From: Phycisphaerales bacterium
Lineage (GTDB): Bacteria; Planctomycetota; Phycisphaerae; Phycisphaerales; UBA1924
Length of the DNA stretch: 64,000 nucleotides
Reading direction: 5' to 3'
NCBI GenBank assembly: GCA_029260295.1
Contig: JAJDDN010000004.1
Span: 10,246-74,245, forward strand
In this document: one piece after another, positions 1-64,000 of the stretch
Position numbering within the stretch: the stretch's first letter is position 1
How the letters are laid out: each line of letters starts with the position of its first letter
The notes under the pieces: model-generated
What the model saw: the letters and a program-made list of their open reading frames with translations, nothing else
What the model was told of the DNA's origin: nothing
Databases searched by the model: none
Translations under genes and position numbers: made by a program

Positions 1-250
1 AGCGACTCCAATAACTACTCACGAATAGAAACCCGTTTTGATTCGCCCAATCGTCCATCCGAGCAATTGCCAACTCATCATCTTCATCAAGATCATTCTC
101 TATCGCGACCAATCCACCTTCGGGTGATGCCATCCCCGTGAAAGTGCTATGAACTGTCATCACGAGCCGTATCGCCACAAAGATCAAAAAACAAAGGATC
201 AAACCGATCACACCGAGAAATGTAATTATATCAACGCTCAAAGCATTCAC
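1..250 (-). CDS. hypothetical small membrane protein (partial, runs off the window edge)
   Basis: My own minus-strand translation opens at GTG (250), 10 nt after the scoA stop: VNALSVDIITFLGVIGLILCFLIFVAIRLV... One hydrophobic helix, then an acidic tail. Composition fits minus-strand coding. No recognisable family. Confidence 0.3.
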   Translation of the reverse strand, partial: MNALSVDIITFLGVIGLILCFLIFVAIRLVMTVHSTFTGMASPEGGLVAIENDLDEDDELAIARMDDWANQNGFLFVSSYWSR

Positions 251-260
251 TCCCTGCGGG

Positions 261-992
261 CTATTGGACGCTCACTGTGCGTTGCTCGATCCGTTTTTCT
301 GAAACGGTCTGCACAACACGGTCCACATACACCCCTGAGAGATGCACATCATCGGGATCAAAGGCCCCCGTCTCAACAATCTCATCAACCTCAGCAATCG
401 TGAAACGGGCCCCGGTCGCCATCTCCGGATTAAAGTTCCGCGCGGTCGCATGAAAGATCAGGTTCCCGAACCGATCCGCCTTGGCGGCTTTGATCAACGC
501 AAGGTCACCAAAGAGCCCGGTCTCCATTATAAACTCTCGTTGCTCGCCACCGTTCGGCGTGGCAAAGGTTCGGGTTTCCTTTCCATCAGCAACCTGGGTC
601 CCCACACCAGTCGCAGTATAGAACGCTGGAATCCCCGCACCACCCGCACGAACACGCTCAGCGAGCGTCCCCTGCGGATTGAACTCGACCTCAAGTTCCC
701 CACTAAGGAACTGGCGGGCAAACTCATCGTTCTCTCCGACATAGGAGGAAATCATTTTTTTAATTTGTTTAGTCTCCAGCAGAAGCCCGAGCCCCCACCC
801 ATCGACGCCCGCGTTGTTGGAAACACAGGTGATCCCGCGAACCCCAGTATCCCGGAGCGCCATGATGAGCTGCTCAGGTATGCCGCAGAGGCCGAAGCCA
901 CCAACCATGCACATCATGCCGTCATGAACGATGCCCATCTCCTGCAAATCTGAAAAGCAGTGCTTTGGAGTCGAATACTCTTTGGAACCCAT
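261..992 (-). CDS. scoA: 3-oxoacid (succinyl-CoA:3-ketoacid) CoA-transferase subunit A
   Basis: 243 aa with MVGGFGLCGIPEQLI, SNNAG and ENDEFARQFLSGELEVEFNPQGTLAERVRAGGAGIPAFYT, typical of ScoA/AtoD-type CoA-transferase A subunits. Confidence 0.85.
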   Translation of the reverse strand: MGSKEYSTPKHCFSDLQEMGIVHDGMMCMVGGFGLCGIPEQLIMALRDTGVRGITCVSNNAGVDGWGLGLLLETKQIKKMISSYVGENDEFARQFLSGELEVEFNPQGTLAERVRAGGAGIPAFYTATGVGTQVADGKETRTFATPNGGEQREFIMETGLFGDLALIKAAKADRFGNLIFHATARNFNPEMATGARFTIAEVDEIVETGAFDPDDVHLSGVYVDRVVQTVSEKRIEQRTVSVQ

Positions 993-1141
993 TGTGTCCT
1001 CCGAATGGTGGTTTTTACCAATACCTTAATCAGATCCGAAAGGTATAGTCTATCTCAAATCAGCGATGTATATGCTGATTATACAATGGGACAGAGGGCG
1101 GGCAGGGTCTGAAGGCCCTGAAAATTTAAAGGGACTCACTC

Positions 1142-1927
1142 GTGAATGACGGGTCAATATCGGCTAAATCCTGTGAATCTACAACTCCAGATCTACAATC
1201 AAATATGCAAGTGCCAAATGCTCTCCAAGGACAGTACGCTGAACTGATCCTCAAAAGCATGATCTATGGCTTTCACTCAACTGCTATTCTGGTCACCAAC
1301 CCAGATGGGGTGATTTTAGTTGCCAACAAAATCGCCGCCCTCGGCTTCCCGGATATGACTGTCGAATCAGTCAAAGGGAAAAATTTCTGTGATCTGGCAC
1401 CAAAGGAATGGGCACTCGAACGCATCAAGTTCATGAAAACTGCAATCGAACGAAAGCACCCCTTGCTGGTCATAGAGGTACTCGATGGCACCCGCCTTTG
1501 CTCGACAATCAGCCCCATTGAAATCCCCGGAGAAGATAGCTCTCAGTGGATTCTACTTTTTACAGTCGAACAAATCACACCCATGAAACTTCAGTGGTTG
1601 CGCGACACCAAGCAACCCGAAGAACTCGTTGATGCCAAGTTCATCGACCTAGGCCCACTCTCGGCCCTCACCCCCCGCGAACTCGAAGTCCTCGCACTCA
1701 TGGGTCATGGCCTCCGGCAGAAACAAATCGCAGAAAAGCTAAACCGCTCAGTATCCACCATCGACCGTCACCGCGAACGAATTGGCGAAAAACTAGGCAT
1801 CACCGACCGCATCGAACTCGTCGCCATGGCACGCGAAGCCGCTCTAGAAGTCAACGACGCCACACGCACAAATACCCCCTTTGGACACTCGTACGACAAG
1901 CCCTACAACAAGCCCTCAGGCATCTGA
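1142..1927 (+). CDS. LuxR-family transcriptional regulator with N-terminal PAS-like sensor domain
   Basis: C-terminal LuxR/GerE helix-turn-helix LTPRELEVLALMGHGLRQKQIAEKLNRSVSTIDRHRERIGEKLGI. The N-terminal ~150 aa look PAS-like. GTG start. Confidence 0.7.
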   Translation: MNDGSISAKSCESTTPDLQSNMQVPNALQGQYAELILKSMIYGFHSTAILVTNPDGVILVANKIAALGFPDMTVESVKGKNFCDLAPKEWALERIKFMKTAIERKHPLLVIEVLDGTRLCSTISPIEIPGEDSSQWILLFTVEQITPMKLQWLRDTKQPEELVDAKFIDLGPLSALTPRELEVLALMGHGLRQKQIAEKLNRSVSTIDRHRERIGEKLGITDRIELVAMAREAALEVNDATRTNTPFGHSYDKPYNKPSGI

Positions 1928-1951
1928 AACAACGCATTCACAAACCAATGA

Positions 1952-2458
1952 CTATCGGCTTCGCCCAGATGCAAAGAGCGAAGCCTGATCCGGGCTTGGA
2001 GACGGACGCGCCGAAAGATCATCAAGTTCCCGCTGAATATCTTCGAGCGTCGACAACTGCAGATGCTCAGTCGCAAACCGAATATACGCAATCTTGTCAA
2101 CATCCCGCAGCTTGCTCATCACACGCTCCCCGATCAACACCGTAGGCACCTCTCGTTCAAACTCTGAGTGCAACTCCTCCTCTACGAGTTTGGCGAGAGC
2201 TTGCTTGATATCCTCGGAGATCGGCCGCTTCCCGCACGCATTGGCGATCCCCCGCATGATGTTCTCAGAACTAAACGCCACCCGCGAGCCATCCTTCTTG
2301 ACCACCATCAGCCGCCCCGCAGGCTCAACCCGCTCGTAAGTCGTAAACCGCCGGTCACACTTGACGCAATGCCGACGCCGACGAATCACCGCCCCACCCT
2401 CGCTAGAACGCGAATCGATCACCTTGTCCTGGTTATGGCTACAGAATGGACAGATCAT
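1952..2458 (-). CDS. nrdR: transcriptional repressor NrdR (zinc ribbon + ATP-cone)
   Basis: MICPFCSHNQDKVIDSRSSEGGAVIRRRRHCVKCDRRFTTYERVE is the canonical NrdR N-terminus. I chose the internal ATG at 2458 rather than the ORF maximum at 2479. Confidence 0.9.
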   Translation of the reverse strand: MICPFCSHNQDKVIDSRSSEGGAVIRRRRHCVKCDRRFTTYERVEPAGRLMVVKKDGSRVAFSSENIMRGIANACGKRPISEDIKQALAKLVEEELHSEFEREVPTVLIGERVMSKLRDVDKIAYIRFATEHLQLSTLEDIQRELDDLSARPSPSPDQASLFASGRSR

Positions 2459-2542
2459 ACAAAAACGCCTCCGATGCACGAATTATACCAAGTCTGGTAT
2501 GCCCGTGCGTCCAAGGCGTTCATTGAACACGATATAGCGGAA

Positions 2543-3886
2543 TTATTCGAGCCCCTCAAAGAGGGCCGCGTACTCCGAATCGAGCAATCGGCTGCGGAGA
2601 TACATGTACCGCTCCTCGTTCTCATCAACCTCAAGCTCAAGCTCGTTGATTGATTTGAGCAGCCGATCATTCTCGGCACTATTGCCCCCAGCCTTTGAGT
2701 CCGGAGAAAATACAGCCAACCCCTCCGAAATCAGATTGCTCTTGAGTGCACGGAGTTTCTCTTGGGAATTCAGCAGTGCCTCGCGAGCCGTGCTGAACTC
2801 TTTCTGGAGGTCCTTGACGACCCGTTCAGCATCCTTTATTCTTTGAGCAAACTGAGCCCGATGCTTGGCCATTTCCTGTTCCGCCTCAGCCCTTCTCAGT
2901 TCTCTGTCCCGATCACGCTCAATCTTCCGCTCAATCTGTCGCCGCTCAATCATGGCGTTGAGTTCCGCACTGAACCGCAACACATTCTCATGAATCTCTG
3001 GAGTCGCCGCTACCACAAACGCCTCATCAATCACCTCGATCGAGGCGTACCTCAGATCATGTTTGACCTTGAGCAAGTTGGTCAGTGAGTTTGCGTAATC
3101 AATGCGTTCGCCTGCCATTGACAACCAGACAGGCGACGGGTAGATCCGCATCTCGATCTGCTTCCGCTCATACTCATCGTTCGTCTGATACAGCACAGAA
3201 TCCGCCGTGATCTCCAGATTGTATCCATATCTCACATTGTCAAACAACTTCCGAAACTGCTCGATCGCCTGGTCAAAGGTAAACTGCCCCGCAAACTGAG
3301 AATGCACATTTATGTACATCGCATTCTCAGGGCTCATTGCCCCCGGGCTAAAGCTCACCGACCGATCAAACGCCTTGCCGATCTCATTCAATATACCACT
3401 CACCGACGCCGTCCCAACATCAAAGGCATGCACCTTCTCGTCGTCAGTACTGCTTGATTCCGCAAATACCAACGCCGAGCCGCTCTCTTCCACCGCTGCC
3501 CCGCCAGTGTTCTGCAAAGAAATCCCGCCAATCGAAAGCCCCGCAACAGCCGCTGTAATCAGTGCAATATTCATGATTCGTCTCCTTGGATTCGCCCTCG
3601 TGTGGGCATGTGAAATCAGTTTGGCAAGCTCGGCAGTCTCCCCAAGCTCGGCGACCGCGATGCGGACCGCCTCGGGTTCAAGAGTCCCCGTAATCAATAA
3701 ATCATCAACCCGTGACCGAAGATGGTCTTCGAGTTCGTCCCGCACCTGCAGCCGTTGAGACTCAGGGAGCGACAGCATCGAGGTCAACACATCAAGCCAC
3801 CCCGAGATCGAGTCTCGGCTCGAAGGCGTTACATCCGCCTTCTGCGCTTTCTGCGCTTTCCGTGTTGGGGTGTTAAAAATTGGCAT
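2543..3886 (-). CDS. PadR-associated membrane-anchored protein with extracytoplasmic domain and C-terminal coiled coil
   Basis: Start overlaps the PadR stop. The N-terminal helical region (LPESQRLQVRDELEDHLRSRVDDL...AELGETAELA) resembles the sensor partners encoded after PadR genes. One TM helix (IMNIALITAAVAGLSIGGISL). Charged heptad-like C-terminus. Confidence 0.55.
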   Translation of the reverse strand: MPIFNTPTRKAQKAQKADVTPSSRDSISGWLDVLTSMLSLPESQRLQVRDELEDHLRSRVDDLLITGTLEPEAVRIAVAELGETAELAKLISHAHTRANPRRRIMNIALITAAVAGLSIGGISLQNTGGAAVEESGSALVFAESSSTDDEKVHAFDVGTASVSGILNEIGKAFDRSVSFSPGAMSPENAMYINVHSQFAGQFTFDQAIEQFRKLFDNVRYGYNLEITADSVLYQTNDEYERKQIEMRIYPSPVWLSMAGERIDYANSLTNLLKVKHDLRYASIEVIDEAFVVAATPEIHENVLRFSAELNAMIERRQIERKIERDRDRELRRAEAEQEMAKHRAQFAQRIKDAERVVKDLQKEFSTAREALLNSQEKLRALKSNLISEGLAVFSPDSKAGGNSAENDRLLKSINELELEVDENEERYMYLRSRLLDSEYAALFEGLE

Positions 3887-4266
3887 CAGCCGGCGAGTCC
3901 GCTTTCCGTGTGTGCATTGCCCGACGCAGGCAATACGAAACCGTCAAGAATCGATTGCATCTGACGGTGCATCTCAATCCGTCGCTCAAGTTGCTTCTGC
4001 CCCTTGGCGCTCAGCGTGTACCACTTCCTACGACGCCCGCTAGAGTCCGGGTCAGCCCCCGCCGCCTTGACCTCTTCCCAGTCCGTTGTCACCAAACCAT
4101 TCTTCTCAAGCTTGGTCAGCAGCGGGTACATCCCCGACGCCGAGAGCTTGAAATGCCCGTCAGACCGAGCCGCGATGTCCTTACTAATCGCATACCCGTA
4201 CGAAGCCCCGGCCGCGAGCACCGAGAGGACGACGAGTTCCGAGTTGTCTTGTTTCAATGTCAGCAT
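3886..4266 (-). CDS. PadR-family transcriptional regulator
   Basis: 126 aa with a winged-helix signature: SYGYAISKDI...SGMYPLLTKLEKNGLVTTDWEE...RRRKWYTLSAKGQKQL. Confidence 0.85.
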   Translation of the reverse strand: MLTLKQDNSELVVLSVLAAGASYGYAISKDIAARSDGHFKLSASGMYPLLTKLEKNGLVTTDWEEVKAAGADPDSSGRRRKWYTLSAKGQKQLERRIEMHRQMQSILDGFVLPASGNAHTESGLAG

Positions 4267-4294
4267 GATTGAGTTCCTCGGCTAGTTATACGCC

Positions 4295-4310
4295 ACTAGA
4301 TATATCTAGT
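4295..4310. promoter_or_regulatory. perfect 16-bp palindrome ACTAGATATATCTAGT in the divergent PadR / arsR-arsM intergenic region (candidate operator)
   Basis: Read directly. An imperfect inverted repeat TTCGATATATCCGAA (4311-4325) follows immediately. It lies between the PadR start (4266) and the ArsR start (4404). Confidence 0.4.
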
Positions 4311-4403
4311 TTCGATATATCCGAATTAAATGCCAATCTTTTCATTTTCCAATGGAAGAAAATGACTGGAGTGCGTATTCTTATTTACCGAAATGAGAAA
4401 ACA

Positions 4404-4799
4404 ATGAACCAACTCACCACCATCACCCACGCACTCTCAGACCCCACCCGCATCCGCCTATTGGCCGCGTGCCTGGACCAAGAACGCTGCGTTTGCCAGC
4501 TCGTCGAGCTCATCGACCTCTCCAACGCCTCGATCTCCAAACACCTCGCCACCCTCCGCAACGCCGGGCTCCTCGAGTCCCGCAAAGAAGGCCGGTGGGT
4601 GCATTACCAAACCCAACAATCCCCCACCACCATCATCGCCGACGCACTCGCCTTCGTCCAAACCCACGCGCTCAGCGACGACCAAATCCAATCCGATAAA
4701 TCAAAGCTCGCCGAGATCGACACGATCGACCCGTGCGACCTCGCCAAGATGCAACGCACCGGGTGCTGCATCCCAACCCAACAAGGAGTATCCCTATGA
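4404..4799 (+). CDS. arsR: ArsR/SmtB-family metalloregulator
   Basis: THALSDPTRIRLLAACLDQERCVCQLVELIDLSNASISKHLATLRNAGLLESRKEGRWVHY, including the CVC metal site. I used the internal ATG at 4404. Its stop overlaps the arsM ATG (ATGA). Confidence 0.85.
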   Translation: MNQLTTITHALSDPTRIRLLAACLDQERCVCQLVELIDLSNASISKHLATLRNAGLLESRKEGRWVHYQTQQSPTTIIADALAFVQTHALSDDQIQSDKSKLAEIDTIDPCDLAKMQRTGCCIPTQQGVSL

Positions 4800-5650
4800 A
4801 AACCAACGAAGAAATCCGTCAACAGATCCGTTCCGACTACGCAGGGATCGCCGACAACAGCGGCAACTGCTGCGCCGGCGCCTGCGGCGTCACCGAATCC
4901 ATCGATGCCGACCAACTCGCCCAGCAAATCGGATACACCAAAGAAGAACTCGAATCCCTCCCCGCCGACGCCAACATGGGACTCTCCTGCGGCAACCCCA
5001 CCGTCATCGCCAACCTCAAACAAGGCGAAACAATCCTCGACCTCGGCTCCGGCGGCGGCTTCGACATCTTCCTCGCCGGACCAAAGGTCGGTAAAGACGG
5101 CCGAGCCATCGGCATCGACATGACACCCCAAATGATCGACAAAGCCCGCGCCAACATCGATCACTACCAAACCAACACCGGCCTACAAAATGTCGAGTTC
5201 CGCCTCGGAGAAATCGAGCACCTCCCTGTCGCAGACAACTCCGTAGATGTCATCATCTCAAACTGCGTCCTTAACCTCTCGATGGACAAGCAACAAGTCT
5301 GGAACGAGATCGCCCGCGTCCTCAAACCCGGCGGCCGCATCGCAATCTCCGACATCGCCCTACTCTGCCAGGTCCCCGATGAAGTCAAATCAATCCTCGA
5401 AGCATGGGCCGGCTGCGTCGCCGGAGCGATCCCCATCGAAGAAATGCGCACGCAAATGGTCAACGCCGGCATGGACAACATCACCCTGACCCCCAAGGCG
5501 CACTATGTCAACGCATTAACAGCAGCCAATGACCCACTCTACGCCAAGGTCACAGCACTACTCCCCGACGGCCAGACCGCCGAAGAAGTCATCACCAGCG
5601 TGGACATCCTCGCCACCAAACCCTGCGGCTGTGGCGAAAAATGCTGCTAG
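4796..5650 (+). CDS. arsM: arsenite S-adenosylmethionine methyltransferase (ArsM-like)
   Basis: IRSDYAGIA...CC..AC, SCGNP, SAM motif [23 protein letters not shown], cysteine-rich C-terminus. Translationally coupled to arsR. Confidence 0.85.
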
Positions 5651-5655
5651 TCTGT

Positions 5656-7056
5656 TTACATCATCAGCAGATTTCCGATCAGCGAACCCAGCAGCAACGC
5701 CACAAGGATCAAGAACGGCGGCCAGAGCAACCGGTCAGCGATCCCGTTTGAGGATTTATCAACCGAGTTCTCTTGCATCGGGGTCGTCACAGCCGCCTCA
5801 GCCTGTGCCAATGCAGTCAGATCCGCCTCGCCCATCACATCATGATGAGCAATCGGTGGCACATCCCCGTCTTTGAGTGCACGCAGATCGACCAGCAGAT
5901 CCGAACAGTTTTTGTAACGGTGACGGACCTTCTTGGCCATCATCATCTCGATGACCTCGCTGATCCCCGCTGACAACTTCGGATTGACATGATCCGGCGG
6001 GATCAGCTCGCTCTTCAAATGCTTATGCATCACCGCGCTCGGGCTCTTGCCCTCAAACGGCACAGCACCCGTCACCATGTGGTACAGCGTCGTCCCCAGC
6101 GAATAAATATCCGCCGGCGGGCCGATCTCCTTCTCACCACGGATCTGCTCAGGTGAAATATAGTACGGCGTACCAAACGCACGCCCAGCCTCAGCCTCCG
6201 CGGCCTCCACATCACTCATCGCCCGCGCAAGCCCCATATCCGCAAGCTTGACCACACCCTCTTTGGTGATCATGATGTTCTTAGGCTTCACATCCCGGTG
6301 GATCAGCCCCATCTCATGGGCATGCTCGAGTGCCTCGGCCACCTGGATTATGATCTCAACAGCAAGTTGCTCTTTAAACCGCTTGTGCTCGACAATGTCC
6401 TCGTGCACAGTCCGCCCATCAACATACTCCATCACGAAGTAATAGATGTCCCCCTCGTTGCCCACATCAAACGCCTGAACAATGTTCGGGTGATTGAGCG
6501 ATGCAGCCGCCCGCCCCTCAGCAAAGAACCGCTCAATAAACTGAGGATTCTGCGAAAACTTCTCAGGCAGTTTCTTGAGCGCGACCATCCGGTCAAGCGA
6601 GACCTGCTTGGCCTTATAAACAGTCGCCATCGCACCGGCACCGAGCTTGCCGATGATTTTGTATCCAGAAATCTTGTTTCCCGAACGCTCCGCCTCGATC
6701 GACTCACGGAGCCGAGAGAGCTGACGCTTGGTGATGAACTCGCGATCAACGAGCACATGGGCGAGTGATTTTTCCGATGGCCCTTCGTCGCCCTCGCCAC
6801 GGGTCATGGTCTTGCAATGCTTGACCTCATCGCTGGTCGCCAGCCCCTGATCAATAACCAGACGGCCGATGAGCGTGTCAAGATTGGTACCCGACTTGGT
6901 CGCCGCCAAAATGGACTTCTCAGAATCCTCAATAGTCGCCGCATCGGTCGATCCAGAATCCAGCGGTGCCGTGTCCTCCGGAGAGATCGGGCTCACGCCA
7001 TCATGGGTGTCTTCGAGAAGACGAGGAACCGAGTTGTCGTCATGATTCTGAGACAC
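5656..7056 (-). CDS. serine/threonine protein kinase, C-terminally membrane anchored
   Basis: Hanks kinase motifs GKLGAGAMATVYKA, ALKKL, HRDVKPKNIMI, DMGLAR, GTPYYISPE. C-terminal TM helix WPPFLILVALLLGSLIGNLLMM. Confidence 0.85.
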   Translation of the reverse strand: MSQNHDDNSVPRLLEDTHDGVSPISPEDTAPLDSGSTDAATIEDSEKSILAATKSGTNLDTLIGRLVIDQGLATSDEVKHCKTMTRGEGDEGPSEKSLAHVLVDREFITKRQLSRLRESIEAERSGNKISGYKIIGKLGAGAMATVYKAKQVSLDRMVALKKLPEKFSQNPQFIERFFAEGRAAASLNHPNIVQAFDVGNEGDIYYFVMEYVDGRTVHEDIVEHKRFKEQLAVEIIIQVAEALEHAHEMGLIHRDVKPKNIMITKEGVVKLADMGLARAMSDVEAAEAEAGRAFGTPYYISPEQIRGEKEIGPPADIYSLGTTLYHMVTGAVPFEGKSPSAVMHKHLKSELIPPDHVNPKLSAGISEVIEMMMAKKVRHRYKNCSDLLVDLRALKDGDVPPIAHHDVMGEADLTALAQAEAAVTTPMQENSVDKSSNGIADRLLWPPFLILVALLLGSLIGNLLMM

Positions 7057-7347
7057 GAGTCGTCACCATCCAGCAGTTCAGCCGCTGCCAATCTGATCCC
7101 ACACAGGGCAGATTGGCCAAACAGCACAACACCGAGGGTAGGCAACCGATTCGGATTCGGAAAGAGCCACGGGCCAGCACAAAGCTCAACCCGTCCCTCG
7201 ACACAAGAACCCCGGCCAGAATGACCGGGACACAGACTGTACCAAGATACGGCCGGTTTTTGGTTGCGGATCATCCAGATCAGAACAAATCAAACATTCC
7301 TTCGCCCACCAATACCCAGACAACGCCCGATAGCCCACAAACCCCAG

Positions 7348-8244
7348 TTATGGGCACCCCCCGCTAAACTCGGTCAGGAATGAAGCGATGTCAAAGAAAT
7401 CGAATACGGTGTCATTGTTGTAATCCACCCGATCCGTGAGAAACATCGAAATATCGAAGAAATCGAGCTGCCCATCACCCGTGATGTCCGGGGAACAAGG
7501 CACAAACTGATCGATCGTCGGGGAGTATTCGATCACAAACTCGTCGATATACCGGAATGTCTTCCCATTCTCAATGTAGGTCGCATCTGGGTCGATCAAA
7601 AAGGTCGGATCTGCGGTTGCTGAGATTTCACAATCGGTCGAGAGCGTTGCATGCGCAACTATCTCAACCAACCCTGATTGCCCGACGGGAAGAACCGTGC
7701 TGTGAACAATGCTGAACGAATCTTGGGTAATGTCACCCCCACCGCTGAGCCCCGCGGACGCTCCTTCATGAATAAACGGGTTCAAGCTCGATGCCCCAGG
7801 CATAAATACTTTCGCAACAGCGCTCACCGATGCCCCTGCACCAGAGCCGGTTCTGGTCGCTGAAACATCCCCGCGAGCACGGATTACCACCGGAACCGCT
7901 GTTCTTGTAGAGCCAGCCACGGCTGATACATGATACAAATAACGAACCTGCGCATGGAGCGCGAGTGCCGAAGTAAAGCCCCCAGTGACAGCCGCTTGAA
8001 CATCCGCTTGTGGCGACTGCCCACCCGCGGTCATCACATCAGCATCAAATGAACGCGAGTTTCCAAACTGATCAACATCAGAATATCCCCAACTTCCAAA
8101 GACAGGGACATTGAGAAACCCACTATCGAACTGACCATCAGGAGCAACGATCCAAGCGTTGTACCACGCGTTGGCAACCTGCCCCTTGGCGGGTGTGATG
8201 AGGGCAATCAGACTAAGCAGGGCTGCAGCAGTGAGGACTTTCAT
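7348..8244 (-). CDS. secreted protein with C-terminal GCP-terminated dockerin-like anchor
   Basis: Signal peptide MKVLTAAALLSLIALITPAKGQ (start taken at the internal ATG 8244). The C-terminus is PDITGDGQLDFFDISMFLTDRVDYNNDTVFDFFDIASFLTEFSGGCP. The N-terminal domain is unrecognised. Confidence 0.6.
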   Translation of the reverse strand: MKVLTAAALLSLIALITPAKGQVANAWYNAWIVAPDGQFDSGFLNVPVFGSWGYSDVDQFGNSRSFDADVMTAGGQSPQADVQAAVTGGFTSALALHAQVRYLYHVSAVAGSTRTAVPVVIRARGDVSATRTGSGAGASVSAVAKVFMPGASSLNPFIHEGASAGLSGGGDITQDSFSIVHSTVLPVGQSGLVEIVAHATLSTDCEISATADPTFLIDPDATYIENGKTFRYIDEFVIEYSPTIDQFVPCSPDITGDGQLDFFDISMFLTDRVDYNNDTVFDFFDIASFLTEFSGGCP

Positions 8245-8402
8245 TGGGGGACTCCAAATAAACACATTGAAAGCTCCCCGAGCGAAGGGGGCTTATACAA
8301 ACAAAAGCGTCCGGGAGCATCTCGACCCGCCATGATCTGTGAGAATTCTTTGGGTTTTGGACATCTCGAACGCTCGGTGTCCAGGCCTAGACTTATCCCT
8401 CA

Positions 8403-10433
8403 ATGCTTACGACCGACTCAAGACCCCGGAATCTACGCTGGATCCACGCAGGACCACTCCTCTACGGAGACTGGGGCACCTCACGCCTCTATGTTCTCGG
8501 ACTCGCCTTCCTTTTCACCGGCCACGCCTCCATTATCTACCTCGCCGCCATCGGGCTCCTCATGCTCGCGGTCTCCTGGGCCTACACCCATATCTGCCGA
8601 TGCTTCCCCGATGGCGGAGGCGTCTACACCGCCGCAAGACAGCTCTCCCCAACACTCTCAGTCATCGGCTCAACCCTCCTCTTATCAGGCTACATCATGA
8701 CCGCCGCGATCTCGGCGATCGAAGCTTTCCACTACTTCCATGTCCCCCACCACCTCGTCCTGCCTCTCGCCGTCGGTGCCATCATATTGGTCGGCGGGGT
8801 CAACTGGCTGGGCGCAAAGTCCGCAGGCAAGTTCGCCCTCATCATCGCCCTCGTCGCGCTTGCTGTCTCCGCAATCATGGCCGTCATCGCCATCCCCGCC
8901 TTCGCCCGAGGCATCGAAACAATATCCTTCGACTACTTCCGCCACAGCCCACCCGCAGACATGTGGGTGAACTTCACCAAAATCTGTCTCGCCCTCGCGG
9001 GCGTCGAAGCCGTCGCCAACATGACCGGGATGATGAAAAAACCCGTCGAGAAGGAAGCCAAAAAAACCATCTGGCCCGTCGCCATAGAAGTCGTCGCCCT
9101 CAACCTGGTCTTCGGACTCGCCCTCGCCGGACTCACCTTCGCCGTCGCCGGGACAGAGATGCAGCATCTCGATTCACCCGACACCGAACGCCTCGTCGAA
9201 TCCCGCCAAGCTTTCATCGACACGATGCCCCCCGCATCACGAAACGACTACAACGCATCAACGCCCATCATGCTGACCGATGAGCAGATCGCATTACTCC
9301 CAGAACCCGGCGCAGCCGCCTACGAAAATCTCGAATCCCACCGCTACCAAGTCGGCCAGTACACCAACGCCGCAATGCGCATCGTCGCCCAGAACACCGC
9401 CACCGATGTCCTAGGCCCAACCATGGGCACCATCTTCGGGAACATCGCAGGCATCACCTTCGGGCTACTTCTGCTTTCAGCCACCAACACCGCCATCATG
9501 GCGATGGTCAGCGTCTTCTACGCGATGGCCCAAGACGACGAACTCCCACGCACGCTCACCAAACTCAACTACTCCGGCGTCCCCTACATCGGGCTCATCA
9601 TCTCGATCATTATCCCGATCATCGTCATCATCTTCGAGCAGGATGTCACCGTCCTCGCTTCCCTCTATGTGCTCGGAGTCACCGGCGCCATCACCGTCAC
9701 CGTCTTATCGAGCGCAATCAACACCAAGCTCGAACTCACCCCCCTCACCCGCACCCTCTTCTGGGTCCTCGGACTCTTCCTCCTCTCCATCACCGTCACC
9801 ATCGGGGTCACCCAACCAATCTCCACTGCCTTCAGCGGCACCCTCGTCGCCCTCGCACTAGGCATCCGAACCATCCGCACCCTCCGCCCCGCCTCAACCG
9901 GTAAAGCAATCGAAGCACCCGGTGGTGGCTGGATGCAGATCCTGACCGTCAAACCAGAAATCGATACCGACAAACCCAAGATCATGCTCGCGGCTCGCGG
10001 CCGCTACCAATCCGAATACGCCATCGACCTCGCCAAACGACGCGATGCCACACTCATGGCCATCTTCGTCCGCCAGGTCCGCGTCATGGACATGGCCCCC
10101 GGACGCGCCCCCCAGATCGACACCGACCAAGCCGCACAAGAAACCCTAGGCACCACCGCCATGCTCGCCAAAGAAGCCGGCGTCCCCTTTATCCCAATCT
10201 TCGTCACCGCGTCGAGTATCGCCGAAGAAATCCTCGACTACACCGTCACCTACGGCTGCGACACACTCATCATGGGTAAATCCCGCCGCTCAAATGTCGC
10301 ACGCCGCCTCGAAGGCGATGTCATCACCCAGGTTGCCAAAGATCTTCCCGAAGGGATCATCCTCATGACCCGCGCCGCAGACATCCCCCACGCAATGATG
10401 CCCCCAGGCATGGGATCACGCTCTACAAAATAG
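8403..10433 (+). CDS. APC-superfamily permease fused to a C-terminal universal stress protein (USP) domain
   Basis: About 12 predicted TM helices with an APC-like FPDGGGVYTAAR motif. The C-terminal ~140 aa (KIMLAARG...CDTLIMGKSRRSNVARRLEGDVITQVAKD) look USP-like. Confidence 0.7.
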   Translation: MLTTDSRPRNLRWIHAGPLLYGDWGTSRLYVLGLAFLFTGHASIIYLAAIGLLMLAVSWAYTHICRCFPDGGGVYTAARQLSPTLSVIGSTLLLSGYIMTAAISAIEAFHYFHVPHHLVLPLAVGAIILVGGVNWLGAKSAGKFALIIALVALAVSAIMAVIAIPAFARGIETISFDYFRHSPPADMWVNFTKICLALAGVEAVANMTGMMKKPVEKEAKKTIWPVAIEVVALNLVFGLALAGLTFAVAGTEMQHLDSPDTERLVESRQAFIDTMPPASRNDYNASTPIMLTDEQIALLPEPGAAAYENLESHRYQVGQYTNAAMRIVAQNTATDVLGPTMGTIFGNIAGITFGLLLLSATNTAIMAMVSVFYAMAQDDELPRTLTKLNYSGVPYIGLIISIIIPIIVIIFEQDVTVLASLYVLGVTGAITVTVLSSAINTKLELTPLTRTLFWVLGLFLLSITVTIGVTQPISTAFSGTLVALALGIRTIRTLRPASTGKAIEAPGGGWMQILTVKPEIDTDKPKIMLAARGRYQSEYAIDLAKRRDATLMAIFVRQVRVMDMAPGRAPQIDTDQAAQETLGTTAMLAKEAGVPFIPIFVTASSIAEEILDYTVTYGCDTLIMGKSRRSNVARRLEGDVITQVAKDLPEGIILMTRAADIPHAMMPPGMGSRSTK

Positions 10434-10465
10434 TTGCAAACTAAACAACGACCACACATGACCCC

Positions 10466-11458
10466 TCAAGACGCCTTCCGGCCCCTGAGCTGGTCACGCT
10501 GGATCTGCATCGCAAAATGTTCAAGAGTGCGTCTCGTCAGCGTGGTCCCACCACGCTGATCAGGATACACAATCAACGCACCAATACGACAGGTCGAACC
10601 TCGCAAGTCCGTCCCCTGCCGAATTTCAATCACAAACTCAAGCGGCTGACCGTCAAGATTAAAGGCGAGCCCGATCCGCTCAAACCGGTCGAGCTGCATG
10701 TTTGAGATGCCATACATCAAAATCCCAAGCCCATTGGAAGTCACATCAATCAGTCGCCCCTCGGCGTGCGGACTTTCAAGCTTCGCCGCTTTGAGTACAC
10801 GCTCCCAATCTATGCAATGAACCTCGTTGCCATCTTCATCGACGGGGATCTTTGAATTAAACAGTTTCGCAGCCATCAGATCCGTGTAATACGAAGTATT
10901 CCGCTCGCCAAGCAACGGCTCATCAAACTCATCGTCAGGCTTAAAGCGATCCAAAAACCACATCTTGACAGGGATCTCATCGGCAAGCCCCGACAACGAT
11001 GCACGGAACGCCGACCGCCGATCTCCCTCACGAAGATTCATCGGCTTAGAAATATGTAATGCCCGAACAACACGCTCTCTATTGAGCTTTCTGGGTATCT
11101 CAACCTTGAGGACCTTGGCCTCAAAGGTCAGCATCGTCCCGTTATACGACAGATACGCCTCGACACGATCATCGGCCTTCAAAACCACATCACGCCCGAT
11201 GACCTGCAACTCCTCAATCACTAAAATATCACCCTGCCACTCAAGCAATCGCCCCTGCGCCAGCGGATCATGCCCCGCCCGACCCTGATGCACAATCCCG
11301 ATCGAAGTGTTCCGATCAATCGCATCGGTTAGCAACTGCACAAAATCAGCCCGTGGTGGAACGGATGCTTTAGGCGTCGATGATTTCTTCGGCTTCTTCG
11401 AGAACATACAGCCCTTTGATCGGTCGTCCCAACCATATAGACCAGCATTCTTGAGCAA
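10466..11458 (-). CDS. PilZ-domain (c-di-GMP binding) protein, YcgR-like architecture
   Basis: RRSAFR (RxxxR) followed about 100 aa later by DVTSNGLG (D/NxSxxG), matching the bipartite PilZ motif. The start is uncertain; an alternative ATG lies at 11407. Confidence 0.55.
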   Translation of the reverse strand: MLKNAGLYGWDDRSKGCMFSKKPKKSSTPKASVPPRADFVQLLTDAIDRNTSIGIVHQGRAGHDPLAQGRLLEWQGDILVIEELQVIGRDVVLKADDRVEAYLSYNGTMLTFEAKVLKVEIPRKLNRERVVRALHISKPMNLREGDRRSAFRASLSGLADEIPVKMWFLDRFKPDDEFDEPLLGERNTSYYTDLMAAKLFNSKIPVDEDGNEVHCIDWERVLKAAKLESPHAEGRLIDVTSNGLGILMYGISNMQLDRFERIGLAFNLDGQPLEFVIEIRQGTDLRGSTCRIGALIVYPDQRGGTTLTRRTLEHFAMQIQRDQLRGRKAS

Positions 11459-11618
11459 TCCTCATCATTTCAGCTCATGAGTTTCCCCGATACCTCCAAC
11501 GAAATAACTGCCTGCCCATTCACCGGCTCACAATGCGGCTTTGAGTTATCGGTCGAGGGTACAGCCCGATCAACTCTCCGACAAAATCATCCGAGCCAAC
11601 CGAATAAAACCCGCTCAA

Positions 11619-12230
11619 TTATCGTCGCCGCCCCCCCGCAGCCAAACCCGAAACAATCAACACCCCCACCCACCCCGGAGCAGGAACCGTATCCCGAACC
11701 AGCCAGTGCCCAATCGATCCACTCACATCAAAGTGCGATGCAGAAATCGCCGCGGTTATAAAGTCATTAGACCCCGGATTAACCAGATCCTCAAGCGCAA
11801 CCATAAAGCTCCGGTCATCGGCAGGCTCATCAAGCACAGTTCCACGCGAAATCCGGATCCCACCAAAGCTCCCAACAACACTGGTCATCGTGACAAACTG
11901 AGCAAACGCCGGATCTGGAGCGATCGCAATTGTCATCCCAAGGTTCGGAGCATCAAACCCGGCGTTGCTAATCATCGTCAGCACCTGGTAAGCAGTCGCC
12001 CGCCTGAATCCTTCAAAATCGCCGCCTGCACCAAACTCCGACATAATCCGATCAACCGATCGCCCGGTCGTCTGATCCAAATCCAGAAACTCAAGCCCCT
12101 GATCACTATCAAGGGTCAGTGCGCAAGCACCAAAGACCGCATCATCCCCGGAAACAACATCACCACTTGCAATATGCACCTGGGTACAACCCAATGCCAT
12201 CAGCGCATTGAACCACCGATATTGAAACAT
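11619..12230 (-). CDS. PEP-CTERM sorting-domain secreted protein
   Basis: N-terminal signal-like segment. The C-terminus VPAPGWVGVLIVSGLAAGGRRR has the PEP-CTERM layout: P-x-P motif, hydrophobic helix, Arg cluster. Confidence 0.7.
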   Translation of the reverse strand: MFQYRWFNALMALGCTQVHIASGDVVSGDDAVFGACALTLDSDQGLEFLDLDQTTGRSVDRIMSEFGAGGDFEGFRRATAYQVLTMISNAGFDAPNLGMTIAIAPDPAFAQFVTMTSVVGSFGGIRISRGTVLDEPADDRSFMVALEDLVNPGSNDFITAAISASHFDVSGSIGHWLVRDTVPAPGWVGVLIVSGLAAGGRRR

Positions 12231-12451
12231 GCCCCGCTCCTCACATCAAAGAACCATCAACACCCAAAGCCATGGCCCCCCCCAAACATACAACAATCCG
12301 GCCTGTATGCAACACAAATCACAAGACTCCATTTCTGATCGCTCAACAGTGCGTTCGTCATAAAATATCCTTGCATCTAAGCCGCCATCGATCGGATATA
12401 GGGATGCCCAAAGCAAGAATAAAAAATCGATTACTTGAGAGCGCATGAATC

Positions 12452-14998
12452 ATGATCACCTACCCTTCTCCGATGCCGATCCAGACCCCCGAATCCGACT
12501 CCCCGACCTACCTCCAAGGCCTCACCGACCCTCAGCGGAAGGCCGTCCTCTGCACCGAAGGCCCCCTACTCATCCTCGCCGCCGCAGGCTCAGGAAAGAC
12601 CCGTGTCATCACCCGCCGCATCGCCCACCTCGTCGCCAACCACACCCCGCCCTGGTCCATCCTCGCCCTCACCTTCACCAACAAAGCCGCCGGCGAAATG
12701 CGCGACCGCGTCGCCCTGACCATCGCAGGCCCAAACGCCCTGGACCCAGACGCCCCCAGAGACCCCCGCCTCCGAGGCCTCACCATCACCACCTTCCACT
12801 CCCTCTGCGCCCGCCTCCTCCGCCGCTTTGCCGAACGCGTAGAAATGCCAGGACTCAAAGCCGACTACACCATCTACGACAGCTCCGACCAGATGGCCTC
12901 AATGAAACGCGTCCTCAAAGCCATGAACCTCCAGGCATCCAACTGGCCCCCGCGATCGGTCCTCTCCACCATCTCCACCGCCAAGAACGAAATGATGGAC
13001 GCCAAAAAATACGAAGCCAACGCCTTCGATTATTACTCCAAACAAGTCGCCAAGATCTACATCGCCTACGAGGAGTCCCTCCGCAAAGCCGGCGCGATCG
13101 ACTTCGACGACCTCCTCCTGTTCACCGCCAAGATCCTCGACACCCACCCCGACATCAAAGACGAGCTCAACGCCCGCTGGAAGTACCTCCTGATCGACGA
13201 ATACCAGGACACCAACTCCGTCCAGTTCAAGATCGCCTCCCTGCTCGCATCGTCCCCACCGCCACTCCCAGGCGTGGAAGACGAAACCGAACCGCCAAAC
13301 ATCTGCGTGGTCGGCGACCCAGACCAAGCAATCTACGGCTGGCGCGGTGCCGACATCAGCAACATCCTCGACTTCGAAGAACACTACCCCGGTGCCAAAG
13401 TCATCATGCTCGGTGAGAACTTCCGCTCCACCGAGCCGATCCTCATGGCCGCCGACACGCTTATCAAGCACAACACCAAACGCAAAGACAAACCCCTCTT
13501 CACCTCAACGCCCGGCGGCGATGCAATCACCGTCCTAACCACCAACGACGAACGCCACGAGTCCGAACTCATCGCCGACTGGTTCCGCCAGCTCAACGAC
13601 GACCACAACATCGCCTGGAAAGATATGGCCGTGTTTTACAGGACAAACGCCCTCTCCCGCGTCGTCGAAGACGCCATGCGACAGTCCGCCATCCCCTACC
13701 GAATCGCAAGAGGCACCGCATTCTTCGACCGCGAAGAAATCAAAACCGCCATCGCCTATCTAAGAGTGATCGCCAACCCAAGCGACCCCGTCTCCCTCCT
13801 CCGCGTCATCAACACCCCGACCAGAGGCATCGGCAAAACCACCCTCGACACCATCCAGGGCGCCTGCTCCCGAGCCGGACTCACCTTCTGGGAAGGCCTC
13901 AACCGATGCGGCGAACTCGGACTCACTGACCGCGCCACCAAATCGATCCAAAAATTCACAACGATGGTCAACGAATGGACCGGCGGCGGCTCCTTCATGG
14001 GCACCTCCCTCTCCACAAACCTCCACGAACTCGTCGAACGCATCATCACCGAATCCACCCTCGAAGCACACTACACCAAACAAGCCAAAGCCTCAGGCGC
14101 CGAGTCCGACGAAGAACGCCTCGACAACCTCAACGAACTCATCACCTCGGCTAGAGACTTCGAACGCGAGTTCGACCCCGCCGACGACCCCGCATCCTTC
14201 ACCGATACCGAGCAAGCCGAGTCGGGCAACCTAGGTACCGTCCCGCCGCTCCTCGCCCTCGTCCGCGCCTACCTCGAATCCATCGCCCTGATCGCCGACG
14301 CCGACGCGGTGGACAGCGAATCCGGAGCCGTCACCCTGATGACCCTCCACGCGTCCAAGGGCCTCGAGTTCCCCGCCGTCGCCATGATCGCCCTCGAAGA
14401 AGGCACCCTCCCCCACTCCCGCGCCGCCGATTCACTCGCAGAACTCGAAGAAGAACGCCGCCTCGCATTCGTCGGGATCACCCGCTCCATGAAGCACCTC
14501 CAAATCTCAAACGCCGCAAGAAGAACCGTCCGAGGCATAACAGAACGCACCATCAAATCCCGTTTCCTCGAAGAAATCGGCTCAGAGAACATCATCTTCT
14601 CCGACCAATCCGATGGAGGTTATGGTGGAAGCATGGGCGAATACGACGACGCCTTCAGCAACAAATCATCGTCCTCAAGCTTCCGCGCAGGCTCCTTCGC
14701 AAGCTTCAAACCAGACCACAAAGCCATCAACGACGCGCGTGAACAACGCCTCGCCAATGTAGAACCAAGAAAATCAATCCCCGCCCGCCCATCGATCAAC
14801 CCCGCCGCATCAAGATCATCCTCCACCGGCGACGGCTCCCAATACCCCATCGGCTGCATCGTTTCCCACCCCCAGTTCGGCGAAGGCACCGTCATGAAAA
14901 CCACCCCAGGCCAGAACGCACGCGTCATCATCGAGTTCAAAGCCGTAGGCCGCAAAACCCTCGTACTCCAATACGCAAGGCTCAAACGCCTCCGATGA
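12452..14998 (+). CDS. uvrD: ATP-dependent DNA helicase, UvrD/PcrA/Rep family
   Basis: LTDPQRKAVL...LILAAAGSGKTRVITRRIAHLV (Walker A), LLIDEYQDTN, VVGDPDQAIYGWRGA, TLHASKGLEF, and a C-terminal Tudor-like tail. Confidence 0.9.
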   Translation: MITYPSPMPIQTPESDSPTYLQGLTDPQRKAVLCTEGPLLILAAAGSGKTRVITRRIAHLVANHTPPWSILALTFTNKAAGEMRDRVALTIAGPNALDPDAPRDPRLRGLTITTFHSLCARLLRRFAERVEMPGLKADYTIYDSSDQMASMKRVLKAMNLQASNWPPRSVLSTISTAKNEMMDAKKYEANAFDYYSKQVAKIYIAYEESLRKAGAIDFDDLLLFTAKILDTHPDIKDELNARWKYLLIDEYQDTNSVQFKIASLLASSPPPLPGVEDETEPPNICVVGDPDQAIYGWRGADISNILDFEEHYPGAKVIMLGENFRSTEPILMAADTLIKHNTKRKDKPLFTSTPGGDAITVLTTNDERHESELIADWFRQLNDDHNIAWKDMAVFYRTNALSRVVEDAMRQSAIPYRIARGTAFFDREEIKTAIAYLRVIANPSDPVSLLRVINTPTRGIGKTTLDTIQGACSRAGLTFWEGLNRCGELGLTDRATKSIQKFTTMVNEWTGGGSFMGTSLSTNLHELVERIITESTLEAHYTKQAKASGAESDEERLDNLNELITSARDFEREFDPADDPASFTDTEQAESGNLGTVPPLLALVRAYLESIALIADADAVDSESGAVTLMTLHASKGLEFPAVAMIALEEGTLPHSRAADSLAELEEERRLAFVGITRSMKHLQISNAARRTVRGITERTIKSRFLEEIGSENIIFSDQSDGGYGGSMGEYDDAFSNKSSSSSFRAGSFASFKPDHKAINDAREQRLANVEPRKSIPARPSINPAASRSSSTGDGSQYPIGCIVSHPQFGEGTVMKTTPGQNARVIIEFKAVGRKTLVLQYARLKRLR

Positions 14999-15009
14999 TG
15001 CAATAAAGC

Positions 15010-15498
15010 TTACGACTCAACGGGCTCTTCTTCGAGCTGCACTTCTGCCGTATTCTTCTTTGTCCGCGCCCGCTTGTTATGCCGCCGCGCCCAATCACAA
15101 TACATCGTCCACCGCTCAACGGCCCCCTCACGATCAAACACCGCCCCGCATTCCCCGCACTCAGCACCATCCTCAACACCACGCATATCGGCGCAGCACG
15201 ATTCGCATGCCTGGTATTCATACTCCTGCGCCTGATACTGGATCGTCGCAAGATTCCACACACCCCGAATCTGCAAAAACACCGAGTACGAAATCCACAC
15301 AAACAAAAGAATCCCGATATGCAGATGATCCTTCGTCGAAATCGTGTCATACCGGGTCGTCACCATATGGATCACCGCATAAGCACACACAACCAGATAC
15401 CAGATCGGCAACCGGAAGCACTCCCGCGCGACATACCGCGGCCAAGCCTTGCAAAAATACACAGGGACCTCAAAGTTGATCGTTCGTAAGATATTCAT
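15010..15498 (-). CDS. hypothetical membrane protein with C-terminal Cys4 zinc-ribbon
   Basis: Two hydrophobic helices, then CESCC...CGECG. Its start overlaps the stop of the upstream NTPase gene by 4 bp. Confidence 0.5.
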   Translation of the reverse strand: MNILRTINFEVPVYFCKAWPRYVARECFRLPIWYLVVCAYAVIHMVTTRYDTISTKDHLHIGILLFVWISYSVFLQIRGVWNLATIQYQAQEYEYQACESCCADMRGVEDGAECGECGAVFDREGAVERWTMYCDWARRHNKRARTKKNTAEVQLEEEPVES

Positions 15499-17078
15499 GC
15501 CGGTCTTATTCCTCTCTGCAGCTGCATCACCCGCTCCGCCTCATCCCGCCGAACCTGATCAAGCACATGCTTGGGGATCCGCCAACTCCCGTCATCAGCC
15601 GTCACACTGGCGCAGTGTTCATTGAGACATCTATACATAAACTTGAACGCATCCCGAGGCTGCTGCATCGCCCCGAGTGCCTCAACAATATCCTGCCGCG
15701 TCACATCCTCGGTAAACAAATCAATCATCGCCAGCGCCGGAGCACTCGCAGGCCTACAAACCGCCAGCCGAGCGTTGCACAGGTCATAAAGCATCGCCCC
15801 AGTCCACGCAAGCCGCTCGACCATATTCTGCTTATCAAGCCGCGCCTCCTGAAAGAACGCACTCGATTCTTTAAACAACGCATGCCGAAGCTCGATCGGC
15901 AGCAGCATCTTCAAACCCACACCCTCAAGCTGCAAAAACTTGTTATTGAGCATCGGCCAGATCAACGACCGCATCCGATCAGGATCACCATTAATCAGCG
16001 TCGGCTCGTCCACCCGATCAATCACCACCATGATCCCAGTAAATCCAAACTCCGCGATCACCCGCCGCAGCCGAGCGAACATCGCGTACCGCTGCTCGTC
16101 AGAATCCGTCGTCGGAAGCTCACCAGATCCCAGCACGCTATGAGGCATCCGCCGCAGCGATCCCAAATACCCGCCCGGAGCCCGAGGCACCATCCGCAAC
16201 TGCTTATGCACCTTGCTCGAAATCCGATGAATCACCATCCGGTCAAGCACCATCGCCTTGCCCATCAGCAGCATCCAAAGCACAAGCAACACCCCAGACC
16301 CAATCTGCACCGCATTAAACAAAAACCCATCAAGCCCAGAATACACCTGCAGCCACACAAACAAAGCCACCGCAGGGATCCACCCGAGCCACATCCCAAT
16401 CACCGTCAACCCACCAAACCCACCGCCAGGCATCTTGAGCAGCTGACGCAAACGCGCCGTCCGCGCCCCGCTCGGATCATTCGTGTCATACACAGACTGA
16501 AGCAAAAGCAGATCCCGCCGAATCAACGCAGGCATCTTCCGAGCACGCTTAGCCGCACCCTCCCCAAGATTCGCCGGCGGCGGCTCAGTAGGCCCAGGCA
16601 CAATCGCATTAAGCACCCGCCCAACACCCACCGACACCATCGCGTCCATGTGATCAACCAACCGAACATTGACAAACGGATTGTCACCCTTCCCCGCCCG
16701 GCTCGCATAGTGATCAAGCATCCCGTTCAAATCGTCATACGGGATCATGAATACTTTGCTATCCGGAAAATCCTCGTTGTGCGTCCCGATCCGCCCAGCG
16801 ATCTGCAACCGGATCGCCGTCTTCCCCGCCCCCTTCTCGCCAAAGACAATCGAAGTCGAAGGCCGATGCAGCTCCCCAAGAATTTTCTCAAAGTCCGAAT
16901 GCTCACTCGATATCACAGGCCGCGCAAGCTGCACCTCACCAGGAGCAGGGATCTCCGATTGCCCAGTAACCAACTTTGGGGGGCCCATCCGCGCAAAGAT
17001 CGAATCATGCCGAGCTTCCTCGCCCCGGAAAGGGTTTTCGACAATCGACCAATGCTCAAAGAACTGCGATAGATTCAT
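15495..17078 (-). CDS. P-loop NTPase with transmembrane helices inserted between Walker A and Walker B (KAP-like)
   Basis: Walker A GEKGAGKT. Two long hydrophobic helices (GLTVIGMWLGWIPAVALFVWLQVY / VQIGSGVLLVLWMLLMGKAMVL). Walker B IMVVIDRVDE. This topology is the hallmark of KAP-family NTPases. Confidence 0.6.
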   Translation of the reverse strand: MNLSQFFEHWSIVENPFRGEEARHDSIFARMGPPKLVTGQSEIPAPGEVQLARPVISSEHSDFEKILGELHRPSTSIVFGEKGAGKTAIRLQIAGRIGTHNEDFPDSKVFMIPYDDLNGMLDHYASRAGKGDNPFVNVRLVDHMDAMVSVGVGRVLNAIVPGPTEPPPANLGEGAAKRARKMPALIRRDLLLLQSVYDTNDPSGARTARLRQLLKMPGGGFGGLTVIGMWLGWIPAVALFVWLQVYSGLDGFLFNAVQIGSGVLLVLWMLLMGKAMVLDRMVIHRISSKVHKQLRMVPRAPGGYLGSLRRMPHSVLGSGELPTTDSDEQRYAMFARLRRVIAEFGFTGIMVVIDRVDEPTLINGDPDRMRSLIWPMLNNKFLQLEGVGLKMLLPIELRHALFKESSAFFQEARLDKQNMVERLAWTGAMLYDLCNARLAVCRPASAPALAMIDLFTEDVTRQDIVEALGAMQQPRDAFKFMYRCLNEHCASVTADDGSWRIPKHVLDQVRRDEAERVMQLQRGIRPA

Positions 17079-17122
17079 ACCCCATTATATCGGCACAATC
17101 CAACGAATCTGACCATATCTGC

Positions 17123-17214
17123 GGTGCCCTCCTTTGACCCGTAGGGCAAAGGAGGATTCGGTGGTGCGATGGATTCCAAGACCTCCTTTACCCTGCGGGC
17201 TAAAGGAGGGCACC
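17123..17214. other. twin-hairpin, four-segment inverted-repeat structure rich in SD/anti-SD-like sequence
   Basis: H1 is CCTCCTTTG(A)CCC-gta-GGGCAAAGGAGG (17128-17155). H2 is CCTCCTTTACCC-tgc-GGG(C)TAAAGGAGG (17182-17209). They are closed by GGTGC (17123-17127) pairing with GCACC (17210-17214). Confidence 0.5.
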
Positions 17215-17233
17215 ATTCCAGAGAGCGGTTCGC

Positions 17234-18664
17234 TCAGTGAGCCACCCGATGCCCAAGCATCGGTGCAACCTCTTCAAGAATCCGGTCCAGCGTCTCCTGG
17301 TCCCGTGCCTCAGCATTCAGTCTCAGCAGCGGCTCCGTATTGGACTTCCGAATATTCACCCACCAGCCCTCGTCCTCGAAGCAATCAACCGTGATCCCGT
17401 CAAGCTCATCGATCTCGCATTTCTCTGCGTAGTACTCCATGACCGACTCGATCGCGACATCCTTCTCTTCGTTCTCAAAGTTGATCTCACCAGACTGCAT
17501 GTACCGCGCCATTGGAGCAATCAGCTCGCTCATCGGCTTGCCGCTCTTAGCGAGCACAGACAAGAAAGTCGCCATCGCAATCGCGCCCGAATCCGCATTA
17601 AAGTTCTTACGGAAGTAGAAGTGCCCCGAAAGCTCGCCGCCAAACATCGCCTTGTTCTCTGCAAGCAGCGCCTTCATGAACACATGCCCGACGCGTCCAC
17701 GCAATGGGGTGCCGCCGTGCTTGATGATCTCTTCCTCGACCGCCTTGGTCGAACGCAGGTCATACACAATCGACGCCCCGGGCTCCATCTCAAGGAAATA
17801 CTCCGCCAGCAGCGCGGTCATCTGGTCACAGGGAACAATCTTCCCCTTCTCATCGACCGCAACGCACCGGTCCGCATCGCCATCAAAGCACAGCCCCAGA
17901 TCCGCGCCCTGCTCAACAACCGCAGCGCAAAGCTGCTCAAGATTCGCTTCGACCAGCGGGTTCGGATCATGGGCCATCTCGCCCGACTCAATATCAAAGT
18001 TCATCTCGATGATCTCAAGACCATCGACATTCTCCCCATTGGTCCCAAACACCTTCGGGCACATCATCCCCGCCATGCCATTGGACGCATCAACAACAAT
18101 CTTGAGCGGCTTGCTCGCATCCCGTTCACCAAAGTCCAGGAACTTGAGCACATGCTTGGCATAAGGCTTCCAAAGATCCCGCACCTCAACAATCGCCGAC
18201 GGATCAGGCACCGCGTTCTTATCCACCATCGCCGCATACTTGCGGACAACATCAAGCCCCGTCGTCTCACCAACAGGCTTGGCCTTCCGCTTAGAAATCT
18301 TAAACCCGTTGTACTGAGGCGGATTATGCGAAGCCGTAATCACCACCCCACCCGAAGCATCGAGATAGTTAATCGCAAAGTACATCATCGGCGTATCAAT
18401 CAAACCAAGATCGATCACACTCGCGTGATAACAAGTCAGCCCCCGGACCAGCTCATCCCGAAGCGTCGGAGACGACTTCCGCATGTCCCGCCCGATCACA
18501 ACATTCCGCATCATCGGAGTGGACTCGCCGTCATTGGACGCTTCCTCAAGAAGGAACCGCGCCGAGCCGCACCCGATCTGCCAGCCCATCCGGTCAGTCA
18601 ATAGATCTGGATAAGTCCCACGGATGTCATAAGCCTTGAAAACGCGTCCAAGCATGGTCAGCAC
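17234..18664 (-). CDS. phosphomannomutase/phosphoglucomutase (alpha-D-phosphohexomutase family)
   Basis: FKAYDIRG, active-site ITASHNPPQYNGFK, Mg site FDGDADR, GGELSGH. Confidence 0.9.
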   Translation of the reverse strand: MLTMLGRVFKAYDIRGTYPDLLTDRMGWQIGCGSARFLLEEASNDGESTPMMRNVVIGRDMRKSSPTLRDELVRGLTCYHASVIDLGLIDTPMMYFAINYLDASGGVVITASHNPPQYNGFKISKRKAKPVGETTGLDVVRKYAAMVDKNAVPDPSAIVEVRDLWKPYAKHVLKFLDFGERDASKPLKIVVDASNGMAGMMCPKVFGTNGENVDGLEIIEMNFDIESGEMAHDPNPLVEANLEQLCAAVVEQGADLGLCFDGDADRCVAVDEKGKIVPCDQMTALLAEYFLEMEPGASIVYDLRSTKAVEEEIIKHGGTPLRGRVGHVFMKALLAENKAMFGGELSGHFYFRKNFNADSGAIAMATFLSVLAKSGKPMSELIAPMARYMQSGEINFENEEKDVAIESVMEYYAEKCEIDELDGITVDCFEDEGWWVNIRKSNTEPLLRLNAEARDQETLDRILEEVAPMLGHRVAH

Positions 18665-18776
18665 TCCTGAAAATCACGCCCAACGAGGGGCCCAAACCCA
18701 TGCCCAGGCCTCAAAATGCGTGAACCCAGACGATAGGACACCGTCCCTCATTTGCCAACCCGATTCCCAGCCCCCT

Positions 18777-20915
18777 TTAGACCTTTGCCCCCACCCGGAT
18801 CACCTCAACCCCGCTCGGGATCGCATTCCGAAACGCCTTCCCATACCCAGTCGTCACAATCCGAGGATCCAAAACAACAACCCGTCCAGAATCTGTACTC
18901 GACCGGATCAACCGCCCAAACCCCTGCTTAAACCGGAGCACCGCCCGAGGCAGCGAATCATCCCGGAACGGATCACCACCGCGTAGCTTAATCAACTCAT
19001 TCCGCGCCTCAACAATCGGCCTATCCGGCGGATCAAACGGCAACCTCGTAATAATCACATTCCGCAGCCGGTCCCCCCGCACATCAACCCCCTGCCAAAA
19101 ACTCGAAGCCCCAAACAACACCCCCCGGTCATGCTCCCGGAACTCATCCAAAATCTGCGTCCGAGGCCCATCCTTCCCCTGCACCCAAACCCGATACCCC
19201 ATCGCCTCCAGCGGCCGACGCAAATCATCCGCCGTCTGATACAACAACCGGAAACTCGTAAACAACACAAACGCCCCACCGTCAGTCGCCACAACATGAT
19301 CCTTCACCCGCGAAGAGATCGCCTCTTCAAATGATTCCCCACTCGCACTCACCGACCCCCGCCTCGGCGTAGGAACAGATGCATCCACAAACACCTCCAC
19401 CTGCGACGCATAATCAAACGGACTCCCCAACTGCAAAACGCTCGCCCCCTCCCCCCCAAGCCGCGACAGACAATGCATAAACGCAGTCTCCGCATGCTCG
19501 GTCGTCTCATCAGGCTCAACATCCCGCGTCGTCAAGGTCGCCGAGGTCAACACCACCGAAGCATCCCCACCAAACAAATGCTCCTTCAACAACGGAGCCA
19601 CTTCAGTAGGACTGCACGCAATCGTCACCCGAACCCCCCCACGCCCAGGATTCCCGCTCGTCTCAATCCAATACACACACTTCTCGCTCGTCTGCTCGAT
19701 CAGCGTCTCGGCCTGATCCGAAATCTCCTTGGCCCGAATAGCAAAAGCATTCAACTCAAACCGATCAACCTCGTTGGTGACTTCATCCTTGAGCCGCTTA
19801 AGCCGCAGACACAAATCATTCATCGCAGGCGAAAGCACATTCTCCACGATCCCAGGAGCCCGCACCCGCCCGTTCACAAGCTCCCCGCTCACCATCTTCC
19901 GATTCAAAGAATCAAAGAACGCATCACTACACCGCTGCGCCTCCCGCACCAGCAAAATCGCCTTGTCCACAGGCTCAATATCCCCCGTCACCAACGCCAG
20001 CTGCGCCAGATACCCCCGCTGCGACTGCTCCTGATACAACTGCCGAAGCAAAAACCCGACCCGGCCTTCAGTCAGCGACAGCCCAAAGTGATCCGCCGCC
20101 GCATCCTCAACCGCGTGCGCCTCATCAAGCACCACATGGTCATACTCAGGCAAAAACCCAGCCCCCCCCCCAACCTTCATCCGCAGCGCCATATCCGAAA
20201 AGAACAACGCGTGATTACAGATCAACAGATCCGCATCATCCATCTCCTTGCGGGCCGCCTGATAAAAACAATCCCCATGATGCGGACACTTCCGCCCCAT
20301 GCAGTTCGTCGAATCCGACTGCACCGAGTTCCAAACCCCGCCCCGCTCAATCGAAGGCAGCGTAGAAAGCGTCCCATCCTCCGTCTCATACGCCCACTCC
20401 TCGATCACATCCAGCGACCGACGCGAAGGCCCATCCGGAAACAACTTATTCCGCCGCTCGCTCGCCAATCGCAGCCGACGAATAGACATGTAGTTCCCCC
20501 GCCCCTTAACCAGCACCGCCTTGCAAGCAACCGCTTCTTGCTCCTCCCCCGCCCCTGCGGGGGAGGTGGCCGAGTCTTCGAGGTCGGAGGGGGTCTTCTC
20601 TTCATCTTCCATCCCAGCCAACGCATCAAGCAAAATCGGAATATCCTTCTTCACAAGCTGTTCCTGCAGCGCAATCGTATTGGTCGCCACCACCACCTTC
20701 TTCCCCTCACGCATCGCCCGAACAATCGCAGGCACCAAATACGCAAAGCTCTTCCCAACCCCCGTCCCCGCCTCAACAAACAAATGCGCCCCAGACTCCA
20801 TCGCCCGATCCACCGCACAAGCCATCTCAACCTGCTCCCCGCGCGGCTCATACCCCTCCAAACGCTCCGCGATCGGCCCACCATCCCCAAGCAACATCTC
20901 AACATCATGACTCAC
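18777..20915 (-). CDS. dinG: DinG/Rad3-family ATP-dependent helicase (Fe-S type)
   Basis: VEAGTGVGKSFAYLVP, cysteine cluster CMGRKCPHHGDCFY, VLDEAHAVED, SATL, FWQGVDV. Carries an in-frame copy of the palindromic element. Confidence 0.85.
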   Translation of the reverse strand: MSHDVEMLLGDGGPIAERLEGYEPRGEQVEMACAVDRAMESGAHLFVEAGTGVGKSFAYLVPAIVRAMREGKKVVVATNTIALQEQLVKKDIPILLDALAGMEDEEKTPSDLEDSATSPAGAGEEQEAVACKAVLVKGRGNYMSIRRLRLASERRNKLFPDGPSRRSLDVIEEWAYETEDGTLSTLPSIERGGVWNSVQSDSTNCMGRKCPHHGDCFYQAARKEMDDADLLICNHALFFSDMALRMKVGGGAGFLPEYDHVVLDEAHAVEDAAADHFGLSLTEGRVGFLLRQLYQEQSQRGYLAQLALVTGDIEPVDKAILLVREAQRCSDAFFDSLNRKMVSGELVNGRVRAPGIVENVLSPAMNDLCLRLKRLKDEVTNEVDRFELNAFAIRAKEISDQAETLIEQTSEKCVYWIETSGNPGRGGVRVTIACSPTEVAPLLKEHLFGGDASVVLTSATLTTRDVEPDETTEHAETAFMHCLSRLGGEGASVLQLGSPFDYASQVEVFVDASVPTPRRGSVSASGESFEEAISSRVKDHVVATDGGAFVLFTSFRLLYQTADDLRRPLEAMGYRVWVQGKDGPRTQILDEFREHDRGVLFGASSFWQGVDVRGDRLRNVIITRLPFDPPDRPIVEARNELIKLRGGDPFRDDSLPRAVLRFKQGFGRLIRSSTDSGRVVVLDPRIVTTGYGKAFRNAIPSGVEVIRVGAKV
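20541..20610 (-). repeat. palindromic G/C-rich element, copy 1 (in-frame inside dinG)
   Basis: Plus strand: CTCCTCCCCCGCCCCTGCGGGGGAGGTGGCCGAGTCTTCGAGGTCGGAGGGGGTCTTCTCTTCATCTTCC. 10-bp stem CCTCCCCCGC/GCGGGGGAGG. Translates as EDEEKTPSDLEDSATSPAGAGEE in DinG. Confidence 0.8.
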
Positions 20916-21838
20916 TTGTTCGCAATCCCCAAAGGCATCCGCTTGGGCTCCCCGTCCTTCCGAGGATACATCTTCGGCGTAGCCCGCTGCTTCTCAAGCA
21001 CCACCACCCGCCCAGTAGGCGTCTCCACAGTCCCCACATGATGCGTGTGCAACATATGCAACGCCTTCTTCGCATCATCAACTTCCTCCCCCGCCTTCTC
21101 GCCCTTAGTCAGCACAACCAATCCCCCAACCTTCACCAAAGGCACCGTCAACTCCGCGATCATCGCAACCTTCCCAACAGCCCGCGCCATCGCCCCATCA
21201 TACTTCTCGCGATGCCCCCCTTCATACCCCTGCAAAACCTTCCGCCCCTTATCCTGCCCCAAACCCTCAGCACGACCATTAATCACCGTCACATTGGTCA
21301 ACCCCAACCACGCGACACAGTTCTCAATAAAGTCCGTCTTCCGCTTGGTCGCATCGAGCAACACAAAATCAATCCCAGGCATCACAATCGCCAAAGGAAT
21401 CCCAGGCAGCCCCCCACCAGAACCCACATCAATCACCCGCTTCCGTTCCCTCATCTCCCCCGTGGCACAGGCGTCCCGCCTGTGTTCTTCTCCTCCCCCG
21501 CACCCCGCAGGGGAGGTGGCCGAGTTTGGGGGGGCGAGGTCGGAGGGGGTCTTCTCTTCATCTTCATTCCCCCCACCCATCTCCCCAAGCACAGGCACCA
21601 GCGTCAACGCATCAAAGATATGCCGATCCCACGCCTCGTCCGCATCCCGGATCGCCGTCAGGTTCGTCCGCGTGTTCACATCCATCAACGCGGCCAAATA
21701 CTTCCCAAGCTGCTCAACCTCAGCATCCTCAAGCCCAATCCCAAACTCAGCAACCTTCCCCGCCCACTCTGCCGGAGGCTTGATTGCCTCAAGCTCATGC
21801 GAAAACGCCACCGGGCTCCCGCGAGTATCGTCCTTCAC
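20912..21838 (-). CDS. rsmG: 16S rRNA (guanine527-N7)-methyltransferase RsmG (GidB)
   Basis: LTAIRD..E.W.RHI.DAL and SAM motif VIDVGSGGGLPGIPLAI. The ORF maximum (21991) overlaps rodA by 149 bp, so I placed the start at GTG 21838, just after the rodA stop. The start is uncertain. Contains an in-frame element copy. Confidence 0.8.
   Translation of the reverse strand: MKDDTRGSPVAFSHELEAIKPPAEWAGKVAEFGIGLEDAEVEQLGKYLAALMDVNTRTNLTAIRDADEAWDRHIFDALTLVPVLGEMGGGNEDEEKTPSDLAPPNSATSPAGCGGGEEHRRDACATGEMRERKRVIDVGSGGGLPGIPLAIVMPGIDFVLLDATKRKTDFIENCVAWLGLTNVTVINGRAEGLGQDKGRKVLQGYEGGHREKYDGAMARAVGKVAMIAELTVPLVKVGGLVVLTKGEKAGEEVDDAKKALHMLHTHHVGTVETPTGRVVVLEKQRATPKMYPRKDGEPKRMPLGIANK
21466..21568 (-). repeat. 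palindromic G/C-rich element, copy 2 (in-frame inside rsmG) with an extra perfect hairpin
   Basis: CACAGGC-gtccc-GCCTGTG (21466-21484), then TTCTCCTCCCCCGCACCCCGCAGGGGAGGTGGCCGAG...GAGGTCGGAGGGGGTCTTCTCTTCATCTTCA. Translates as NEDEEKTPSDLAPPNSATSPAGCGGGEEHRRDACATGE. Confidence 0.8.
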
Positions 21839-21842
21839 AAAC

Positions 21843-23162
21843 TTACCTCGTGACGGCGCGCCCCGAGAATCCCGCGGACCTCCCGTAGGGCCTGGTTGGT
21901 TGCATGCTACTTTGGGGGGGTCCATCATCATCGGCGTACTCAAACGAAGCCCGGTAGGGCGGCCTAGGGCGGTGGAGCGCGACATTGACAATCAATCCCG
22001 TCATCACCCAGCAAGTCAGAAGACTCGATCCGCCATAACTCACGAAGGGTAGGGTGATCCCGATGATCGGGAGCATCCCGAGATTCATCCCCACATTAAT
22101 AATCACCTGAGCCGCAATAAAAGCCGGAATCCCCACCGCGATCATCCGCCCAAGCGGGTCCCGGCAGCTCGCCGCCACCAATAACGCCCCCCCGATCCAC
22201 ATCCCATACAGCACCAGCATCACAATCCCCCCCAATAACCCGAACCGATCCACCACCACCGCAAACACCATGTCATTGTGATCCTCAGGCAGCGAGTTGT
22301 ACCGCACAAGCGCCCGCGCCTCAGGCTCAGAAATCCCAGTCACCTGCCCCGCCCCAATCAGCGTCTGAGCCCGCGTGCTCTGATAGTTGATCCCATGCGA
22401 CCCAGAATCATCCCCCTGGAACTGCTTGACGATCCCCACAATCCGAGCCTTCTGATGAGGCCGCAGTAGCGGATACGCCGCCGGCGCCGCCATCGCCGCA
22501 CACAGCACAATCAAGGTCAGATGCCGCAACCGAGCCCCCGCCGCGATCAACATCGCAAACAGAGCAGGCACAAACAAACTCGCCGTCCCAAGATCCGGCT
22601 GCAGCGTAATCAACCCCACCGGAATCGCCGCGATAATCCCGGGCACAATCAACCCCTTGAGCTGACGATGCGCCGACCGGTACCGCATATACCGCGCCAC
22701 CAAAAGCACAAACGCGATCTTCATCACCTCCGACGGCTGAAAGTCCGCCACCCCCATATTGATCCAAGCCTTCGCCCCGTTCCGTGGAGTCACCAACCAA
22801 CTCGGCACCCCAGGCAGCATCAAGAAAATCAAAAGCCCAAGCCCAACCACATACATCAAAACCGAGAACAACCCAACAACCTTGTAGTGAGGCAGCGCGA
22901 TCACCACACACGCCATCAACCCAATAATCAAAAACACAATCTGCTTAAGCGCCTCAGCCGCCATCGGGCTCCCCGAAGTCTCCCGCACGCTCCCCTCCGC
23001 AATGTCAATCGCATAAATCCCGATAAAGGTCAACGCCAGCGATGCAAACAGCGTCAGCCAAGCCGCGTTCATCACCTTGACCGCATTGAAAAGAGACTGA
23101 TCCCCCCAGCCCGCGCCACGGATCGCCCGCACCCAAATCGGATCACGCCCAAACGCACTCAT
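21843..23162 (-). CDS. rodA: SEDS-family peptidoglycan glycosyltransferase RodA
   Basis: About 10 TM helices with FtsW/RodA-type motifs (QPSE.MK, PDLGT, LPFVSYGGSS). Lies immediately downstream of PBP2 with a 4-bp overlap. Confidence 0.85.
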   Translation of the reverse strand: MSAFGRDPIWVRAIRGAGWGDQSLFNAVKVMNAAWLTLFASLALTFIGIYAIDIAEGSVRETSGSPMAAEALKQIVFLIIGLMACVVIALPHYKVVGLFSVLMYVVGLGLLIFLMLPGVPSWLVTPRNGAKAWINMGVADFQPSEVMKIAFVLLVARYMRYRSAHRQLKGLIVPGIIAAIPVGLITLQPDLGTASLFVPALFAMLIAAGARLRHLTLIVLCAAMAAPAAYPLLRPHQKARIVGIVKQFQGDDSGSHGINYQSTRAQTLIGAGQVTGISEPEARALVRYNSLPEDHNDMVFAVVVDRFGLLGGIVMLVLYGMWIGGALLVAASCRDPLGRMIAVGIPAFIAAQVIINVGMNLGMLPIIGITLPFVSYGGSSLLTCWVMTGLIVNVALHRPRPPYRASFEYADDDGPPQSSMQPTRPYGRSAGFSGRAVTR

Positions 23163-25570
23163 GGCGAACCCCCATCCGAAACTACATTCCCAGGCAGATA
23201 CCCCTCGCTCACCAGCGCATGCACCACCTGATTATTAATCGCCCCAGACACCCGCGACCCAGACCCACCATAATCCACCACCACCGCAATCGCATACTCA
23301 GGCATCCCGCCAACCCCAACAAGCGACACATACCAACTGTGATCCCCCTCCCGAACAACCCGCGCCTCCAAAGGCCCATCCCCATCAGGATCAATCACCA
23401 AAGGCGAAGAAGTCGCCGTCCCCGTCTTGCCCCACACATCAATCCCCTCTGCATTGAACACCGGGTCTTGAATCGTGTCATAAGTCACATGATTCCCCGT
23501 GCCGTTCTTCGCGTTATTCACCACCTCGTACAATCCGTCAAGCGTCATCGCCACCGCCCAACCCGGCAACCCGATATTGCTCACCTCAGGCATCCCGCTC
23601 CTCTGAATCAGCCGCGGCGTGATCTCGAAACCACCACGCGCAATCGTCGAGTACGCATCAACCGCATGCAACGGCGTCCAAGTCACCGGCCCCTGGCCAA
23701 TCCCCATCTGGATCGCATCCTCAGGCGAAATCGAAAGCGTCCCCCCCTTCCCATCAAACACCCCCGTAGAACCAGCCCATGACGAACCAATCCCCAAATC
23801 AATCGGCACCCCAATCCCAAACATCGAATACACCTCTTCGATCCCAGAAGCCCCAAGCCGTTGGCCAAGCGTAAAGAAAAACACATTGGACGACACCATA
23901 AGCGCATCAGTCCCGTCAGGGTGCCTCTCCAACTGATCAAAATGGGTCAGACCAAGATGCTGGTATTTTTTAAATATCCACGACCGAAGCATATTGGGCC
24001 TGTCAGGATACAAATGCCCCGTCGCCTCGATCCGCTCCCCCTGCTCATACATCCCAAGCTTACTCGCCCCAGTCAAAACCAACGCCTTGGCCACAGACCC
24101 AGGCTGATAAGGCTTGGCAATCGCACGATTCACATACGGAAACCGCTCATTCTTAAACCGCTCAACACTCGCCTCAGTCGTAAGCCCCAACCGCCCCCAG
24201 TCCCCATCCCGCGGAGCCACAGGCGTAGACACCATCGCCAAAATCTCCCCAGTCGCCACTTCCAGCACCACCACCGCCGCATCAAGCTCCGTCCCCAACG
24301 CCATATCCGTATTGTCATGCCAAGGCTGCACCCGCGTCATCCCCACCATCGGATCCAGCACCGCCCGCACCCGCGCCGTAAGCGACATATCAAGCGTCAG
24401 CCGAACATCCTTCCCGCTGCTTGGCTGTATCTCGCTCACCCCACGCGTCTGCAGATGCTCCGTCCGCACCCCGCGCAACCCCCGCAGCGAATGCTCCATC
24501 GCCGCCTCAATCCCAGTATGCCCAACCCGATCATGATCCGTGTACCGCCCCCGATCCACACTATCTTCGGTCATCGAAGCAACCCGCAAAGACTCATCCC
24601 CCGCCAGCGCAACCCGACGCCGATCCGCATCCTCCTTAAACACCCGGTCCCGCACCCGCCCAAGCACCAGCGAACCAAGATCCTCAACAACAACCCGCAC
24701 CGTCGAATCATCCCGCAAAGGCAGCGGGAAGCTCGACCGATCCAGAATCACCGTTTCGGATTCAAACGGATACACCCGCCGAGTATTATCCGTAATCTCC
24801 ATCCCCGGAAACAACGGAATCATCTCCTCAAGCGCACTACCCCCCCCCTCCACATAACTCATCGCAGGCACCTCCCGCGTCACCATCCGCATCAACTCAA
24901 ACCCAACCTCATCGCTCACCCCCTCAACAACCGCGTGAGTCACCGTCTGCTCTTTGATCTTCGACGAAGAGTTCTTGACAAACTTCGCCAGATCCTCATC
25001 GCTCACCACAAAACCAAGCCGCTCGCGATCCTCAACCTTGTTCCGCACCCGCGCCCCAACAATCGACCGGTGCTGCCGTTCGATCCCATCAACAATCGAA
25101 TCCCGCCGCCCCATCAGCTCATCGAGCCCAACCCTCGTATACGCCGCGATCGTCCGCAGCGACGCATCCACATGCTTCTGATAAATCCGTCGATAGTTCT
25201 CAATAATCGCGTCGCGTTCCTCGGTTGAATACAGATCCCACTGATCCTTATGCGCCTTGCGGGCATACCGCCTCGCCCGGATAGACGCCCAATCCCCACT
25301 CAGCACCGAATACCCAATCGCCACATCATAACTCGCCTGGTCATACGCCAAGACCCGCCCAGTCCGATCCAAAACCCGCCCCCGCGTCGTCGGCAGCCAA
25401 GTCCGCCGGATCAACCGAGACTCGGCAACCTCCCGCGATGCCGCCCCGTCAACAACCGTCATCCAAGACATCCGCCCAAGGAGCCCAACAAACCCCGCGC
25501 ACACCATCAGCATCAACAGCACCAGCCGCCGATGAAACATACTCGGAATCAATCTAGACAAAGCAACCAT
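23159..25570 (-). CDS. mrdA: penicillin-binding protein 2 (elongasome transpeptidase), with large insertions
   Basis: N-terminal TM anchor. Transpeptidase motifs GSVAKAL (SxxK), SSN and KTGTA. Adjacent to rodA. Confidence 0.9.
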   Translation of the reverse strand: MVALSRLIPSMFHRRLVLLMLMVCAGFVGLLGRMSWMTVVDGAASREVAESRLIRRTWLPTTRGRVLDRTGRVLAYDQASYDVAIGYSVLSGDWASIRARRYARKAHKDQWDLYSTEERDAIIENYRRIYQKHVDASLRTIAAYTRVGLDELMGRRDSIVDGIERQHRSIVGARVRNKVEDRERLGFVVSDEDLAKFVKNSSSKIKEQTVTHAVVEGVSDEVGFELMRMVTREVPAMSYVEGGGSALEEMIPLFPGMEITDNTRRVYPFESETVILDRSSFPLPLRDDSTVRVVVEDLGSLVLGRVRDRVFKEDADRRRVALAGDESLRVASMTEDSVDRGRYTDHDRVGHTGIEAAMEHSLRGLRGVRTEHLQTRGVSEIQPSSGKDVRLTLDMSLTARVRAVLDPMVGMTRVQPWHDNTDMALGTELDAAVVVLEVATGEILAMVSTPVAPRDGDWGRLGLTTEASVERFKNERFPYVNRAIAKPYQPGSVAKALVLTGASKLGMYEQGERIEATGHLYPDRPNMLRSWIFKKYQHLGLTHFDQLERHPDGTDALMVSSNVFFFTLGQRLGASGIEEVYSMFGIGVPIDLGIGSSWAGSTGVFDGKGGTLSISPEDAIQMGIGQGPVTWTPLHAVDAYSTIARGGFEITPRLIQRSGMPEVSNIGLPGWAVAMTLDGLYEVVNNAKNGTGNHVTYDTIQDPVFNAEGIDVWGKTGTATSSPLVIDPDGDGPLEARVVREGDHSWYVSLVGVGGMPEYAIAVVVDYGGSGSRVSGAINNQVVHALVSEGYLPGNVVSDGGSP

Positions 25571-25680
25571 TCAAAAAACCGCCAACCAGACCCACAATTT
25601 CAACCGAAATAACAGCCACAATCCAACCCCATCATACCCAATCGGCCCATCACCCCCCTCCCCACCAATCCTCCCATCCC

Positions 25681-25745
25681 CTTCTCCTCCCCCGCGCCCC
25701 GCGGGGGAGGTGGCCGCCCAGCGGTCGGAGGGGGTCTTCCTCCCC
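25681..25745 (-). repeat. palindromic G/C-rich element, copy 3 (intergenic, upstream of mrdA)
   Basis: CTTCTCCTCCCCCGCGCCCCGCGGGGGAGGTGGCCGCCCAGCGGTCGGAGGGGGTCTTCCTCCC, in the same orientation as copies 1 and 2. It sits between the mrdA start (25570) and the LVIVD gene start (25860). Confidence 0.75.
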
Positions 25746-25859
25746 TCTTTGTAATTGCCAACCATTCCCCCCCTTTCACTCTTGCACCCACACCCGATCC
25801 CCAGTAAACTAACATATATAAAACTATATCCAACCCCCATCATCCCCGAGCCCCAACCC

Positions 25860-27914
25860 ATGCCCCCAAACCTCACCCCCACCCCCATCCAAACCAAAGC
25901 CACCACCCTCCTCCTCCTCGCCCTCCTAACACTCCTAACCCCCCAATCCAAAGCCGACGGCGTCCTCTGCAACTCCAGAAATATACTTGCTTTGCACGAC
26001 ACGCCAGGAAATGCAAGAAATGTCACGCTCGTTGGCACCACAGCATATGTCGCCGATGCGAACTCGGGGTTCCAGATACTCGACATGACTGATCCGACCA
26101 CCCCAGTATTACTAGGGTCATACGACACACCCGGATTCGCAAGCCGTGTGACCATAGTGGGAACAACAGCTTATATTGCAGAAGGCGGGTCCGGGTTACA
26201 AATCCTCGATGTGTCCGACCCCACCGCAATCGTATTTCTCGGATCATTCGACACACCAGGATCAGTTCAGAGTGTTGCCGTTGTGGCCGAAACAGCATAC
26301 ATAGCTGATGGCGATTCCGGCTTGTTAATCCTTGATGTCAGCAATCCAGCAAGCCCGTCAGTGCTCGGGACATTAAGCGCATTCAACAGCAACTTCAGCG
26401 ACATCGTTGTCGTAGACACAATCGCTTACATCACGGACACATTCGAAGGCCTCCGGACTGTTGATATTAGCAACACCAATTCGCCATCGTTGCTCAACCT
26501 AAGAATCATTCAAGGTGCTTCAAAGGATGTGGAGGTCAAAAATTCCGTCGCGTACATCGCAACAACAAACAACGGATTGTTGATATTGGATGTTTCAGAC
26601 CCGTCTTCGCCACAGTTTTTAGCAGCACGGGATACAAACGGAATAGCAGTTTCCGTTACCGTACAAGACACAGTCGCATATGTGTCCGATGGTGATCTGG
26701 GCGTGCTTCTTTATGATGTAAGCAATCCAGCTTCACCTGTCCACATCGGTTCCTATGACACACCCAACAGTGCCCTAGCGGTCGCAACAGATGGAGTCAT
26801 TGCCTATGTCGCCAATGGCTTGGCAGGTATCCAAATTATAGATGTCAGCAATCCCTCTCAGGATTCAATCGTTGGAACATATCCCCTATCCGATGCAACT
26901 GAAATCGATATGGTTGGCAATGTGTCATTTGTCTTACGAACTTTCGCAGGCATGCGAATAATTGATGTCAACAATCCAGCAACACCAACCTTGCTCGGTT
27001 CATACGACAAGCCCGGTTTCAGAGTGTATACAGGAATCTCAGTTGTTGAAAACACTGCATACATCACCGATACAACATCAGGACTTCAGATTGTAGATGT
27101 TTCCGATCCCGAAAATCCTGTTTTCGTCAACTCCTTGAGCTTGCCCAGTAGCCCATCCGATGTGACCGTCGTCGGCTCAACCGCCTTTGTAGTGTCAGGG
27201 TCAACAGGATTGCATCTCGTTGATGTGAGTGATCATTCATCACCGTTCCTGATCAGTTCTATTGATACACCAGGCTTCGCAAGCCATGTTGCTTTAGCAG
27301 GATCAAACGCATTCATAGCAGATGACGACAACGGCTTAGTAATCATCAGCTTGAAAAACCAAGCGAACCCAGTCATCCTCGGCACATACAACACCCCCGG
27401 CGATGCCACAAGTGTCTTTGTAGTAGGCTCCATTGCCTATGTTGCCGATCGCCTTTCAGGCTTGCAATTAATCGATGTATCGAATCCTGCAACTCCAGAA
27501 CTACTCGGATCATACGACACTCCAAGCGAAGCAAGAAGTGTTGTAGTCTCAAATACAACCGCCTACATCGCAGATTTCACCGCAGGCCTGCACATAATCG
27601 ATGTTCAAAACCCACAATCTCCCGTTCATCTGGCATCCAAAGACACCCCCAACAGAGCCACTAGTCTGGTTCTAAACGATTCATTCGTATTCATTGCCGA
27701 TGATGACGCAGGCCTCCAAATCATCGACATCTCCGACTGCCCCCCATGCCCCGCAGACCTCAACAACGACAACACCCTCGACTTCTTCGACATCTCAACA
27801 TTCCTCACCGCCTTCTCAGCATCCGACCCCGTCGCAGACTTCTCCCAAGACGGCCAATACGACTTCTTCGACATCGCCGCATTCCTCACCGCCTTCTCCG
27901 CCGGCTGCCCCTAA
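25860..27914 (+). CDS. LVIVD-repeat beta-propeller protein with C-terminal GCP-terminated dockerin-like anchor
   Basis: Signal peptide MPPNLTPTPIQTKATTLLLLALLTLLTPQSKA (internal ATG 25860). About 14 repeats of the form AY(V/I)AD...GL.I(L/I)DVS(N/D)P..P..LGSYDTPG. The tail is CPADLNNDNTLDFFDISTFLTAFSASDPVADFSQDGQYDFFDIAAFLTAFSAGCP. Confidence 0.8.
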   Translation: MPPNLTPTPIQTKATTLLLLALLTLLTPQSKADGVLCNSRNILALHDTPGNARNVTLVGTTAYVADANSGFQILDMTDPTTPVLLGSYDTPGFASRVTIVGTTAYIAEGGSGLQILDVSDPTAIVFLGSFDTPGSVQSVAVVAETAYIADGDSGLLILDVSNPASPSVLGTLSAFNSNFSDIVVVDTIAYITDTFEGLRTVDISNTNSPSLLNLRIIQGASKDVEVKNSVAYIATTNNGLLILDVSDPSSPQFLAARDTNGIAVSVTVQDTVAYVSDGDLGVLLYDVSNPASPVHIGSYDTPNSALAVATDGVIAYVANGLAGIQIIDVSNPSQDSIVGTYPLSDATEIDMVGNVSFVLRTFAGMRIIDVNNPATPTLLGSYDKPGFRVYTGISVVENTAYITDTTSGLQIVDVSDPENPVFVNSLSLPSSPSDVTVVGSTAFVVSGSTGLHLVDVSDHSSPFLISSIDTPGFASHVALAGSNAFIADDDNGLVIISLKNQANPVILGTYNTPGDATSVFVVGSIAYVADRLSGLQLIDVSNPATPELLGSYDTPSEARSVVVSNTTAYIADFTAGLHIIDVQNPQSPVHLASKDTPNRATSLVLNDSFVFIADDDAGLQIIDISDCPPCPADLNNDNTLDFFDISTFLTAFSASDPVADFSQDGQYDFFDIAAFLTAFSAGCP

Positions 27915-27970
27915 ACCCCCCAGCCCCCCATCCACCACATTCTCTCTCCCGAGTAGCGAATGCCGGGTGC

Positions 27971-28010
27971 CACTGCTTGACCGTCCTCGGCAAGCAGTGT
28001 CTTTTCTTCT
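27971..28010 (+). terminator. intrinsic terminator after the LVIVD gene
   Basis: CACTGCTTG-11 nt-CAAGCAGTG followed by TCTTTTCTTCT. Confidence 0.6.
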
Positions 28011-28057
28011 CCAAAGATGACAATTGGCAAATCACCCCTCCCCCCCTACAATCCCCC

Positions 28058-29440
28058 ATGACCACCAAAACCCCCACCGATACAACAGTTCTCAACTCCT
28101 ACAACCCCTCCACAGGCCAGCTCGTCGGCTCTGTCCCGGTCACCCCGGTCTCGCAAATCGAAGACATCATCGCCAAAGCAAACGCCGCACTCCCTGCATG
28201 GCAAGCCATGACCCCCCAACAACGAGCCGACATCCTCAAACCAGCAGGCAAAGTTCTCGCCGACCGCGCCGAAGAACTCGGCAAACTCCTCTCCCTCGAA
28301 CAAGGCAAACCACTCGCAGAAGGCATCGGCGAAGTCAGCGGCTGCGCTTCCCGCATGGACTGGGAAAACGACGAGGTCGCCAGCGCCGTCCAACCAGAAA
28401 TCCTCAAATCCGACGGCATCGAATCCACAATCCACTACGACGGCTACGGCGTATGCGCCGCCATCACCCCGTGGAACTTCCCGCTCCTCATGCCGCACTG
28501 GACAATCATCCCCGCGCTCATCGCCGGAAACACCGTCATCTCCAAACCCTCAGAGCAAACCCCGCTCATCGCTGACGAGTATGTCAAAATCCTCAACCAG
28601 TTCCTCCCCGATGGCGTCCTCCAAATAGTCCACGGCGAGGACGACCAAGGCAAAGCACTCGTCGCCGGAGACATCCACCTCATCGCATTCACCGGCTCCA
28701 AAAACGCCGGCCAGCACATCATGGCCGCCGCCGCCAATGGACTCAAACGCCTCATCCTAGAACTCGGCTCCAAAGACCCAATGATCGTACTCCAAGGCGC
28801 CGACCTCGACAAAGCCGCAAAGTTCGGTGTCAACAACGCCATCAGAAACTGCGGCCAGGTCTGCGTCTCCACCGAACGCTTCTATGTCCAAGACTCCATC
28901 AAGGCCGAGTTCATCAGCAAACTCGCCGAGGAGTTCAAAAACTTCCCGGTCGGCGACTGCAACGACGAAGCCGCCACAGTCGGCCCGATGGTCATGCGCG
29001 AACAAAAAGACCATGTCGTCGCCCAGATCCAAGACGCCATCACCAAGGGCGCCAAGGTTATCCTCGGAAACGAACCCATGGACGGCAACTTCATCTCCCC
29101 CACCATCCTCGACAACTGTAACCACAGCATGGACATCATGACCGTCGAGACCTTCGGCCCGGTCATTTGCATCGCGACCGTCAAAGACGCCGACGAAGCC
29201 GTCGCCCTCGCCAATGATACAGAATACGGCCTCGGAGCCGTCGTCTATGGGGAAGAAACCATCGCCCGGAAGGCCGCCAACCAGCTCACCGCCGGGATGA
29301 TCGGGGTCAACAAAGGCATCGGCGGCGCGACCGGCACCCCTTGGGTCGGAGCACGCCATTCTGGATTCTCCTACCACAAAGGCCCGATGGGCCACCGCCA
29401 GTTCTGCCAGGTTCGGGTGGTGAGCATCAACGCCGAGTGA
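28058..29440 (+). CDS. NAD(P)-dependent aldehyde dehydrogenase family protein
   Basis: ITPWNFPL, FTGSKNAG, ELGSKDP, catalytic-Cys region NCGQVCVSTERF, EEFGPV-type ETFGPV. The internal ATG at 28058 removes a low-complexity N-terminal extension of the ORF. Confidence 0.9.
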   Translation: MTTKTPTDTTVLNSYNPSTGQLVGSVPVTPVSQIEDIIAKANAALPAWQAMTPQQRADILKPAGKVLADRAEELGKLLSLEQGKPLAEGIGEVSGCASRMDWENDEVASAVQPEILKSDGIESTIHYDGYGVCAAITPWNFPLLMPHWTIIPALIAGNTVISKPSEQTPLIADEYVKILNQFLPDGVLQIVHGEDDQGKALVAGDIHLIAFTGSKNAGQHIMAAAANGLKRLILELGSKDPMIVLQGADLDKAAKFGVNNAIRNCGQVCVSTERFYVQDSIKAEFISKLAEEFKNFPVGDCNDEAATVGPMVMREQKDHVVAQIQDAITKGAKVILGNEPMDGNFISPTILDNCNHSMDIMTVETFGPVICIATVKDADEAVALANDTEYGLGAVVYGEETIARKAANQLTAGMIGVNKGIGGATGTPWVGARHSGFSYHKGPMGHRQFCQVRVVSINAE

Positions 29441-29455
29441 TCCGATCCGGTATGC

Positions 29456-31693
29456 TTGGCTATGCCCAGCGTGATGAGTGATCTCACAACAACCATGAGT
29501 CAGCGTGCCAAGTCTGCTATTGAGCGGATGGGTAGTGAATTGTTGTCGTCACGCACGGGAACGAGTGATCTTGATATTGACCGGCTGGGATTTGAGTTGC
29601 GGGTGGTGCTTCAGCGGATTTTGATACTTGATCGTGTGGGAATGCTGGGTGCCGATCTGACTTGGGAGAAGTTGTTGGATATGGATCTGGAACGGCAATT
29701 GTTCCACGTGGAACAATTGCCTAAGGACCGGATTTGGTCGGGGGATTGGGTGGGTCTTGTGCGGCGGGAGTTTGGCTTGTCCGGCGGGAAATGGTTTGAT
29801 GAAATCGTCGAATTGGTTCGGGGGGATTCGGTGGAGATGGGGGCGGTGGATGAGTCATTGATGGGGTGGGTGGCTCGGATTGAGGATGGTCAGTTTGTGT
29901 TGGTTGCCGAGGATGATTCTGATCGGAAGGTTGGGGGGGTGTTTTATACGCCGGCTTCTGTGGTTGGGTATGTGCTGGACCGGGCACTCTCGCCTGCGAT
30001 TGATGGGTGCGGGAAAGATGTGAATCGGTTGCTTGGTTTGCGGGTGTGTGATCCGGCGTGTGGGTGCGGGTATTTTTTGATTGAATCTGCTCGGCGGATT
30101 TCGGCTGCGATTGAAGTGGCCGGGGGTGGTGATCGGTATTCAGATGTGATCCGGGGGTGTGTGTTTGGGGGCGATGTGAATCGGATGACGGTGGAGGTGT
30201 GCCGATGGTTGTTGTGGCTTGAGGTTTCGGATAGGTCGATTTCGGTTGATGAGCTTCGGCGGAATGTGGTGTGCGGCGATGGGTTGGTTGACGAGGATAC
30301 ATTTGGAAAAAATGGGAATGGGGGGTTTGATGTGGTGGTTGGGAATCCTCCGTTTTTGAATCAGCTGGGGTCTGGGACGGCGCGGTCGGCGGAGCGGGTC
30401 AAGCGGCTTCGCAAGCGTGGGCTTGTTGGAGGGGCGGCGTATACGGATGAGGCTTCTGCGTTCTTTGTGCTGGGGTTGGGGATGGTGGGTGGGATCGAGG
30501 AGCAGAAAGAAAGACCCCCTCCGTCTGCGAAGACGCAGACACCTCCCCCGGAGGCCCGGGGGAGGCGGAAGATTGGGCGGGTGTGTATGGTGCAGCCGCA
30601 GTCGGTGGTGGCTACTCGGGGCGGGGCCTTTGCGCGGGCGAGGGTTGCTGAGATGGGGAGTTTGGAATCGTTGTGGGTTTCCAATGAGCATGTGTTTGGG
30701 GATGCGAGTGTGTATACATGTGCGCCTTGTGTGGTGGTTGGGGGAGAGGGAGAAACTCGGTCGGTTCAAAGACCACTCCCTGACGGTCGCGGCTCGTTGA
30801 AGAGTGGAGCGGGAGTTGTGCGGCGGTTTTCTGGTGGTGGGTTTGTTGAGCATGAGCCGTTGGTTATTTCGAGCGACGAGATTGGGGGGCTTGCGACTTG
30901 GTCTTCTATTGCGGCGGTGACGATGGGGGTTCCTGAGATTGGGATTGAGTCGGCGGGGGTTGTTGGTGATATGGCGACGGCGACTGCGGATTTCCGGGAT
31001 GAGTACTACGGGCTTGTGGGGAAGTTGGTTGAGGATTCAGACTGTCGTGATCTGGAGGGATCGCCTGCGGTGCTGACTACGGGGCTTGTCGATTTGGGGG
31101 TGAACCACTGGGGGCGTAAGGCGACGCGGATTCATAAGGAGCGATGGGAATCGCCTCGGGTTGGGGCGGCTGGGATTGTTGGGGATGCTCGGCTTTCAAA
31201 GTGGGTGGCGGCTCGGCGTGTGGAGAAGGTTGTGGTGGCGACGCAGACGAAGGTAGTGGAGGCGTTTGTGGATGCGACGGGGGAGTTTGTTGTTTTGACG
31301 CCGATGATTTCGGTGATGTTTCGGAATGAAGACATGCAGGAGCCGAAGACGGCACCTACATGGCACCCAGAGAAGAGTGTTTGGATGATTGGGGCGGCGA
31401 TCGGGTCGCCGGTGTGTAGTGCCTTTGCGATGCGGTTCTTTGGGGGGGCGGCGATGCATGCCGATGCGCTCAAGATGAGTGCTCGGCAGGTGATGGAGTT
31501 GCCGCTGCCGGCTGATGGTGCGGGATGGTCAGCAGGGGCCGAGGCCTTTGAACGGGTGCACAGTGCTTGTGGCGATGAATATGACCGTGCGATCACAGAG
31601 TTTGGGGAAGTTATGTGCGGGGCGTATGGGGTTGAGGGGGATGATTTGGAGGGGTTGATGGGGTGGTGGCTTGGGCGGCTGGGGATCGGGTGA
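29456..31693 (+). CDS. Eco57I/type IIG-like N6-adenine DNA methyltransferase (no nuclease domain recognised), solitary
   Basis: GGVFYTPASVVGYVLD, SAM motif I VCDPACGCGYFL, catalytic motif IV VVGNPPF. The long C-terminal region is plausibly a target-recognition domain. Carries an in-frame element copy. Confidence 0.75.
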   Translation: MAMPSVMSDLTTTMSQRAKSAIERMGSELLSSRTGTSDLDIDRLGFELRVVLQRILILDRVGMLGADLTWEKLLDMDLERQLFHVEQLPKDRIWSGDWVGLVRREFGLSGGKWFDEIVELVRGDSVEMGAVDESLMGWVARIEDGQFVLVAEDDSDRKVGGVFYTPASVVGYVLDRALSPAIDGCGKDVNRLLGLRVCDPACGCGYFLIESARRISAAIEVAGGGDRYSDVIRGCVFGGDVNRMTVEVCRWLLWLEVSDRSISVDELRRNVVCGDGLVDEDTFGKNGNGGFDVVVGNPPFLNQLGSGTARSAERVKRLRKRGLVGGAAYTDEASAFFVLGLGMVGGIEEQKERPPPSAKTQTPPPEARGRRKIGRVCMVQPQSVVATRGGAFARARVAEMGSLESLWVSNEHVFGDASVYTCAPCVVVGGEGETRSVQRPLPDGRGSLKSGAGVVRRFSGGGFVEHEPLVISSDEIGGLATWSSIAAVTMGVPEIGIESAGVVGDMATATADFRDEYYGLVGKLVEDSDCRDLEGSPAVLTTGLVDLGVNHWGRKATRIHKERWESPRVGAAGIVGDARLSKWVAARRVEKVVVATQTKVVEAFVDATGEFVVLTPMISVMFRNEDMQEPKTAPTWHPEKSVWMIGAAIGSPVCSAFAMRFFGGAAMHADALKMSARQVMELPLPADGAGWSAGAEAFERVHSACGDEYDRAITEFGEVMCGAYGVEGDDLEGLMGWWLGRLGIG
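30497..30571 (+). repeat. palindromic G/C-rich element, copy 4 (in-frame inside the methyltransferase, opposite genomic orientation)
   Basis: GAGGAGCAGAAAGAAAGACCCCCTCCGTCTGCGAAGACGCAGACACCTCCCCCGGAGGCCCGGGGGAGGCGGAAG. Hairpins GTCTGCG/CGCAGAC and CCTCCCCCGG/CCGGGGGAGG. Translates as EEQKERPPPSAKTQTPPPEARGRRK. Confidence 0.75.
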
Positions 31694-31756
31694 GGAATCT
31701 TGGTCAGTTTGGGAATAACCAAGGATTGGATTGTGTTTGCAATGGTGTAGATATGT

Positions 31757-31813
31757 CCTGTGCGTGAGGCCCGGGCGTGGCTTTAGTCGCGGCTCGGGCC
31801 TCTCTTTTTTTGG
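31757..31813 (+). terminator. hairpin plus T-run (intrinsic terminator after the methyltransferase); copy 1 of a repeated ~55-bp element
   Basis: CCTGTGCGTGAGGCCCGGGCGTGGCTTTAGTCGCGGCTCGGGCCTCTCTTTTTTTGG. Outer stem GAGGCCCG/CGGGCCTC. Seven Ts. Confidence 0.65.
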
Positions 31814-31903
31814 ACTGATTTGAAGACGCCTCTCAATGCGGGGGCTGAGTTTGAACTTGAACGAGATTGCATGGGTGTTATGGCTTTGGTGCCGATGATG
31901 TCA

Positions 31904-33598
31904 TTATCTATCGGCCCGCACAAAGATGATGATCTCGGGGCCTGCTGGCGAGGGGATGCTTGCGATTTCTTTGAGCGATGGATCGGCCCTGATTATTTCG
32001 AGTAGTTGTGCGGTAGCTTGGTCGCCTTGATAACGGTGGATGAGTGGGCGGCCTTGCTCGTCGGCTACGCCTGGTTCATTGGCGACGATGAGGTGGGCTT
32101 TGGCGATCCGCTGGGTGTGGTATTCTGGATTTTCAATAAAGGTGCCGTGGCTGAAGTGCCAGTTGCTGTGACCCTCTAGGAGGATTAGGTACGCGAGGGT
32201 GTCTTTGTTGACATAGCCGGAGGTGGTGAGGTAGACCTGGACCTCGCCGGGTTTTCCGCTGGCTTTGAGGGCTTGATCGGCGAGGGGGCGTGCGTCGACC
32301 AGCTCCTGGGCGACGCTGCGCGCCATGGCGTCGGAGGCGGCTGGATCGAAGCCGGGGCGGCTTGTGGGGGTGATGGCGCCGGGGGTGTTGCGTGGGAAAT
32401 CAAACGCGGCGACCGACCACACGATCAGCGTGATCGAAACGACGAGCCCCACTGCTCGGTGGAGTCTGTTGATTGTACTTTGCTGGTGGGCCAGCATGTG
32501 GCGCAACCCAATTATCGCGATGATCAGCACAAGCACCCCGAAGACGAGGGCAAAGTATGGGTTCTTGGTGGCGTTGGTCGCGGGGATTATTAAACACCCA
32601 AATGACACGATCCAGAGCTGGATGATGTAGTGCTTGAGGGCACGCTGGCGGGCGAGGATGACCGAGAGTGTGCCTGCAGCGGCGAGGATGAGAATCGGGA
32701 GGAGCTGGCGTCCGAAGACGAGGGTGCCGCCCTGGCCCCTGAGGAAGTAGTCGATGTTCTCGAATCCTGCGAGGTTGCGGTCCCAGTTTTTGGCGCGGTC
32801 GCCGAAGGTGTTTTCCCAGAAATAGTTGAAGTAGAGGAGCCCGAAGCGGGCGAAATGTGCGCTGGCGATCACTGTGGAGATCGACGCGGTGAGGGCGATG
32901 TTGATCAGGAGATCTCTGTATTTTGAGTCGGGGTCTTTGCGGCATTGATAGATTTCGCGGAGGGTCATGATCAGACCCGCGATGCCGACATAGACGATGG
33001 TGGCGGCGAAGATGTGGGGCTTGGCGAGCAATGCGATCCCGGTGAGGACGCCTGCGATGACGGCGGCTTTGCGCGTCGCGGGCGATGCGTTGATCATGAG
33101 CACCGCGAGGATTGCGCCTGCGGTTGCGAAGGCGGCGGCGAAGTCTGGGCGGAAGTCGGTGATGGTGTGGCCCATCAATGGGAGACAGAGGGCGACGATC
33201 CAGCACGAGGACTTGACGCGGAGTGATGCGTTTGGGGTGATCCAGTCGATCAGGGCGAGCATCGCGAGGATGAGCAGGGCGTTGATTGCGTAGGTGGACC
33301 ATGGGGCGGGACCCAAGAGCAGGTAGCCGAGGGTTGAGGCGGAAACGCTCCAGGTGGAGAGCATGGCTTTGATGAATGCGAGGGGATCGCCTGAACGGAT
33401 TGCTTGGAGCTGGGTGAGGGCGTCGAGATGGTGGACGACATCGTCGTATTGCGGGAGAGCGGAGAGGCGTCCGACGGCGAGGGATTGCTGGATTTGGATG
33501 AGTGTGAAGAGTGCTGTGAGGGGGATGGCTAGGGCAAGGCGTTTGTAGAATGGTTGTGGCGGATGATCGGATGTGATTATGGTGGTAAAGATGTTCAT
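31904..33598 (-). CDS. polytopic membrane glycosyltransferase, GT39/ArnT-like (tentative)
   Basis: More than 10 TM helices followed by a ~170-aa soluble C-terminal domain, an architecture typical of ArnT/PMT-type lipid-linked sugar transferases. Start chosen at ATG 33598, preceded by GGAGA. The family call is not motif-proven. Confidence 0.5.
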   Translation of the reverse strand: MNIFTTIITSDHPPQPFYKRLALAIPLTALFTLIQIQQSLAVGRLSALPQYDDVVHHLDALTQLQAIRSGDPLAFIKAMLSTWSVSASTLGYLLLGPAPWSTYAINALLILAMLALIDWITPNASLRVKSSCWIVALCLPLMGHTITDFRPDFAAAFATAGAILAVLMINASPATRKAAVIAGVLTGIALLAKPHIFAATIVYVGIAGLIMTLREIYQCRKDPDSKYRDLLINIALTASISTVIASAHFARFGLLYFNYFWENTFGDRAKNWDRNLAGFENIDYFLRGQGGTLVFGRQLLPILILAAAGTLSVILARQRALKHYIIQLWIVSFGCLIIPATNATKNPYFALVFGVLVLIIAIIGLRHMLAHQQSTINRLHRAVGLVVSITLIVWSVAAFDFPRNTPGAITPTSRPGFDPAASDAMARSVAQELVDARPLADQALKASGKPGEVQVYLTTSGYVNKDTLAYLILLEGHSNWHFSHGTFIENPEYHTQRIAKAHLIVANEPGVADEQGRPLIHRYQGDQATAQLLEIIRADPSLKEIASIPSPAGPEIIIFVRADR

Positions 33599-33680
33599 GC
33601 CAACGGTCTCCGCTTGGTTTGCAGTGTAGCGGATTGGTTGACATGTCACGGGCTCTATGGGCGTGATTCTTGGGTGGGGA

Positions 33681-36140
33681 TTATGGACAACCGCTCTGGA
33701 ACTCCCCTAGGAAAGTGGCGATATCGTGGAAGTCCCACATCCCGTCGCCGTGCATATCGACCCTGTGCTCGAAGAAGAACACGAAATCAAAGAAATCAAG
33801 CTGGCCGTCTCCTGTGAAATCTACATGGCAGGGGACGAACTTATAGGCGGCTCCGGCTCCGGGGCCGTTGTAGTCGTCTTCGATTGCTCCTGTGATGATG
33901 ATGCCTTGGGATATTGAGATTGAGTGGCCCATACGGGCGTTTTCGGAGCTGGTCCCTTCTCTGACCATTCTATGTGTTTGAGTACCTGTTACAGCATCGA
34001 ACAGATATGCGGCGCCTGTTGAGTTGCCGTTGGTGTTGTGGCCTGTTGCGCCTACGGCCACTCTGTGTTGGTCAATGGAGACTGAGGAGCCGAACTGGCT
34101 TGACGGGGCGCCGTTGTCTGGGAGGAGTTTGGCGAGTTGTGTTCCGGTGGCTGCGTCGAAGAGGTAGACCGATCCTGAGTCGAATCCGTTGTCTTGATCG
34201 AGCCATGCTCCTACGGCGACGATGCCTCTGTCTATTGCAATTGAGTACCCGAACTGATCGCCTGGGGCTCCGTCTGATGGGAGGAGTTTGGCGAGTTGGG
34301 TGCCGGTGGTTGCGTCGAAGAGGTATGCGGCGCCGGAGTCTTGGCCGTTGGCGTCGTTCATGTATGATCCGACTGCGACGATGTTCTGGTCGATGGCGAT
34401 ACTCCACCCGAAGCGGTCATCTGATTGTCCATCGCCAGCGAAGAGTTTGGCGAGTTGTGTTCCTGTGAGGGCATCGAATAGGTAGGCGGCACCGGTGTCC
34501 GATGCGTTGGCGTCGCCTCCTGGGGCACCGACGGCGACGGTTTGAGCATCAATGTCGATGGATATGCCGAAGAAATCGAAGAGCCCGGCGTCGGTTGGGA
34601 GGAGTTTGGAGACTTGATTTCCTGTATCAACTTCGAATACATAGGCGGAGCCTGAGGCGGGGCCGTTGTCGTTGTCGACATGGGCGCCGGCGGCGAGAAG
34701 GCCGTCTGAAATGGCTACCGCGTGGCCGAACTGGCTGCTTGGGTCGGCGTCTGCGGGCGTGATTTTGTGGTTGGTAAAGGAGGGGAGACCTGCACTAAAC
34801 ATATAGACGGCTCCTGAGTTTGATCCAGTTTCGTCGTTGAAGCTTGCTCCAACGGCGATGATTCGGTCTTGGATGGCGACTGACTGGCCTAGATGATCAT
34901 CAACGAGACTGGAGAGGGGGATTATTTGTGCAGTCTGGGTGGCTGTGGACAAGTTGTACTGATAGACCGATCCTGAATCAACACCGATCGCATCGGTGAG
35001 TGGTGCGCCGGTGATTACCACGCCATTTTCTAGAGCGGTTGAGGTTGCGTAAGAATCATGAAGTTGGAGTTGTTCTGGGGAGAACTTGGAGACTTGCGTG
35101 CCAGTTGCTAGATCGAAGATGTATGTCGCGCCATTGAACTCATCTAGGGCTGAATTTGCTCCCGGTGCACCGATGGCGAGCGTGTTATTTTCGATTGCGA
35201 GTGAACTTCCGAATTGAGCCAACCTACTCACATCGCTTGCGAGAAGCCTGTGGAGTTCTGTTCGGGTTGCGAGATCGAATAGATAGACCGCCCCTGCGCC
35301 TCCGCCTACAGAGCTGTCTTCAAGTGGTGCACCAACAGCGATGATGCCGTTGCTCATTACGATAGAGGATCCGAAACGGGAAAATCCGGATGTATCGTCG
35401 GGGTTGCTTGGATTCAGCTTTGCGAGTTGAGCTCCGGTGGCGATGTCGAAAAGATATGCGGAACCCGTACGCGGATCGCCTTTGATGCGGTCGTTGTCGG
35501 CACCGACGGCGAGGATGCCGTTGTCGATGGTGACTGATGAGCCGAAGAGATCGTTTGAAGCCCCGTCATCGGGTGTGATTTTGGAGATTTGGGCACCAGT
35601 GGAGGCATCGAATAGGTATACCGAGCCAGAGGAGCCTCCCGCATCATCATCACCCCAGGCACCGACTGCGACGATACCGCTTTGTATGGCGACCGAGTTC
35701 CCGAAAGCATCAGATGGTGATCCGTCATCTGGGAGGAGTTTGAAGAGTTGGTTGCCAGTGGAGGCATCGAATAGGTATACTGAGCCGGAGTTCGTTCCGT
35801 TGTCGTCGTCACTGGGTGCACCTACGGCGACGATGCCGTTGTGGATTGCGATTGAGTTTCCGAACGAGCTGCTGTTGGTCCCATCGTCTGGAATAAGTGT
35901 CACGATTGGGAGTGTCGTGTTGGCATCGACCAAGAATACCGAAACAGCTCCGCCGATGGCGATGATGCCGTTGTCTACAGCTATTGAAGTCCCCAACCTC
36001 GTGTGGGCGGGTCCTTCGTTTGATATGAGTCTTCCGCCATGTAAGATTTCTTGACCGTTGGCTGGTGCGGTCAGTACTGAAATTGTTAGAAAGAGCGTGG
36101 TCCAGACGAGATTGAGGGCGCAGAGGGTATGGGCTCGCAT
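33681..36140 (-). CDS. FG-GAP-repeat beta-propeller protein with C-terminal GCP-terminated dockerin-like anchor
   Basis: Start ATG 36140 preceded by AAGGAG. Signal peptide. About 13 repeats FG.S(V/I)AI....(I/V)AVGA..DD..G..SG(S/A)(V/A)YLFD..TG.Q. The tail is DFTGDGQLDFFDFVFFFEHRVDMHGDGMWDFHDIATFLGEFQSGCP. Confidence 0.8.
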   Translation of the reverse strand: MRAHTLCALNLVWTTLFLTISVLTAPANGQEILHGGRLISNEGPAHTRLGTSIAVDNGIIAIGGAVSVFLVDANTTLPIVTLIPDDGTNSSSFGNSIAIHNGIVAVGAPSDDDNGTNSGSVYLFDASTGNQLFKLLPDDGSPSDAFGNSVAIQSGIVAVGAWGDDDAGGSSGSVYLFDASTGAQISKITPDDGASNDLFGSSVTIDNGILAVGADNDRIKGDPRTGSAYLFDIATGAQLAKLNPSNPDDTSGFSRFGSSIVMSNGIIAVGAPLEDSSVGGGAGAVYLFDLATRTELHRLLASDVSRLAQFGSSLAIENNTLAIGAPGANSALDEFNGATYIFDLATGTQVSKFSPEQLQLHDSYATSTALENGVVITGAPLTDAIGVDSGSVYQYNLSTATQTAQIIPLSSLVDDHLGQSVAIQDRIIAVGASFNDETGSNSGAVYMFSAGLPSFTNHKITPADADPSSQFGHAVAISDGLLAAGAHVDNDNGPASGSAYVFEVDTGNQVSKLLPTDAGLFDFFGISIDIDAQTVAVGAPGGDANASDTGAAYLFDALTGTQLAKLFAGDGQSDDRFGWSIAIDQNIVAVGSYMNDANGQDSGAAYLFDATTGTQLAKLLPSDGAPGDQFGYSIAIDRGIVAVGAWLDQDNGFDSGSVYLFDAATGTQLAKLLPDNGAPSSQFGSSVSIDQHRVAVGATGHNTNGNSTGAAYLFDAVTGTQTHRMVREGTSSENARMGHSISISQGIIITGAIEDDYNGPGAGAAYKFVPCHVDFTGDGQLDFFDFVFFFEHRVDMHGDGMWDFHDIATFLGEFQSGCP

Positions 36141-36414
36141 AAGTAATGCTCCTTGAATTAATACCCTCTTGGATGCACTGTACCATTGGCAATAAACTAT
36201 TCGCAATACGAAACTATGTATTCTGTGGAATTATTGCATTGGCTTGCGGGTCTTTGTCCCCGCCCCACTTGTTAAGGGGGCCATTATTGTCTATTTTGGA
36301 GCGAATTGGGTAACTATGGCCATGGGGACGCATACTTGCAGGCAGGGATCGGGATCTGATATTTGATCAACTGTCTTACTCAACGGGTGGGGTGATCCAT
36401 ATCGAGGGTGTGTG

Positions 36415-36468
36415 CCTGTGCGTGAGGCCCGGTCGCGATTTTAGTCGCGGCTCGGGCCTCTCTTTTGG
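36415..36468 (+). repeat. copy 2 of the ~55-bp hairpin element
   Basis: CCTGTGCGTGAGGCCCGGTCGCGATTTTAGTCGCGGCTCGGGCCTCTCTTTTGG is near-identical to 31757-31813 and in the same orientation. It lies between two minus-strand genes. Confidence 0.6.
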
Positions 36469-36513
36469 CGCCGTGTTAACGACGCGGTTCAGATGTACGC
36501 TTTGTGTTTAGGC

Positions 36514-38352
36514 TTATGGGCAGCCCGCCATGAATGCTGTCAGGAATGTGCTGATGTCAAAGAAGTCGAAGCTGCCGTCTCCTGTGAGATCTGCGATTGG
36601 GTCCCCACTGCTGAATGCGGTGAGGAATGCTGCGATATCAAAGAAGTCGAGCGTGCCGTCTGCGGTCATGTCTGCGGGGCAGGTGTTGACGCAAACGCCG
36701 GTCATTGAGCAGAAGGTGGTGAGTTCTGCTACAGGCGAGACTGCGGTGCCGCCAGGAGCTGCTGGGTCAACGACGAGCCACTGCATGTAGAATGTTTGGC
36801 CGTCGAGTGCTTGGTCGCTTGGGATTGGCCAGAACATTGTGCCGAAGCCGTTGCCGTTTCCTGCGCCTTCGAGTGCGATTGGGCCGAGGATTTCGTCTTG
36901 TGGGACGAGACCTGATACTGGCGGTGAGGTTGAGACGACGACGAATGCTTGTGCACCGCCGAGGGCGTTGTTGATACCGACCTTGAAGCCGTCGTTGCCA
37001 AGGTTTGGTGGGCAGACTGCGATCATGTCTGGGACGATCCCGCCTGAGCCTGCAGTGCCGGCTCCGATGACGGCTGGGTTTGCGGCTGGGAGTTCGGCGT
37101 ACATGGTTGGGCGATCGAAGGGGAATGTTTCGGCTGCGACGCGTGGGTCGGTGAGGCCGTTTTGGAGGAAGTTGATGACATTTGCCTGGGCTTGTGGGCC
37201 AAAGGTGATGGGGAGCGCCATGAATGGATCAAGGTTTTGTGGGAACGGGTTCTGGCCGTTTCTGTGTGCGTAGAAATCGAAGACTTGCATGAGTGAGGCG
37301 TGTCCGCCGTTGTGCATGTAGCGGTCACGGAGACCGGTGTTGCGGAGTGATGGCGTTTTGAAGCGGCCGCGGTCGATTGGGTCGTTTGTGACATTGAATC
37401 GGCCGAGGTCTTCGATGAGTGGACGCACGCCGATGTTTCTGAATGAGTTGTCTGTGAACTGTGCGCCGATGTGGCATGCGTTGCAGAGTGATGCTCTGAA
37501 TGCGTTGAGGCCGTTGATTTGCTGTGGCGACATTGCCGCTGCGTCCCCGGCGATGAACAGGTCGTATGGCGTTTGGTCTGGGACCAGGGTGCGTTCGTAG
37601 GTTGCGATGGCCATGCCTACGCGTCCGGCGGTGAGCTGGGAATCGCCGAAGACTTCTTGGAACATTTGTGGATAGGTTTTGCCTTGGGCGATGACGGCGG
37701 CCATATCTGCCGGGAGATTTGAGGCGAGGGCCAAGGGTTTGGCACCGGTGAGTTTGACTAGGATCTGCGCCCAGTCGCGGCTCTGGTGTGCCATCTCTGC
37801 GCCGCTGGCGGGTGGGCCTACGGCTTGGCTTTCAAGGGCACCGCCTGATGCGATGAGGACTTGTCCTGTGATGGGATCGGTGAACTGTGAAGTGGCGCGG
37901 CCGTCCCAGAAGAGTTCTGGTGCGTACATGCCCATGATTGATGGAGGGGCCTGGCGGCCGGTGACCTGGACATCGAGGTCGTAGAGGGGCGAGGGGACAT
38001 ACTTATCGTCGGCGTCTTGGAAGACGACTCCTGGGGAGCCGAAGATGTCGTCTTGGTTTCCGAAGATGTTATCGGGTCCTGGGTTGATACCCATGCGTTC
38101 ATCGGTGCCTCCGACAGCTGGCTGGTGGCATGAGCCACAGGACATGGTGTTGTCGCTGGAGAGTTGTTCGTCCCAGAAGAGGATTTTACCGAGGTCTGCT
38201 TTTTCTTGGGTGAACTGGTTTTCTGGGGGGAATGGCACTGGTGGGAGCGGCTGGGCTAGGGATTGCGAACTGATTGAAGCCAGTACAATTGCGGGCGCTA
38301 TCAACCTGAGTTGACAGACGATTGGTGAGACACGACAGATGTTGGTGCGCAT
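36514..38352 (-). CDS. di-haem cytochrome c peroxidase (CcpA/MauG family) fused to a C-terminal GCP-terminated dockerin-like anchor
   Basis: Haem sites CGSCH and CNACH, FKTPSLRN, conserved Trp/Met regions, signal peptide. The tail is CPADMTADGTLDFFDIAAFLTAFSSGDPIADLTGDGSFDFFDISTFLTAFMAGCP. Confidence 0.85.
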   Translation of the reverse strand: MRTNICRVSPIVCQLRLIAPAIVLASISSQSLAQPLPPVPFPPENQFTQEKADLGKILFWDEQLSSDNTMSCGSCHQPAVGGTDERMGINPGPDNIFGNQDDIFGSPGVVFQDADDKYVPSPLYDLDVQVTGRQAPPSIMGMYAPELFWDGRATSQFTDPITGQVLIASGGALESQAVGPPASGAEMAHQSRDWAQILVKLTGAKPLALASNLPADMAAVIAQGKTYPQMFQEVFGDSQLTAGRVGMAIATYERTLVPDQTPYDLFIAGDAAAMSPQQINGLNAFRASLCNACHIGAQFTDNSFRNIGVRPLIEDLGRFNVTNDPIDRGRFKTPSLRNTGLRDRYMHNGGHASLMQVFDFYAHRNGQNPFPQNLDPFMALPITFGPQAQANVINFLQNGLTDPRVAAETFPFDRPTMYAELPAANPAVIGAGTAGSGGIVPDMIAVCPPNLGNDGFKVGINNALGGAQAFVVVSTSPPVSGLVPQDEILGPIALEGAGNGNGFGTMFWPIPSDQALDGQTFYMQWLVVDPAAPGGTAVSPVAELTTFCSMTGVCVNTCPADMTADGTLDFFDIAAFLTAFSSGDPIADLTGDGSFDFFDISTFLTAFMAGCP

Positions 38353-38668
38353 GGAATCCTCCTCTTTTTATGATCCTGCAGGGGCATAATGCACCAGAAG
38401 GTCTTGTATTGCAAGATTAACCCGGTGTACCATTGTTTTTTCTATATTTTTTACGGCGATAGAACTGGTTTCTAGCCGCGATCCGGCTATGGAAATTGGT
38501 TGAAAAATAGCGTTGAGACGGTGATGAACTGATTCATTCTGAGAGCGGCCTAGCAGGGGCATTGGAGTGGGAATTGGGCGATTCTGGGGTGTGGTGCGCT
38601 ATGATCTGGGTTCGATCGGGGATTTGGCCCTTATTGAACACATTGAACTATGACAGTGAGACTTTACT

Positions 38669-40465
38669 ATGGGCATGCGGACGCACACTTGCGGGCAGAT
38701 TACTGAATCTGACATTGGATCAACCGTGACTCTCAACGGGTGGGTGAATGCCTTCCGTGGGCACGGGGGCGGGTTGATCTTTGTGGATATGCGGGACCGT
38801 GACGGGATCACGCAGGTTGTGTTTGATAGCGAGGACGCGGCGAAGGAACTCGTTGAGGCGGGTGACCGGTTGCGTAATGAGGACTGCATCAGTGTGACTG
38901 GTGTTGTTCGCGAGCGTGCTAAGAAGAATCCGAAGATTCCTACGGGGGCTATTGAGATTGTTGCCAGCGAGCTTGATGTGCTGTCCAAGACGAAGAAGCT
39001 GCCTTTCCTTCCGAGTGATGAGAAGAACTTGCCTGCTGAGGAGACTCGGTTGCAGTATCGGTATCTGGATCTGCGTCGCCCGGCGATGCAGGAGATTTTG
39101 CGGGTTCGGCATCGGTTGACGAAGTTGACGCGCGACTACTTTGATGGCGAGGGGTTCCTTGAGATTGAGACGCCGATGTTGTGCCGGTCTACTCCTGAGG
39201 GTGCTCGTGACTTCTTGGTGCCATCGCGTCAGCAGGAAGGGATGTGGTATGCGCTTCCGCAGTCGCCTCAGTTGTTTAAGCAGATTTTGATGATTGCTGG
39301 GTGTGACCGGTATCTGCAGATTGTGCGTTGTTTCCGGGATGAGGATCCGCGTGCGGATCGGCAGGCGGAGTTTACGCAGATTGACCTTGAGATGGCGTTT
39401 GTGGACCGCGATGCGGTGCTTGAGATCATGGAGGGGTTTGCTCAGAAGATCTGGAAAGAGATTATGGGTGTGGAACTTGGGGCGTTCCCTCGGATGTCGT
39501 ATCAGGATGCGATGAAGGATTACGGGAGCGACCGGCCTGATACACGGTTTGATCTCAAGCTGATTGATATTTCTGAGATCGCTGGGAAGACCGACTTTGG
39601 TGTGTTCCAGAACGCTCTTGGTATGGAGAAGGGGTGTGTCAAGGCGTTCCGGGTGCCTGGATTGGCCGAGAAGTTTACTCGGAAGACGACCGATGCGTTT
39701 AGCAAGTTTGCGTCGGACTTTGGTGCGGGCGGGATCCCGACGACGAAGTTTGTCAATGGGAATCTTGAAGGCGGGATCGGCAAGTTTTTAGGCGAGATTA
39801 AAGACGAGCTTGTGGCTGCATTAGGACTCGAAGACGGGGACGCGGTTGTGTTTGCGGCTGATACCTACGGCGTTGTTTCGCGGTCGCTTGGTGAGCTTCG
39901 GTTGAAGATCGCCAAGGACTTTGATCTGATTCCTGATGGGCTTTGGAACTTCCTTTGGGTGTATGACTTCCCGATGTTTGAATGGGTTGAAGACGCACAG
40001 CGGTACCACGCTTTGCACCACCCGTTCACGGCTCCGTCTGACTATGAAGTCGAGCGGTTGCTCTCTGCGGACGGGAGCGATATCAATATGGTCGAGTCGA
40101 TTGTGTCTGATGGGTATGACATGATCTGTAATGGGTCGGAGATTGGTGGCGGATCGATTCGTATTCACCGGGCCGATGTTCAGGCGAAGGTGTTTGAGCT
40201 GCTTGGACTCAGCGAGGAAGAGGCGAAGCAGAAGTTCTCGTTCTTGATGGATGCGCTTTCTTACGGGGCTCCGCCGCACGGCGGGGTTGCTTTTGGTCTT
40301 GATCGCTTGGTGATGCACATGTGCGGGACGGACAACATCCGCGAAGTCATTGCGTTCCCGAAGACCATGACCGGGCAGGATCTGATGTGCGAGGCTCCCA
40401 ATATTGTGGATGATGAGCAGCTCGGGGAGTTGCATGTTCGGTCGACAGCCAAGGCGCGTGTCTAA
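38669..40465 (+). CDS. aspS: aspartate--tRNA ligase
   Basis: MRTHTCGQI...GWV...R.HGG.IF.D.RDR.G, FRDED.RADRQ.EFTQ.D.E, GGGSIRIH, PPHGG.A.G.DR. Full-length class IIb synthetase. Confidence 0.95.
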   Translation: MGMRTHTCGQITESDIGSTVTLNGWVNAFRGHGGGLIFVDMRDRDGITQVVFDSEDAAKELVEAGDRLRNEDCISVTGVVRERAKKNPKIPTGAIEIVASELDVLSKTKKLPFLPSDEKNLPAEETRLQYRYLDLRRPAMQEILRVRHRLTKLTRDYFDGEGFLEIETPMLCRSTPEGARDFLVPSRQQEGMWYALPQSPQLFKQILMIAGCDRYLQIVRCFRDEDPRADRQAEFTQIDLEMAFVDRDAVLEIMEGFAQKIWKEIMGVELGAFPRMSYQDAMKDYGSDRPDTRFDLKLIDISEIAGKTDFGVFQNALGMEKGCVKAFRVPGLAEKFTRKTTDAFSKFASDFGAGGIPTTKFVNGNLEGGIGKFLGEIKDELVAALGLEDGDAVVFAADTYGVVSRSLGELRLKIAKDFDLIPDGLWNFLWVYDFPMFEWVEDAQRYHALHHPFTAPSDYEVERLLSADGSDINMVESIVSDGYDMICNGSEIGGGSIRIHRADVQAKVFELLGLSEEEAKQKFSFLMDALSYGAPPHGGVAFGLDRLVMHMCGTDNIREVIAFPKTMTGQDLMCEAPNIVDDEQLGELHVRSTAKARV

Positions 40466-40492
40466 GTCTGACCTTGCTAAAACACTTTATAA

Positions 40493-40516
40493 GCCGTCCA
40501 TTTGGGCGGTTTTTTA
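40493..40516 (+). terminator. intrinsic terminator after aspS
   Basis: GCCGTCC-attt-GGGCGG(T) stem containing one G-U pair, followed by TTTTTT. Confidence 0.5.
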
Positions 40517-41161
40517 TTTGGTTGCGAGTTCTGGCGCCGGGGTTGAGTCTGGGATTTGGAGGAACTCGACGATGCCGGTTTCGATGGCGTAGATGGCTCC
40601 GACGATCATGAAGCCGTCGTCTTTGGTGAGGTTGATGAGGACCTGGGACTCGGTGCGGAGTTTTTGGACGGAGTTGATGACATTGGCTTTGATTGTTTCG
40701 TTGACAGCTTGGTCGTGGTCATGATCGGGGCATTGATCGACGGAGGTGCTGATTTGCTCGACGATGATCTGCATGCCTTCGGAGAGGCCTGGGGTTTGGG
40801 AGGCGAGTTCTGGAGATGGGGCGGCGTCGACGGTTTGCATTGTGGCTTTGACGGCGCCGCATTTGGTGTGCCCCATGACGACGACGAGGCGGGGGCCGAA
40901 CTCGACGGCGGCGAACTCTACGGAGCCGAGTTCTAGGGGGGTGACGATGTTGCCGGCGACGCGGATGACGAACATATCTCCGACGCCTTGGTCGAAGAGG
41001 ATTTCTGGTGGGACGCGGGAATCTGAGCATCCCAGAACGATGGCGAATGGTTTTTGGTTGTCTACGAGCTTGTGGGTGCGGTGGAGCTCGGCGGACTGGT
41101 TTGCGACAAATCGGATATTGCCCGCTTTGAGTTGTTCGAGTGCTGTTTGTGCTGGAACCAT
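40514..41161 (-). CDS. beta-class carbonic anhydrase
   Basis: LKAGN.RF, zinc ligands in CSDSRV and HTKCGA. Start at ATG 41161, preceded by GGGAGGA; the longer ORF to 41308 is unlikely. Confidence 0.85.
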   Translation of the reverse strand: MVPAQTALEQLKAGNIRFVANQSAELHRTHKLVDNQKPFAIVLGCSDSRVPPEILFDQGVGDMFVIRVAGNIVTPLELGSVEFAAVEFGPRLVVVMGHTKCGAVKATMQTVDAAPSPELASQTPGLSEGMQIIVEQISTSVDQCPDHDHDQAVNETIKANVINSVQKLRTESQVLINLTKDDGFMIVGAIYAIETGIVEFLQIPDSTPAPELATK

Positions 41162-41491
41162 TGCGTCCTCCCGCTCTTGGCTGAATATGGGAGATGATAC
41201 GCTATTGAGGGCTCTAGGGCATGGATTTGCACGGTCAGTCAAGTTGCTGATGAGAGTCAGCATGGCATGATGGTGTGGTTTGTTGAACTGGTATTGATAA
41301 AATTTCAATAGTTATTCATTAAAACCTGAAGTTTCCTGGCTTTTGGCAGAATCGGCTTTGACACAGCCTCGGAATTATGTCATCATGGTACAACGAGCCG
41401 GGATCGAGAGCCCGGCTGATTGAGAGAGATTTTTTAACACATGCCCATTGCGTGTTCGTAACGGGCTAAACGAGAAGAAAGAGAGATTTCA

Positions 41492-42136
41492 ATGTTGAAA
41501 GTAACTGGAATTATTGCTGTCGTTTCGATCGCCGGCACCGCATTCGCTTCACCTGTTCTTGGCGATTACTCGAGCTACAACCAGATCAGCTCCGACAGCA
41601 TCACTGCTGTGTCGCTTGAAGAAGGTACGCAAGGCGCGACCAGCAGCGTGTACTCGAACATGGATGCTGGCGGAGGCTTTAACGCATTCCCATCCGGCAA
41701 CGGCGCGCTTGGATTCGATGATTACACCTCGACGAGCGCTGGTGCGATCACTATGGAATCGATCCGCTTTGTTGGCGGCGTTGATGCGGTAGGCGGCGTG
41801 CTCAACTTTGAGTTCTTCGATGCAGCCGGTGCAAACCTTATCACTGCGTTCTCGGTGAACTTCTCGCAAGCGGGAAACTTCATCTGGACCATCACTCTTG
41901 GTGGCGCGTTCACCGCTGATGCTGCGGGCGTCCTGCAGATCACCACCGACGCGACTTCCAATGGCCAGTGGTTCTTGAGCGATGCGGGCCCAACCGTTGG
42001 TAGCGAAGACAACACCTTTGGCGGCGCCAGCGGTGGTCTTCTGTCTCACAAGTTTGAGATCAATGTGATCCCTGCTCCGGGTGCTTTGGCACTGTTGGGG
42101 ATGGGCGGGATTGTTGCTGGGCGTCGTCGCCGGTAA
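41492..42136 (+). CDS. PEP-CTERM sorting-domain secreted protein
   Basis: Signal peptide MLKVTGIIAVVSIAGTAFA. C-terminus VIPAPGALALLGMGGIVAGRRRR. Confidence 0.75.
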   Translation: MLKVTGIIAVVSIAGTAFASPVLGDYSSYNQISSDSITAVSLEEGTQGATSSVYSNMDAGGGFNAFPSGNGALGFDDYTSTSAGAITMESIRFVGGVDAVGGVLNFEFFDAAGANLITAFSVNFSQAGNFIWTITLGGAFTADAAGVLQITTDATSNGQWFLSDAGPTVGSEDNTFGGASGGLLSHKFEINVIPAPGALALLGMGGIVAGRRRR

Positions 42137-42170
42137 TACGAACTGCATTGCAGTTACAATCTGAACGAGA

Positions 42171-42200
42171 ACACCCGGGAGTTTCCCGGGTGTTTTTTTA
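42171..42200 (+). terminator. intrinsic terminator
   Basis: ACACCCGGGA-gtt-TCCCGGGTGT (10-bp perfect stem) followed by TTTTTTT. Confidence 0.75.
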
Positions 42201-42486
42201 TAACTTGTTTAAATCAATAGCAATAATGATGTTTATGTCTGCAAACAGTTGGTCTTCATTTGCTTGGAATAGTCGGGCATTATCGGCGGTAGTAGCCCCT
42301 GCATATGAGCCTCAAATACTGCACTTTCCGGAAATGCCAGTATTTTTCTCATCAAGAAAACTAAATCACTTCTTTATGCCATGGCATTTTGGAATCGAAT
42401 GGTAAACTTATGACAGAGAGACCGCTGTGCGTGTGTTATCGCCTAGTACAAAGAAAATCACCTACAAAGAGACGGGGAGAATTTTC

Positions 42487-43239
42487 ATGAGGATCGAACT
42501 TGCAGCCGCAGTGATCTTGGCCGCCGCGACCAGCACCGCTTTTGCGGACATTACGCTTGACGGGGTTATTGGGAGCGATACTTACAGCAACTCAGAAGCG
42601 GTCGGTTGGTTTAATGGCCACCGGACCGCCGAGAGCGTCTACGGCGACTTTGATGGGCAGCTTGGATCAACGACCCTCAGCTATGGAGAATCCGCCGGAT
42701 TCTTCTTTGTGCATGTCGAGGCGCCGTTGTATGCCAAGAACATGATTTGGTAGGACATCGATTGGCACAGCCCTATTCTCAATACCAATCCGGGTCTTGG
42801 GCTTACGGAAGATGACGCCGAGACATACCGGACGCATCACGAGACGCACCACAGCGCGTTCTCTATGAACCTTGATTTCAATGGTGCCACCGGTAGTGAA
42901 AAGGTGATCTTCCTTGATGCCAATGGCAACAACGCCTTCGAAGCTGACCTTGCTGGCAATGCTGACAACTCGTTTGGGCTTGTTGGGTATAAGGATTCCT
43001 CGGATTACCTGCTTGATAACGGTTTCGCCACTGAAGAACTGAGCCTGAACCGTGACACGACCATGTCGTTTGAGTTTAAGTTTGCACTCAACGGGGCAGA
43101 CAACGAGGCAATTCTGGACCTGATCCGCAACGGGATCGAGTTCCATATGTCGCCTGAGCGTGGATTGCCTGTTCCTACACCGGGATCGCTGGCCCTGGTT
43201 GGGCTTGGCGGGATGGGCCTTGTCCGTCGTCGTCGCTAA
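42487..43239 (+). pseudogene. PEP-CTERM protein gene interrupted by one in-frame TAG (42751-42753)
   Basis: ORFs 42427..42753 (signal peptide MRIELAAAVILAAATSTAFA) and 42865..43239 (C-terminus VPTPGSLALVGLGGMGLVRRRR) are in the same frame. Only a single TAG separates them in ...NMIW*DIDWHSP... Confidence 0.6.
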
Positions 43240-43266
43240 ATCGAACTGCCTGCTTAGATTCATCCA

Positions 43267-43291
43267 CGAGCCCCATTGGGGCTCGTTTTTT
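43267..43291 (+). terminator. intrinsic terminator
   Basis: CGAGCCCC-att-GGGGCTCG (8-bp perfect stem) followed by TTTTTT. Confidence 0.75.
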
Positions 43292-43391
43292 ATTTTTAGC
43301 CTTTGATATTCCATTGAGTATCAAAGCTATGGCATTGTTAAGACTGTCCGGTAAACCAGAGGCCCTTAAAGCTTTATATCCAAGATCCTGA

Positions 43392-43928
43392 TTAAGCTCT
43401 ACGGGTGCGGCGTTGGCAGCCCAACAGACCGCCGAGGAGTGCGAGTCCGGCGGCGGGCGCTGGGACTACTGTGATTTGTGCGCCATCGGGTCCAGAGATC
43501 GTCATGGTGTACTCGCCCAAGTTCTGGCCTGTTCCTTGCTCAATATACCACCATGAACCCATACTGACTTCATACACGCCCGCCAACAGATCTACGCTTC
43601 GGGAGACAGGGACTCCGGTGGGCGCATCGCCTTCTTGGATATAAAACGGAGTGTCATCATAGTTGTTTGTGTCGAAGTCCCCGTCGGCTGTCACACCAAA
43701 CCATGGCGACAAGCTCTGGCCGGGGTCCATTTCAAAGTTATATGTTCCCTCTGTGTCGATGTTGATGCGAACGAGGTCGTAGTAGAACGAGTTCCCTGCG
43801 CCGTCAAGGAAGTATGAGATCGAGTCAGTATCACTGACCTCACCGGAGATAACGAGCGGGTTGTCTGCCAATGCGAGCGGCGACATTGCAACTACTAAAA
43901 TAACTGGAACGATTCGGTGCATGAACAT
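43392..43928 (-). CDS. PEP-CTERM sorting-domain secreted protein
   Basis: Signal peptide ...IVPVILVVAMSPLALA. C-terminus VVPAPAAGLALLGGLLGCQRRTRRA. Confidence 0.75.
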   Translation of the reverse strand: MFMHRIVPVILVVAMSPLALADNPLVISGEVSDTDSISYFLDGAGNSFYYDLVRINIDTEGTYNFEMDPGQSLSPWFGVTADGDFDTNNYDDTPFYIQEGDAPTGVPVSRSVDLLAGVYEVSMGSWWYIEQGTGQNLGEYTMTISGPDGAQITVVPAPAAGLALLGGLLGCQRRTRRA

Positions 43929-44208
43929 GGGCTCCCCTTCTGTTGTCTACAGCCGACAACATTGCGTATCTTCAAGATTCTTGTGCGACAAGATATGGGA
44001 ATGTACATCAGGCCTAATTGAATGCAAGGGATTATCGGAATATCCTGGTAAAATTACCCGTACGGCATCAGGATCGGTGATTGACAGTGATTCATATCCT
44101 GTGCCAGCAAGTTCGCTGGAGCGATCTGTTCCGAGTTTGACCGGTGGCTTGCTACTTTGGACCCAAGTATCAAGATTGATATTGCGAGTTTCGTATTTGC
44201 TTAGAGGG

Positions 44209-44562
44209 TTAGGCTTTTTTGACGAACTCTGATTTGAGTTGCATGTCGCCGATGCCTTTGATTTTGCAGTCGATGTCGTGGTCGCCATCGACGAGGCGGA
44301 TGTTTTTGACTTTGGTGCCGCCTTTGACGACGAGCGATGTGCCTTTGACTTTGAGGTCTTTGATGACGACGACGGTGTCTCCGGATTGGAGGATGTTGCC
44401 GTTGGAATCGCGTACCTGGGTGTCGTCTATGGGCACTTGGGGTTCGTTTGTGGTTGATTCTGATGCGGACCATTCATGGGCGCAGGAGGGGCATACGAAG
44501 AGCTCTCGGTCTTGGTAGGTGTAGTCCTCGTTGCACTTTGGGCATTTCGGCAAATCGGTCAT
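44209..44562 (-). CDS. yjdM: PhnA/YjdM zinc-ribbon protein
   Basis: [18 protein letters not shown]...[10 protein letters not shown], then the C-terminal [11 protein letters not shown]....[29 protein letters not shown]. Confidence 0.85.
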
Positions 44563-44924
44563 TGGTGAACGCCTTGGGATATGGTGATTGTGAGCCAATG
44601 GTACTCTTGCGAGTTGACAAAATCAGACTGGGTGATTTGCTGACGGGAAAATCCGAAACAGTGACTGCAGTTGTCCGTCGGCTTTATCGGCGGCGGCAGT
44701 TGTAACTTCTTTGATGTGCTGGGATCCCTCCCCGAGTTTGGTAAATGGTTTCTGATCGTTATAACCGGTGACGAAGAGTTTGGTTTGTTGACCAGTATGG
44801 CCATAGTTTTGGCCAGTTTTTCTTGTTGTTTTTTTAAATAATATCGGTTTCATGAGAACAATTTCATAGCCGTTGTAGATTGACCCGGGTAATCCTATTA
44901 ACCCACTTGAACAAAGGTTCCACA

Positions 44925-45713
44925 ATGAAAACGCACAAGAACTCCCGTTTGGCAGCCATGTCGATTGTCGCACTCGCCGGATCGCACGCGCTGGCAGGAG
45001 ACCGTGATGTACAGTTTACAAGAGTCTTTACTGACACACATGTCATTGAGATGACCAATACGGGCGATGCTCCGGTTTCTCTCGGCATGTGGCAGTTCTG
45101 TACCCAGAACTCCGCATCGGTATTCAACTACTCAATCGGCGCGACACTTATTGGTCGCGTGCTCCAGCCGCAAGAATCGATGACTATTCATATGAACAAT
45201 GATGCCGACCCGGGTGACCCTACTCAAATGAATCGGATTGAGATGGGCGGCTTTGCCAGCTTTGAACTCACCGCCTACAGCCTCGCGATCTATTCCCCGG
45301 GCTCTCAAGGATTTATTAACTTCGCCAATGGAAATCAAATGATCGACTTTGTTCAATGGAGCATTGACGGGCTTGACAACTTCACCGCTGACGAGCGGTC
45401 CGACGAGGCGGTTTCGGGTGGTTTGTGGACCAATGCGGAAACTTGGATCAATGTCCAGAACGACACGACACTCATCGAACTCGATGATCCCACCTTCGGG
45501 CAGCTCCATGGTCCTGATAGCTATGCTGTTTCTGGAGCGGTATCGTGCTTGGCCGACCTCACCGGCGATGGCGTTCTGGACTTCTTTGATATCTCAACTT
45601 TCCTCACCGCCTTTGGAATAGCCGATCCAGCTGCTGATTTCACTGGCGACGGCAGTTTCGACTTCTTCGATATCAGCACATTCCTCATCGAGTTCTCGTC
45701 TGGCTGCCCTTGA
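44925..45713 (+). CDS. secreted protein (possible lamin-tail-like domain) with C-terminal GCP-terminated dockerin-like anchor
   Basis: Signal peptide MKTHKNSRLAAMSIVALAGSHALA. VIEMTNTGDAPVSLGMWQF resembles LTD motifs (weak). The tail is CLADLTGDGVLDFFDISTFLTAFGIADPAADFTGDGSFDFFDISTFLIEFSSGCP. Confidence 0.7.
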   Translation: MKTHKNSRLAAMSIVALAGSHALAGDRDVQFTRVFTDTHVIEMTNTGDAPVSLGMWQFCTQNSASVFNYSIGATLIGRVLQPQESMTIHMNNDADPGDPTQMNRIEMGGFASFELTAYSLAIYSPGSQGFINFANGNQMIDFVQWSIDGLDNFTADERSDEAVSGGLWTNAETWINVQNDTTLIELDDPTFGQLHGPDSYAVSGAVSCLADLTGDGVLDFFDISTFLTAFGIADPAADFTGDGSFDFFDISTFLIEFSSGCP

Positions 45714-46002
45714 TGCGGCATACTTCGAGCGGTCCTGGGGTGTCTTTCTGGGTATTGACTAGAGCATATGTGCGTGTGTATATTGCCGCGATGTGTGTAT
45801 CGGGATTCGGATCTTGCATTGCATGAGCCAAAGTGTCTGGAGAACGAATCATTTGGCTTCCGCGCCATGAATAGGCCCATTTGATGACTCGCTGAGGAGC
45901 TCGGTCTTTTCTAGTCGGGGTGGCTGGATACCAGTTGAGTACTTTGCTGTTCACAGATTGATTTCTGAGAAATAGAACTACAATCTGTGATCCAATGCGG
46001 GT

Positions 46003-47121
46003 TCACCCGCCCGTGGCAGGTGTAGCCCGTTGCGTGGATTCCGGCCAGGGCCCGTCGCGGGTGACATTTACGATCGACTTTCCATCAAAGTAAAACAGCC
46101 CACCGGAACACCCGAGCCAGAGGATCCCATCCTTGTCCTCGAAAAACTCCTGTACATGGCCGTGGGCCGGCATGCGATTGATGAGCAGGTCGTGATCCTC
46201 ACGGAAGGCGGTGAAAGTCTTTCCGTCGTAGCGAGAGGCGCCGGCTCCGAGCGTCGAGAACCACATGTTGCCGGCTCTGTCTTGAATAATCTCGTAGATG
46301 CGATTGTTGTTGAGCCCGTCCTCTTTGGTAAAGTTGTGAAACTCGCCGTCGTCAAATCGGCTCACGCCCCCGCCGTTGGTTCCGATCCAGATCCGCCCCT
46401 CGCGGTCGCCGTAGATGGATCGCACATAGTTGCCAGCGAGACCATCCTTCTCGGTGTCGTTTGTGAACGACTTTCCGTCGTATATATACACTCCCTCGCC
46501 GTGTGTACCGAACCAGATATTTCCGGCCTGGTCCTCGAACAAGCCGAAGGCCACCTTTGGTGTGAATCCCGACTCGGATTTTTTGATCCCGCTACTTGGA
46601 AGGGGAAAGGGGATGAAGGACTCGCCGTCGAAATAGCAGACCCCGGCGTGTGTGCCGACCCAGATGACGCCGGTGCTGTCCTGCATGATGCTCCACACAC
46701 TGTTGCCGCTGAGGCCGTTGGCCACCGTGTAGTTGGTGAACTTGCTTGACTCATAGCGGCTGACTCCATTGCTGGTGGCGAACCACAGGGCTCCGGCGGG
46801 ATCTTGCAGGATCCCTCGGATCGCCGTGCCGGCCAAACCCTGCTTCACGCTGATGTATGTGAGGGAATCTCCGTCGTAGCGAGCGAGGCCGTCGCCATTG
46901 GTGCCGAACCAGTACACGCCATCCCGGTCCTGAAAGACTTCACGCACATACTCGCTGATCTGCTCGGACTCACTGATCGGCGTGGGCTGGTCAAAGAATG
47001 TAGTGGTGTCTGGAGGCCCAATGGACTGTGCAGCGGTGCTGACAGACCAAACGACGATGAAGGGCAGAAATAGAAGCGTGCGATGAAGCCGCATCGTTCG
47101 GGTTGGCAAATGTGATGACAA
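46003..47121 (-). CDS. secreted beta-propeller protein with two-component-regulator propeller (Reg_prop)-type repeats
   Basis: Repeats such as W(F/I)GT..G(L/V).RYDG..F..(Y/F)T...GL..N.(V/I).(S/E)I.QD..G..W. Signal peptide from the internal ATG 47094. Confidence 0.7.
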   Translation of the reverse strand: MSSHLPTRTMRLHRTLLFLPFIVVWSVSTAAQSIGPPDTTTFFDQPTPISESEQISEYVREVFQDRDGVYWFGTNGDGLARYDGDSLTYISVKQGLAGTAIRGILQDPAGALWFATSNGVSRYESSKFTNYTVANGLSGNSVWSIMQDSTGVIWVGTHAGVCYFDGESFIPFPLPSSGIKKSESGFTPKVAFGLFEDQAGNIWFGTHGEGVYIYDGKSFTNDTEKDGLAGNYVRSIYGDREGRIWIGTNGGGVSRFDDGEFHNFTKEDGLNNNRIYEIIQDRAGNMWFSTLGAGASRYDGKTFTAFREDHDLLINRMPAHGHVQEFFEDKDGILWLGCSGGLFYFDGKSIVNVTRDGPWPESTQRATPATGG

Positions 47122-47273
47122 TGAGAGCCTCCAAACTCGATGGCCAAGAGTTCATGGCCGGGAGATGTGTATGACCTGTTATCGATTGTGTACTGGGTTC
47201 TGACTGGTGGAGTTGCACCGAGCTGCAACTCGGTCTTTATTGTGAGGCTGCAACTGCATTGGTTATCACGGCG

Positions 47274-47298
47274 CAAAAAAAGGAGCCTATTGGGCTCC
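47274..47298 (-). terminator. intrinsic terminator (minus strand)
   Basis: Minus strand: GGAGCC-caata-GGCTCC followed by TTTTTTT. It lies downstream of the FGE-like gene and of tRNA-like fragment A. Confidence 0.6.
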
Positions 47299-47304
47299 AG
47301 CTTC

Positions 47305-47321
47305 AAATCGGGGCTACAGGA
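47305..47321 (-). repeat. degenerate copy (13/17) of the tRNA-Pro 3' end plus flank (fragment A)
   Basis: AAATCGGGGCTACAGGA versus AAATCGGGGTGAGAGGA at the tRNA (51581-51597). About 85 nt around it is homologous to fragment B. Confidence 0.4.
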
Positions 47322-47480
47322 CATCGGTTGAATTTTTATCCAGTCTCGAATCTACCTTTGGGACATTGAAACACGGATTCGTGTTATTGAGAGTGAATGA
47401 TCCTGCTTTGCAACTACACACGCTTTGCATGCTTGCAGCTTCAATTTAACTTGTCGAAAGGAACCAAACGAGCGGTGGTG

Positions 47481-48983
47481 TCAGAAGGGGAGATCCAGCG
47501 ACGGGCGGAAGCCGAAGCCCTTGTTGGCCCCGGGTGAGTCGCACGCGCCGCACTTGAAACGAGCGGCCGAGCGTGCGAACGAAGCATCGCCGCCAAAGTT
47601 GCCACCGCGGGCCATGCGCTCTCCGGAGATGCCGGACCGTCTTCCTGTCCCTTTCTCAACCGGTGTCTCATAGCTGAAGTAATGGTCCCTGATCCACTCG
47701 CAGACATTCCCGTGGACATCGAAGAGGCCGAACGCATTGGCGGCGAACATCGCTACCGGGGCGACCGGAATTCCATACCCGTCGAGCCAGAGTTCCCGGG
47801 ACCAATCCTCGGGGCACTCCAGACTACCAAGGTTTGCGAACTTCTGCAGGCTGCTCTTGTTGGCACCCATCGCCCAAGCCGATGTCGTTCCCGCTCGGCA
47901 CATGAACTCCCATTGCGCTTCTGTAGGAAGCGTCAGGTTTCCTTGACGACACCATGTTTCAACATCCTCGGGGTTCATTCCCACCTTTGGAAGCTGAGCC
48001 GCCCCTTCGAACGCGTCGCCCTTGGCACCACTCGCAGTCGCCAGCTTTGCCCAAGCCTCCTGCGTGCACTCGGTGCGAGCGATCAGAAACGGATCCAAGA
48101 CGACCCAGTGCTGGAGCTCGTCTTCTCTACGGTGGGCTTCACTCGCAGGCGATCCCATCAGGAATCTTCCGCCCGGCACCAGCACGAACTCGAGGCCTGT
48201 TTTTTCGTGTAACCAGATCGATATCCAGTGCGACACCCCGCCTGCGGAAAAATGTTCGACGCGTTGATAGATGAATCCTGAAAGCTCTTGTTCCCATCGC
48301 GATTGTGCTGCCTGAGCAATATCTGCAACGCCCTGCTTGTCAAGGGTTGAATATTTGGATCTTTCTTTCAAGTACTTCAATGAGGCTGTTTGAGAGTGGA
48401 TTGATTGAATCGCCATATCCAATGAACGCCAGACTTTATGTTCTTTGGGCTGTTGGCTGACTTGAATATTTACAAATGAGTGTTCATTGGTGTCGACAAT
48501 GGTTTCGACCTGCACCCGGATATCGATCGGCTCAAAGGTTGCAAACGCATCTACAAGATGCATCTGCGCCTCGAAGTGGTTTTGCGTAATGCGTTCTACT
48601 TCCACTTGTGCTGGTCTGACACTGATTTCTTTGTCCTTGTTGGATGCGAACACAGACATCAGCCCATCATAGTATTTCTTGAGCAGGTCCTCGACTCTTT
48701 CGATGTCGGGCGCGGGCTCATTGATCGACATCACAAACGCATACGACCAGAAATTCTCGGAACTTGAATCTCGCCACCCGGGGGGGAAACGCAATGACTC
48801 AGTTCCTGCTGGTAGTTCAGGAGCGAAACTAGGTGGTAGATCGAAGGTTTCGGACGCCCAGTCCTCGATCAAAACGAGATCGGGCTCATCCACCGGAACG
48901 GCCGCGATCTCATCTTGAGCCATAGTCGAAAGACAAGAGAGTGTGATGACACCCAAGAGGATTGTGGCATGATGGAATCGCAT
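47481..48983 (-). CDS. formylglycine-generating-enzyme (SUMF1/FGE-sulfatase) domain protein, secreted
   Basis: C-terminal domain FVLVPGGRFLMGSP...E.P.H.V.L.PF......T...W, GNVCEW, RGG.F......RSA.R....P.....GFR. N-terminal signal peptide. Confidence 0.8.
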   Translation of the reverse strand: MRFHHATILLGVITLSCLSTMAQDEIAAVPVDEPDLVLIEDWASETFDLPPSFAPELPAGTESLRFPPGWRDSSSENFWSYAFVMSINEPAPDIERVEDLLKKYYDGLMSVFASNKDKEISVRPAQVEVERITQNHFEAQMHLVDAFATFEPIDIRVQVETIVDTNEHSFVNIQVSQQPKEHKVWRSLDMAIQSIHSQTASLKYLKERSKYSTLDKQGVADIAQAAQSRWEQELSGFIYQRVEHFSAGGVSHWISIWLHEKTGLEFVLVPGGRFLMGSPASEAHRREDELQHWVVLDPFLIARTECTQEAWAKLATASGAKGDAFEGAAQLPKVGMNPEDVETWCRQGNLTLPTEAQWEFMCRAGTTSAWAMGANKSSLQKFANLGSLECPEDWSRELWLDGYGIPVAPVAMFAANAFGLFDVHGNVCEWIRDHYFSYETPVEKGTGRRSGISGERMARGGNFGGDASFARSAARFKCGACDSPGANKGFGFRPSLDLPF

Positions 48984-49116
48984 GAACAGCCTTACTTGTC
49001 TTGAAGGATAATCAAATTAAGGGGCTCGAACAGCCGCGTACATTGTTCGTACCCAACTTCAATCTCAAGGTTGCAAGTCCCACACTCTTGAAATGAAACT
49101 CCGAATTACCCAGATA

Positions 49117-49150
49117 CTAAAAAGCCCTTCGACGAGTTTGTCGAAGGGCT
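49117..49150 (-). terminator. intrinsic terminator (minus strand) with no convincing upstream CDS
   Basis: Minus strand: GCCCTTCGAC-aaactc-GTCGAAGGGC (10-bp stem) followed by TTTTT. It directly follows tRNA-like fragment B. Confidence 0.6.
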
Positions 49151-49161
49151 TGAAACATTTC

Positions 49162-49178
49162 AAATCGGGGTGAGAGGA
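49162..49178 (-). repeat. exact 17-nt copy of the tRNA-Pro 3' end plus flank (fragment B; att-like)
   Basis: AAATCGGGGTGAGAGGA is identical to 51581-51597. On the minus strand the context reads TTCAACTGGTGTCCTCTCACCCCGATTT, against GGTTCAAATCCTCTCACCCCGATTT for the tRNA. Confidence 0.55.
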
Positions 49179-49654
49179 CACCAGTTGAATTTTTTGCCAA
49201 CCTGATCGGCCTTTGGAACCTAGAAACGCGCATTTCGCCTATACGGCGAAAGACTCCCAGTCCCTCTCGGCCAACGCCTGAAACTATCCCCCGGGCTGGA
49301 TTCTGGGGGGCAGGCCAAAGTGTGCCTGTGGCTTCGGTAGTCATGGACACCTCCCTTCGCTGCTGCACGATTACTTATCCGTCATTGACGATTCCGATCT
49401 GGATTGGGAGTTGACTGCGCGATTCTACAACTCGATGAAATCTTCATCAGACGAATCCGAATAGTTCATATCAAAGCCGTCGATTTTTCACTCTGACAAC
49501 AACACCCTGAAGTCGGCGTGTGACAGCTTATGTCGTCTGAATCAAACCCAGTCACGGTCGCCCACAATGCGGCTATTCGAAGGCGGATCGTTCGCATCTT
49601 CGTTCTTACTCAAAGCACATCATATACCAATCAAGTAATTTTGGAGTTCTCGTT

Positions 49655-51385
49655 ATGAAACTTAAGCGTCCGCTGGCATTGACCGCCTCATTTGTTCTCA
49701 TTGTTGCGATACTCGCGACAGTCGCGGGACTGACATTTCGAGTCGCCCTCGGGCCAATGGTCCAGAACACCGCCCACGATGCCGTTTATGCACCCAATGG
49801 AGTCGTAGCAACCAGTCAGCCCCTCGCAAGCCAAGCAGGCCTGCGCGTACTCCAGGAGGGCGGTAACGCGATCGATGCGGCGGTGACTGCGGCCGCGGTG
49901 CTCAATGTTGTTGAGCCCTACATGACGGGAATAGGCGGAGACATGTTTGCCATTCTGTGGTCTGAACGAGAACAGCGACTGGTGGGAATCAACGGAAGTG
50001 GGCGTGCCGGATCGTTGATGACCCGCGAGGCACTCGGTGGCAGTGTGCCCAAAGACGGGGCGGGGTCAATAACGATTCCCGGAGCTCTGGCGGGCTGGGC
50101 TGCATTACTCGATGAATACGGCACGATCACTCTATCCGAGGCTCTTCAGCCAGCAATTCAACTCGCCAAAGAGGGATTCCCTGTATCGAGAACCACGGCG
50201 AGCGAGTGGGCCAAGTTCGAAAGCAAGATCAAGTCGGATCCTGGTGCCCGCCAAACCTACTTGATCAACGGCAAGAGAGCACCAAGAGCGGGTGAGTGGT
50301 TTGCGAATCCTGACCTCGCAAAGACGATGCAGGCGATTGCGGACAAGGGCCCGGGACTGCTTTACGGCGGTGAGCTCGGCGAGCAGATAGCGGAACATGT
50401 CCAGGAACTCGGAGGATTCATAACGGCCGATGACTTCGCCGGGCACAAATCGGAGTGGGTCATGCCAATCTCAGTTTCTTACGGCAACTATCAAGTGTGG
50501 GAGCTTCCACCAAACGGCCAGGGCATCGCAGCCCTCGAGATGCTCCGGCTTCTTGAGTCTTATGATCTCGCTTCGATGGGACACAACTCGGCTGCCTATC
50601 TTCACCACCTGATCGAAGCGAAGAAGCTTGCCTACGCAGACCTCAAGCATTTCGTTGGTGACCCTGAGTATATGACAATCACCCCTGAACAACTCCTTGA
50701 CGACGAGTTCATCAAGGCGAGGCGGGCTTACATGAACCCAAATCGAGCTCTTCGACACGCGACTCCCGACCAATCGATGACAAATAGCGATACCACCTAT
50801 CTCACCGTTGCGGACAAAGAGGGCAACATGGTCTCATTCATCAACAGCATAGCAGGACCATTCGGCTCCGGGGTCGTCGTGCCTGGCACTGGGTTTGCGA
50901 TTCAGAACCGCGGTGCTGGATTCTCTATCGAAGAAGGTCGTGCCAATACGGCGGCCCCGGGAAGGCGACCATTTCACACCATCATCCCGGGATTCGTGAC
51001 CAAGAGCGGCGACGACGGGAAACAGCAGCCTTGGCTCAGCTTCGGCATTGTCGGAGGGGCCCAGCAACCACAAGCGCATGTACAAGTCCTGCTGAATATC
51101 CTGCTCTTTGACATGGATGTCCAGCAGGCACTCGATGCGCCCCGGTTTCGTCATTGGCATGGCAATAGCGTGACATTCGAAAGCTCCATCCCTGAATCAA
51201 CAATAGATGAACTTCTCGCAAAGGGGCACAATCCACATGATCCGCTGATGGAAATAGGGAGCATCTTACTCGTGGGCGAAAACATGGGTCTGATTTACGG
51301 CGGCGGGCAAGCCATCATGCGAAGTGATCGCGGCTATATCGCCGGCTCAGATGCTCGGCGTGATGGGATAGCGGCCGCCTATTGA
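49655..51385 (+). CDS. ggt: gamma-glutamyltransferase
   Basis: Signal/TM N-terminus, QAG..VL..GGNA.DAAVA, catalytic Thr context NSDTTYLTVADKEGN, and a C-terminal GG....P...Q motif. Confidence 0.9.
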   Translation: MKLKRPLALTASFVLIVAILATVAGLTFRVALGPMVQNTAHDAVYAPNGVVATSQPLASQAGLRVLQEGGNAIDAAVTAAAVLNVVEPYMTGIGGDMFAILWSEREQRLVGINGSGRAGSLMTREALGGSVPKDGAGSITIPGALAGWAALLDEYGTITLSEALQPAIQLAKEGFPVSRTTASEWAKFESKIKSDPGARQTYLINGKRAPRAGEWFANPDLAKTMQAIADKGPGLLYGGELGEQIAEHVQELGGFITADDFAGHKSEWVMPISVSYGNYQVWELPPNGQGIAALEMLRLLESYDLASMGHNSAAYLHHLIEAKKLAYADLKHFVGDPEYMTITPEQLLDDEFIKARRAYMNPNRALRHATPDQSMTNSDTTYLTVADKEGNMVSFINSIAGPFGSGVVVPGTGFAIQNRGAGFSIEEGRANTAAPGRRPFHTIIPGFVTKSGDDGKQQPWLSFGIVGGAQQPQAHVQVLLNILLFDMDVQQALDAPRFRHWHGNSVTFESSIPESTIDELLAKGHNPHDPLMEIGSILLVGENMGLIYGGGQAIMRSDRGYIAGSDARRDGIAAAY

Positions 51386-51546
51386 CATGGATCAGAATTT
51401 GGTATAAGCCAAGATACGATGAACCGGATGGCGATGGCAGTCGATCGAGAAGCGTGTGCACTGTTGATGGAAAGTGCATTAGCAATCGCCTGAAGATTCA
51501 TTCGCATCCCGTTCAGTAGTCGGCTTGCTAGTTGTTTAGAGTAAAA
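51382..51546 (-). pseudogene. possible C-terminal remnant of a tyrosine recombinase/integrase next to tRNA-Pro
   Basis: The minus-strand frame gives ...QLASRLLNGMRMNLQAIANALSINS..., which loosely follows the A-S-x-L-L-x-x-G-x-x-L-x-x-I-x-x-x-L-G-H integrase pattern but lacks the catalytic His and Tyr. Weak. Confidence 0.2.
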
Positions 51547-51583
51547 CACGAGGATGCATGCCCGTGAAACTTCCATCGTGAAA

Positions 51584-51658
51584 TCGGGGTGAGAGGATTT
51601 GAACCTCCGACCTTCTGACCCCCAGTCAGATGCGCTAACCAAACTGCGCTACACCCCG
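51584..51658 (-). tRNA. tRNA-Pro (anticodon GGG)
   Basis: Minus strand: CGGGGTGTAGCGCAGTTTGGTTAGCGCATCTGACTGGGGGTCAGAAGGTCGGAGGTTCAAATCCTCTCACCCCGA. Acceptor stem CGGGGTG/CACCCCG, anticodon stem TCTGA/TCAGA with loop CTGGGGG, T-arm GGAGGTTCAAATCCTC. CCA is not encoded. Confidence 0.9.
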
Positions 51659-51757
51659 GAATGGCTTGTATCCAAGCCGGAGTGAAGCATAGCCGCGATC
51701 GGTCCCCGAGACCATTCCCACCCCCACTCACACCCCCTTGCCCCCTACCATTCAGAA

Positions 51758-52261
51758 ATGCTCGATCATCCCTCCAAGAGTCGATCACGCACAGCAAACT
51801 GGCTCTCACTGCGTTCGCTCCCCGAACAAGAGCTGTTCCCATCGAAAGAAGATGCCTCTAGAGCGATGCGGCGGGCGAGTTGGAAGATGGTTGGGCGTTG
51901 GCCCTGGATTCTTGCGGTGCTCGTTGCGATTGGGGTGTCGCTCTTTGCGACACTTGTTTTGAGGAAGGCGGCTTACGGGCTTGGGCTCCCGATCCCTGAG
52001 GTTGTGATTAATCTGATCCTGATGCTCCCGGTCATGATCGGGGCGTCGCTTGTTTCGCTCTGGATGCTCAATAAGCACCTGGCCAAGCACCTGCGGCTGG
52101 AACTGCTTGAGTGCGGGGTGCCGGTTTGTCTTTATTGTGGGTATCACCTGAAGGGTGCGCCCGACCCCGAATGCCCTGAATGCGGGAAACCGATCGGCGA
52201 AGCAGTGCGGGCGGTGATTGATGGGGCTTCATCGGGCTCTGCTTCGGATCCGCCGGGTTGA
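51758..52261 (+). CDS. hypothetical membrane protein with C-terminal zinc ribbon
   Basis: Two TM helices, then CLYCGYHLKG....CPECGKPI. The start is uncertain; a later ATG (MRRASW...) is possible. Confidence 0.45.
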   Translation: MLDHPSKSRSRTANWLSLRSLPEQELFPSKEDASRAMRRASWKMVGRWPWILAVLVAIGVSLFATLVLRKAAYGLGLPIPEVVINLILMLPVMIGASLVSLWMLNKHLAKHLRLELLECGVPVCLYCGYHLKGAPDPECPECGKPIGEAVRAVIDGASSGSASDPPG

Positions 52262-52279
52262 TTGCACCTATTGTTGTGC

Positions 52280-53605
52280 ATGCCTACAGAGACACAACCC
52301 CTTTCCGTCTTGGTCCGAGCCTCGCGTGTGATTGATCCTGCTTCTGGGATGGATCGGGTTGCCGATGTTGGGGTTGAGGGGGGTTTGATCAAAGCGATTG
52401 ATTCGAGTCTCGATCCCGCGAGCTATGACAAGGTCATCGAGGCGGAGGGGATGATCTTGGCTCCGGGGTTAATTGATCCGCATGTGCATCTTCGGGAACC
52501 TGGGCAGGTGCATAAGGAGGATATTGAGTCTGGGACTCTGGCGGCTGTTGCGGGTGGGTTTACGACGGTGTGCTGCATGCCCAATACATCGCCTGCGTTG
52601 GATTCGCCTGAGATGGTTGAGTTTGTGCGATCGCGGGCTCAGCAGGTTGGGCACTGCCGGGTGTTTTGTGTGGCGGCGGCGACTCAGGGGCGGAAGGGCG
52701 AGCGGCTTGCGGAGATCGGGCTGTGTCTGGATGCGGGGGCGGTTGGGTATTCTGATGATGGGGATGTGATTGAATCGGCGTCGATGATGAAATCTGTATT
52801 GCAAGCGGTCAAGGCTACGGGGAAGTGCTTTATGCAGCATTGTCAGGAGTTGACGCTGACTGATGGGGCGGTCATGCATGCCGGAACTGTTTCGGCCAAG
52901 CTTGGTCACAGGGGATGGCCTCGGGAAGCTGAGGAGATCATTATTGAGCGGGATATTCGGCTCAACAAAGCGATCGGGTGCGACTACCACATTCAGCACA
53001 TGTCGTCGGGGGACTCTGTAGAGATTGTTGCTCGGGCACAAAGGGAAGGCATCCCCGTCACCTGCGAGGCGTCGCCCCACCACTTGCTGTTGACGCATGA
53101 GGCGATCGAGACGCATGGGTCGATGGCCAAGATGAACCCGCCGCTGCGGGAGCAATCGGATATCGATGCTCTCAGGCAGGGGGTTGCTGATGGGGTGATT
53201 ACGATTTTGGCGACGGATCATGCTCCGCATACGAATGATGAGAAGCGGAATGTGCTTTCGGAGGCACCGTTTGGGATTATTGGGCTGGAGTCGGCTCTTG
53301 GGCTGTACCACAAGGCGCTCGTTGAGACGGGATGTATTGGGTGGCCCAAGCTGATTGAGTTGTTGACGATCAATCCGGCGCGGTTGTGTGGGCTTGATTC
53401 GATGGGGTTGGGGTCGATTTCTGTGGGTGGGGCGGCGGATTTGACGCTTATTGACCCGGATTGCTCTTGGACGCTTGGGGAATCGGATCTGGTTGGGAAG
53501 AGCCGGAATACGCCGTTTCTTGGGTGGACGATGGGGACGCGGTCGGTGATGACGATTGTTGGAGGCAAGATCCGCAATGAACGGGCATTCTCATCGGTGG
53601 TTTGA
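52280..53605 (+). CDS. pyrC: dihydroorotase
   Basis: GLIDPHVHLREPG, GGFTTV..MPNT, ATDHAPH, and the amidohydrolase fold pattern. Start at ATG 52280; the ORF maximum begins at TTG 52262. Confidence 0.9.
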   Translation: MPTETQPLSVLVRASRVIDPASGMDRVADVGVEGGLIKAIDSSLDPASYDKVIEAEGMILAPGLIDPHVHLREPGQVHKEDIESGTLAAVAGGFTTVCCMPNTSPALDSPEMVEFVRSRAQQVGHCRVFCVAAATQGRKGERLAEIGLCLDAGAVGYSDDGDVIESASMMKSVLQAVKATGKCFMQHCQELTLTDGAVMHAGTVSAKLGHRGWPREAEEIIIERDIRLNKAIGCDYHIQHMSSGDSVEIVARAQREGIPVTCEASPHHLLLTHEAIETHGSMAKMNPPLREQSDIDALRQGVADGVITILATDHAPHTNDEKRNVLSEAPFGIIGLESALGLYHKALVETGCIGWPKLIELLTINPARLCGLDSMGLGSISVGGAADLTLIDPDCSWTLGESDLVGKSRNTPFLGWTMGTRSVMTIVGGKIRNERAFSSVV

Positions 53606-53695
53606 GAGACAGTCGACGAGGGGGTGACCTAGAATCGCCGAGCAGATCAGCCGAGGGTTCTCTCCCTTGGATTCACCTTTGTATGGAGCCATTCA

Positions 53696-54745
53696 ATGGG
53701 CATCAAAATCGGAATTAACGGGTTCGGACGGATCGGACGCCTTGTTTATCGTATCGCTGCGAACACTCCTGGTATTGAGGTCGTCGCGATCAATGACCTT
53801 GTGCCTGCGGACTCGCTGGCGTACCTTTTGAAGTACGACACCATGCACGGCCGCTTCTTGATCGACGGCAAGCATGCGGATGTCTCGGCGACCGATGACA
53901 CCATCACCGTCAATGGCTACACCACCAAGACCACCGCCGAGCGCGACCCGGCCAAGCTGGCGTGGGGCGATATGGGCGTTGATTATGTGCTCGAATCGAC
54001 CGGGTTCTTCTTTACCCGCGATGCGGCACAGTTGCACATTGATGACTCTTCTGAAGGGAAGGGCTGCAAGCGTGTGCTCCTCTCAGCACCGACCAAGACC
54101 CCGGACACGGTTCCGACTTATGTTCACCGCGTGAACTGCGGGAAGTACAACCCGGATACAGACACCATCTTGTCGAACGCGAGCTGCACGACCAACTGTC
54201 TTGCACCGATCACGAAGGTCATCATGGACAACTTCGGGATGGTCGAGGGCCTCATGACCACGATCCACGCGGCGACCGCGACCCAGCCAACCCAGGACGG
54301 CCCATCGAAGAAGGACTGGCGTGGGGGCAGAAATGCGTACCAGAACATCATCCCATCCTCGACGGGTGCCGCTAAGGCTGTGGGGCTTTGCCTCCCAGAC
54401 ACCGTTGGCAAGCTGACCGGGATGGCGTTCCGCGTTCCGACCGCTGATGTCTCTGTCGTGGACCTGACCTTCCGTACCGAGAAGGCGACCTCGCTCAAGG
54501 AAATCAATGCGGCGATGAAGGCTGCTTCTGAGGGTCCGATGAAGGGCGTTCTGGGGTACACCGAGGAAGCTGTGGTTTCGTCTGACTTTATTGGCGATCC
54601 GCACTCATCGATCTACGACGCGACTGCTGGGCTTGAGCTCAACAGCAACTTCTTTAAGATCGTTTCTTGGTACGACAACGAGGCTGGCTACGCCAACCGG
54701 TGTGTCGATATGCTCAAGATGATGGGCGAGAAGGACGGGCTCTAA
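53696..54745 (+). CDS. gap: type I glyceraldehyde-3-phosphate dehydrogenase
   Basis: [13 protein letters not shown], active site [19 protein letters not shown]. Confidence 0.95.
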
Positions 54746-54799
54746 AGAGCCGGCCTTTGAAGCTGACAGCTTAAGAATATTTGATAGCAACAGATTCAG

Positions 54800-55546
54800 T
54801 TAGGGGACATTGTAATAGTCCCGCTGGATCTGTTGTTGTTTTTCGCCGATTGCTTCGATTGCTTTGTGGTGCTGGTTGTAGTTTGCGATGTCTTCGCTTG
54901 GGACATCTGGGCCGAAGTAGAAGAGGCCGTCGTTGGCGTTGCCTGAGGTTTCCCAGTGCTTCTTGACGATCTGCAGGCTCTGGATCATGTGGGGGTACGC
55001 CTCACGGTCTGTCTGTCGGATCTCTTTGATCATGGCGAGCTGGCGGGCACCTTCTGGGGTGTCTGAGCCTGGGATCTGCATGAAGAGTTCTTTGTAGCGG
55101 ACATCGATGACATCGTTGATGGCGGCGAGTTCTTGGATCAATGTGATTCTGTTGTCGATGTCATCAATTGATGTGAGGGTTGCGGCGTCGATGCCTCCGA
55201 GTTTCATGAACTTGCTGTTGGTGGCAATATATGGGTCTGCGAGCTCTTTGAACTCTTTGAGGATGGCGGCTTGGGCTTTGAGCTGGGCGGCGAGCTCTGG
55301 GGAGACACTTTCGGATGCCTTCTCGACGAGTTCTACATACTCATCGATGGAATCCGATGATTCGGGGATGGAGCCGTCCCCGGACTGGACATGCTCTTGG
55401 TACTGCTCCAAGTTGGCCTGGGCGAGTGCTGCCATTTCTTGGGCGGCGGCCAGATCTGCGGCTTGTTGCTCCTGGTGCTTTGAGGAGCAGCCGGTGACTA
55501 GGAAGGCTGTGAAAAGGATATAAACGCTGATCTTGAAAGTACCCAT
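54800..55546 (-). CDS. hypothetical lipoprotein
   Basis: MGTFKISVYILFTAFLVTGCSS contains a lipobox (LVTGC). The rest is helical and acidic. No family recognised. Confidence 0.6.
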   Translation of the reverse strand: MGTFKISVYILFTAFLVTGCSSKHQEQQAADLAAAQEMAALAQANLEQYQEHVQSGDGSIPESSDSIDEYVELVEKASESVSPELAAQLKAQAAILKEFKELADPYIATNSKFMKLGGIDAATLTSIDDIDNRITLIQELAAINDVIDVRYKELFMQIPGSDTPEGARQLAMIKEIRQTDREAYPHMIQSLQIVKKHWETSGNANDGLFYFGPDVPSEDIANYNQHHKAIEAIGEKQQQIQRDYYNVP

Positions 55547-55655
55547 ATTGAACTCCGGTTTTGGGACCATCGGGACCAAAAAGTCCCCATGTTTCGCTCT
55601 CTGATTTGATCCAGAATCATAGCTTTAATCGCTGCCCGGCGTATCCTTCCCGACT

Positions 55656-56660
55656 ATGCGATACAAATGGACAATCTTGCGGGCTTCACGGTTTCTTCTC
55701 GACGGCGGCGGCATGTTTGGGGTCATCCCTCGGGTGGTGTGGTCGAAGTCCATCGAGACCGATGACAAGGGTCGGATCGAGCTGATGCACAACTGTGTTT
55801 TGCTTGAATCTGAGAAGCCCGACCCGATTACGAAGAAAGTGCATCGATACCTGATCGAGGCGGGGACGGGCGACAAGCTTGATGAGAAGATGGCGTCGAT
55901 CTTTGGACTCGACGGGCGGACCGTTGAGTCTGAGGTTATTGCCGCGGGTGTTGATCCGGCGGACATCGAAGCGACGATTGTGACGCACCTCCACTTTGAC
56001 CATGCTGGCGGTTTGACCCGCAAGCTGCGTGATGGCGAAGAGCCGGACTGGACCGCGACCAAACCGGGCGCGGCTTCGGGCGATCACAATGACATCAAGT
56101 TTACTTTCCCCAATGCGGAGCTGATTGTTCAGCGGCGCGAATGGGTTGATGCTCGGAATAACGATTCGGTGATGACCAAGACCTATTACCGGGATCATAT
56201 TTTGCCGTTTGAGGACGACAAGATGCCACTGGATGACGGACGCCCTCGGCTGCGGTTGATTGATTCGCCTCGGGCGTTCCCGCAGAACCGGAAGCCATCG
56301 AAGGGCGAGCTTCCCAAGGCCCCGATCCAGGAACGGATGAGCGAGGTGCTTCCGGGCATCCGTACATTCCTTGTGCCTGGGCATACCTGGGGGCAACAGG
56401 CGGTGCAGTTTGAAGATACCGATGGACGGGTCATTGTGTTTACTCCAGATGTGATGCCCACCCACTACCATGTTGGGCAGGCGTATTCGCTGGCTTACGA
56501 TGTTGAGCCGTTCACTTCGATGGTGACCAAGAACTGGTTCCTTGCGGATGCTGCAGAGTTGGACTGGACGCTGCTGCTGGACCATGAACCGGGCAACCCG
56601 CTTTATAAGGTCAAGAGCACGGAAGAGGGCTGGTTCGAACTGGTTGAAGAGCAGAACTGA
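55656..56660 (+). CDS. MBL-fold metallo-hydrolase
   Basis: HxHxDH motif IVTHLHFDHAGG, N-terminal LDGG.MFG..P, and later His/Asp ligands. Confidence 0.8.
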   Translation: MRYKWTILRASRFLLDGGGMFGVIPRVVWSKSIETDDKGRIELMHNCVLLESEKPDPITKKVHRYLIEAGTGDKLDEKMASIFGLDGRTVESEVIAAGVDPADIEATIVTHLHFDHAGGLTRKLRDGEEPDWTATKPGAASGDHNDIKFTFPNAELIVQRREWVDARNNDSVMTKTYYRDHILPFEDDKMPLDDGRPRLRLIDSPRAFPQNRKPSKGELPKAPIQERMSEVLPGIRTFLVPGHTWGQQAVQFEDTDGRVIVFTPDVMPTHYHVGQAYSLAYDVEPFTSMVTKNWFLADAAELDWTLLLDHEPGNPLYKVKSTEEGWFELVEEQN

Positions 56661-56702
56661 GGCGTACCGGTCGTTTTTTTCGATCTATAATCCATCAAGC
56701 AC

Positions 56703-57425
56703 ATGACTACAGACACGACACACCCCATCTCGGATTCTGCCCCAGACTCGGCTACACCGGCTGCGGATGTTGTTGAGCCGACTGAAACTACGACCGGGAC
56801 GGTTGCTACTGAACCGGCATCCAAGGGGAAACGCGAGAAGAAGGTCAAGAAGACTTTCCTCGAGCGTGCCGAGTCGTTCTTTGAGAAGCTTTCGATGCGG
56901 AACAATTTTTGGAACCGTGTTTGCTCGATGATCTGGCTGCCTTATGCGTTCCGATCTGGGATCACGATGTCGACCGATGAGAATACTTATCGTGCGACGC
57001 TGCCGTTCCGTCGGTTTAATAAGAACTGGTACAGCGCGATGGCGGGGGCGGCTCTATTGGGCAACTCTGAGATTGCTGGTGGCAACTATGTGTTCTCGGT
57101 TTGCGGCGGGGAGTACACCGTTGTTTGCAAGCATCTTGAATACAAGTTCCTGCGTCCTTGCCACGGGCCAGCCGAGTATCGGATGACTCCGCTTGAGGAT
57201 CTTCATGCTCTGGTTGCTGAAGGGGGCGAGTTTAATATCGCTGTGCGGATGGACATTGTTCAGGTGCTGGTGCCTTTGAGCAAGAAGAAGATGGCCGACG
57301 AAGTGGATGATCCCAACATCAAACCCAGCAAGCCCAAACGGGTCGGACGGTGCACGGCGACATTCCATGTGACCCCCAAATCGCAGCACAAAGCCAAGAA
57401 GCTTCGCGGAACCAAAAAGGCATGA
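56703..57425 (+). CDS. hypothetical protein, possibly hotdog-fold (DUF4442-like)
   Basis: Disordered N-terminus and Lys-rich C-terminus. The central segment AMAGAALLGNSEIAGG...VCKHLEYKFLRP weakly resembles thioesterase-like folds. Confidence 0.45.
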   Translation: MTTDTTHPISDSAPDSATPAADVVEPTETTTGTVATEPASKGKREKKVKKTFLERAESFFEKLSMRNNFWNRVCSMIWLPYAFRSGITMSTDENTYRATLPFRRFNKNWYSAMAGAALLGNSEIAGGNYVFSVCGGEYTVVCKHLEYKFLRPCHGPAEYRMTPLEDLHALVAEGGEFNIAVRMDIVQVLVPLSKKKMADEVDDPNIKPSKPKRVGRCTATFHVTPKSQHKAKKLRGTKKA

Positions 57426-58642
57426 ACGAAACGACCTCGATCCGGTCTGAGCCAACTACCACCAACCCGATCCTCTGGGGCGCGTACCTTGGGTGCTCGT
57501 GGACTTGGTGTATCGGGATGTTCTTTCCGGTACTGTTGATGCGGGACTTCGGATGGGCAGGGATCGCGGCGTTTGCGATTCCCAATGTGCTTGGTGCCGC
57601 GGCGATGGGGTGGGTGATTCAATCACGCGAGAGTTCGGTCAGCTTTGTCGAACGGCACCCGACTGCGGTGTGGTGGTTCTCGGCGGTGACTGTTGGCTTT
57701 CATATTTTCTGGATCATCTGGCTGACCTCGTTTATCCAGAATGCGCTACCGATGCCCGAGGAGTATTTGTTTGGGGCCGGGGCGATCGCGGTTGCGTTTG
57801 CGATTACATCTGGGCGGATTATTCGTGGGGGGAAGGCGCCGCAGCTTGCGATGCTGCTTTGGATAATCAGCGCGGCGGTGCTGGCAGCGTTGTTTGTCAA
57901 GCCCGAGGCGCAACCGGCGGTTGATGCGTTAATTGAGGCCCCGCGGACATCCACTGGGGTTGAATGGTTTGTGCCTGTGGCGATCTTTGGTTTTTTGCTT
58001 TGCCCGTATCTTGATGTGACCTTTCATCATGCTCGCCAAAACTTGAATGGCCGGTCCGGAGGCCGCTTGGGATTTACTATTGGGTTCTGCGTGTTCTTTG
58101 CGTTGATGCTTGTGTTGACGACTCGGTATTCGGGATTGATCGCGGGGGCGATGCGGGGGGACGGTTCGTTGATCGCGATCACGACGCCTTGGCTTGCGGC
58201 GGGGGTATTGGTTCATATTTTGTGCCAGTGGATCTTCACTGTGCGGGTGCATCTTGATCGGATGGACTCGCTGAAGCCACACCGGTTGCTTGGGCAGCGG
58301 GCGTTGTTCTTGGTGGCTCTAGCGTCTGGGCTTGCGGGGTTTGCGGTGCCCAGTATCGCTGGGCATGCGGGGCTGGGGTCTGGCGAGATTGTGTACCGCG
58401 GGTTCCTGACATTTTATGGGTTGGTGTTCCCGGCGTACATATTGTACCGGGTGATCCGGTCGCACTCTACGGATGTACCGCTGCAGCGGTGGATGATGTG
58501 GCTTGCGATGGGGGTTGCGATGCCGATGTTCTGGATGGGGTTTATTGAGCGGCAATCGATTTGGCTTGGGCCTGGGATGCTCGTCGCTGTGTGCGGGGCG
58601 TTTGTGCTCAAGGGCAAGTCTGAATCTACGATTCAGGTATGA
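57422..58642 (+). CDS. hypothetical polytopic membrane protein
   Basis: The ATG overlaps the upstream stop (ATGA). About 11-12 hydrophobic helices. No family recognised. Confidence 0.6.
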   Translation: MNETTSIRSEPTTTNPILWGAYLGCSWTWCIGMFFPVLLMRDFGWAGIAAFAIPNVLGAAAMGWVIQSRESSVSFVERHPTAVWWFSAVTVGFHIFWIIWLTSFIQNALPMPEEYLFGAGAIAVAFAITSGRIIRGGKAPQLAMLLWIISAAVLAALFVKPEAQPAVDALIEAPRTSTGVEWFVPVAIFGFLLCPYLDVTFHHARQNLNGRSGGRLGFTIGFCVFFALMLVLTTRYSGLIAGAMRGDGSLIAITTPWLAAGVLVHILCQWIFTVRVHLDRMDSLKPHRLLGQRALFLVALASGLAGFAVPSIAGHAGLGSGEIVYRGFLTFYGLVFPAYILYRVIRSHSTDVPLQRWMMWLAMGVAMPMFWMGFIERQSIWLGPGMLVAVCGAFVLKGKSESTIQV

Positions 58643-59625
58643 TCCAGCAAGCCCCCTTGATTGGCCGCGACTATTCGTGCGTTGCGGTGCATCATGTCGA
58701 GCTTGGCGCGTTTCATGGCTGAGCCGGTGAAGGCGGTGCGCCGGTCGTCTTCGGTCCATCCCAACACTTCTAGGAGATCGAAACGATCGCGGTCCGAGTT
58801 GTAGATTGGGTTTGCGGGTTGTGCTTCTGGCCGCGGTGAGTTGTGTGGGCAGACTTCTTGGCAGATGTCGCAGCCGTAGATCCAGTCGCCGATCTTTGAG
58901 GCGAGTGATGGCTGGATGTCTTCTCTGAGTTCGATGGTGAGGTAGGAGATGCACTTTCTTGCGTCAACGGAGTAGGGCGTGATGGCGTCGGTTGGGCAGG
59001 CGTCGATGCAGCGGGTGCATGAGCCGCAGTGGTCGGGTTCGATGGACTGGGTGTCTGGGGGAGAAAAGTCGAGGGTGGTGACGATGCCGCCCAGGAGCAT
59101 GTAGGAGCCGGCCTTTGGGTGGATGAGGAGTGTGTGCTTGCCGGTCCAGCCGAGCCCGGCCCTTTGGGCGAGCTCGCGTTCGAGGACTGGTGCGGTGTCT
59201 ACGAAGACTTTGAAATCGGCGTCGGGATGGTCTTGACGGAGTTGATCGGCCAGAGCCATGAGGCGTTTTTTCATGGCCTTGTGGTAGTCGCGTCCTCTGG
59301 CGTAGCGAGCGATGCGGCCTTGGCCTTTTTGGAGTGGTGGGTCGATGTTGTCGGATCGGCTTGCGTAGAGATCCGCGACCATCAGAACGGATTTGGCGTG
59401 GTCGATGAGTTGGTCTGGGTTTTGGCGGAGCGTTGTGTTGCGGTCGAGCCAGGCCATGTTGCCGTGCTTGTGGTCGGCGAGCCATTCGATAAGTTCATCG
59501 GGCCATGCTGAGGGTTCGACGCCTGCGATGCCGGCGAGGGCAAAGCCCGACGCGAGTGCGCGGTCGATGAGTTGTGTTGATAGGGATTCATCCACTTGGG
59601 ATCTTATGCGTTTGAGCAGCAGCAC
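58633..59625 (-). CDS. queG: tRNA epoxyqueuosine(34) reductase QueG
   Basis: Two 4Fe-4S motifs CGSCTRCIDACPT and CDICQEVCPHN. Conserved WTGKHT.LI and RYARGRDYH regions. Confidence 0.85.
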   Translation of the reverse strand: MLLLKRIRSQVDESLSTQLIDRALASGFALAGIAGVEPSAWPDELIEWLADHKHGNMAWLDRNTTLRQNPDQLIDHAKSVLMVADLYASRSDNIDPPLQKGQGRIARYARGRDYHKAMKKRLMALADQLRQDHPDADFKVFVDTAPVLERELAQRAGLGWTGKHTLLIHPKAGSYMLLGGIVTTLDFSPPDTQSIEPDHCGSCTRCIDACPTDAITPYSVDARKCISYLTIELREDIQPSLASKIGDWIYGCDICQEVCPHNSPRPEAQPANPIYNSDRDRFDLLEVLGWTEDDRRTAFTGSAMKRAKLDMMHRNARIVAANQGGLLDHT

Positions 59626-60476
59626 CCGGATTCACACGCGGCCTCGTCTGCCTGGATCCAATCGTAGAGGGTGTCGCTGGCGTGCTTGAGGATCTCGCAT
59701 GGGTTGCGGCCGTCTTCGTGTACCCAGAGCTTGGGATACTTATACACAATCCAGCCACCGAAGCCCATTTCGTCGAGGGCGGCGACGACCTTGCGGCAGG
59801 GGATCACGCCATCTCCGAGAAGCACGGGGTGGTGCTCGGCATCGACATCGGTGATCTTGACGCAGTGGAGGTGATCTTTGAGGAGCTTGACGCCGTGGGC
59901 GGGGCATTCGCCGGCGAGCTTGGCGGCTTTGATGTTGTAGGAGACCCCGAGCCATTGGTTTGGGTAGGTCTCGATGAGTTGGAGTAGATCGGATGCACGG
60001 GAGAATGAACCTCCGTTTTCGATGAGGATCATGGAGTCAGTATTGCGGGCGGTTTGGGAGGCAAGTTGGAGGCGTTCGCCGACTCGGCGGATGCCCCAGG
60101 CGCGTGGTTCGATCGCGGGGAGTTCGAAGCCGTAGACTCGGACATATTTGATGCCGGCTTTGGATGCGTAGTCAACGAACTCTTTGGTATCGGAGACGCC
60201 TTCTTCTTCGTTGACGAATACATGGCCGATGACCGGTGGGAAGATTGGTTTGTCGAAGCGGACGCCGGTGGCGAGCCCAAGTGGGGTGACGCCGGCGTTG
60301 TCGAACTTGGTGCGGACATCATGGGGATCGAGCTGCATCGGGTCGCAGTTCATTGCGGCCTGCGGCTCTAGGAATGATCGCATTTCGAGGCCTAGGAATC
60401 CGAATCCTGAGGCGGCTTCGATGGCTTGATCGAGGGTCCATCCTGGGCACACTGTCGTTGAATAGGCGATCTTCAT
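59604..60476 (-). CDS. sugar phosphate isomerase/epimerase (xylose-isomerase-like TIM barrel)
   Basis: MKIAYST...W.L..A.......GF.G.E.R and an IENGG-type ILIENGGSF motif. Start at ATG 60476 (AAGGA upstream). Cys-rich tail CESGCCCSNA. Confidence 0.7.
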   Translation of the reverse strand: MKIAYSTTVCPGWTLDQAIEAASGFGFLGLEMRSFLEPQAAMNCDPMQLDPHDVRTKFDNAGVTPLGLATGVRFDKPIFPPVIGHVFVNEEEGVSDTKEFVDYASKAGIKYVRVYGFELPAIEPRAWGIRRVGERLQLASQTARNTDSMILIENGGSFSRASDLLQLIETYPNQWLGVSYNIKAAKLAGECPAHGVKLLKDHLHCVKITDVDAEHHPVLLGDGVIPCRKVVAALDEMGFGGWIVYKYPKLWVHEDGRNPCEILKHASDTLYDWIQADEAACESGCCCSNA

Positions 60477-60548
60477 GGGGGAATCCTTTGCGGCTTGACT
60501 GACCACATAGTGTATCGTCCAGGTGCAGCGTATTCCCTTACTCCGGCT

Positions 60549-61385
60549 TTACTCTGGGGCATCTTGGGCGACGGGGAGGACTATTGAGAAGTCAGATCCT
60601 TTGCCTGGTTCTGAGTGGAGTTCGAGTGATCCGCCGTGGGCTTCTGCGATTCTTCTGGCGGTCGGGAGGCCAAGGCCAGTGCCGGCGGCTCTGGTAGTGA
60701 AGTATGGGTGGAAGATGCGTTCTTGGTCGTCTTGGGCGATGCCTGGGCCGGTGTCGATGACATGGATCGCGTGGCGGCCTTCGGGGTCGCTATCGACCCG
60801 GAGGATGAGTTCTTTGCCGGTGCCCTCGGAGTCTTTCATCGCGTTGACGGCGTTGATCATCAGGTTGAGGAGGGCTTGTTTGATGTGGTTGGCGTCGATG
60901 TCCATCATGACCGGAGAAGGCGATGGGTCGAGGCGGATTTGCACGCCGCTGGTTTGGGCCTGGACATGGAAGAAGTCGCCGAGTTGTTCGATGAGGGTAT
61001 TTGGATCGGTGGCGAGGCGTTCGAGGCGCATCTCTCCGGCGTATTCGAGAAAATCTTCGAGGATGCCTCGGAGGCGGTCGGTCTCGCCTCGAAGGGCACC
61101 GACGCGGCGGGTCATGCGACCTTTCTCGTGCTCGTCGATGGAGAGGTCTTCGATGGCTTCGCCGAGGAGTTGGGCGTTGAGGCCGATGGTGGAGAGGGGG
61201 TTTTTGATTTCGTGTGCTAGGCCAGAGGTCATGGATCCGATCTCGGCCATGCGCTGGGCGGACTGGGCTCGCTTTTGGGAGGCTCTTGCTCTGGCGGCGG
61301 CTCTGGTGATGGCGACGCGCGAGACCAAGGCGGCGATGATCGCGCCGATGACACAGCCCAGCAATATCCAGATAGCAATCATCAT
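60549..61385 (-). CDS. sensor histidine kinase (single TM, HisKA + HATPase_c), no adjacent response regulator
   Basis: H-box SGLAHEIKNPLS, N-box LLNLMINAVNAM, DTGPGI, GTGLGL. Confidence 0.85.
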   Translation of the reverse strand: MMIAIWILLGCVIGAIIAALVSRVAITRAAARARASQKRAQSAQRMAEIGSMTSGLAHEIKNPLSTIGLNAQLLGEAIEDLSIDEHEKGRMTRRVGALRGETDRLRGILEDFLEYAGEMRLERLATDPNTLIEQLGDFFHVQAQTSGVQIRLDPSPSPVMMDIDANHIKQALLNLMINAVNAMKDSEGTGKELILRVDSDPEGRHAIHVIDTGPGIAQDDQERIFHPYFTTRAAGTGLGLPTARRIAEAHGGSLELHSEPGKGSDFSIVLPVAQDAPE

Positions 61386-61476
61386 TCCGAGTACTCAGCC
61401 ATTGGACAACCCAATACATGAGCATAGATCTGTTTCAGTAGGATTTGGAGCAATCGTATTTTGAGGATCACGAAAC

Positions 61477-61797
61477 TTACCGGCGGGGTGTCCGCGTGTA
61501 GGTCCGCTTGGGCACGACGACTTCTGCTTCAGAATCTGTTTCTGAATCGGGCGAGTCTGATGAAGGCACCTCAAGAGCGACGACCTTTGTTGCCCGCCAG
61601 CCTTTGTCGCCGTTCTCGGCGCTGTAGGTTACTGGTGAACCATCGGCAAGAACCCGGAAGCCCTCGCCTTCGATGATGGTGTAGTGCACAAAGATATCTT
61701 GGTTGTCTGGACCGACGATAAAGCCGAAGCCTTTTCGGGGGTCAAACCATTTCACCGATCCCTGAACATCAATAAGTTCGTTGTCTTCATTTCCCAT
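61477..61797 (-). CDS. cold-shock domain protein (CspA family) with C-terminal extension
   Basis: GSVKWFDPRKGFGFI (RNP1) and DIFVHY (RNP2). The start is uncertain; the ORF maximum reaches 61854. Confidence 0.85.
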   Translation of the reverse strand: MGNEDNELIDVQGSVKWFDPRKGFGFIVGPDNQDIFVHYTIIEGEGFRVLADGSPVTYSAENGDKGWRATKVVALEVPSSDSPDSETDSEAEVVVPKRTYTRTPRR

Positions 61798-62008
61798 AAC
61801 AGTCCCCAAGCCAATCGACCTGGTCTCCATACACCGATGCTCCGCTCTGTCCACAAGTACTTGAGCGTAAACCCGGATCGCTCACCGGCAAGAGTTGGCC
61901 AGTAAACACTTAGATAGCATACCAGACTTTGCAGGCGCGTCAAATACCCCCAAACAAGTCCCGGACTTATTTGGGGGTATATACCTATTAATAATATTCA
62001 AATGAGCC

Positions 62009-64000
62009 TTATTCGGCTGAGGAACCTTCGGCGCGACGGCTGCGACGACGACGGCGTGGCTTGCTTTCGCCCTCGCCTTCATCACCTGAGTCACCCGAGT
62101 CGCCTCGTGACCCACGCTCTTCCTTGGCGGCCCTGGCCTTTTCTTCCCAGTCTGGGTCGGCTTGCTTGATTGAAAGTTTGATGCGGCCCTGGTCATCGAC
62201 CATGAGCACCTTGACCTTCACCATGTCGCCAACCTTGACGACATCAGCGACGGACTCAACATAACCGTTGGCGAGTTCGGAGATGTGGCACATGCCATCG
62301 GTCCCTGGAGCGATCTCGATGAACGCGCCAAAGTCCTTGGTCGAGACAACCTTGCCGTCGTAGATGGTGCCTGCTTTGACATCTTCGCAGAGTGCTGAGA
62401 TCTCGGCTTCTGCCTTCTCGACATTCATCGCGTTGGACGATGAAACGATTACGCTGCCATCATCTTCAACATCGATGTTGACGGAGTACTTGTCCTGCAG
62501 GGCGCGGATGGTTTTGCCACCGGGTCCGATGAGCTTGCCGATTTTCTCTGGATCGATCTTGAGCTGGAGCAGACGCGGAGCGAACTTCGAAGTCTCGTCG
62601 CGTGGTGCGGCGATGACTTTTTCCATCTGTTCAATAATGTCCATGTAACCGACGCGTGCTTGTGCGAAGATGACCTTGATCTGATCAAGGTTCAGGCCGC
62701 GAGCCTTGAGGTCGAGCTGGATGCCGGTGATGCCATCAACGGTGCCCGATACCTTAAAGTCCATGTCGCCGAAGAAGTCTTCTTCACCGATGATGTCGGT
62801 GACCATGACTTCGTTCTCGCCGTTCTCGTCGGTAAAGCGGCCGACGGTGATGCCTGCACAGGTGTTGGTGATTGGGACGCCTGCGTCCATAAGTGCCAAG
62901 CAGCCGCCGGTGACCGATGCCATCGACGAGGAGCCGTTGGATTCGGTGATGTCGGAGACGAGGCGGATGGTGTAGGCGAAGTCTTCTGGTGATGGGAGGA
63001 CACCGAGCAGTGAACGCTCGGCGAGTGCACCGTGACCGAGTTCACGACGACCAGGGCCCATGATGCGGCCGGCTTCACCAACCGAGAACGGTGGGAAGTT
63101 GTAGTGGAGGTAGAACTTCTTGGAGTACTCTGGGAGCAAACCATCGACGATTTGCTCGTCGCGGCCGGTTCCGAGGGTACAGGAAACGAGTGACTGGGTT
63201 TCGCCGCGTTGGAAGAACGCTGAGCCGTGGGTGCGTGGGAACTGGGCGACCTGCATGTCGAGCGGGCGGATCTCGGTAGGCCCACGGCCATCGGCACGGA
63301 TGCCCTTGACGATGAGCTTACGGGTGATCTTCTTTTCGAGCTTACGGAACGCTTCGGAGGCGTGGCGGTTGGCCGCTTTGGACGCTTCCCACTCGCCCGG
63401 AGTGCCCGAGTCGTTGATTGGGAACTCGGCCATCATTGCTTTTTTGATCTCGCCGACCTTGTCGCCGCGCTCGTGCTTTGGCTTGATCTGGCGGGCTTTG
63501 GTGAGGTCCTTCTCGGCGATCTTTGTGACCTTGGCCATGATGTCATCTGGGATGATGTTCATGTGGTCGCCCATGCGGACTTCCTTGCCACACTTCTCGA
63601 CGAGCTCGCCGATGAGTTCGAGGATCGGCTTGATGCCGTTCTCGTAGCCGAACTCGATGGCGGCGTGGATGTCTTCATCGGGAACTTCAGCAGCTCCGAC
63701 TTCGATCATGTTGATGCCGTCGGCGTGACCGGCGAGGACGATGTCCATGTCGGAGAAGTCGAGCTGGGAGACTGTTGGGTTGATGATAAACTGAGCGCCG
63801 TCATCGGTGAAGATGCGAGCAACGCGGACGGTTGCCAAAGGGCCTTCGAACGGGCAGTCGGAGATCGAGAGTGCGGCCGCGGCACCGGTGCCCGCAAGCA
63901 CATCGGCGTCGTTCTCGCCGTCGTGGCTCATGACCCAGCACTGCATCTGGACTTCTTCGATGAAGCCGTCGGGGAAGAGTGGGCGGATCGGACGGTCGAT
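62009..64000 (-). CDS. pnp: polyribonucleotide nucleotidyltransferase (PNPase), N-terminus outside the window
   Basis: The reading frame continues to the window edge (IDRPIRPLFPDGF...). RNase PH domains, KH (KIGKLIGPGGKTIR), S1 (G.V....FGAF.E), and a charged tail. Confidence 0.95.
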   Translation of the reverse strand: MDRPIRPLFPDGFIEEVQMQCWVMSHDGENDADVLAGTGAAAALSISDCPFEGPLATVRVARIFTDDGAQFIINPTVSQLDFSDMDIVLAGHADGINMIEVGAAEVPDEDIHAAIEFGYENGIKPILELIGELVEKCGKEVRMGDHMNIIPDDIMAKVTKIAEKDLTKARQIKPKHERGDKVGEIKKAMMAEFPINDSGTPGEWEASKAANRHASEAFRKLEKKITRKLIVKGIRADGRGPTEIRPLDMQVAQFPRTHGSAFFQRGETQSLVSCTLGTGRDEQIVDGLLPEYSKKFYLHYNFPPFSVGEAGRIMGPGRRELGHGALAERSLLGVLPSPEDFAYTIRLVSDITESNGSSSMASVTGGCLALMDAGVPITNTCAGITVGRFTDENGENEVMVTDIIGEEDFFGDMDFKVSGTVDGITGIQLDLKARGLNLDQIKVIFAQARVGYMDIIEQMEKVIAAPRDETSKFAPRLLQLKIDPEKIGKLIGPGGKTIRALQDKYSVNIDVEDDGSVIVSSSNAMNVEKAEAEISALCEDVKAGTIYDGKVVSTKDFGAFIEIAPGTDGMCHISELANGYVESVADVVKVGDMVKVKVLMVDDQGRIKLSIKQADPDWEEKARAAKEERGSRGDSGDSGDEGEGESKPRRRRRSRRAEGSSAE

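Follow-up and report, generated by a model that had tools for sequence, protein, structure and literature searches.

The question raised by this locus is what kind of G/C-rich element recurs in a marine Phycisphaerales genome, and how it comes to lie in-frame within conserved genes. The analysis covered the whole 64,000-nucleotide stretch of DNA (the window), together with loci of 8–20 kb; for the window, a sequence-only reading had proposed a palindromic motif occurring four times within 10 kb, inserted in-frame in genes such as dinG after the manner of Rickettsia palindromic elements (RPEs). All four copies were recovered where that reading had placed them. A covariance-model search with filters off, of the kind recommended as a genome-wide check, returned exactly four matches in the window (75.7, 71.0, 66.5 and 54.3 bits; E-values from 1e-13 to 1e-19), while the best non-overlapping match scored 9.6 bits. 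The string GGAGGGGGTCTT was observed four times against an expectation of 0.28, and the hairpin-1 pattern three times against an expectation of 0, the remaining copy having one stem mismatch; when the window was scanned for triplex motifs in general, the same four copies came up and nothing else. Their coordinates were as follows, where Y is the pyrimidine arm and R the purine arm of the first hairpin, and RH is the mirror block.

Copy 1: 20539–20598, forward strand, inside DinG (gene on the reverse strand), 71.0 bits. Y arm 20543–20552; loop 20553–20556; R arm 20557–20566; T 20567; hairpin 2 20568–20585; RH block GGAGGGGG 20586–20593, then TC and TTC.
Copy 2: 21488–21554, forward strand, inside RsmG/GidB (gene on the reverse strand), partly decayed, 54.3 bits. 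Y arm 21492–21501; loop 21502–21506; R arm 21507–21516, with one mismatch at 21509; T 21517; expanded hairpin 2 21518–21541; RH block 21542–21549.
Copy 3: 25682–25739, forward strand, intergenic between PBP2 (23159–25570, reverse strand) and an LVIVD-repeat gene (25755–27914, forward strand), 66.5 bits. Y arm 25686–25696; loop 25697–25699; R arm 25700–25710; T 25711; hairpin 2 25712–25726; RH block 25727–25734.
Copy 4: 30510–30569, reverse strand, inside an N6-adenine DNA methylase (gene on the forward strand), 75.7 bits. Read on the reverse strand: Y arm 30565–30556; loop 30555–30552; R arm 30551–30542; T 30541; hairpin 2 30540–30523; RH block 30522–30515.

The same blocks stood on one strand in the order CCTCCCCC / GGGGGAGG / GGAGGGGG in all four copies. 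As had been described, the first stem was conserved (10–11 bp, with a single C/A mismatch in copy 2) and the second hairpin was variable yet self-complementary. The structural constraint suggested for the motif was upheld, but its description as palindromic was incomplete, since the third block, GGAGGGGG, is the mirror image rather than the complement of the hairpin-1 purine arm, GGGGGAGG. In antiparallel register, eight of eight triplets in the window copies fitted G*G-C, A*A-T or T*A-T. Judged by its block sequences, this Y-R-RH order is that of a potential class II purine-motif intrastrand triplex, of the BoxC/PIT/TM_ECO kind. Across the family the repeat was approximately 55–65 nt long, and the second linker consisted of a T plus a variable hairpin of 14–25 nt; this hairpin-bridged architecture is apparently new. 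DNA folding with ViennaRNA predicted two hairpins with block 3 unpaired in copies 1, 3 and 4 (z = -2.0, -2.8 and -5.0 respectively), while the fold of copy 2 was degenerate (z = +0.4).

Variant copies elsewhere showed that all three blocks co-vary, according to the triplets G*G-C, A*A-T, T*A-T and T*C-G. Both helices were conserved by compensatory change, with 92.9% of cells paired, compared with 74.2% in shuffles, and with double-sided changes numbering 377, compared with 124 in shuffles and 42–75 in slid registers. The parallel register between block 1 and block 3 contained 27 double changes; shuffles gave 4.0 ± 1.7, none of the 500 reaching 27, and slid registers gave 1–4, these counts representing a limited number of independent events, roughly 10 stem families with amplified subfamilies. 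Position 1 was occupied by C-G*G in 142 copies, by G-C*T in 26 and seldom by anything else; where the pair was T-A, both T-A*A and T-A*T occurred. The change to G-C*T could alternatively reflect extension of hairpin 2 across a T/T mismatch. About 10 other stem families obeyed this mirror rule, A-T pairs being faced by A or T, for example GGGAGAAGG/GGATGAGGG, GGGGAAG/GATGGGG, GGGGAGGG/GGGTGGGG and GGGAGAGGG/GGGTGAGGG. These sequence patterns suggest that the repeat can fold as a triplex. A pyrimidine-motif triplex on the mRNA-sense strand was rejected: it would require acidic pH and does not accommodate the third-strand variants that contain T.

Copies 1, 2 and 4 were situated in-frame within three long open reading frames (ORFs):

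DinG-family helicase: 18777–20915, reverse strand, ORF with the Pfam domains DEAD, DEAD_2 and Helicase_C_2.
RsmG (GidB): 20912–21991, reverse strand, ORF assigned by its Pfam GidB domain and RsmG alignment.
N6_Mtase/Eco57I-type methylase: 29456–31693, forward strand, ORF assigned by Pfam and orthologue comparison.

The first of these matched E. coli DinG (6FWR) with E = 3e-44. Its insert, for which the translation GMEDEEKTPSDLEDSATSPAGAGEEQEAV had been given correctly, follows ...DIPILLDAL and lies just ahead of a conserved Cys-Lys and the KGRGNY block; residues 99–122 had AlphaFold pLDDT values below 50, and the insert is predicted to be disordered. In RsmG, where the TTG listed as the start probably lies upstream of the real one, HIFDALTLVPVL and VIDVGSGGG flank the insert, and the Pfam GidB match was split into two stretches. 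An unrelated small palindrome, CACAGGCG-TCC-CGCCTGTG (21466–21484, forward strand), adjoins copy 2 inside RsmG; it encodes HRRDACATGE, is a member of a different Phycisphaerales repeat family and is missing from the RsmG of relatives. The methylase insert lies between FFVLGLGMV and GRVCMVQPQS and comprises 81 nt (27 codons) relative to the empty site in the orthologue P0122/L126. No ORF spanned copy 3, and an orthologue of this copy was present in the relatives L121 and L123.

Comparison with orthologues, which had also been proposed as a check, bore out the claim of lineage-specific insertion. DinG orthologues at 72% identity or less were without the insert, while the DinG of relatives at 81–91% carried variable inserts in the same loop. 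Likewise, the RsmG of L125, a relative at greater distance, was without the insert, and the nearest methylase orthologue (77%) had an empty site. Distant DinG proteins thus did not share the peptide, and further copies of the DNA element did exist. In-frame insertions were found at other loci also, in PurL, CarA, WecB, TsaD and probably ComEC. Matches to a CHAT-domain gene (L169) and a DUF7405 gene (L232) were excluded as chance, having neither block 1 nor the hairpin, and long ORFs over the copies in L001 (folD), L104, L141, L138, L192 and L153 were discounted as non-coding read-through from upstream. No report of in-frame insertion into genes by intrastrand-triplex repeats was found in the searchable literature, and its recurrence here is apparently new for repeats of this type.

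The repeat is multi-copy and spread across phyla. The same core was present in viral contigs and in no fewer than five further phyla, and is not peculiar to Planctomycetota; the groups concerned included Alphaproteobacteria, Acidimicrobiia, Chloroflexota and Bacteroidota. Most family members were intergenic; in other phyla the copies often stood as inverted A/B pairs, and arrays occurred too. BLAST against plasmids gave few matches, among them one annotated intergenic inverted pair on a Sphingobium plasmid, and the raw sequence strings of the element produced only irrelevant matches in the literature. The DinG copy in the window and the RsmG copy of L121, together with their flanks, agreed at 82 of 84 bases, while the DinG copy of L121 itself differed; the match between the two loci supports gene conversion. 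The ends of the element are not inverted repeats. A target-site duplication was considered and rejected: TCTTCT-like flanks on either side of the window copies were suggestive, but extra unrelated bases were present when the filled methylase site was compared with the empty one. The upstream flank was weakly pyrimidine-rich in 93 metagenome copies. The near-identity of stems across phyla is odd for a purely selfish element, and could reflect a conserved host factor or function.

Orientation was strongly biased, and this also is apparently new. At strongly skewed Phycisphaerales loci the Y-R-RH strand, that is, the purine-motif strand, lay on the C-rich strand in approximately 12 of 12 copies, and in an independent metagenome sample it did so in 42 cases against 7, although these counts may include orthologous copies from related populations. 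Skew was assumed to represent the direction of replication. An origin of replication at the GC-skew switch near 29.45 kb was rejected; this switch coincides with a 15-nt gene junction and, therefore, oriC cannot be placed there.

Four other explanations were weighed. The GGAGGTG and GGAGG blocks could be Shine-Dalgarno (SD) sequences within a cis-acting RNA element, with CCTCCCC as the anti-SD-like sequestering arm, controlling translation or mRNA stability. GGAGGTG agrees over 7 nt with the SD consensus, as taken from the 3' end of 16S rRNA; some copies end 5–10 nt ahead of a start codon, with GGAGGGGGTC directly followed by ATG in L008, L070, L084, L107 and L109, and the L001 copy lies just upstream of folD. 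However, ATG followed the repeat immediately in only about 5 of 128 copies, most Phycisphaerales copies were antisense to the neighbouring or host gene, and many were in inverted pairs, in arrays or inside genes. Rfam yielded no match at gathering thresholds for the window and 18 loci, and at relaxed thresholds, applied to two regions, nothing beyond chance-level miRNA/sRNA matches. An SD-sequestering hairpin also leaves the mirror co-variation, with T facing A-T pairs, unexplained, and RNA reportedly does not form purine-motif triplexes (PMC4666352). On the grounds of orientation, location and mirror co-variation, an SD/anti-SD regulator was rejected as a general explanation and is judged very unlikely. 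A switch in which the G-runs of blocks 2 and 3 form a G-quadruplex (G4) in competition with hairpin 1 was considered unlikely. Such competition has been proposed for E. coli BoxC and archaeal rPQS, and equilibria between G4, hairpin and triplex have been reported for related repeats (PMC8044849, citing Kaplan 2016). Four G-runs are available in the repeat (GGGGG, GG, GG and GGGGG), but two of these are merely GG, and the central loop would be the whole hairpin of about 15–25 nt. Furthermore, mirroring of the A/T positions of block 2 in block 3 is no requirement of a G4, nor does a G4 predict co-variation of the G-C*T and T-A*A/T kind.

The remaining two alternatives concern how the repeat spreads and why it is kept. 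The inserted peptide (e.g., EEKTPSDL..ATSPAGAGEE) might have been selected for a function in host proteins, as an RPE-like coding module. One peptide frame was indeed common to the DinG, RsmG, CarA and WecB inserts, and inserts were kept in several related genomes. Yet the methylase, ComEC, TsaD and PurL copies used other frames or orientations, giving at least three among coding copies, and the family is mostly intergenic. Moreover, the host loops were hypervariable and accepted unrelated repeats too, and orthologous RsmG copies preserved the DNA pairing while the peptide changed, the distal stem-1 pairs being GC/GC, GT/AC or GG/CC depending on the relative. The use of several frames, the predicted disorder and the preservation of pairing in RsmG argue against any protein-level constraint, and a coding module is regarded as highly improbable. 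Mobilisation in trans by a dedicated transposase, for instance one of the RAYT/HUH type that works at the replication fork on the folded single strand, would make the repeat a REP/REPIN- or MITE-type element and the mirror block a recognition or guide sequence instead of a structural third strand. The dispersed, multi-copy distribution agrees with this, as do the inverted A/B pairs and alternating arrays, which resemble BIMEs/REPINs, the replication-biased orientation, which resembles that of ssDNA transposons, the coexistence of filled and empty sites, and the copies in viral contigs. The repeat, however, has no GTAG-type tag, terminal inverted repeats or target-site duplication; no transposase gene was seen beside copies in a non-systematic look; hairpin 2, the natural handle for a protein, is not conserved in sequence; and no association of E. 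coli TM_ECO with mobile elements was found (PMC4666352). Trans-mobilisation is considered an unlikely alternative.

The element is most likely a tolerated, structure-constrained selfish DNA repeat. In fuller form, the explanation that we consider probable is a dispersed, hairpin-bridged, triplex-capable DNA repeat, selfish or neutral, without a role at the protein level and with its orientation shaped by replication. Along one strand, the pyrimidine block CCTCCCCC would be followed by its complement GGGGGAGG, a single T, the variable hairpin, the mirror block GGAGGGGG and TC. When single-stranded, the repeat would fold into hairpin 1, and hairpin 2 would form a stiff bend, bringing the third block alongside the purine arm in antiparallel orientation. 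The product would be an intrastrand triplex of the class II purine-motif type, and thus a variant of BoxC/PIT/TM_ECO with a bridging hairpin. The repeat may spread by copying and become homogenised between sites, with gene conversion and/or ssDNA-based mobilisation as the probable means, and genic copies would persist solely where the frame is kept and the loop is permissive, disordered and on the surface. Replication would shape orientation by placing the triplex-capable strand on the C-rich strand, taken as the leading-strand template; this template would be least exposed as ssDNA, and formation of a polymerase-blocking triplex would thereby be limited. A wider proposition is put forward more tentatively, and on balance is doubtful: that these repeats form a cross-phylum, hairpin-bridged triplex superfamily missed by published searches, adopting a triplex or protein-bound equivalent in the cell, coupled to replication in orientation, and mobile, colonising essential genes in-frame.

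If this is true, the three-way co-variation would be natural evolutionary evidence for a triplex, or its protein-bound equivalent, in cells; co-variation of three strands over about 10 stem families is the type of evidence usual for RNA structure, and here it points to a DNA triplex. BoxC/PIT/TM repeats have been known for about 30 years, and evidence for the in vivo relevance of the triplex has been absent so far. To these is added a widespread hairpin-turn variant, invisible to published search tools, and the replication-linked orientation bias makes the idea that triplexes harm replication testable. Triplex-type repeats can evidently live in-frame in genes for a helicase, an rRNA methylase, carbamoyl-phosphate synthase and other housekeeping proteins, and such insertion creates lineage-specific disordered loops; this would be a second, independent case of the RPE phenomenon, and new protein loops would arise from it. 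For annotation, odd low-complexity segments of the form …KTPSD..ATSPAG.GEE… in Phycisphaerae proteins can be attributed to inserts of the repeat.

RPEs are simple palindromes of about 100–150 bp, as reportedly described by Ogata and colleagues in 2000. The comparison with RPEs made by the sequence-only reading applies to behaviour, and no feature of sequence or size that defines them appears to be shared. Both are short structured repeats inserted in-frame into conserved protein genes and absent from orthologues, both add a lineage-specific, apparently tolerated peptide, and both have intergenic copies; relative to RPEs, the present repeat is about 60 nt long, has a mirror block, was found in another phylum and in many phyla besides, and is mostly intergenic. 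Unlike MITEs, the window repeat has neither terminal inverted repeats nor a clear target-site duplication. REP/BIME/REPIN elements, which are mobilised by RAYT transposases (PMC2817692), are similar in size range, extragenic abundance, possible ssDNA biology and the pairing of two subtypes in alternating orientation, including arrays (L016, L085, L036). They differ in bearing a conserved 5' tetranucleotide tag (GTAG/CGTC) beside a single imperfect palindrome, a tag which is absent from both flanks and core here, in being species-specific where the present core is conserved across phyla, and in having no counterpart of the mirror block. The recurrent PQS/triplex repeats of Methanomicrobiaceae (PMC8044849) are also G-rich with an adjacent complementary C-tract, intergenic and multi-copy, and as ssDNA in vitro they form a hairpin, antiparallel triplex or G4. 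Those repeats are archaeal, have the opposite block order (class I, in which the C-tract comes last in the 3' direction), lack the bridging hairpin, and are not reported inside genes in that source.

The closest resemblance was to the BoxC/PIT/TM_ECO triplex repeats of E. coli and other Proteobacteria, described from the 1990s to 2015 (Hoyne et al. 2000; Holder et al. 2015, PMC4666352). BoxC/TM_ECO form a triplex in vitro and have A and B types arranged as inverted pairs; for E. coli TM_ECO the triplex was observed with ssDNA in vitro, but not with dsDNA or by in vivo DMS footprinting (PMC4666352). Shared features are the class II Y-R-RH order on one strand, G/C-rich blocks of 8–10 nt in which one or two A/T positions fix the register, third-strand T or A facing A-T pairs, dispersed multi-copy occurrence that varies among close relatives, and two subtypes (A and B) paired in inverted orientation. 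A TM_ECO-type copy, CCCTCTCCC-TCT-GGGAGAGGG-CTA-GGGTGAGGG, was found beside the present repeat type in locus L027. The window repeat does not match the TM_ECO consensus, CCCTCNCCC N3-6 GGGNGAGGG N3 GGGNGAGGG: the stems there are CCCTCNCCC/GGGNGAGGG/GGGNGAGGG, rather than CCTCCCCC/GGGGGAGG/GGAGGGGG, and the second loop is 3 nt, rather than a T plus a structured hairpin of 14–25 nt. Published triplex searches limited loops to 1–6 nt and 0–10 nt (PMC4666352), and the second linker of the present repeat exceeds both ranges. Finally, TM_ECO is always intergenic and without strand bias (PMC4666352), whereas three of the four window copies are in-frame within genes and the Phycisphaerales copies are strongly biased in orientation.

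The four G/C-rich copies claimed by the sequence-only reading were found where it had placed them, all within 20.5-30.6 kb of the window. The 12-mer GGAGGGGGTCTT occurred four times in the window against 0.28 expected, and the hairpin-1 pattern three times against 0 expected. A covariance model (R1, from alignment A2), built on 19 Planctomycetota copies and applied to the window without filters, recovered the four elements and no others in 64 kb (54-76 bits), 9.6 bits being the top score of any non-overlapping match. The source genome (P0001) is a marine Phycisphaerales MAG. The copies were located as follows:

20539..20598: copy 1, in a DinG-family helicase of 712 aa (Pfam DEAD, DEAD_2, Helicase_C_2; E. 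coli DinG 6FWR, E = 3e-44)
21488..21554: copy 2, in RsmG, interrupting the GidB domain and leaving two Pfam stretches
25682..25739: copy 3, intergenic
30510..30569: copy 4, in an N6-methylase, as an addition of 81 nt (27 codons)

Folded as DNA, copies 1, 3 and 4 formed two hairpins with an unpaired 3' block (z = -2.0, -2.8 and -5.0); copy 2, whose stem has a mismatch and whose second hairpin is enlarged, folded no better than shuffles. The 3' block GGAGGGGG mirrors the purine arm GGGGGAGG and was complementary to nothing nearby; the second hairpin began one T past that arm and stopped exactly at the mirror block. Judged from its sequence, the element has the block order of a class II purine-motif intrastrand triplex: a single strand carries a pyrimidine block, then the complementary purine block, then the purine mirror block (Y-R-RH).

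Co-variation was examined among the loci returned by a pattern scan (GGGGAGGTG-N8-38-GGAGGGGGTC, one genome per species; at least 118 loci), where most of the matches listed had the CCTCCCC arm upstream and a linker able to pair with itself. Searching these loci with R1 gave at least 179 + 60 matches, many not imposed by the search pattern. Across both helices, 92.9% of cells in the alignment of copies were paired (74.2% in shuffles), with 377 double-sided changes against 124 in shuffles and 42-75 in slid registers, counts that are biased toward structure because the alignment was fitted to the model; both predicted helices were strongly supported. Block 3 was modelled as unpaired, and its co-variation therefore cannot be a model artefact: in parallel register, blocks 1 and 3 had 27 double changes, compared with 4.0 +/- 1.7 in shuffles (0/500 reached 27) and 1-4 in slid registers. 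As first triplet, 142 copies had C-G*G and 26 had G-C*T; exceptions were few, and the third base opposite T-A pairs was A or T. The mirror rule was kept by other stem families at the same loci (GGGAGAAGG/GGATGAGGG, GGGGAAG/GATGGGG, GGGGAGGG/GGGTGGGG, GGGGGAGAGG/GGAGAGGGGG or GGTGAGGGGG, GGGGGAAGGG/GGGATGGGGG, and GGGAGAGGG/GGGTGAGGG, the last resembling the TM_ECO repeats of E. coli); linkers of these families were short or formed a hairpin. The T opposite A-T pairs is compatible with a purine motif on the Y-R-RH strand, not with a pyrimidine motif on its complement.

In DinG the insert lay directly after DIPILLDAL and corresponded to residues 99-122, where pLDDT in the AlphaFold model was below 50. 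Among 120 orthologues compared, those at or below 72% identity read ALKEMGECK without an insert; relatives at 81-91% had differing inserts, all in one loop, consisting of the element (P0002-P0004), other repeats, or a plain acidic linker. In P0005 and P0006 the loop (window ~20530-20620) held a different duplicated segment, with ...DGLEAHPT... present twice, which marks it as a hotspot for several insert kinds. The RsmG insert was common to four closer genomes and absent from L125, a relative with DinG 71% identical. A methylase orthologue at 77% identity had an empty site, with GTG directly joined to AAAGATGGG, and another at 63% had the same element plus further sequence; in locus L127, ~130 nt extra lay beside the element. 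Independent in-frame insertions in other Phycisphaerae affected PurL (L094), CarA (at a point separating the two domains), WecB (inside the epimerase domain) and TsaD (whose domain was split); ComEC is probably a further host. The analogy with Rickettsia palindromic elements drawn earlier held for behaviour (in-frame insertion in conserved genes) but not for membership. Most of ~100 metagenome copies had no spanning ORF or lay just upstream of genes, so that three of four copies within genes is unusual. The DinG copy of the window and the RsmG copy of L121 were identical at 82/84 bases, and the DinG copy of L121 itself differed, which suggests gene conversion among copies.

Genome GC skew was extreme (about 0.3-0.5). 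The Y-R-RH strand was the C-rich strand at every strongly skewed Phycisphaerales genome locus (~12/12), and an independent metagenome sample gave 42 versus 7 (p ~1e-6, the copies not being fully independent). The aldehyde-dehydrogenase gene of the window has a C-rich coding strand, so skew is not simply driven by gene strand; orientation bias follows strand asymmetry, presumably that of replication, and not transcription. Along the window (1-64000), skew flipped from -0.3 to -0.5 to +0.3 to +0.5 at about 29300-29500, at the 15-nt junction of the aldehyde dehydrogenase (27746-29440, +) and methylase (29456-31693, +) genes; this is too small for oriC, and a rearrangement breakpoint is possible. 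An LVIVD-repeat gene (25755-27914) had a G+C of 0.47-0.50 against ~0.58 and, unlike its surroundings, almost no skew; it was missing from this position in the relative L124 and may be a recent acquisition.

True elements, among the matches listed, occurred in Planctomycetota (Phycisphaerae), Acidimicrobiia, Chloroflexota, Bacteroidota/Rhodothermales, Binatia, one CPR genome and many Alphaproteobacteria (Caulobacter, Phenylobacterium, Brevundimonas, sphingomonads, Reyranella, Asaia and others). Phycisphaerae copies were usually single, with the 3' end GGGGGTC-TTC. Copies outside Planctomycetota were typically intergenic, with A type (GG../GGAGG) and B type (GC../TGAGG) alternating and inverted, for example on a Sphingobium plasmid (between sigma factor and copper oxidase) and at L036, L016 and L085. 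About 20/48 pattern matches on viral contigs were true elements. These IMG/VR contigs (phage, or host flank of prophage) carried Caulobacter-type and Chloroflexi-type copies, often two per contig (L252, L253, L264, L268, L275, L279, L281, L283, L288; L258-L263, L280, L289), the Chloroflexi type having a 12-bp stem CCTCCCCCAAAT/ATTTGGGGGAGG and an extra hairpin in loop 1. Locus L104 (4963-5436; Phycisphaerales MAG CBDDIA010000011.1) held seven tandem copies in the same orientation over ~470 nt, including a CCTTCCCC/GGGGAAGG/GGATGGGG variant; the array preceded a gene for a C5 DNA methyltransferase.

A second small repeat family of marine Phycisphaerales, GAAGA(Y)CACAGGCG-GGA/TCC-CGCCTGTGCCACGGG (~30-35 nt), often lay 10-100 nt from a triplex-motif copy and had the GAAGA/TCTTC flank in common with it. 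It was found at window 21466-21484, within RsmG (peptide HRRDACATGE; missing from RsmG of three relatives), at L121 (5281, 10373), L124 (5 copies), L129, L145, L160, L200, L205, L218, L234 and L235, and also inside two of the protein inserts, that of DinG in P0002 and that of TsaD in L194. Near-identical hairpins CCTCCTTTG-(ACCCGTAGGG)-CAAAGGAGG, with SD- and anti-SD-like arms and no mirror block, occurred 54 nt apart at 17128-17155 and 17182-17209, just downstream of a phosphomannomutase gene (17234-18664, -).

The best-supported reading, and a probable one, is that the repeat is structure-constrained, selfish or neutral DNA of the intrastrand-triplex kind. Copies in genes would be tolerated solely in frame at permissive loops; the repeat would be homogenised by conversion; and the triplex-capable strand would be the leading-strand template, through selection against polymerase blocks or replication-coupled insertion. 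A functional peptide module seems very improbable: copies were translated in at least three frames or orientations (EEKTPSD..ATSPAG.GEE, RPPPSAKTQTPPPEARGR, TSSPVADGGGG), and orthologous RsmG copies kept their pairing with an altered peptide, distal stem-1 pairs being GC/GC, GT/AC or GG/CC according to the relative. Purine-motif triplexes are reported absent in RNA (PMC4666352), hence the constraint points to single-stranded DNA; an SD-type RNA regulator is improbable, though less so than a peptide module. A G4 switch, set beside the parallel co-variation of blocks 1 and 3, is slightly less improbable again, and mobilisation by a transposase as a REP-like element, with which the dispersed copies and those on viral contigs would agree, is unlikely but the least so of these four.

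Class II intrastrand triplex repeats comprise BoxC (1990s), PIT elements (Hoyne et al. 2000) and TM_ECO (Holder et al. 2015, PMC4666352). TM_ECO has the pattern CCCTCNCCC-N3-6-GGGNGAGGG-N3-GGGNGAGGG and no known function; it is tied to local genome variability, and its triplex was formed by ssDNA in vitro and undetected in dsDNA and by in vivo footprinting (PMC4666352). Both published triplex searches limited loops (1-6 nt, 0-10 nt; PMC4666352), so a family with a 14-25-nt hairpin as its second loop would have escaped them. A Dehalococcoidia chromosome (L027, OZ219765.1) held an exact TM_ECO match at 5790-5830 (CCCTCTCCC-TCT-GGGAGAGGG-CTA-GGGTGAGGG) and two hairpin-bridged copies (7147-7301) in the same 8-kb block, so that short-loop and hairpin-loop repeats are present together in a single genome. 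The literature searched apparently has no report, for repeats of this kind, of copies colonising genes in frame, of strand bias or of cross-phylum three-way co-variation. The type A/type B inverted pairs of TM_ECO (PMC4666352) are matched by A/B alternation in the present family outside Planctomycetota. In E. coli, TM_ECO lies in intergenic DNA without exception and has no strand bias (PMC4666352), whereas the present family has in-frame gene copies and a strand bias; and where TM_ECO has N3 as its second loop, this family has a hairpin of 14-25 nt, a bridged architecture that is apparently new within the known intrastrand-triplex repeats.

Follow-up and report, generated by a model that had tools for sequence, protein, structure and literature searches.

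A conserved two-gene seam that switches strand composition beside a canonical parS site is the probable start of bidirectional chromosome replication in a clade of marine Phycisphaerales

Bacterial replication origins are taught as intergenic DNA that combines DnaA boxes with an unwinding element, and origin prediction tools assume the same. This is the arrangement of the canonical oriC in Escherichia coli (gidA-mioC) and Bacillus subtilis (dnaA-dnaN), where DnaA boxes and an AT-rich unwinding element (DUE) lie between genes. The rsmG (gidB) gene is an origin-associated marker in many bacteria. As stated in PMC3174206, the bacterial leading strand is generally richer in G than in C and in T than in A. 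Chromosomal parS sites are found within the ori domain, and their consensus is TGTTCCACGtGGAACa in Pseudomonas aeruginosa and TGTTCCACGTGGAACG in Myxococcus xanthus, with TGTTNCACGTGAAACA as the B. subtilis or general form (PMC7022226, Table 1 for the sequences). Planctomycetes are reported to be weakly biased (score 0.023), with a leading-strand gene fraction of ca. 50% (phylum average, 0.50) (PMC4613354). Replication in Planctomycetota is essentially unstudied; dif has never been predicted in Planctomycetes, and our literature search found no paper on oriC or parS in Planctomycetota, on intragenic oriC, or on skew in Phycisphaerales.

The window analyzed here, i.e., the whole stretch of 64 kb from a Phycisphaerales bacterium, is divided by a single switch in strand composition into the following parts.

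1..29440, no strand: left replichore segment; plus strand C-/A-rich, putatively lagging.
29441..64000, no strand: right replichore segment; plus strand G-/T-rich, putatively leading, with a skew-free island at ~41.3-51.6 kb within it.
28960..29920, no strand: skew transition zone, from pooled four-fold sites; strand switch centered on 29440-29500.

In 2-kb windows, the plus-strand GC skew was -0.29 at 27 to 29 kb, +0.31 at 29 to 31 kb, and +0.43 at 30 to 32 kb, and throughout the left 29 kb it stayed between -0.2 and -0.44 (-0.08 at 28 to 30 kb). The change from about -0.3 to +0.4 took place at 29.2 to 29.5 kb, and the AT (TA) skew reversed at the same place. The jump between adjacent 2-kb windows reached 0.72 at 29.3 to 29.5 kb, versus a maximum of 0.26 anywhere else. 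Cumulative minima fell at 29408 for G-C and at 29400 for T-A, and maximum likelihood placed a single change point at 29294 (support, 29209 to 29416). Left of 29440 there were 6,019 G and 10,554 C (skew of -0.27) and right of the junction 11,102 G and 8,099 C (+0.16), with a left versus right chi-square of 1,647. A sequence-only reading of this DNA had described an abrupt switch of composition and codon usage near 29.45 kb, and the computed skew does change sign there.

At four-fold sites the skew was ca. -0.8 on the left and ca. +0.8 on the right, independently of gene orientation. Oriented along the plus strand, the left-hand values were -0.80 for UvrD (plus strand), -0.87 for PBP2 (minus), -0.82 for a DinG-like helicase (minus), and -0.79 for an aldehyde dehydrogenase (ALDH; plus). 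On the right they were +0.77 for a methyltransferase (MTase; plus), +0.67 for an FG-GAP gene (minus), +0.53 for AspS (plus), +0.75 for CCP (minus), and +0.85 for carbonic anhydrase (minus). The description of the left as C/A-rich and the right as G/T-rich whatever the gene orientation is therefore borne out by four-fold sites on both strands, and profile searches upheld the gene identifications on which it had been based. Strong skew of the expected sign persisted to ±30 kb in the window. A decay of its amplitude with distance from the junction was rejected, as the slope was only -0.01 per kb and was driven by highly expressed or edge genes. There was no gene-strand bias: housekeeping genes are split between the strands, and the genes flanking the junction in relatives are contradictory as to the leading arm. 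The reported excess of minus-strand genes on the left exists, but it is slight (about 13 versus 9). This lack of bias fits the even split known for Planctomycetes (PMC4613354).

The amplitude of the strand bias in the window and in L001 to L008, L011, L032, and L041 to L047 was 0.3 to 0.45 as window GC skew and 0.7 to 0.95 at four-fold sites, with G:C at these sites up to about 40:1 in some bins. This may exceed any replication-strand mutational asymmetry so far seen in bacteria, and a repair or deamination defect might be its cause. In the right arm, a ~10-kb block (~41300-51660) had near-zero four-fold GC skew and a lower GC content, of 0.50. It carries very AT-rich spacers at 41294, 42194, 43286, and 44829 and genes for LTD, Reg_prop, FGE-sulfatase, and gamma-glutamyltranspeptidase, and it ends at a tRNA-Pro(GGG) (51584-51658, minus strand). 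The block is probably a genomic island of recent acquisition, which has yet to adopt the skew of the host. Four-fold skew was also about zero amid skewed DNA in GAPDH (53696-54745), Csp (61477-61854), and a CoA-transferase (261-992). These genes are probably highly expressed, which suggests that translational codon selection overrides the mutational bias there. Near-full-length antisense "shadow" ORFs were found opposite real genes, e.g., at 15567-17072, 17237-18604, and 19473-21041 (all plus strand), and in relatives such ORFs, of 648 to 838 aa, cross the junction (L007 9983-11929 and L008 2325-4841, both minus strand). Since skewed composition depletes stop codons, we consider them artefacts, which could mislead gene callers.

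The switch sits at the seam of two genes on the same strand, with rsmG in the left-hand neighborhood.

28024..28052, plus strand: match to a sigma-70-like promoter (TTGGCA-17-TACAAT), immediately 5' of ALDH; consensus match only.
28058..29440, plus strand: aldehyde dehydrogenase (SSADH/BADH-like), Pfam Aldedh 2e-136; last gene of the C/A-rich left arm.
29441..29461, no strand: gap of 21 nt between the ALDH stop and the MTase ATG; sequence kept in most relatives (..GGTATGCTYGGCTATGCC..).
29462..31693, plus strand: orphan-type N6-adenine DNA methyltransferase with N6_Mtase/Eco57I domains; first gene of the G/T-rich right arm.
29462..29770, plus strand: first ~100 codons of the MTase, a lineage-specific N-terminal extension that contains parS and covers the right-hand half of the transition zone.
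20912..21991, minus strand: rsmG (gidB), Pfam GidB 8.6e-43, TIGR00138 above cutoff.

The ALDH gene is transcribed towards the switch and its 3' end is intact (Pfam profile positions 7 to 461 of 461); its NCBIfam matches are at the family level only. The downstream gene had been taken to start at a TTG at 29456, leaving a gap of 15 bp, and both points need correction, since the conserved start is the ATG at 29462 and the gap is consequently 21 nt. Between the two genes, no match to a plus-strand promoter or terminator was found, and the pair is probably co-transcribed. At L007 (11377-11380) and L008 (3719-3722), the MTase start overlaps the ALDH stop by 4 nt (ATGA), and the 21-nt gap sequence is absent. 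As judged from these sequences, the overlap suggests translational coupling of two genes that would lie on opposite replication arms.

The MTase (orthologues, P0002 to P0015) carries motif I VCDPACGCGYFL and motif IV NPPF, and its best PDB match is CamA (1.5e-5). No restriction gene stands beside it in any gene context examined, and it thus combines catalytic motifs I and IV with the lack of an adjacent restriction endonuclease, as orphan N6-adenine MTases do. Homology to distant members of the family begins only at residues 103 to 126, where an Acidimicrobiales homologue starts. In the first 80 codons, variability at codon positions 1, 2, and 3 was 0.27, 0.20, and 0.37, respectively, and every indel had a length divisible by three, also when nucleotides were aligned without regard to codons. 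This periodicity and these indels indicate that the N-terminal extension is coding. A general link of the MTase family to origins was rejected, as the distant homologues L036, L037, and L039 show no origin-type flip. So was a cluster of GATC beside the adenine MTase: the motif occurs 8 times per kb throughout, only 1.19-fold the Markov expectation, and is denser elsewhere than at the junction. A role of the MTase at an origin is speculation, the link being positional only.

The rsmG gene, placed about 8 kb away by the sequence-only reading, was indeed found 7.4 to 8.5 kb left of the junction. It is near the switch in this genus only, being syntenic in L047 and absent from the 10 kb around the junction in L003, L004, and L011. 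Neither the window nor the ±10-kb surroundings of the junction in any relative examined contained dnaA, dnaN, parAB, xer, or ftsK, and none of the fetched DNA gave a tblastn match to E. coli DnaA.

When species-representative genomes were scanned with the ALDH protein, 35 loci emerged, all from marine Phycisphaerales or other Planctomycetota MAGs, among them closed chromosomes and Mb-scale contigs. In the ten closest loci (L001 to L008, L011, and L032), whose ALDH orthologues are 74 to 86% identical, the left flank had a skew of -0.10 to -0.28 and the right flank of +0.20 to +0.48, and the cumulative skew minimum fell no more than about 300 nt from the ALDH stop. In all strong-skew relatives, a 680- to 760-aa N6-adenine MTase ORF follows ALDH on the same strand, usually after 15 to 25 nt. 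In all, at least ten species-level relatives share the gene pair and the flip at its seam, including the complete chromosomes OZ246976.1 and OZ252285.1, and the same flip was present in independently assembled ENA/Tara, JGI, NCBI, and Logan contigs (L041 to L045). The more distant relatives among the ALDH loci had weak skew and no flip at ALDH. In the relatives compared, the outer flanks vary while the ALDH-MTase adjacency stays: the rsmG-rodA-mrdA-LVIVD block of the window is absent upstream in L003, L004, and L011, aspS lies directly 3' of the MTase in L007 and L008, and citrate synthase ... ThiG precede the junction in the Tara and JGI genomes. A same-genus contig (L047) is syntenic with the left flank of the window and has the same negative skew, and a 3.6-Mb relative (L046) has uniform skew at an unrelated locus. 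As the skew is strong to ±30 kb here and in L047, and uniform at that locus of L046, we regard it as replichore-scale.

In a sister group with moderate skew (L014, L015, and L034), neither the MTase nor parS lies beside ALDH. The change from negative to positive skew is found there 4 to 9 kb upstream of ALDH (at about 2 to 6 kb of each locus), adjoining an IS200-like transposase and unannotated ORFs. In this group ALDH may be origin-proximal too, but on the other arm.

The sequence-only reading had considered an origin and a large inversion equally good explanations and had proposed a synteny comparison to detect an inversion endpoint. That comparison showed the relatives to be collinear at the junction in independent assemblies, with the flip at the seam in all strong-skew ones, and the inversion is therefore rejected. 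The origin polarity stands, and an origin is now the favored explanation. The endpoint of a large inversion or rearrangement that joins opposite replichores, with skew as a relic that has not re-equilibrated, would account for a flip in a tiny gap devoid of origin features and would agree with outer flanks that are rearranged between relatives. It is hard to reconcile with an ALDH-MTase junction that is collinear, flip included, in at least ten species-level genomes, with near-maximal skew on both arms right up to the seam, and with genes that overlap in some relatives, consistent with a single operon. Moreover, the four-fold sites have turned over. Their identity was 0.46 for ALDH between the window and L007 and 0.39 for the MTase between L007 and L032, versus 0.40 and 0.36, respectively, expected for independent draws from the base frequencies of each gene. 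Because synonymous sites are thus near saturation between distant lineages, each lineage must be renewing the skew and the boundary is an active one, whereas a relic skew would have decayed or reversed. We therefore deem an inversion endpoint highly improbable. An assembly chimera joining two contigs, for which only the abruptness of the flip speaks, has a negligible chance of being the explanation, since the same junction recurs in independent short- and long-read assemblies (NCBI, ENA/Tara, JGI, and Logan) and the reading frames are intact. In practical terms, a tiny gap with a skew flip is not necessarily a misassembly or an inversion.

For a fine map of the switch, four-fold sites were pooled over ten orthologous junctions, which removes amino-acid effects. 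Pooled skew was ca. -0.75 at and beyond -540 nt and -0.4 from -300 to -120, and in the three 60-nt bins around the ALDH stop it was -0.24, -0.05 (-60 to -1), and -0.11 (0 to 59). It then rose to +0.36 at 60 to 119 and ca. +0.6 at 120 to 420; past +480 it was +0.8 to +0.95. The pooled skew crosses zero 0 to 60 nt past the ALDH stop codon, and the transition zone spans about ±450 nt around the seam.

To the right of the switch, ~260 nt inside the MTase ORF, we found the sole conspicuous DNA element, a palindrome with a parS core.

29694..29721, no strand: perfect 28-bp palindrome; 16-bp parS core TGTTCCACGTGGAACA at 29700-29715.

Positions 29700 to 29715 match the parS pattern TGTTNCACGTGNAACA exactly. 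The core is identical to the P. aeruginosa consensus, one base off that of M. xanthus, and fits the TGTTNCACGTGAAACA form. It is unique in the window, where 1.7e-4 exact matches would be expected (0.16 with up to 2 mismatches). In the 865 kb of DNA fetched, each strong-skew relative has one parS-like site (≤2 mismatches), at the orthologous spot some 270 nt past the ALDH stop, and there are no others. The site encodes LFHVEQ, with TTC in 7 of 7 lineages, GAA in 8 of 8, CAA in 5 of 7, and CAC in 4 of 6, versus gene-wide frequencies of 0.27, 0.32, 0.28, and 0.40, respectively. That its codons oppose gene-wide usage indicates selection on the parS DNA itself. The sequence is a putative binding site for ParB; no ParB gene was found in the 64-kb window.

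The tetranucleotide ACGT occurs once in the 64 kb, versus 124 to 188 expected, and the sole copy is the parS centre (29706-29709). Among the relatives (L001 to L047) the purge is patchy. Lineages that purge ACGT mostly have a centre-mutated parS (ATGT, ACAT, CCGT, or ACGG), and the ACGT-tolerant L004, L006, L011, and L043 retain a perfect one. Deamination of m5C was rejected as the cause of the loss, with ATGT and ACAT at only 1.05 times expectation, and as these two words are not in excess the pattern looks like restriction avoidance in conflict with a putative centromere function. Other palindromes are depleted as well: AATT (64 versus 140 to 240 expected), GCGC (0.5 times expectation), GAATTC (3 versus 26), and GACGTC (0 versus 21). 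Despite the depletion of AATT, the parS of the window is flanked on both sides by CAATTG.

The parS site bears on the direction in which forks would move. A replication terminus, i.e., a dif-type switch with converging forks in a lineage whose leading strand is C-rich, might well look this sharp, as a short site is enough for a terminus; gene orientation does not reveal the polarity here, and most left-flank genes of L042 and L043 are directed at the junction. The right flanks of these two loci, though, have genes pointing away from it, a search for a dif-like 28-bp XerCD site found none, and the polarity opposes the general G>C, T>A rule for leading strands. A conserved canonical parS, an ori-domain marker, lies 260 nt away. 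We consequently regard a terminus as very unlikely and favor an origin, because chromosomal parS lies in the ori domain. That general rule and the parS together lead us to infer that the G-rich strand is the leading one. On the evidence of sequence, parS would place the locus in the ori domain only, not at oriC itself.

The adjacency to parS could also mean that composition is set by another polar process that starts near it, such as ParB/SMC loading, and not by replication, which would suit the absence of oriC features. The zero crossing, however, lies about 250 nt left of parS and not at it, the G+T enrichment is the classic leading-strand signature, and the skew hardly decays over at least 30 kb. 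We know of no mutational mechanism of this kind, and such a process has, in our judgment, scarcely any likelihood.

Apart from a skew minimum with origin polarity, present over the ±30 kb covered, the features of a canonical oriC were sought in vain at this switch. TTWTNCACA boxes numbered 1 in 64 kb versus 2.6 expected. With up to one mismatch (TTATCCACA-like), the window has eleven boxes, scattered and none within 1.7 kb of the junction, and within ±500 nt of eight junctions there was none but one in L032. Allowing two mismatches gave no enrichment at any of the eight, and the orientation of the few matches merely follows the skew. The absence of a DnaA-box cluster, noted in the sequence-only reading, is thereby confirmed, as is its remark that there is no room for an oriC: no non-coding region of ≥200 bp exists at the seam, where the gap is 21 nt (-4 nt in L007 and L008) and the flanking DNA is coding. 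Nor was there an AT-rich unwinding element, the lowest GC of any 40-mer near the junction being 0.42, versus 0.17 to 0.30 reached elsewhere in the window. Across eight lineages, no 7-mer within ±500 nt was enriched or repeated except for parS-derived words, and a scan for synonymous-site conservation found nothing besides parS. Codons that run invariantly against the skew were those of parS and a weak cluster of three at 29384-29410.

A canonical DnaA-dependent oriC could still be hidden at or near the seam if the box of this phylum differs from TTATCCACA or is degenerate and embedded in codons. To our knowledge, the DnaA-box consensus is established for a few phyla only. In favor of such an oriC, the seam is where the strand switch falls, the zone is covered by the DNA under the least protein constraint (the MTase N-terminal extension), and there is the small cluster of invariant anti-skew codons at 29384-29410. 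Yet the lack of any AT-rich stretch, of 7-mers other than parS-derived ones, and of synonymous-site conservation apart from parS makes a hidden oriC rather unlikely.

Taken together, the junction is probably the start of bidirectional chromosome replication in this clade of marine Phycisphaerales. This reading is favored because the same flip occurs at the same seam in at least ten species-level genomes, because synonymous sites have turned over, so that the skew is currently maintained in each lineage, and because a canonical parS lies 260 nt away. Under the model that we propose, forks would depart both ways from within roughly ±100 to 400 nt of the ALDH stop/MTase start. Rightward, the plus strand would be leading and become G-/T-rich; leftward, it would be lagging and become C-/A-rich. 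The replication-linked mutational asymmetry would be exceptionally strong (four-fold G:C of about 10:1), and because of this strength the switch can be seen by eye and mapped to <100 nt. With a putative parS centromere 260 nt to the right, inside the MTase frame, origin and segregation site would be practically one locus. The origin would have no non-coding DNA of its own; it would sit at the seam of ALDH and the orphan adenine MTase and be partly covered by the lineage-specific extension of the latter. Initiation might be either DnaA-dependent, with divergent or degenerate boxes within codons (notably those of the MTase extension), or a non-canonical start.

More tentatively, we propose, as a possibility short of an even chance, that this is a compact origin without non-coding DNA, recognizable DnaA boxes, or an AT-rich element, overprinted by the ALDH 3' end and the lineage-specific 5' extension of the MTase gene and fused to parS. 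If so, it would imply either strongly divergent DnaA recognition or a start independent of DnaA, e.g., assisted by transcription or R-loops through the ALDH-MTase unit. The locus would then offer, if confirmed, a natural comparative system (dozens of MAGs and several closed chromosomes) for defining a minimal origin in Planctomycetota. It would also raise the questions of how translated DNA can accommodate both an origin and a centromere, which mutational or repair defect yields about 10:1 G:C at silent sites, and how the purge of ACGT is traded off against a functional parS.

Compared with the described systems, the locus shares with the canonical oriC the negative-to-positive GC-skew switch, T>A on the G-rich arm, a parS close by, and, in this genus, rsmG/gidB in the neighborhood. 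Unlike it, there is no intergenic DNA, DnaA-box cluster, or AT-rich element here, dnaA and dnaN are not nearby, and the switch occurs inside a conserved, probably co-transcribed two-gene unit. It resembles an origin region with oriC plus parS but lacks boxes, DUE, and non-coding space, and we therefore see it as a variant of that class and not a member. As in the chromosomal parS/ParABS system of P. aeruginosa, the identical 16-bp core appears to be origin-proximal, and B. subtilis has a parS site inside coding sequence too, within spo0J. It differs from known parS in that the 64 kb contain a single copy, which lies in a methyltransferase gene only ~260 nt away from the strand switch, and in that its centre is eroded in the ACGT-purging lineages of this clade. 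The orphan N6-adenine MTase, with its NPPF and FxGxG-type motifs, clade-wide conservation, and no restriction partner, is similar to Dam, CcrM, and CamA, the last being the closest solved structure, but unlike these it bears a lineage-specific N-terminal extension. As in genomes of strong bias (Borrelia, Fusobacteria, and Firmicutes), codon usage is set by replication strand and not by gene orientation; unlike them, there is no gene-strand bias, and the AT skew is of the non-Firmicute type. The amplitude, with a window skew of 0.3 to 0.45 and a four-fold skew of 0.7 to 0.9, is far beyond that reported for Planctomycetes.

What the first reader, a model, noticed from the sequence alone, without database searches (positions are those of the whole stretch)
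30497..30571. Element copy in the methyltransferase: flipped orientation, different frame, inside a catalytic-core loop
Copy 4 is the reverse complement of copies 1-3 on the plus strand, yet it is again sense to its host gene. It is read in a different frame, giving EEQKERPPPSAKTQTPPPEARGRRK. It interrupts the GG/R.....P segment downstream of the NPPF motif (...GLGMVGG[insert]GRVCMVQPQS). Copies 1-3 lie left of the strand-composition switch at 29.45 kb and copy 4 lies right of it. Orientation therefore correlates with both gene strand and inferred replication direction, and the two cannot be separated in this window.
Basis: partly seen in the sequence, partly recalled or inferred. Interest (0 to 1): 0.65.

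Follow-up and report, generated by a model that had tools for sequence, protein, structure and literature searches.

The report
Replication-oriented triplex-type DNA repeat inside methyltransferase
The 75-base insert in the methyltransferase is a real, in-frame copy of a small structured DNA repeat found in many bacterial phyla; its direction follows the direction of DNA replication and not the gene, and complete versions of the repeat enclose a small DUF559 nuclease gene, a lead on how such long-unexplained repeats spread.

Summary
The window has four copies of one element (5'-CCCCCTCCG / variable mini-hairpin / CACCTCCCCC / loop / GGGGGAGG-3'). Three are on the minus strand left of the GC-skew switch at 29.4 kb. 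One is on the plus strand, 30515-30565, in frame inside a gamma-class N6-adenine methyltransferase. Homologues show it is an 81-nt insertion between the motif V helix and the motif VI strand, and AlphaFold predicts it disordered. The gene stays under purifying selection (dN/dS 0.2-0.3).

Orientation follows GC skew (114 against 18) and not gene strand (about 31 sense against 28 antisense). Pfam confirms antisense in-frame insertions in MetH and a GH57 enzyme.

The element is a mirror-repeat "intrastrand triplex motif" built like E. coli BoxC/PIT/TMECO. Its boxes differ, and a hairpin with a GNA-type triloop serves as spacer. It occurs in Planctomycetota, Alphaproteobacteria, Acidimicrobiia and Chloroflexota.

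One lead appears to be new. Inverted pairs are either "empty" (15-84 nt spacer) or enclose a DUF559 Vsr-like nuclease gene. DUF559 genes elsewhere, including E. coli ycjD, also sit beside triplex-motif repeats.

Neither the way the element moves nor triplex formation in cells has been shown.

The parts
30488..30568 (+). Whole inserted block of copy 4 (81 nt, 27 codons): purine-rich leader GGTGGGATCGAGGAGCAGAAAGAAAGA, the core, and CGG. It sits between codons GTG and AAG of the methyltransferase.
   Evidence: Codon comparison with the empty site in L240 (GTG|AAA GAT GGG GGG CGT) and the filled site in L242; protein alignment A1.
30515..30523 (+). Box A, CCCCCTCC(G). It is the mirror image of box B. 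It is the candidate Hoogsteen strand; its complement GGAGGGGG is the candidate reverse-Hoogsteen strand.
   Evidence: Mirror relation: about 301 of 314 CCTCCCCC hairpins have it upstream, and longer stems go with longer box A.
30524..30539 (+). Variable mini-hairpin TCTGCG-AAGA-CGCAGA, the spacer between the mirror boxes.
   Evidence: Folds. Across copies there are 232 distinct spacers in 290 copies, and they are still hairpins (MFE -7.5 against -2.8 kcal/mol in shuffles).
30542..30565 (+). Box B (CCTCCCCC) / loop / box C (GGGGGAGG): a 10-bp G/C hairpin.
   Evidence: ssDNA fold -23 kcal/mol, z = -5.5.
29456..31693 (+). Host gene: a solitary gamma-class N6-adenine DNA methyltransferase, the first gene to the right of the skew switch. 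It keeps the same position next to an aldehyde dehydrogenase gene in related genomes.
   Evidence: dN/dS is 0.21-0.29.
20543..20593 (-). Copy 1, in frame in a DinG-like helicase (ORF 18777-20915, minus strand). Its hairpin variant equals the left end of the DUF559 units L192 and L219.
   Evidence: The same DinG site is occupied in L218 with a different hairpin.
21492..21549 (-). Copy 2, in frame in RsmG/GidB (ORF 20912-21991, minus strand), just before the SAM-binding motif.
   Evidence: About 43 residues are extra compared with the solved structure 3g88.
25686..25734 (-). Copy 3, intergenic, between the divergent PBP2 gene (minus strand, start at 25570) and the LVIVD-repeat gene (plus strand).
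29400..29460 (.). GC-skew switch (cumulative minimum at 29408), the inferred boundary between replication arms. All four copies have their C-box strand on the G-rich strand of their arm.
   Evidence: The same switch lies at the same gene boundary in L240 and L242.

Best explanation
Copy 4 is a tolerated, in-frame insertion of a short, non-coding, structure-forming DNA repeat.

Anatomy of the element. It has three 8-nt homopyrimidine/homopurine boxes. B and C form a G/C hairpin. A is the mirror of B. A variable mini-hairpin joins A to B. On the complementary strand this reads pyrimidine box / purine box / mini-hairpin / mirrored purine box. That is the layout of a purine-motif intrastrand triplex like E. 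coli BoxC/PIT/TMECO.

How it behaves. It acts at the DNA level. Its orientation is set by the direction of replication: the strand with two C-boxes lies on the G-rich leading strand, which is the template for lagging-strand synthesis. Orientation is not set by the gene. The element can land in any reading frame because the boxes contain no stop codons.

Effect on the methyltransferase. It adds about 26 disordered residues in a turn between the motif V helix and the motif VI strand, and the enzyme stays under purifying selection.

Origin of solo copies (inferred). Solo copies such as this one are most likely non-autonomous relatives of ~0.5-kb units in which two inverted copies enclose a DUF559 (Vsr-like PD-(D/E)XK) nuclease gene. 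That nuclease is the best candidate for the enzyme that spreads or maintains the repeats.

Shown: the anatomy, the insertion, the replication polarity, the independence from gene strand and frame, and the DUF559 association. Inferred: triplex formation, the cause of the polarity, and the nuclease's role.
For: Existence and insertion:
- Four copies against 0 expected.
- Empty and filled sites compared.
- Insert has pLDDT < 50 between helix 332-343 and strand 374-378.
- dN/dS is 0.21-0.29.

DNA level, not protein or RNA level:
- All six frames and both orientations occur in Pfam-confirmed genes.
- No Rfam family matches.
- The core is 50/51 nt identical between the window and L242, while flanking coding DNA is 70-72% identical (dS 0.71).

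Polarity:
- 114 against 18, p about 3e-18.
- Controls without the AGA flank give 16 against 4, and loci from the unbiased genome scan give 6 against 0.

Architecture:
- The mirror box is present in about 301 of 314 hairpins and lengthens together with the stem.
- Spacers vary but are still hairpins. TNC triloops closed by C-G dominate; these read C-GNA-G on the other strand.
- Known analogue: Holder et al. 2015, PMC4666352.

DUF559:
- All 11 DUF559 ORFs in 1.75 Mb of fetched loci are flanked by the element.
- Minus/plus pairs fall into two classes: 31 with 15-84 nt spacers and 7 with 344-576 nt spacers. All 7 of the latter hold DUF559.
- The commonest solo hairpin variants equal the two ends of the DUF559 unit.
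- In 7 DUF559 loci chosen by protein similarity alone, including E. coli ycjD, there are 18 triplex-motif hits within 200 nt of the gene (2.7 kb in total) against 1 in the other 25.4 kb.

High copy number: depth over the core is 20-150 times the flanking depth in four metagenome runs.
Against: - No target-site duplication or defined insertion junction was seen, and no mobility event was observed.
- No empty-site contig exists in the source metagenome.
- GC skew is only a proxy for replication direction. Gene calls in the loci were made with a crude ORF scorer; of 6 'antisense' calls checked, 2 were upstream of the true start.
- The loci come from many organisms, not from one closed genome.
- Triplex formation is not shown for this sequence. 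For TMECO it was seen only in isolated single strands, not in duplex DNA or in vivo.
- The window contains no DUF559 gene.
- The presence pattern at the methyltransferase site does not fit simple descent. The element is in the window and in the more distant L242 but not in the closest relative L240, whose site looks ancestral.
- E. coli TMECO shows no clear replichore bias. I count 8 against 5, in the opposite sense, from Table 1.
Confidence: 0.6

Rival explanations
1. REP/RAYT- or IS200/IS605-like single-strand transposition. The element would be a hairpin repeat moved by an HUH Y1 transposase that inserts into the lagging-strand template, and this would create the replication polarity.
For: Orientation bias with replication is the hallmark of single-strand DNA transposition (established knowledge of IS608/ISDra2). 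The polarity is strong. The elements are hairpins, form inverted doublets like REPINs, and hairpin subfamilies proliferate.
Against: Every gene found between inverted copies is DUF559 and none is a Y1 transposase. REPs are extragenic and species-specific, whereas these boxes are conserved across phyla. I did not search the loci systematically for Y1_Tnp genes.
Confidence: 0.15
2. The polarity comes purely from selection, with no dedicated enzyme. Copies whose stable purine-motif strand (C box, G box, GNA hairpin, G box) would lie on the single-stranded lagging-strand template stall replication and are purged. DUF559 genes would merely accumulate near repeats.
For: PIT/BoxC single strands block DNA polymerase in vitro (cited in PMC4666352). 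The purine-motif strand is on the rarely single-stranded leading-strand template in 114 of 132 copies. GNA triloops are known as very stable DNA mini-hairpins (my knowledge; loop counts).
Against: It does not explain how copies multiply, why hairpin subfamilies match the ends of the DUF559 unit, or the two spacer classes, empty and DUF559-filled. This selection could act together with the main explanation and need not replace it.
Confidence: 0.12
3. A chromosome-architecture signal read by a translocase or recombination enzyme (like KOPS or Chi), kept in one orientation per replication arm because the cell uses it.
For: Strong polarity and a density of about 1 per 16 kb in the window. All four window copies lie within 9 kb of the skew switch. 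TMECO clusters in the origin-proximal halves of the replichores in E. coli K-12.
Against: The B/C hairpin is palindromic, so only box A and the flanks carry direction. Inverted doublets are common. Copy number differs greatly between close relatives: L240 has none, L242 has two. Elements sit inside genes at a cost, and the DUF559 association is not expected for such a signal.
Confidence: 0.06
4. An RNA- or protein-level module: a structured mRNA element (the boxes mimic Shine-Dalgarno and anti-Shine-Dalgarno sequences) or a selected proline-rich linker peptide.
For: In the window all intragenic copies are sense. The boxes contain CCUCC and GGAGG. The RNA fold of copy 4 is stable (-41 kcal/mol, z = -3.6).
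Against: Sense and antisense insertions are about equally common and all frames are used. The RNA folds of copies 1-3 are not better than shuffles. No Rfam match. The peptide is predicted disordered. The nucleotide sequence is far better conserved than neighbouring codons.
Confidence: 0.05

Closest known systems
BoxC / PIT / TMECO G/C-rich intrastrand triplex motif repeats of E. coli and other Proteobacteria (Bachellier 1990s; Hoyne et al. 2000; Holder et al. 2015, PMC4666352)
   Same: Three homopyrimidine/homopurine blocks on one strand, in the order pyrimidine / loop / purine / spacer / mirrored purine (class II; the complement is class IV). G/C-rich, with 8-9 nt stems. Tens to hundreds of copies. 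Frequent inverted doublets. No promoter or terminator role known. In E. coli one copy sits 168 nt from the single DUF559 gene ycjD.
   Different: The box sequences differ (CCTCCCCC/GGGGGAGG/GGAGGGGG against CCCTCNCCC/GGGNGAGGG). The second spacer is a 12-30 nt variable hairpin and not 3 nt, so the published ITxF search (loops of 1-6 nt) would miss it. TMECO is always intergenic with no reported strand bias, whereas here many copies are inside genes and orientation is strongly tied to replication. The family spans several phyla.
Rickettsia palindromic elements (RPEs; Ogata et al. 2000, 2002, as reviewed in PMC10969869)
   Same: Short palindromic repeats inserted in frame into unrelated housekeeping genes, at sites compatible with protein fold and function (here).
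   Different: RPEs are about 100-150 bp and encode a conserved peptide in a set frame. This element has a 50-nt core (80-115 nt block), is read in all six frames, and shows no peptide conservation. It is in a different phylum, and sequence relatedness was not tested.
REP/REPIN elements with their RAYT transposase
   Same: Short hairpin repeats that occur singly and as inverted doublets, with a small enzyme gene bracketed by inverted copies.
   Different: The bracketed gene is a DUF559 Vsr-like nuclease and not a Y1 HUH transposase. The repeats are not extragenic. A mirror-repeat third box is present.
IS200/IS605 family single-strand transposons
   Same: Orientation coupled to the direction of replication (established for IS608/ISDra2; here).
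   Different: No TnpA/TnpB gene and no subterminal asymmetric hairpins with guide sequences were recognised.

Membership tests
G/C-rich intrastrand triplex motif repeats (BoxC/PIT/TMECO class) | One strand carries a pyrimidine block, its complementary purine block, and a further block that mirrors the purine block (class II; class IV on the complement). | tested here: met
   All 4 window copies and 329 copies in the loci. The mirror box is upstream of about 301 of 314 CCTCCCCC hairpins, against 6 downstream. CCTCCCCCC stems go with CCCCCCTCC.
G/C-rich intrastrand triplex motif repeats (BoxC/PIT/TMECO class) | TMECO consensus CCCTCNCCC N3-6 GGGNGAGGG N3 GGGNGAGGG, with both spacers short (1-6 nt). 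| tested here: not met
   The boxes are CCCCCTCC/CCTCCCCC/GGGGGAGG, and the spacer between the mirror boxes is a 12-30 nt hairpin (compared). True TMECO-like repeats also occur in the same loci.
G/C-rich intrastrand triplex motif repeats (BoxC/PIT/TMECO class) | The isolated strand folds into a triplex (CD, NMR, UV melting). | not testable with these tools
   Only Watson-Crick folding can be computed. This gives two adjacent hairpins and leaves the third box free.
G/C-rich intrastrand triplex motif repeats (BoxC/PIT/TMECO class) | Strictly intergenic location, as reported for E. coli. | tested here: not met
   In-frame copies in DinG, RsmG and the methyltransferase; in MetH and GH57; in WecB.
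REP/REPIN-RAYT | A Y1 (HUH) transposase gene flanked by inverted repeat copies. | tested here: not met
   All 7 minus/plus pairs with 344-576 nt spacers enclose DUF559 (PF04480) ORFs. No systematic Y1_Tnp search of all loci was made.
REP/REPIN-RAYT | Short imperfect palindromes occurring singly and as inverted doublets. | tested here: met
   31 minus/plus doublets with 15-84 nt spacers.
Rickettsia palindromic elements | In-frame insertion into conserved genes that remain functional. | tested here: met
   Alignment A1; dN/dS 0.21-0.29; disordered loop. Enzyme activity itself was not tested.
Rickettsia palindromic elements | About 100-150 bp, encoding a conserved peptide read in a fixed frame. 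| tested here: not met
   50-nt core; all three phases in both orientations; two different peptides within this window alone.
MITE (non-autonomous derivative of an element with terminal inverted repeats) | Ends shared with a longer gene-carrying element, plus target-site duplications. | tested here: inconclusive
   The ends are shared with DUF559 units, and the commonest solo variants equal the unit ends. No target-site duplication was recognised.
IS200/IS605-type single-strand DNA transposons | Strand-specific insertion coupled to replication, and a TnpA Y1 transposase. | tested here: inconclusive
   The polarity is met. No TnpA was seen next to copies, but there was no exhaustive search.
Gamma-class N6-adenine DNA methyltransferase (host gene) | SAM-binding motif I followed by catalytic motif IV, NPP(F/Y). 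| tested here: met
   Pfam N6_Mtase 7.7e-10 and Eco57I 2.3e-8. DPACGCGYFL and GNPPFLNQ are invariant in 16 sequences.

The most novel reading that the evidence does not exclude
DUF559 (YcjD-like, Vsr-fold) nucleases may be the cognate enzymes of G/C-rich intrastrand triplex-motif repeats throughout bacteria. That would cover E. coli BoxC/PIT/TMECO as well as this multi-phylum family with a hairpin spacer. The nuclease gene sits between two inverted repeat copies. 'Empty' doublets are either its homing sites or deletion derivatives, and solo copies are scattered in a replication-oriented way, even into essential genes. This partnership would parallel RAYT and REP but use a different enzyme fold and a triplex-type or mirror-repeat DNA structure.
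Probability: 0.35. Interest if true: 0.85.

Novelty: new variant of a known kind. Interest (0 to 1): 0.68.

Why it matters
BoxC/PIT/TMECO repeats have been known since the 1990s. They form triplexes in vitro, yet no function, partner protein or means of spread has been found, and the 2015 survey states this. Four results here matter for that problem.

1. A sister family spans several phyla. Published triplex searches would miss it because a hairpin replaces the short loop.
2. This family is strongly oriented with replication. That points to events on single-stranded DNA at the fork and gives a phenotype that can be tested directly.
3. It invades coding sequence in any frame, so these genomes carry many proteins with extra disordered loops. 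That matters for annotation and for protein evolution.
4. A specific, previously uncharacterised nuclease family (DUF559, including E. coli YcjD) is physically linked to such repeats in distant bacteria. This can be tested in a standard laboratory strain.

For the methyltransferase itself the conclusion is ordinary: the insert is probably harmless.

Tried and rejected
- Rfam at gathering threshold on the window, and at E <= 1 on six loci, gave nothing at the element, only tRNAs and chance miRNA-like hairpin hits.
- A literature search by the raw box sequences returned only noise. Searches for DUF559 (25 papers) and ycjD (17 papers) found no link to repeats.
- My first triplex detector (perfect 7-nt stems) missed obvious motifs. 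I replaced it with an 8-nt detector that tolerates mismatches.
- My composition-based ORF scorer is crude. Pfam checks showed that some 'intragenic' calls lie upstream of the true start.
- I looked for a mosaic (recombinant) structure in the methyltransferase to explain why the element is in the window and L242 but not in L240. There is none: the window is closer to L240 all along the gene.
- No RNA-seq run holds this locus, so transcription and processing could not be examined.
- Laying metagenome contigs on the site found no empty-site variant in the source sample. Contigs simply break inside the repeat.
- P0123 and P0111, each found on many contigs, turned out to be the same locus in many samples and not several insertion sites.
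- The idea that identical hairpins in Sphingomonas and planctomycete loci prove transfer between phyla was dropped. With 5-bp stems, that many coincidences are expected (my arithmetic).
- A chance or low-complexity origin is rejected.
Full report
**1. Observation**

A gapped pattern built from the conserved boxes (CCCCCTCCG N6-30 CCTCCCC N4-14 GGGGAGG) matches four times in the 64-kb window, with 0 matches in 100 shuffles. The copies are at 20543-20593(-), 21492-21549(-), 25686-25734(-) and 30515-30565(+). A mismatch-tolerant search adds none. Copy 4 is the reverse complement of copy 1 (pair I3).

Copies 1 and 2 lie in frame in a DinG-like helicase and in RsmG. Copy 4 lies in frame in ORF 29456-31693(+), which Pfam assigns to N6_Mtase/Eco57I. 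Copy 3 is intergenic, upstream of PBP2. Copies 1-2 are read as EEKTPSD..ATSPAG..GEE and copy 4 as ERPPPSAKTQTPPPEARGRR, so the frame differs.

The GC-skew switch is real and sharp. The cumulative minimum is at 29408, and skew goes from -0.12 to +0.45 within 500 nt. It lies at the same aldehyde dehydrogenase / methyltransferase boundary in two related contigs.

**2. It is an insertion, and a tolerated one**

In an alignment of 16 homologues, 13 of the 15 others lack the segment, including the closest (P0002). One more distant homologue (P0003) carries it at the same place.

At the DNA level the empty site reads GTG|AAA GAT GGG GGG CGT. The window has 81 extra bases (30488-30568) between GTG and AAG.

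AlphaFold2 (mean pLDDT 73.7) places residues 347-370 at pLDDT < 50. They lie between helix 332-343 (motif V) and strand 374-378 (motif VI), about 50 residues after NPPF. From general knowledge of class I methyltransferase folds, that turn lies at the edge of the sheet away from the active site. I did not measure this on the model.

The gene is under purifying selection in the lineages that carry the insert (dN/dS 0.21 and 0.29).

The same gene carries two more lineage-specific blocks. One (31327-31371) is a different palindromic repeat present in at least 10 related loci. The other (about 30745-30815) shows a depth spike in metagenome runs and is replaced by other sequence in related strains.

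**3. Orientation: replication, not gene**

Two collection scans returned 239 loci with 329 copies.

For the planctomycete-type copies I computed GC skew in the +/-3 kb around each copy, leaving out the element itself. The element's C-box strand is on the G-rich strand in 114 copies and on the C-rich strand in 18 (p about 3e-18). At |skew| >= 0.25 the counts are 59 and 4. Counted per locus they are 83 and 3. Most exceptions are the partner copies of inverted doublets.

The scan pattern required an AGA flank, which could bias the sample. Copies without that flank still give 16 against 4, and planctomycete loci from the unbiased genome scan give 6 against 0.

A crude ORF scorer classed 31 copies as sense-intragenic and 28 as antisense-intragenic, with all three phases in both orientations. 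Pfam checks confirm antisense in-frame insertions in the MetH linker and inside a GH57 domain. They also confirm sense insertions in DinG, WecB and the methyltransferase C-terminus. Some calls turned out to lie upstream of the real start, so the counts are approximate. The conclusion does not depend on their exact values.

The agreement with gene strand in this window is therefore a coincidence of three genes that happen to lie on the leading strand.

**4. What the element is**

The boxes are conserved across Alphaproteobacteria (Sphingomonas, Caulobacter, Brevundimonas and others), Planctomycetota, Acidimicrobiia, Chloroflexota and more.

- *Boxes.* Box B (CCTCCCCC) pairs with box C (GGGGGAGG). 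Box A (CCCCCTCC) is the mirror of B, not its complement. The mirror box is upstream of about 301 of 314 such hairpins and downstream of 6. When the stem is one pair longer, box A is one C longer.
- *Spacer.* The spacer between A and B has 232 distinct sequences in 290 copies, yet it is a hairpin (mean -7.5 against -2.8 kcal/mol in shuffles). Its loops are mostly TNC closed by C-G. On the complementary strand this is C-GNA-G, a type I know as an unusually stable DNA mini-hairpin (the stability statement is from my own knowledge).
- *Fold.* As single-stranded DNA, the complementary strand folds into two adjacent hairpins (-23 kcal/mol, z = -5.5) and leaves GGAGGGGG free.
- *Known analogue.* This is the layout of a class II purine-motif intrastrand triplex (class IV on the other strand). 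E. coli BoxC/PIT/TMECO has that layout, and for it triplex formation was shown in vitro but not in duplex DNA or in vivo (PMC4666352).
- *Rfam.* There is no match.

**5. Evidence for turnover**

- Depth over the core is 20-150 times the flanking depth in four metagenome runs, and the source assembly's contigs break inside the element.
- Hairpin variants form subfamilies found at unrelated loci.
- At the DinG site, a relative with 86-92% identical flanks carries the element with a completely different hairpin and loop.
- At the methyltransferase site the opposite holds. The core is 50/51 identical between the window and L242, although the flanks are 70-72% identical and dS is 0.71. The closest relative, L240, has an ancestral-looking empty site.

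Simple vertical descent does not explain these patterns. Block replacement (conversion or re-insertion) seems likely, but it is not shown.

**6. The DUF559 link**

Between inverted copies in L152 and L192 lies a ~134-aa ORF that Pfam assigns to DUF559 (E = 3e-25 and 3e-26), a Vsr-like PD-(D/E)XK fold related to E. coli YcjD and to PDB 3HRL.

- A profile search of all ORFs in 1.75 Mb of fetched loci finds 11 DUF559 ORFs, 7 planctomycete and 4 alphaproteobacterial. Every one is flanked by the element.
- Neighbouring minus/plus pairs, with box A facing inward, fall into two classes. 31 have spacers of 15-84 nt and 7 have spacers of 344-576 nt. All 7 of the latter contain DUF559.
- The two commonest solo hairpin variants are the right and left ends of the L192 unit. 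Window copy 1 is of the left-end type.
- I then took DUF559 homologues chosen only by protein similarity: a cyanobacterium, a Chloroflexi and an Armatimonadota genome, three metagenome contigs, and E. coli ycjD. I scanned them with a generic triplex-motif detector. It gave 18 hits within 200 nt of the gene (2.7 kb in total) and 1 hit in the remaining 25.4 kb.
- In E. coli K-12, TMECO no. 9 of Holder's Table 1 lies 168 nt beyond ycjD. A degenerate half-motif overlaps the ycjD stop codon. By my arithmetic such proximity has a chance probability of about 0.3%.
- Holder et al. reported no association with mobile elements. None of the 25 held papers that mention DUF559, nor the 17 that mention ycjD, links it to repeats.

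**7. Mechanism**

Shown:
- The element is a DNA repeat with two hairpins and a mirror box.
- It is polarised with replication.
- It is indifferent to gene strand and reading frame.
- It is tolerated in protein loops.
- It is physically associated with DUF559 genes.

Inferred:
- The relevant form is single-stranded DNA at the replication fork.
- The polarity arises in one of two ways. Insertion may be strand-specific, or selection may remove copies whose stable purine-motif strand lies on the lagging-strand template.
- DUF559 nicks or cleaves repeat DNA. It thereby drives either homing of the nuclease gene into empty doublets or mobilisation of solo copies.

I cannot choose between these routes with the present data, and I list them as rivals where they differ.

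**8. Verdict**

The finding is real. Its orientation puzzle is resolved in favour of replication. For the methyltransferase the insert is an ordinary, harmless loop. The element is a new variant of the triplex-motif repeat class. The DUF559 association is the most novel reading that can be tested.

Noticed in passing
window 29400-29460; L240 about 9947; L242 about 9475: The GC-skew switch falls in a 15-nt gap between two plus-strand genes (aldehyde dehydrogenase stop at 29440, methyltransferase start at 29456). It is conserved at that boundary in three genomes. There is no room for a classical intergenic origin, so the solitary methyltransferase is the first gene of the right replication arm.
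   Followed up: partly
window 31327-31371: A second, unrelated palindromic repeat (CATGCAGGAGCCG-AAGA-CGGCACCTACATG) is inserted in frame in the same methyltransferase. It recurs in at least 10 related metagenome loci, often near the triplex-type element. Homologues carry PDCAEDGESGHP at this site.
   Followed up: partly
window about 30745-30815: A third lineage-specific block in the methyltransferase (ETRSVQRPLPDGRGSLKSGAG). Contig depth spikes 5-90 fold over it in metagenome runs, and related strains have other sequence in its place, so it is probably another repeat family.
   Followed up: partly
window 31757-31808 and 36415-36466; L240 12168-12220; L241 5753-5805: A 52-nt G/C hairpin repeat (GAGGCCCGG...CGGGCCTC, 92% identical copies) lies downstream of the methyltransferase and of another gene. 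It is conserved at the same spot in related contigs and may be a terminator-like repeat.
   Followed up: no
L008 (LigA ORF 3173-6157, minus strand), L033, L176: Classical TMECO-like repeats, translated as ..WGEGRGEG.., also lie inside open reading frames in these planctomycete loci, including within the DNA ligase adenylation region.
   Followed up: no
L243 (E. coli NC_000913 1351200-1351470): Between ycjD and TMECO no. 9 there is a duplicated fragment of the ycjD 3' end (GAATATTCTCCAGCACCGTCTCC at L243 2335-2360 and 2440-2465). A half triplex motif overlaps the ycjD stop codon. Together these look like a scar of rearrangement at the repeat.
   Followed up: no
window 18777-23200 and elsewhere: Strand composition is so skewed (GC skew up to +/-0.5) that long spurious ORFs run antisense to real genes, for example 19473-21041(+), 522 aa, opposite DinG. 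Simple gene callers would be misled.
   Followed up: no
window 17123-17214: An inverted repeat with 33-nt arms (88% complementary) containing CCCTCCTTT / AAAGGAGGG blocks. It may be another homopurine/homopyrimidine hairpin repeat.
   Followed up: no
window 27753-27910, 36518-36681, 45552-45709: Repeated ~160-nt segments encode the C-terminal DFFDxxxF...GCP modules of LVIVD and FG-GAP repeat surface proteins. To my knowledge these are dockerin-like tails typical of Phycisphaerae.
   Followed up: no
L244 1443-1917; L260 3001-3414; L261 3001-3600: DUF559 genes sit inside operons or next to restriction-modification genes. In L244 one lies between subunits of a formate/NADH dehydrogenase-like operon. 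In L260 one follows HsdR-HsdS. In L261 one precedes an N6_N4 methyltransferase-Mrr gene. This is as expected of a small selfish insert.
   Followed up: no
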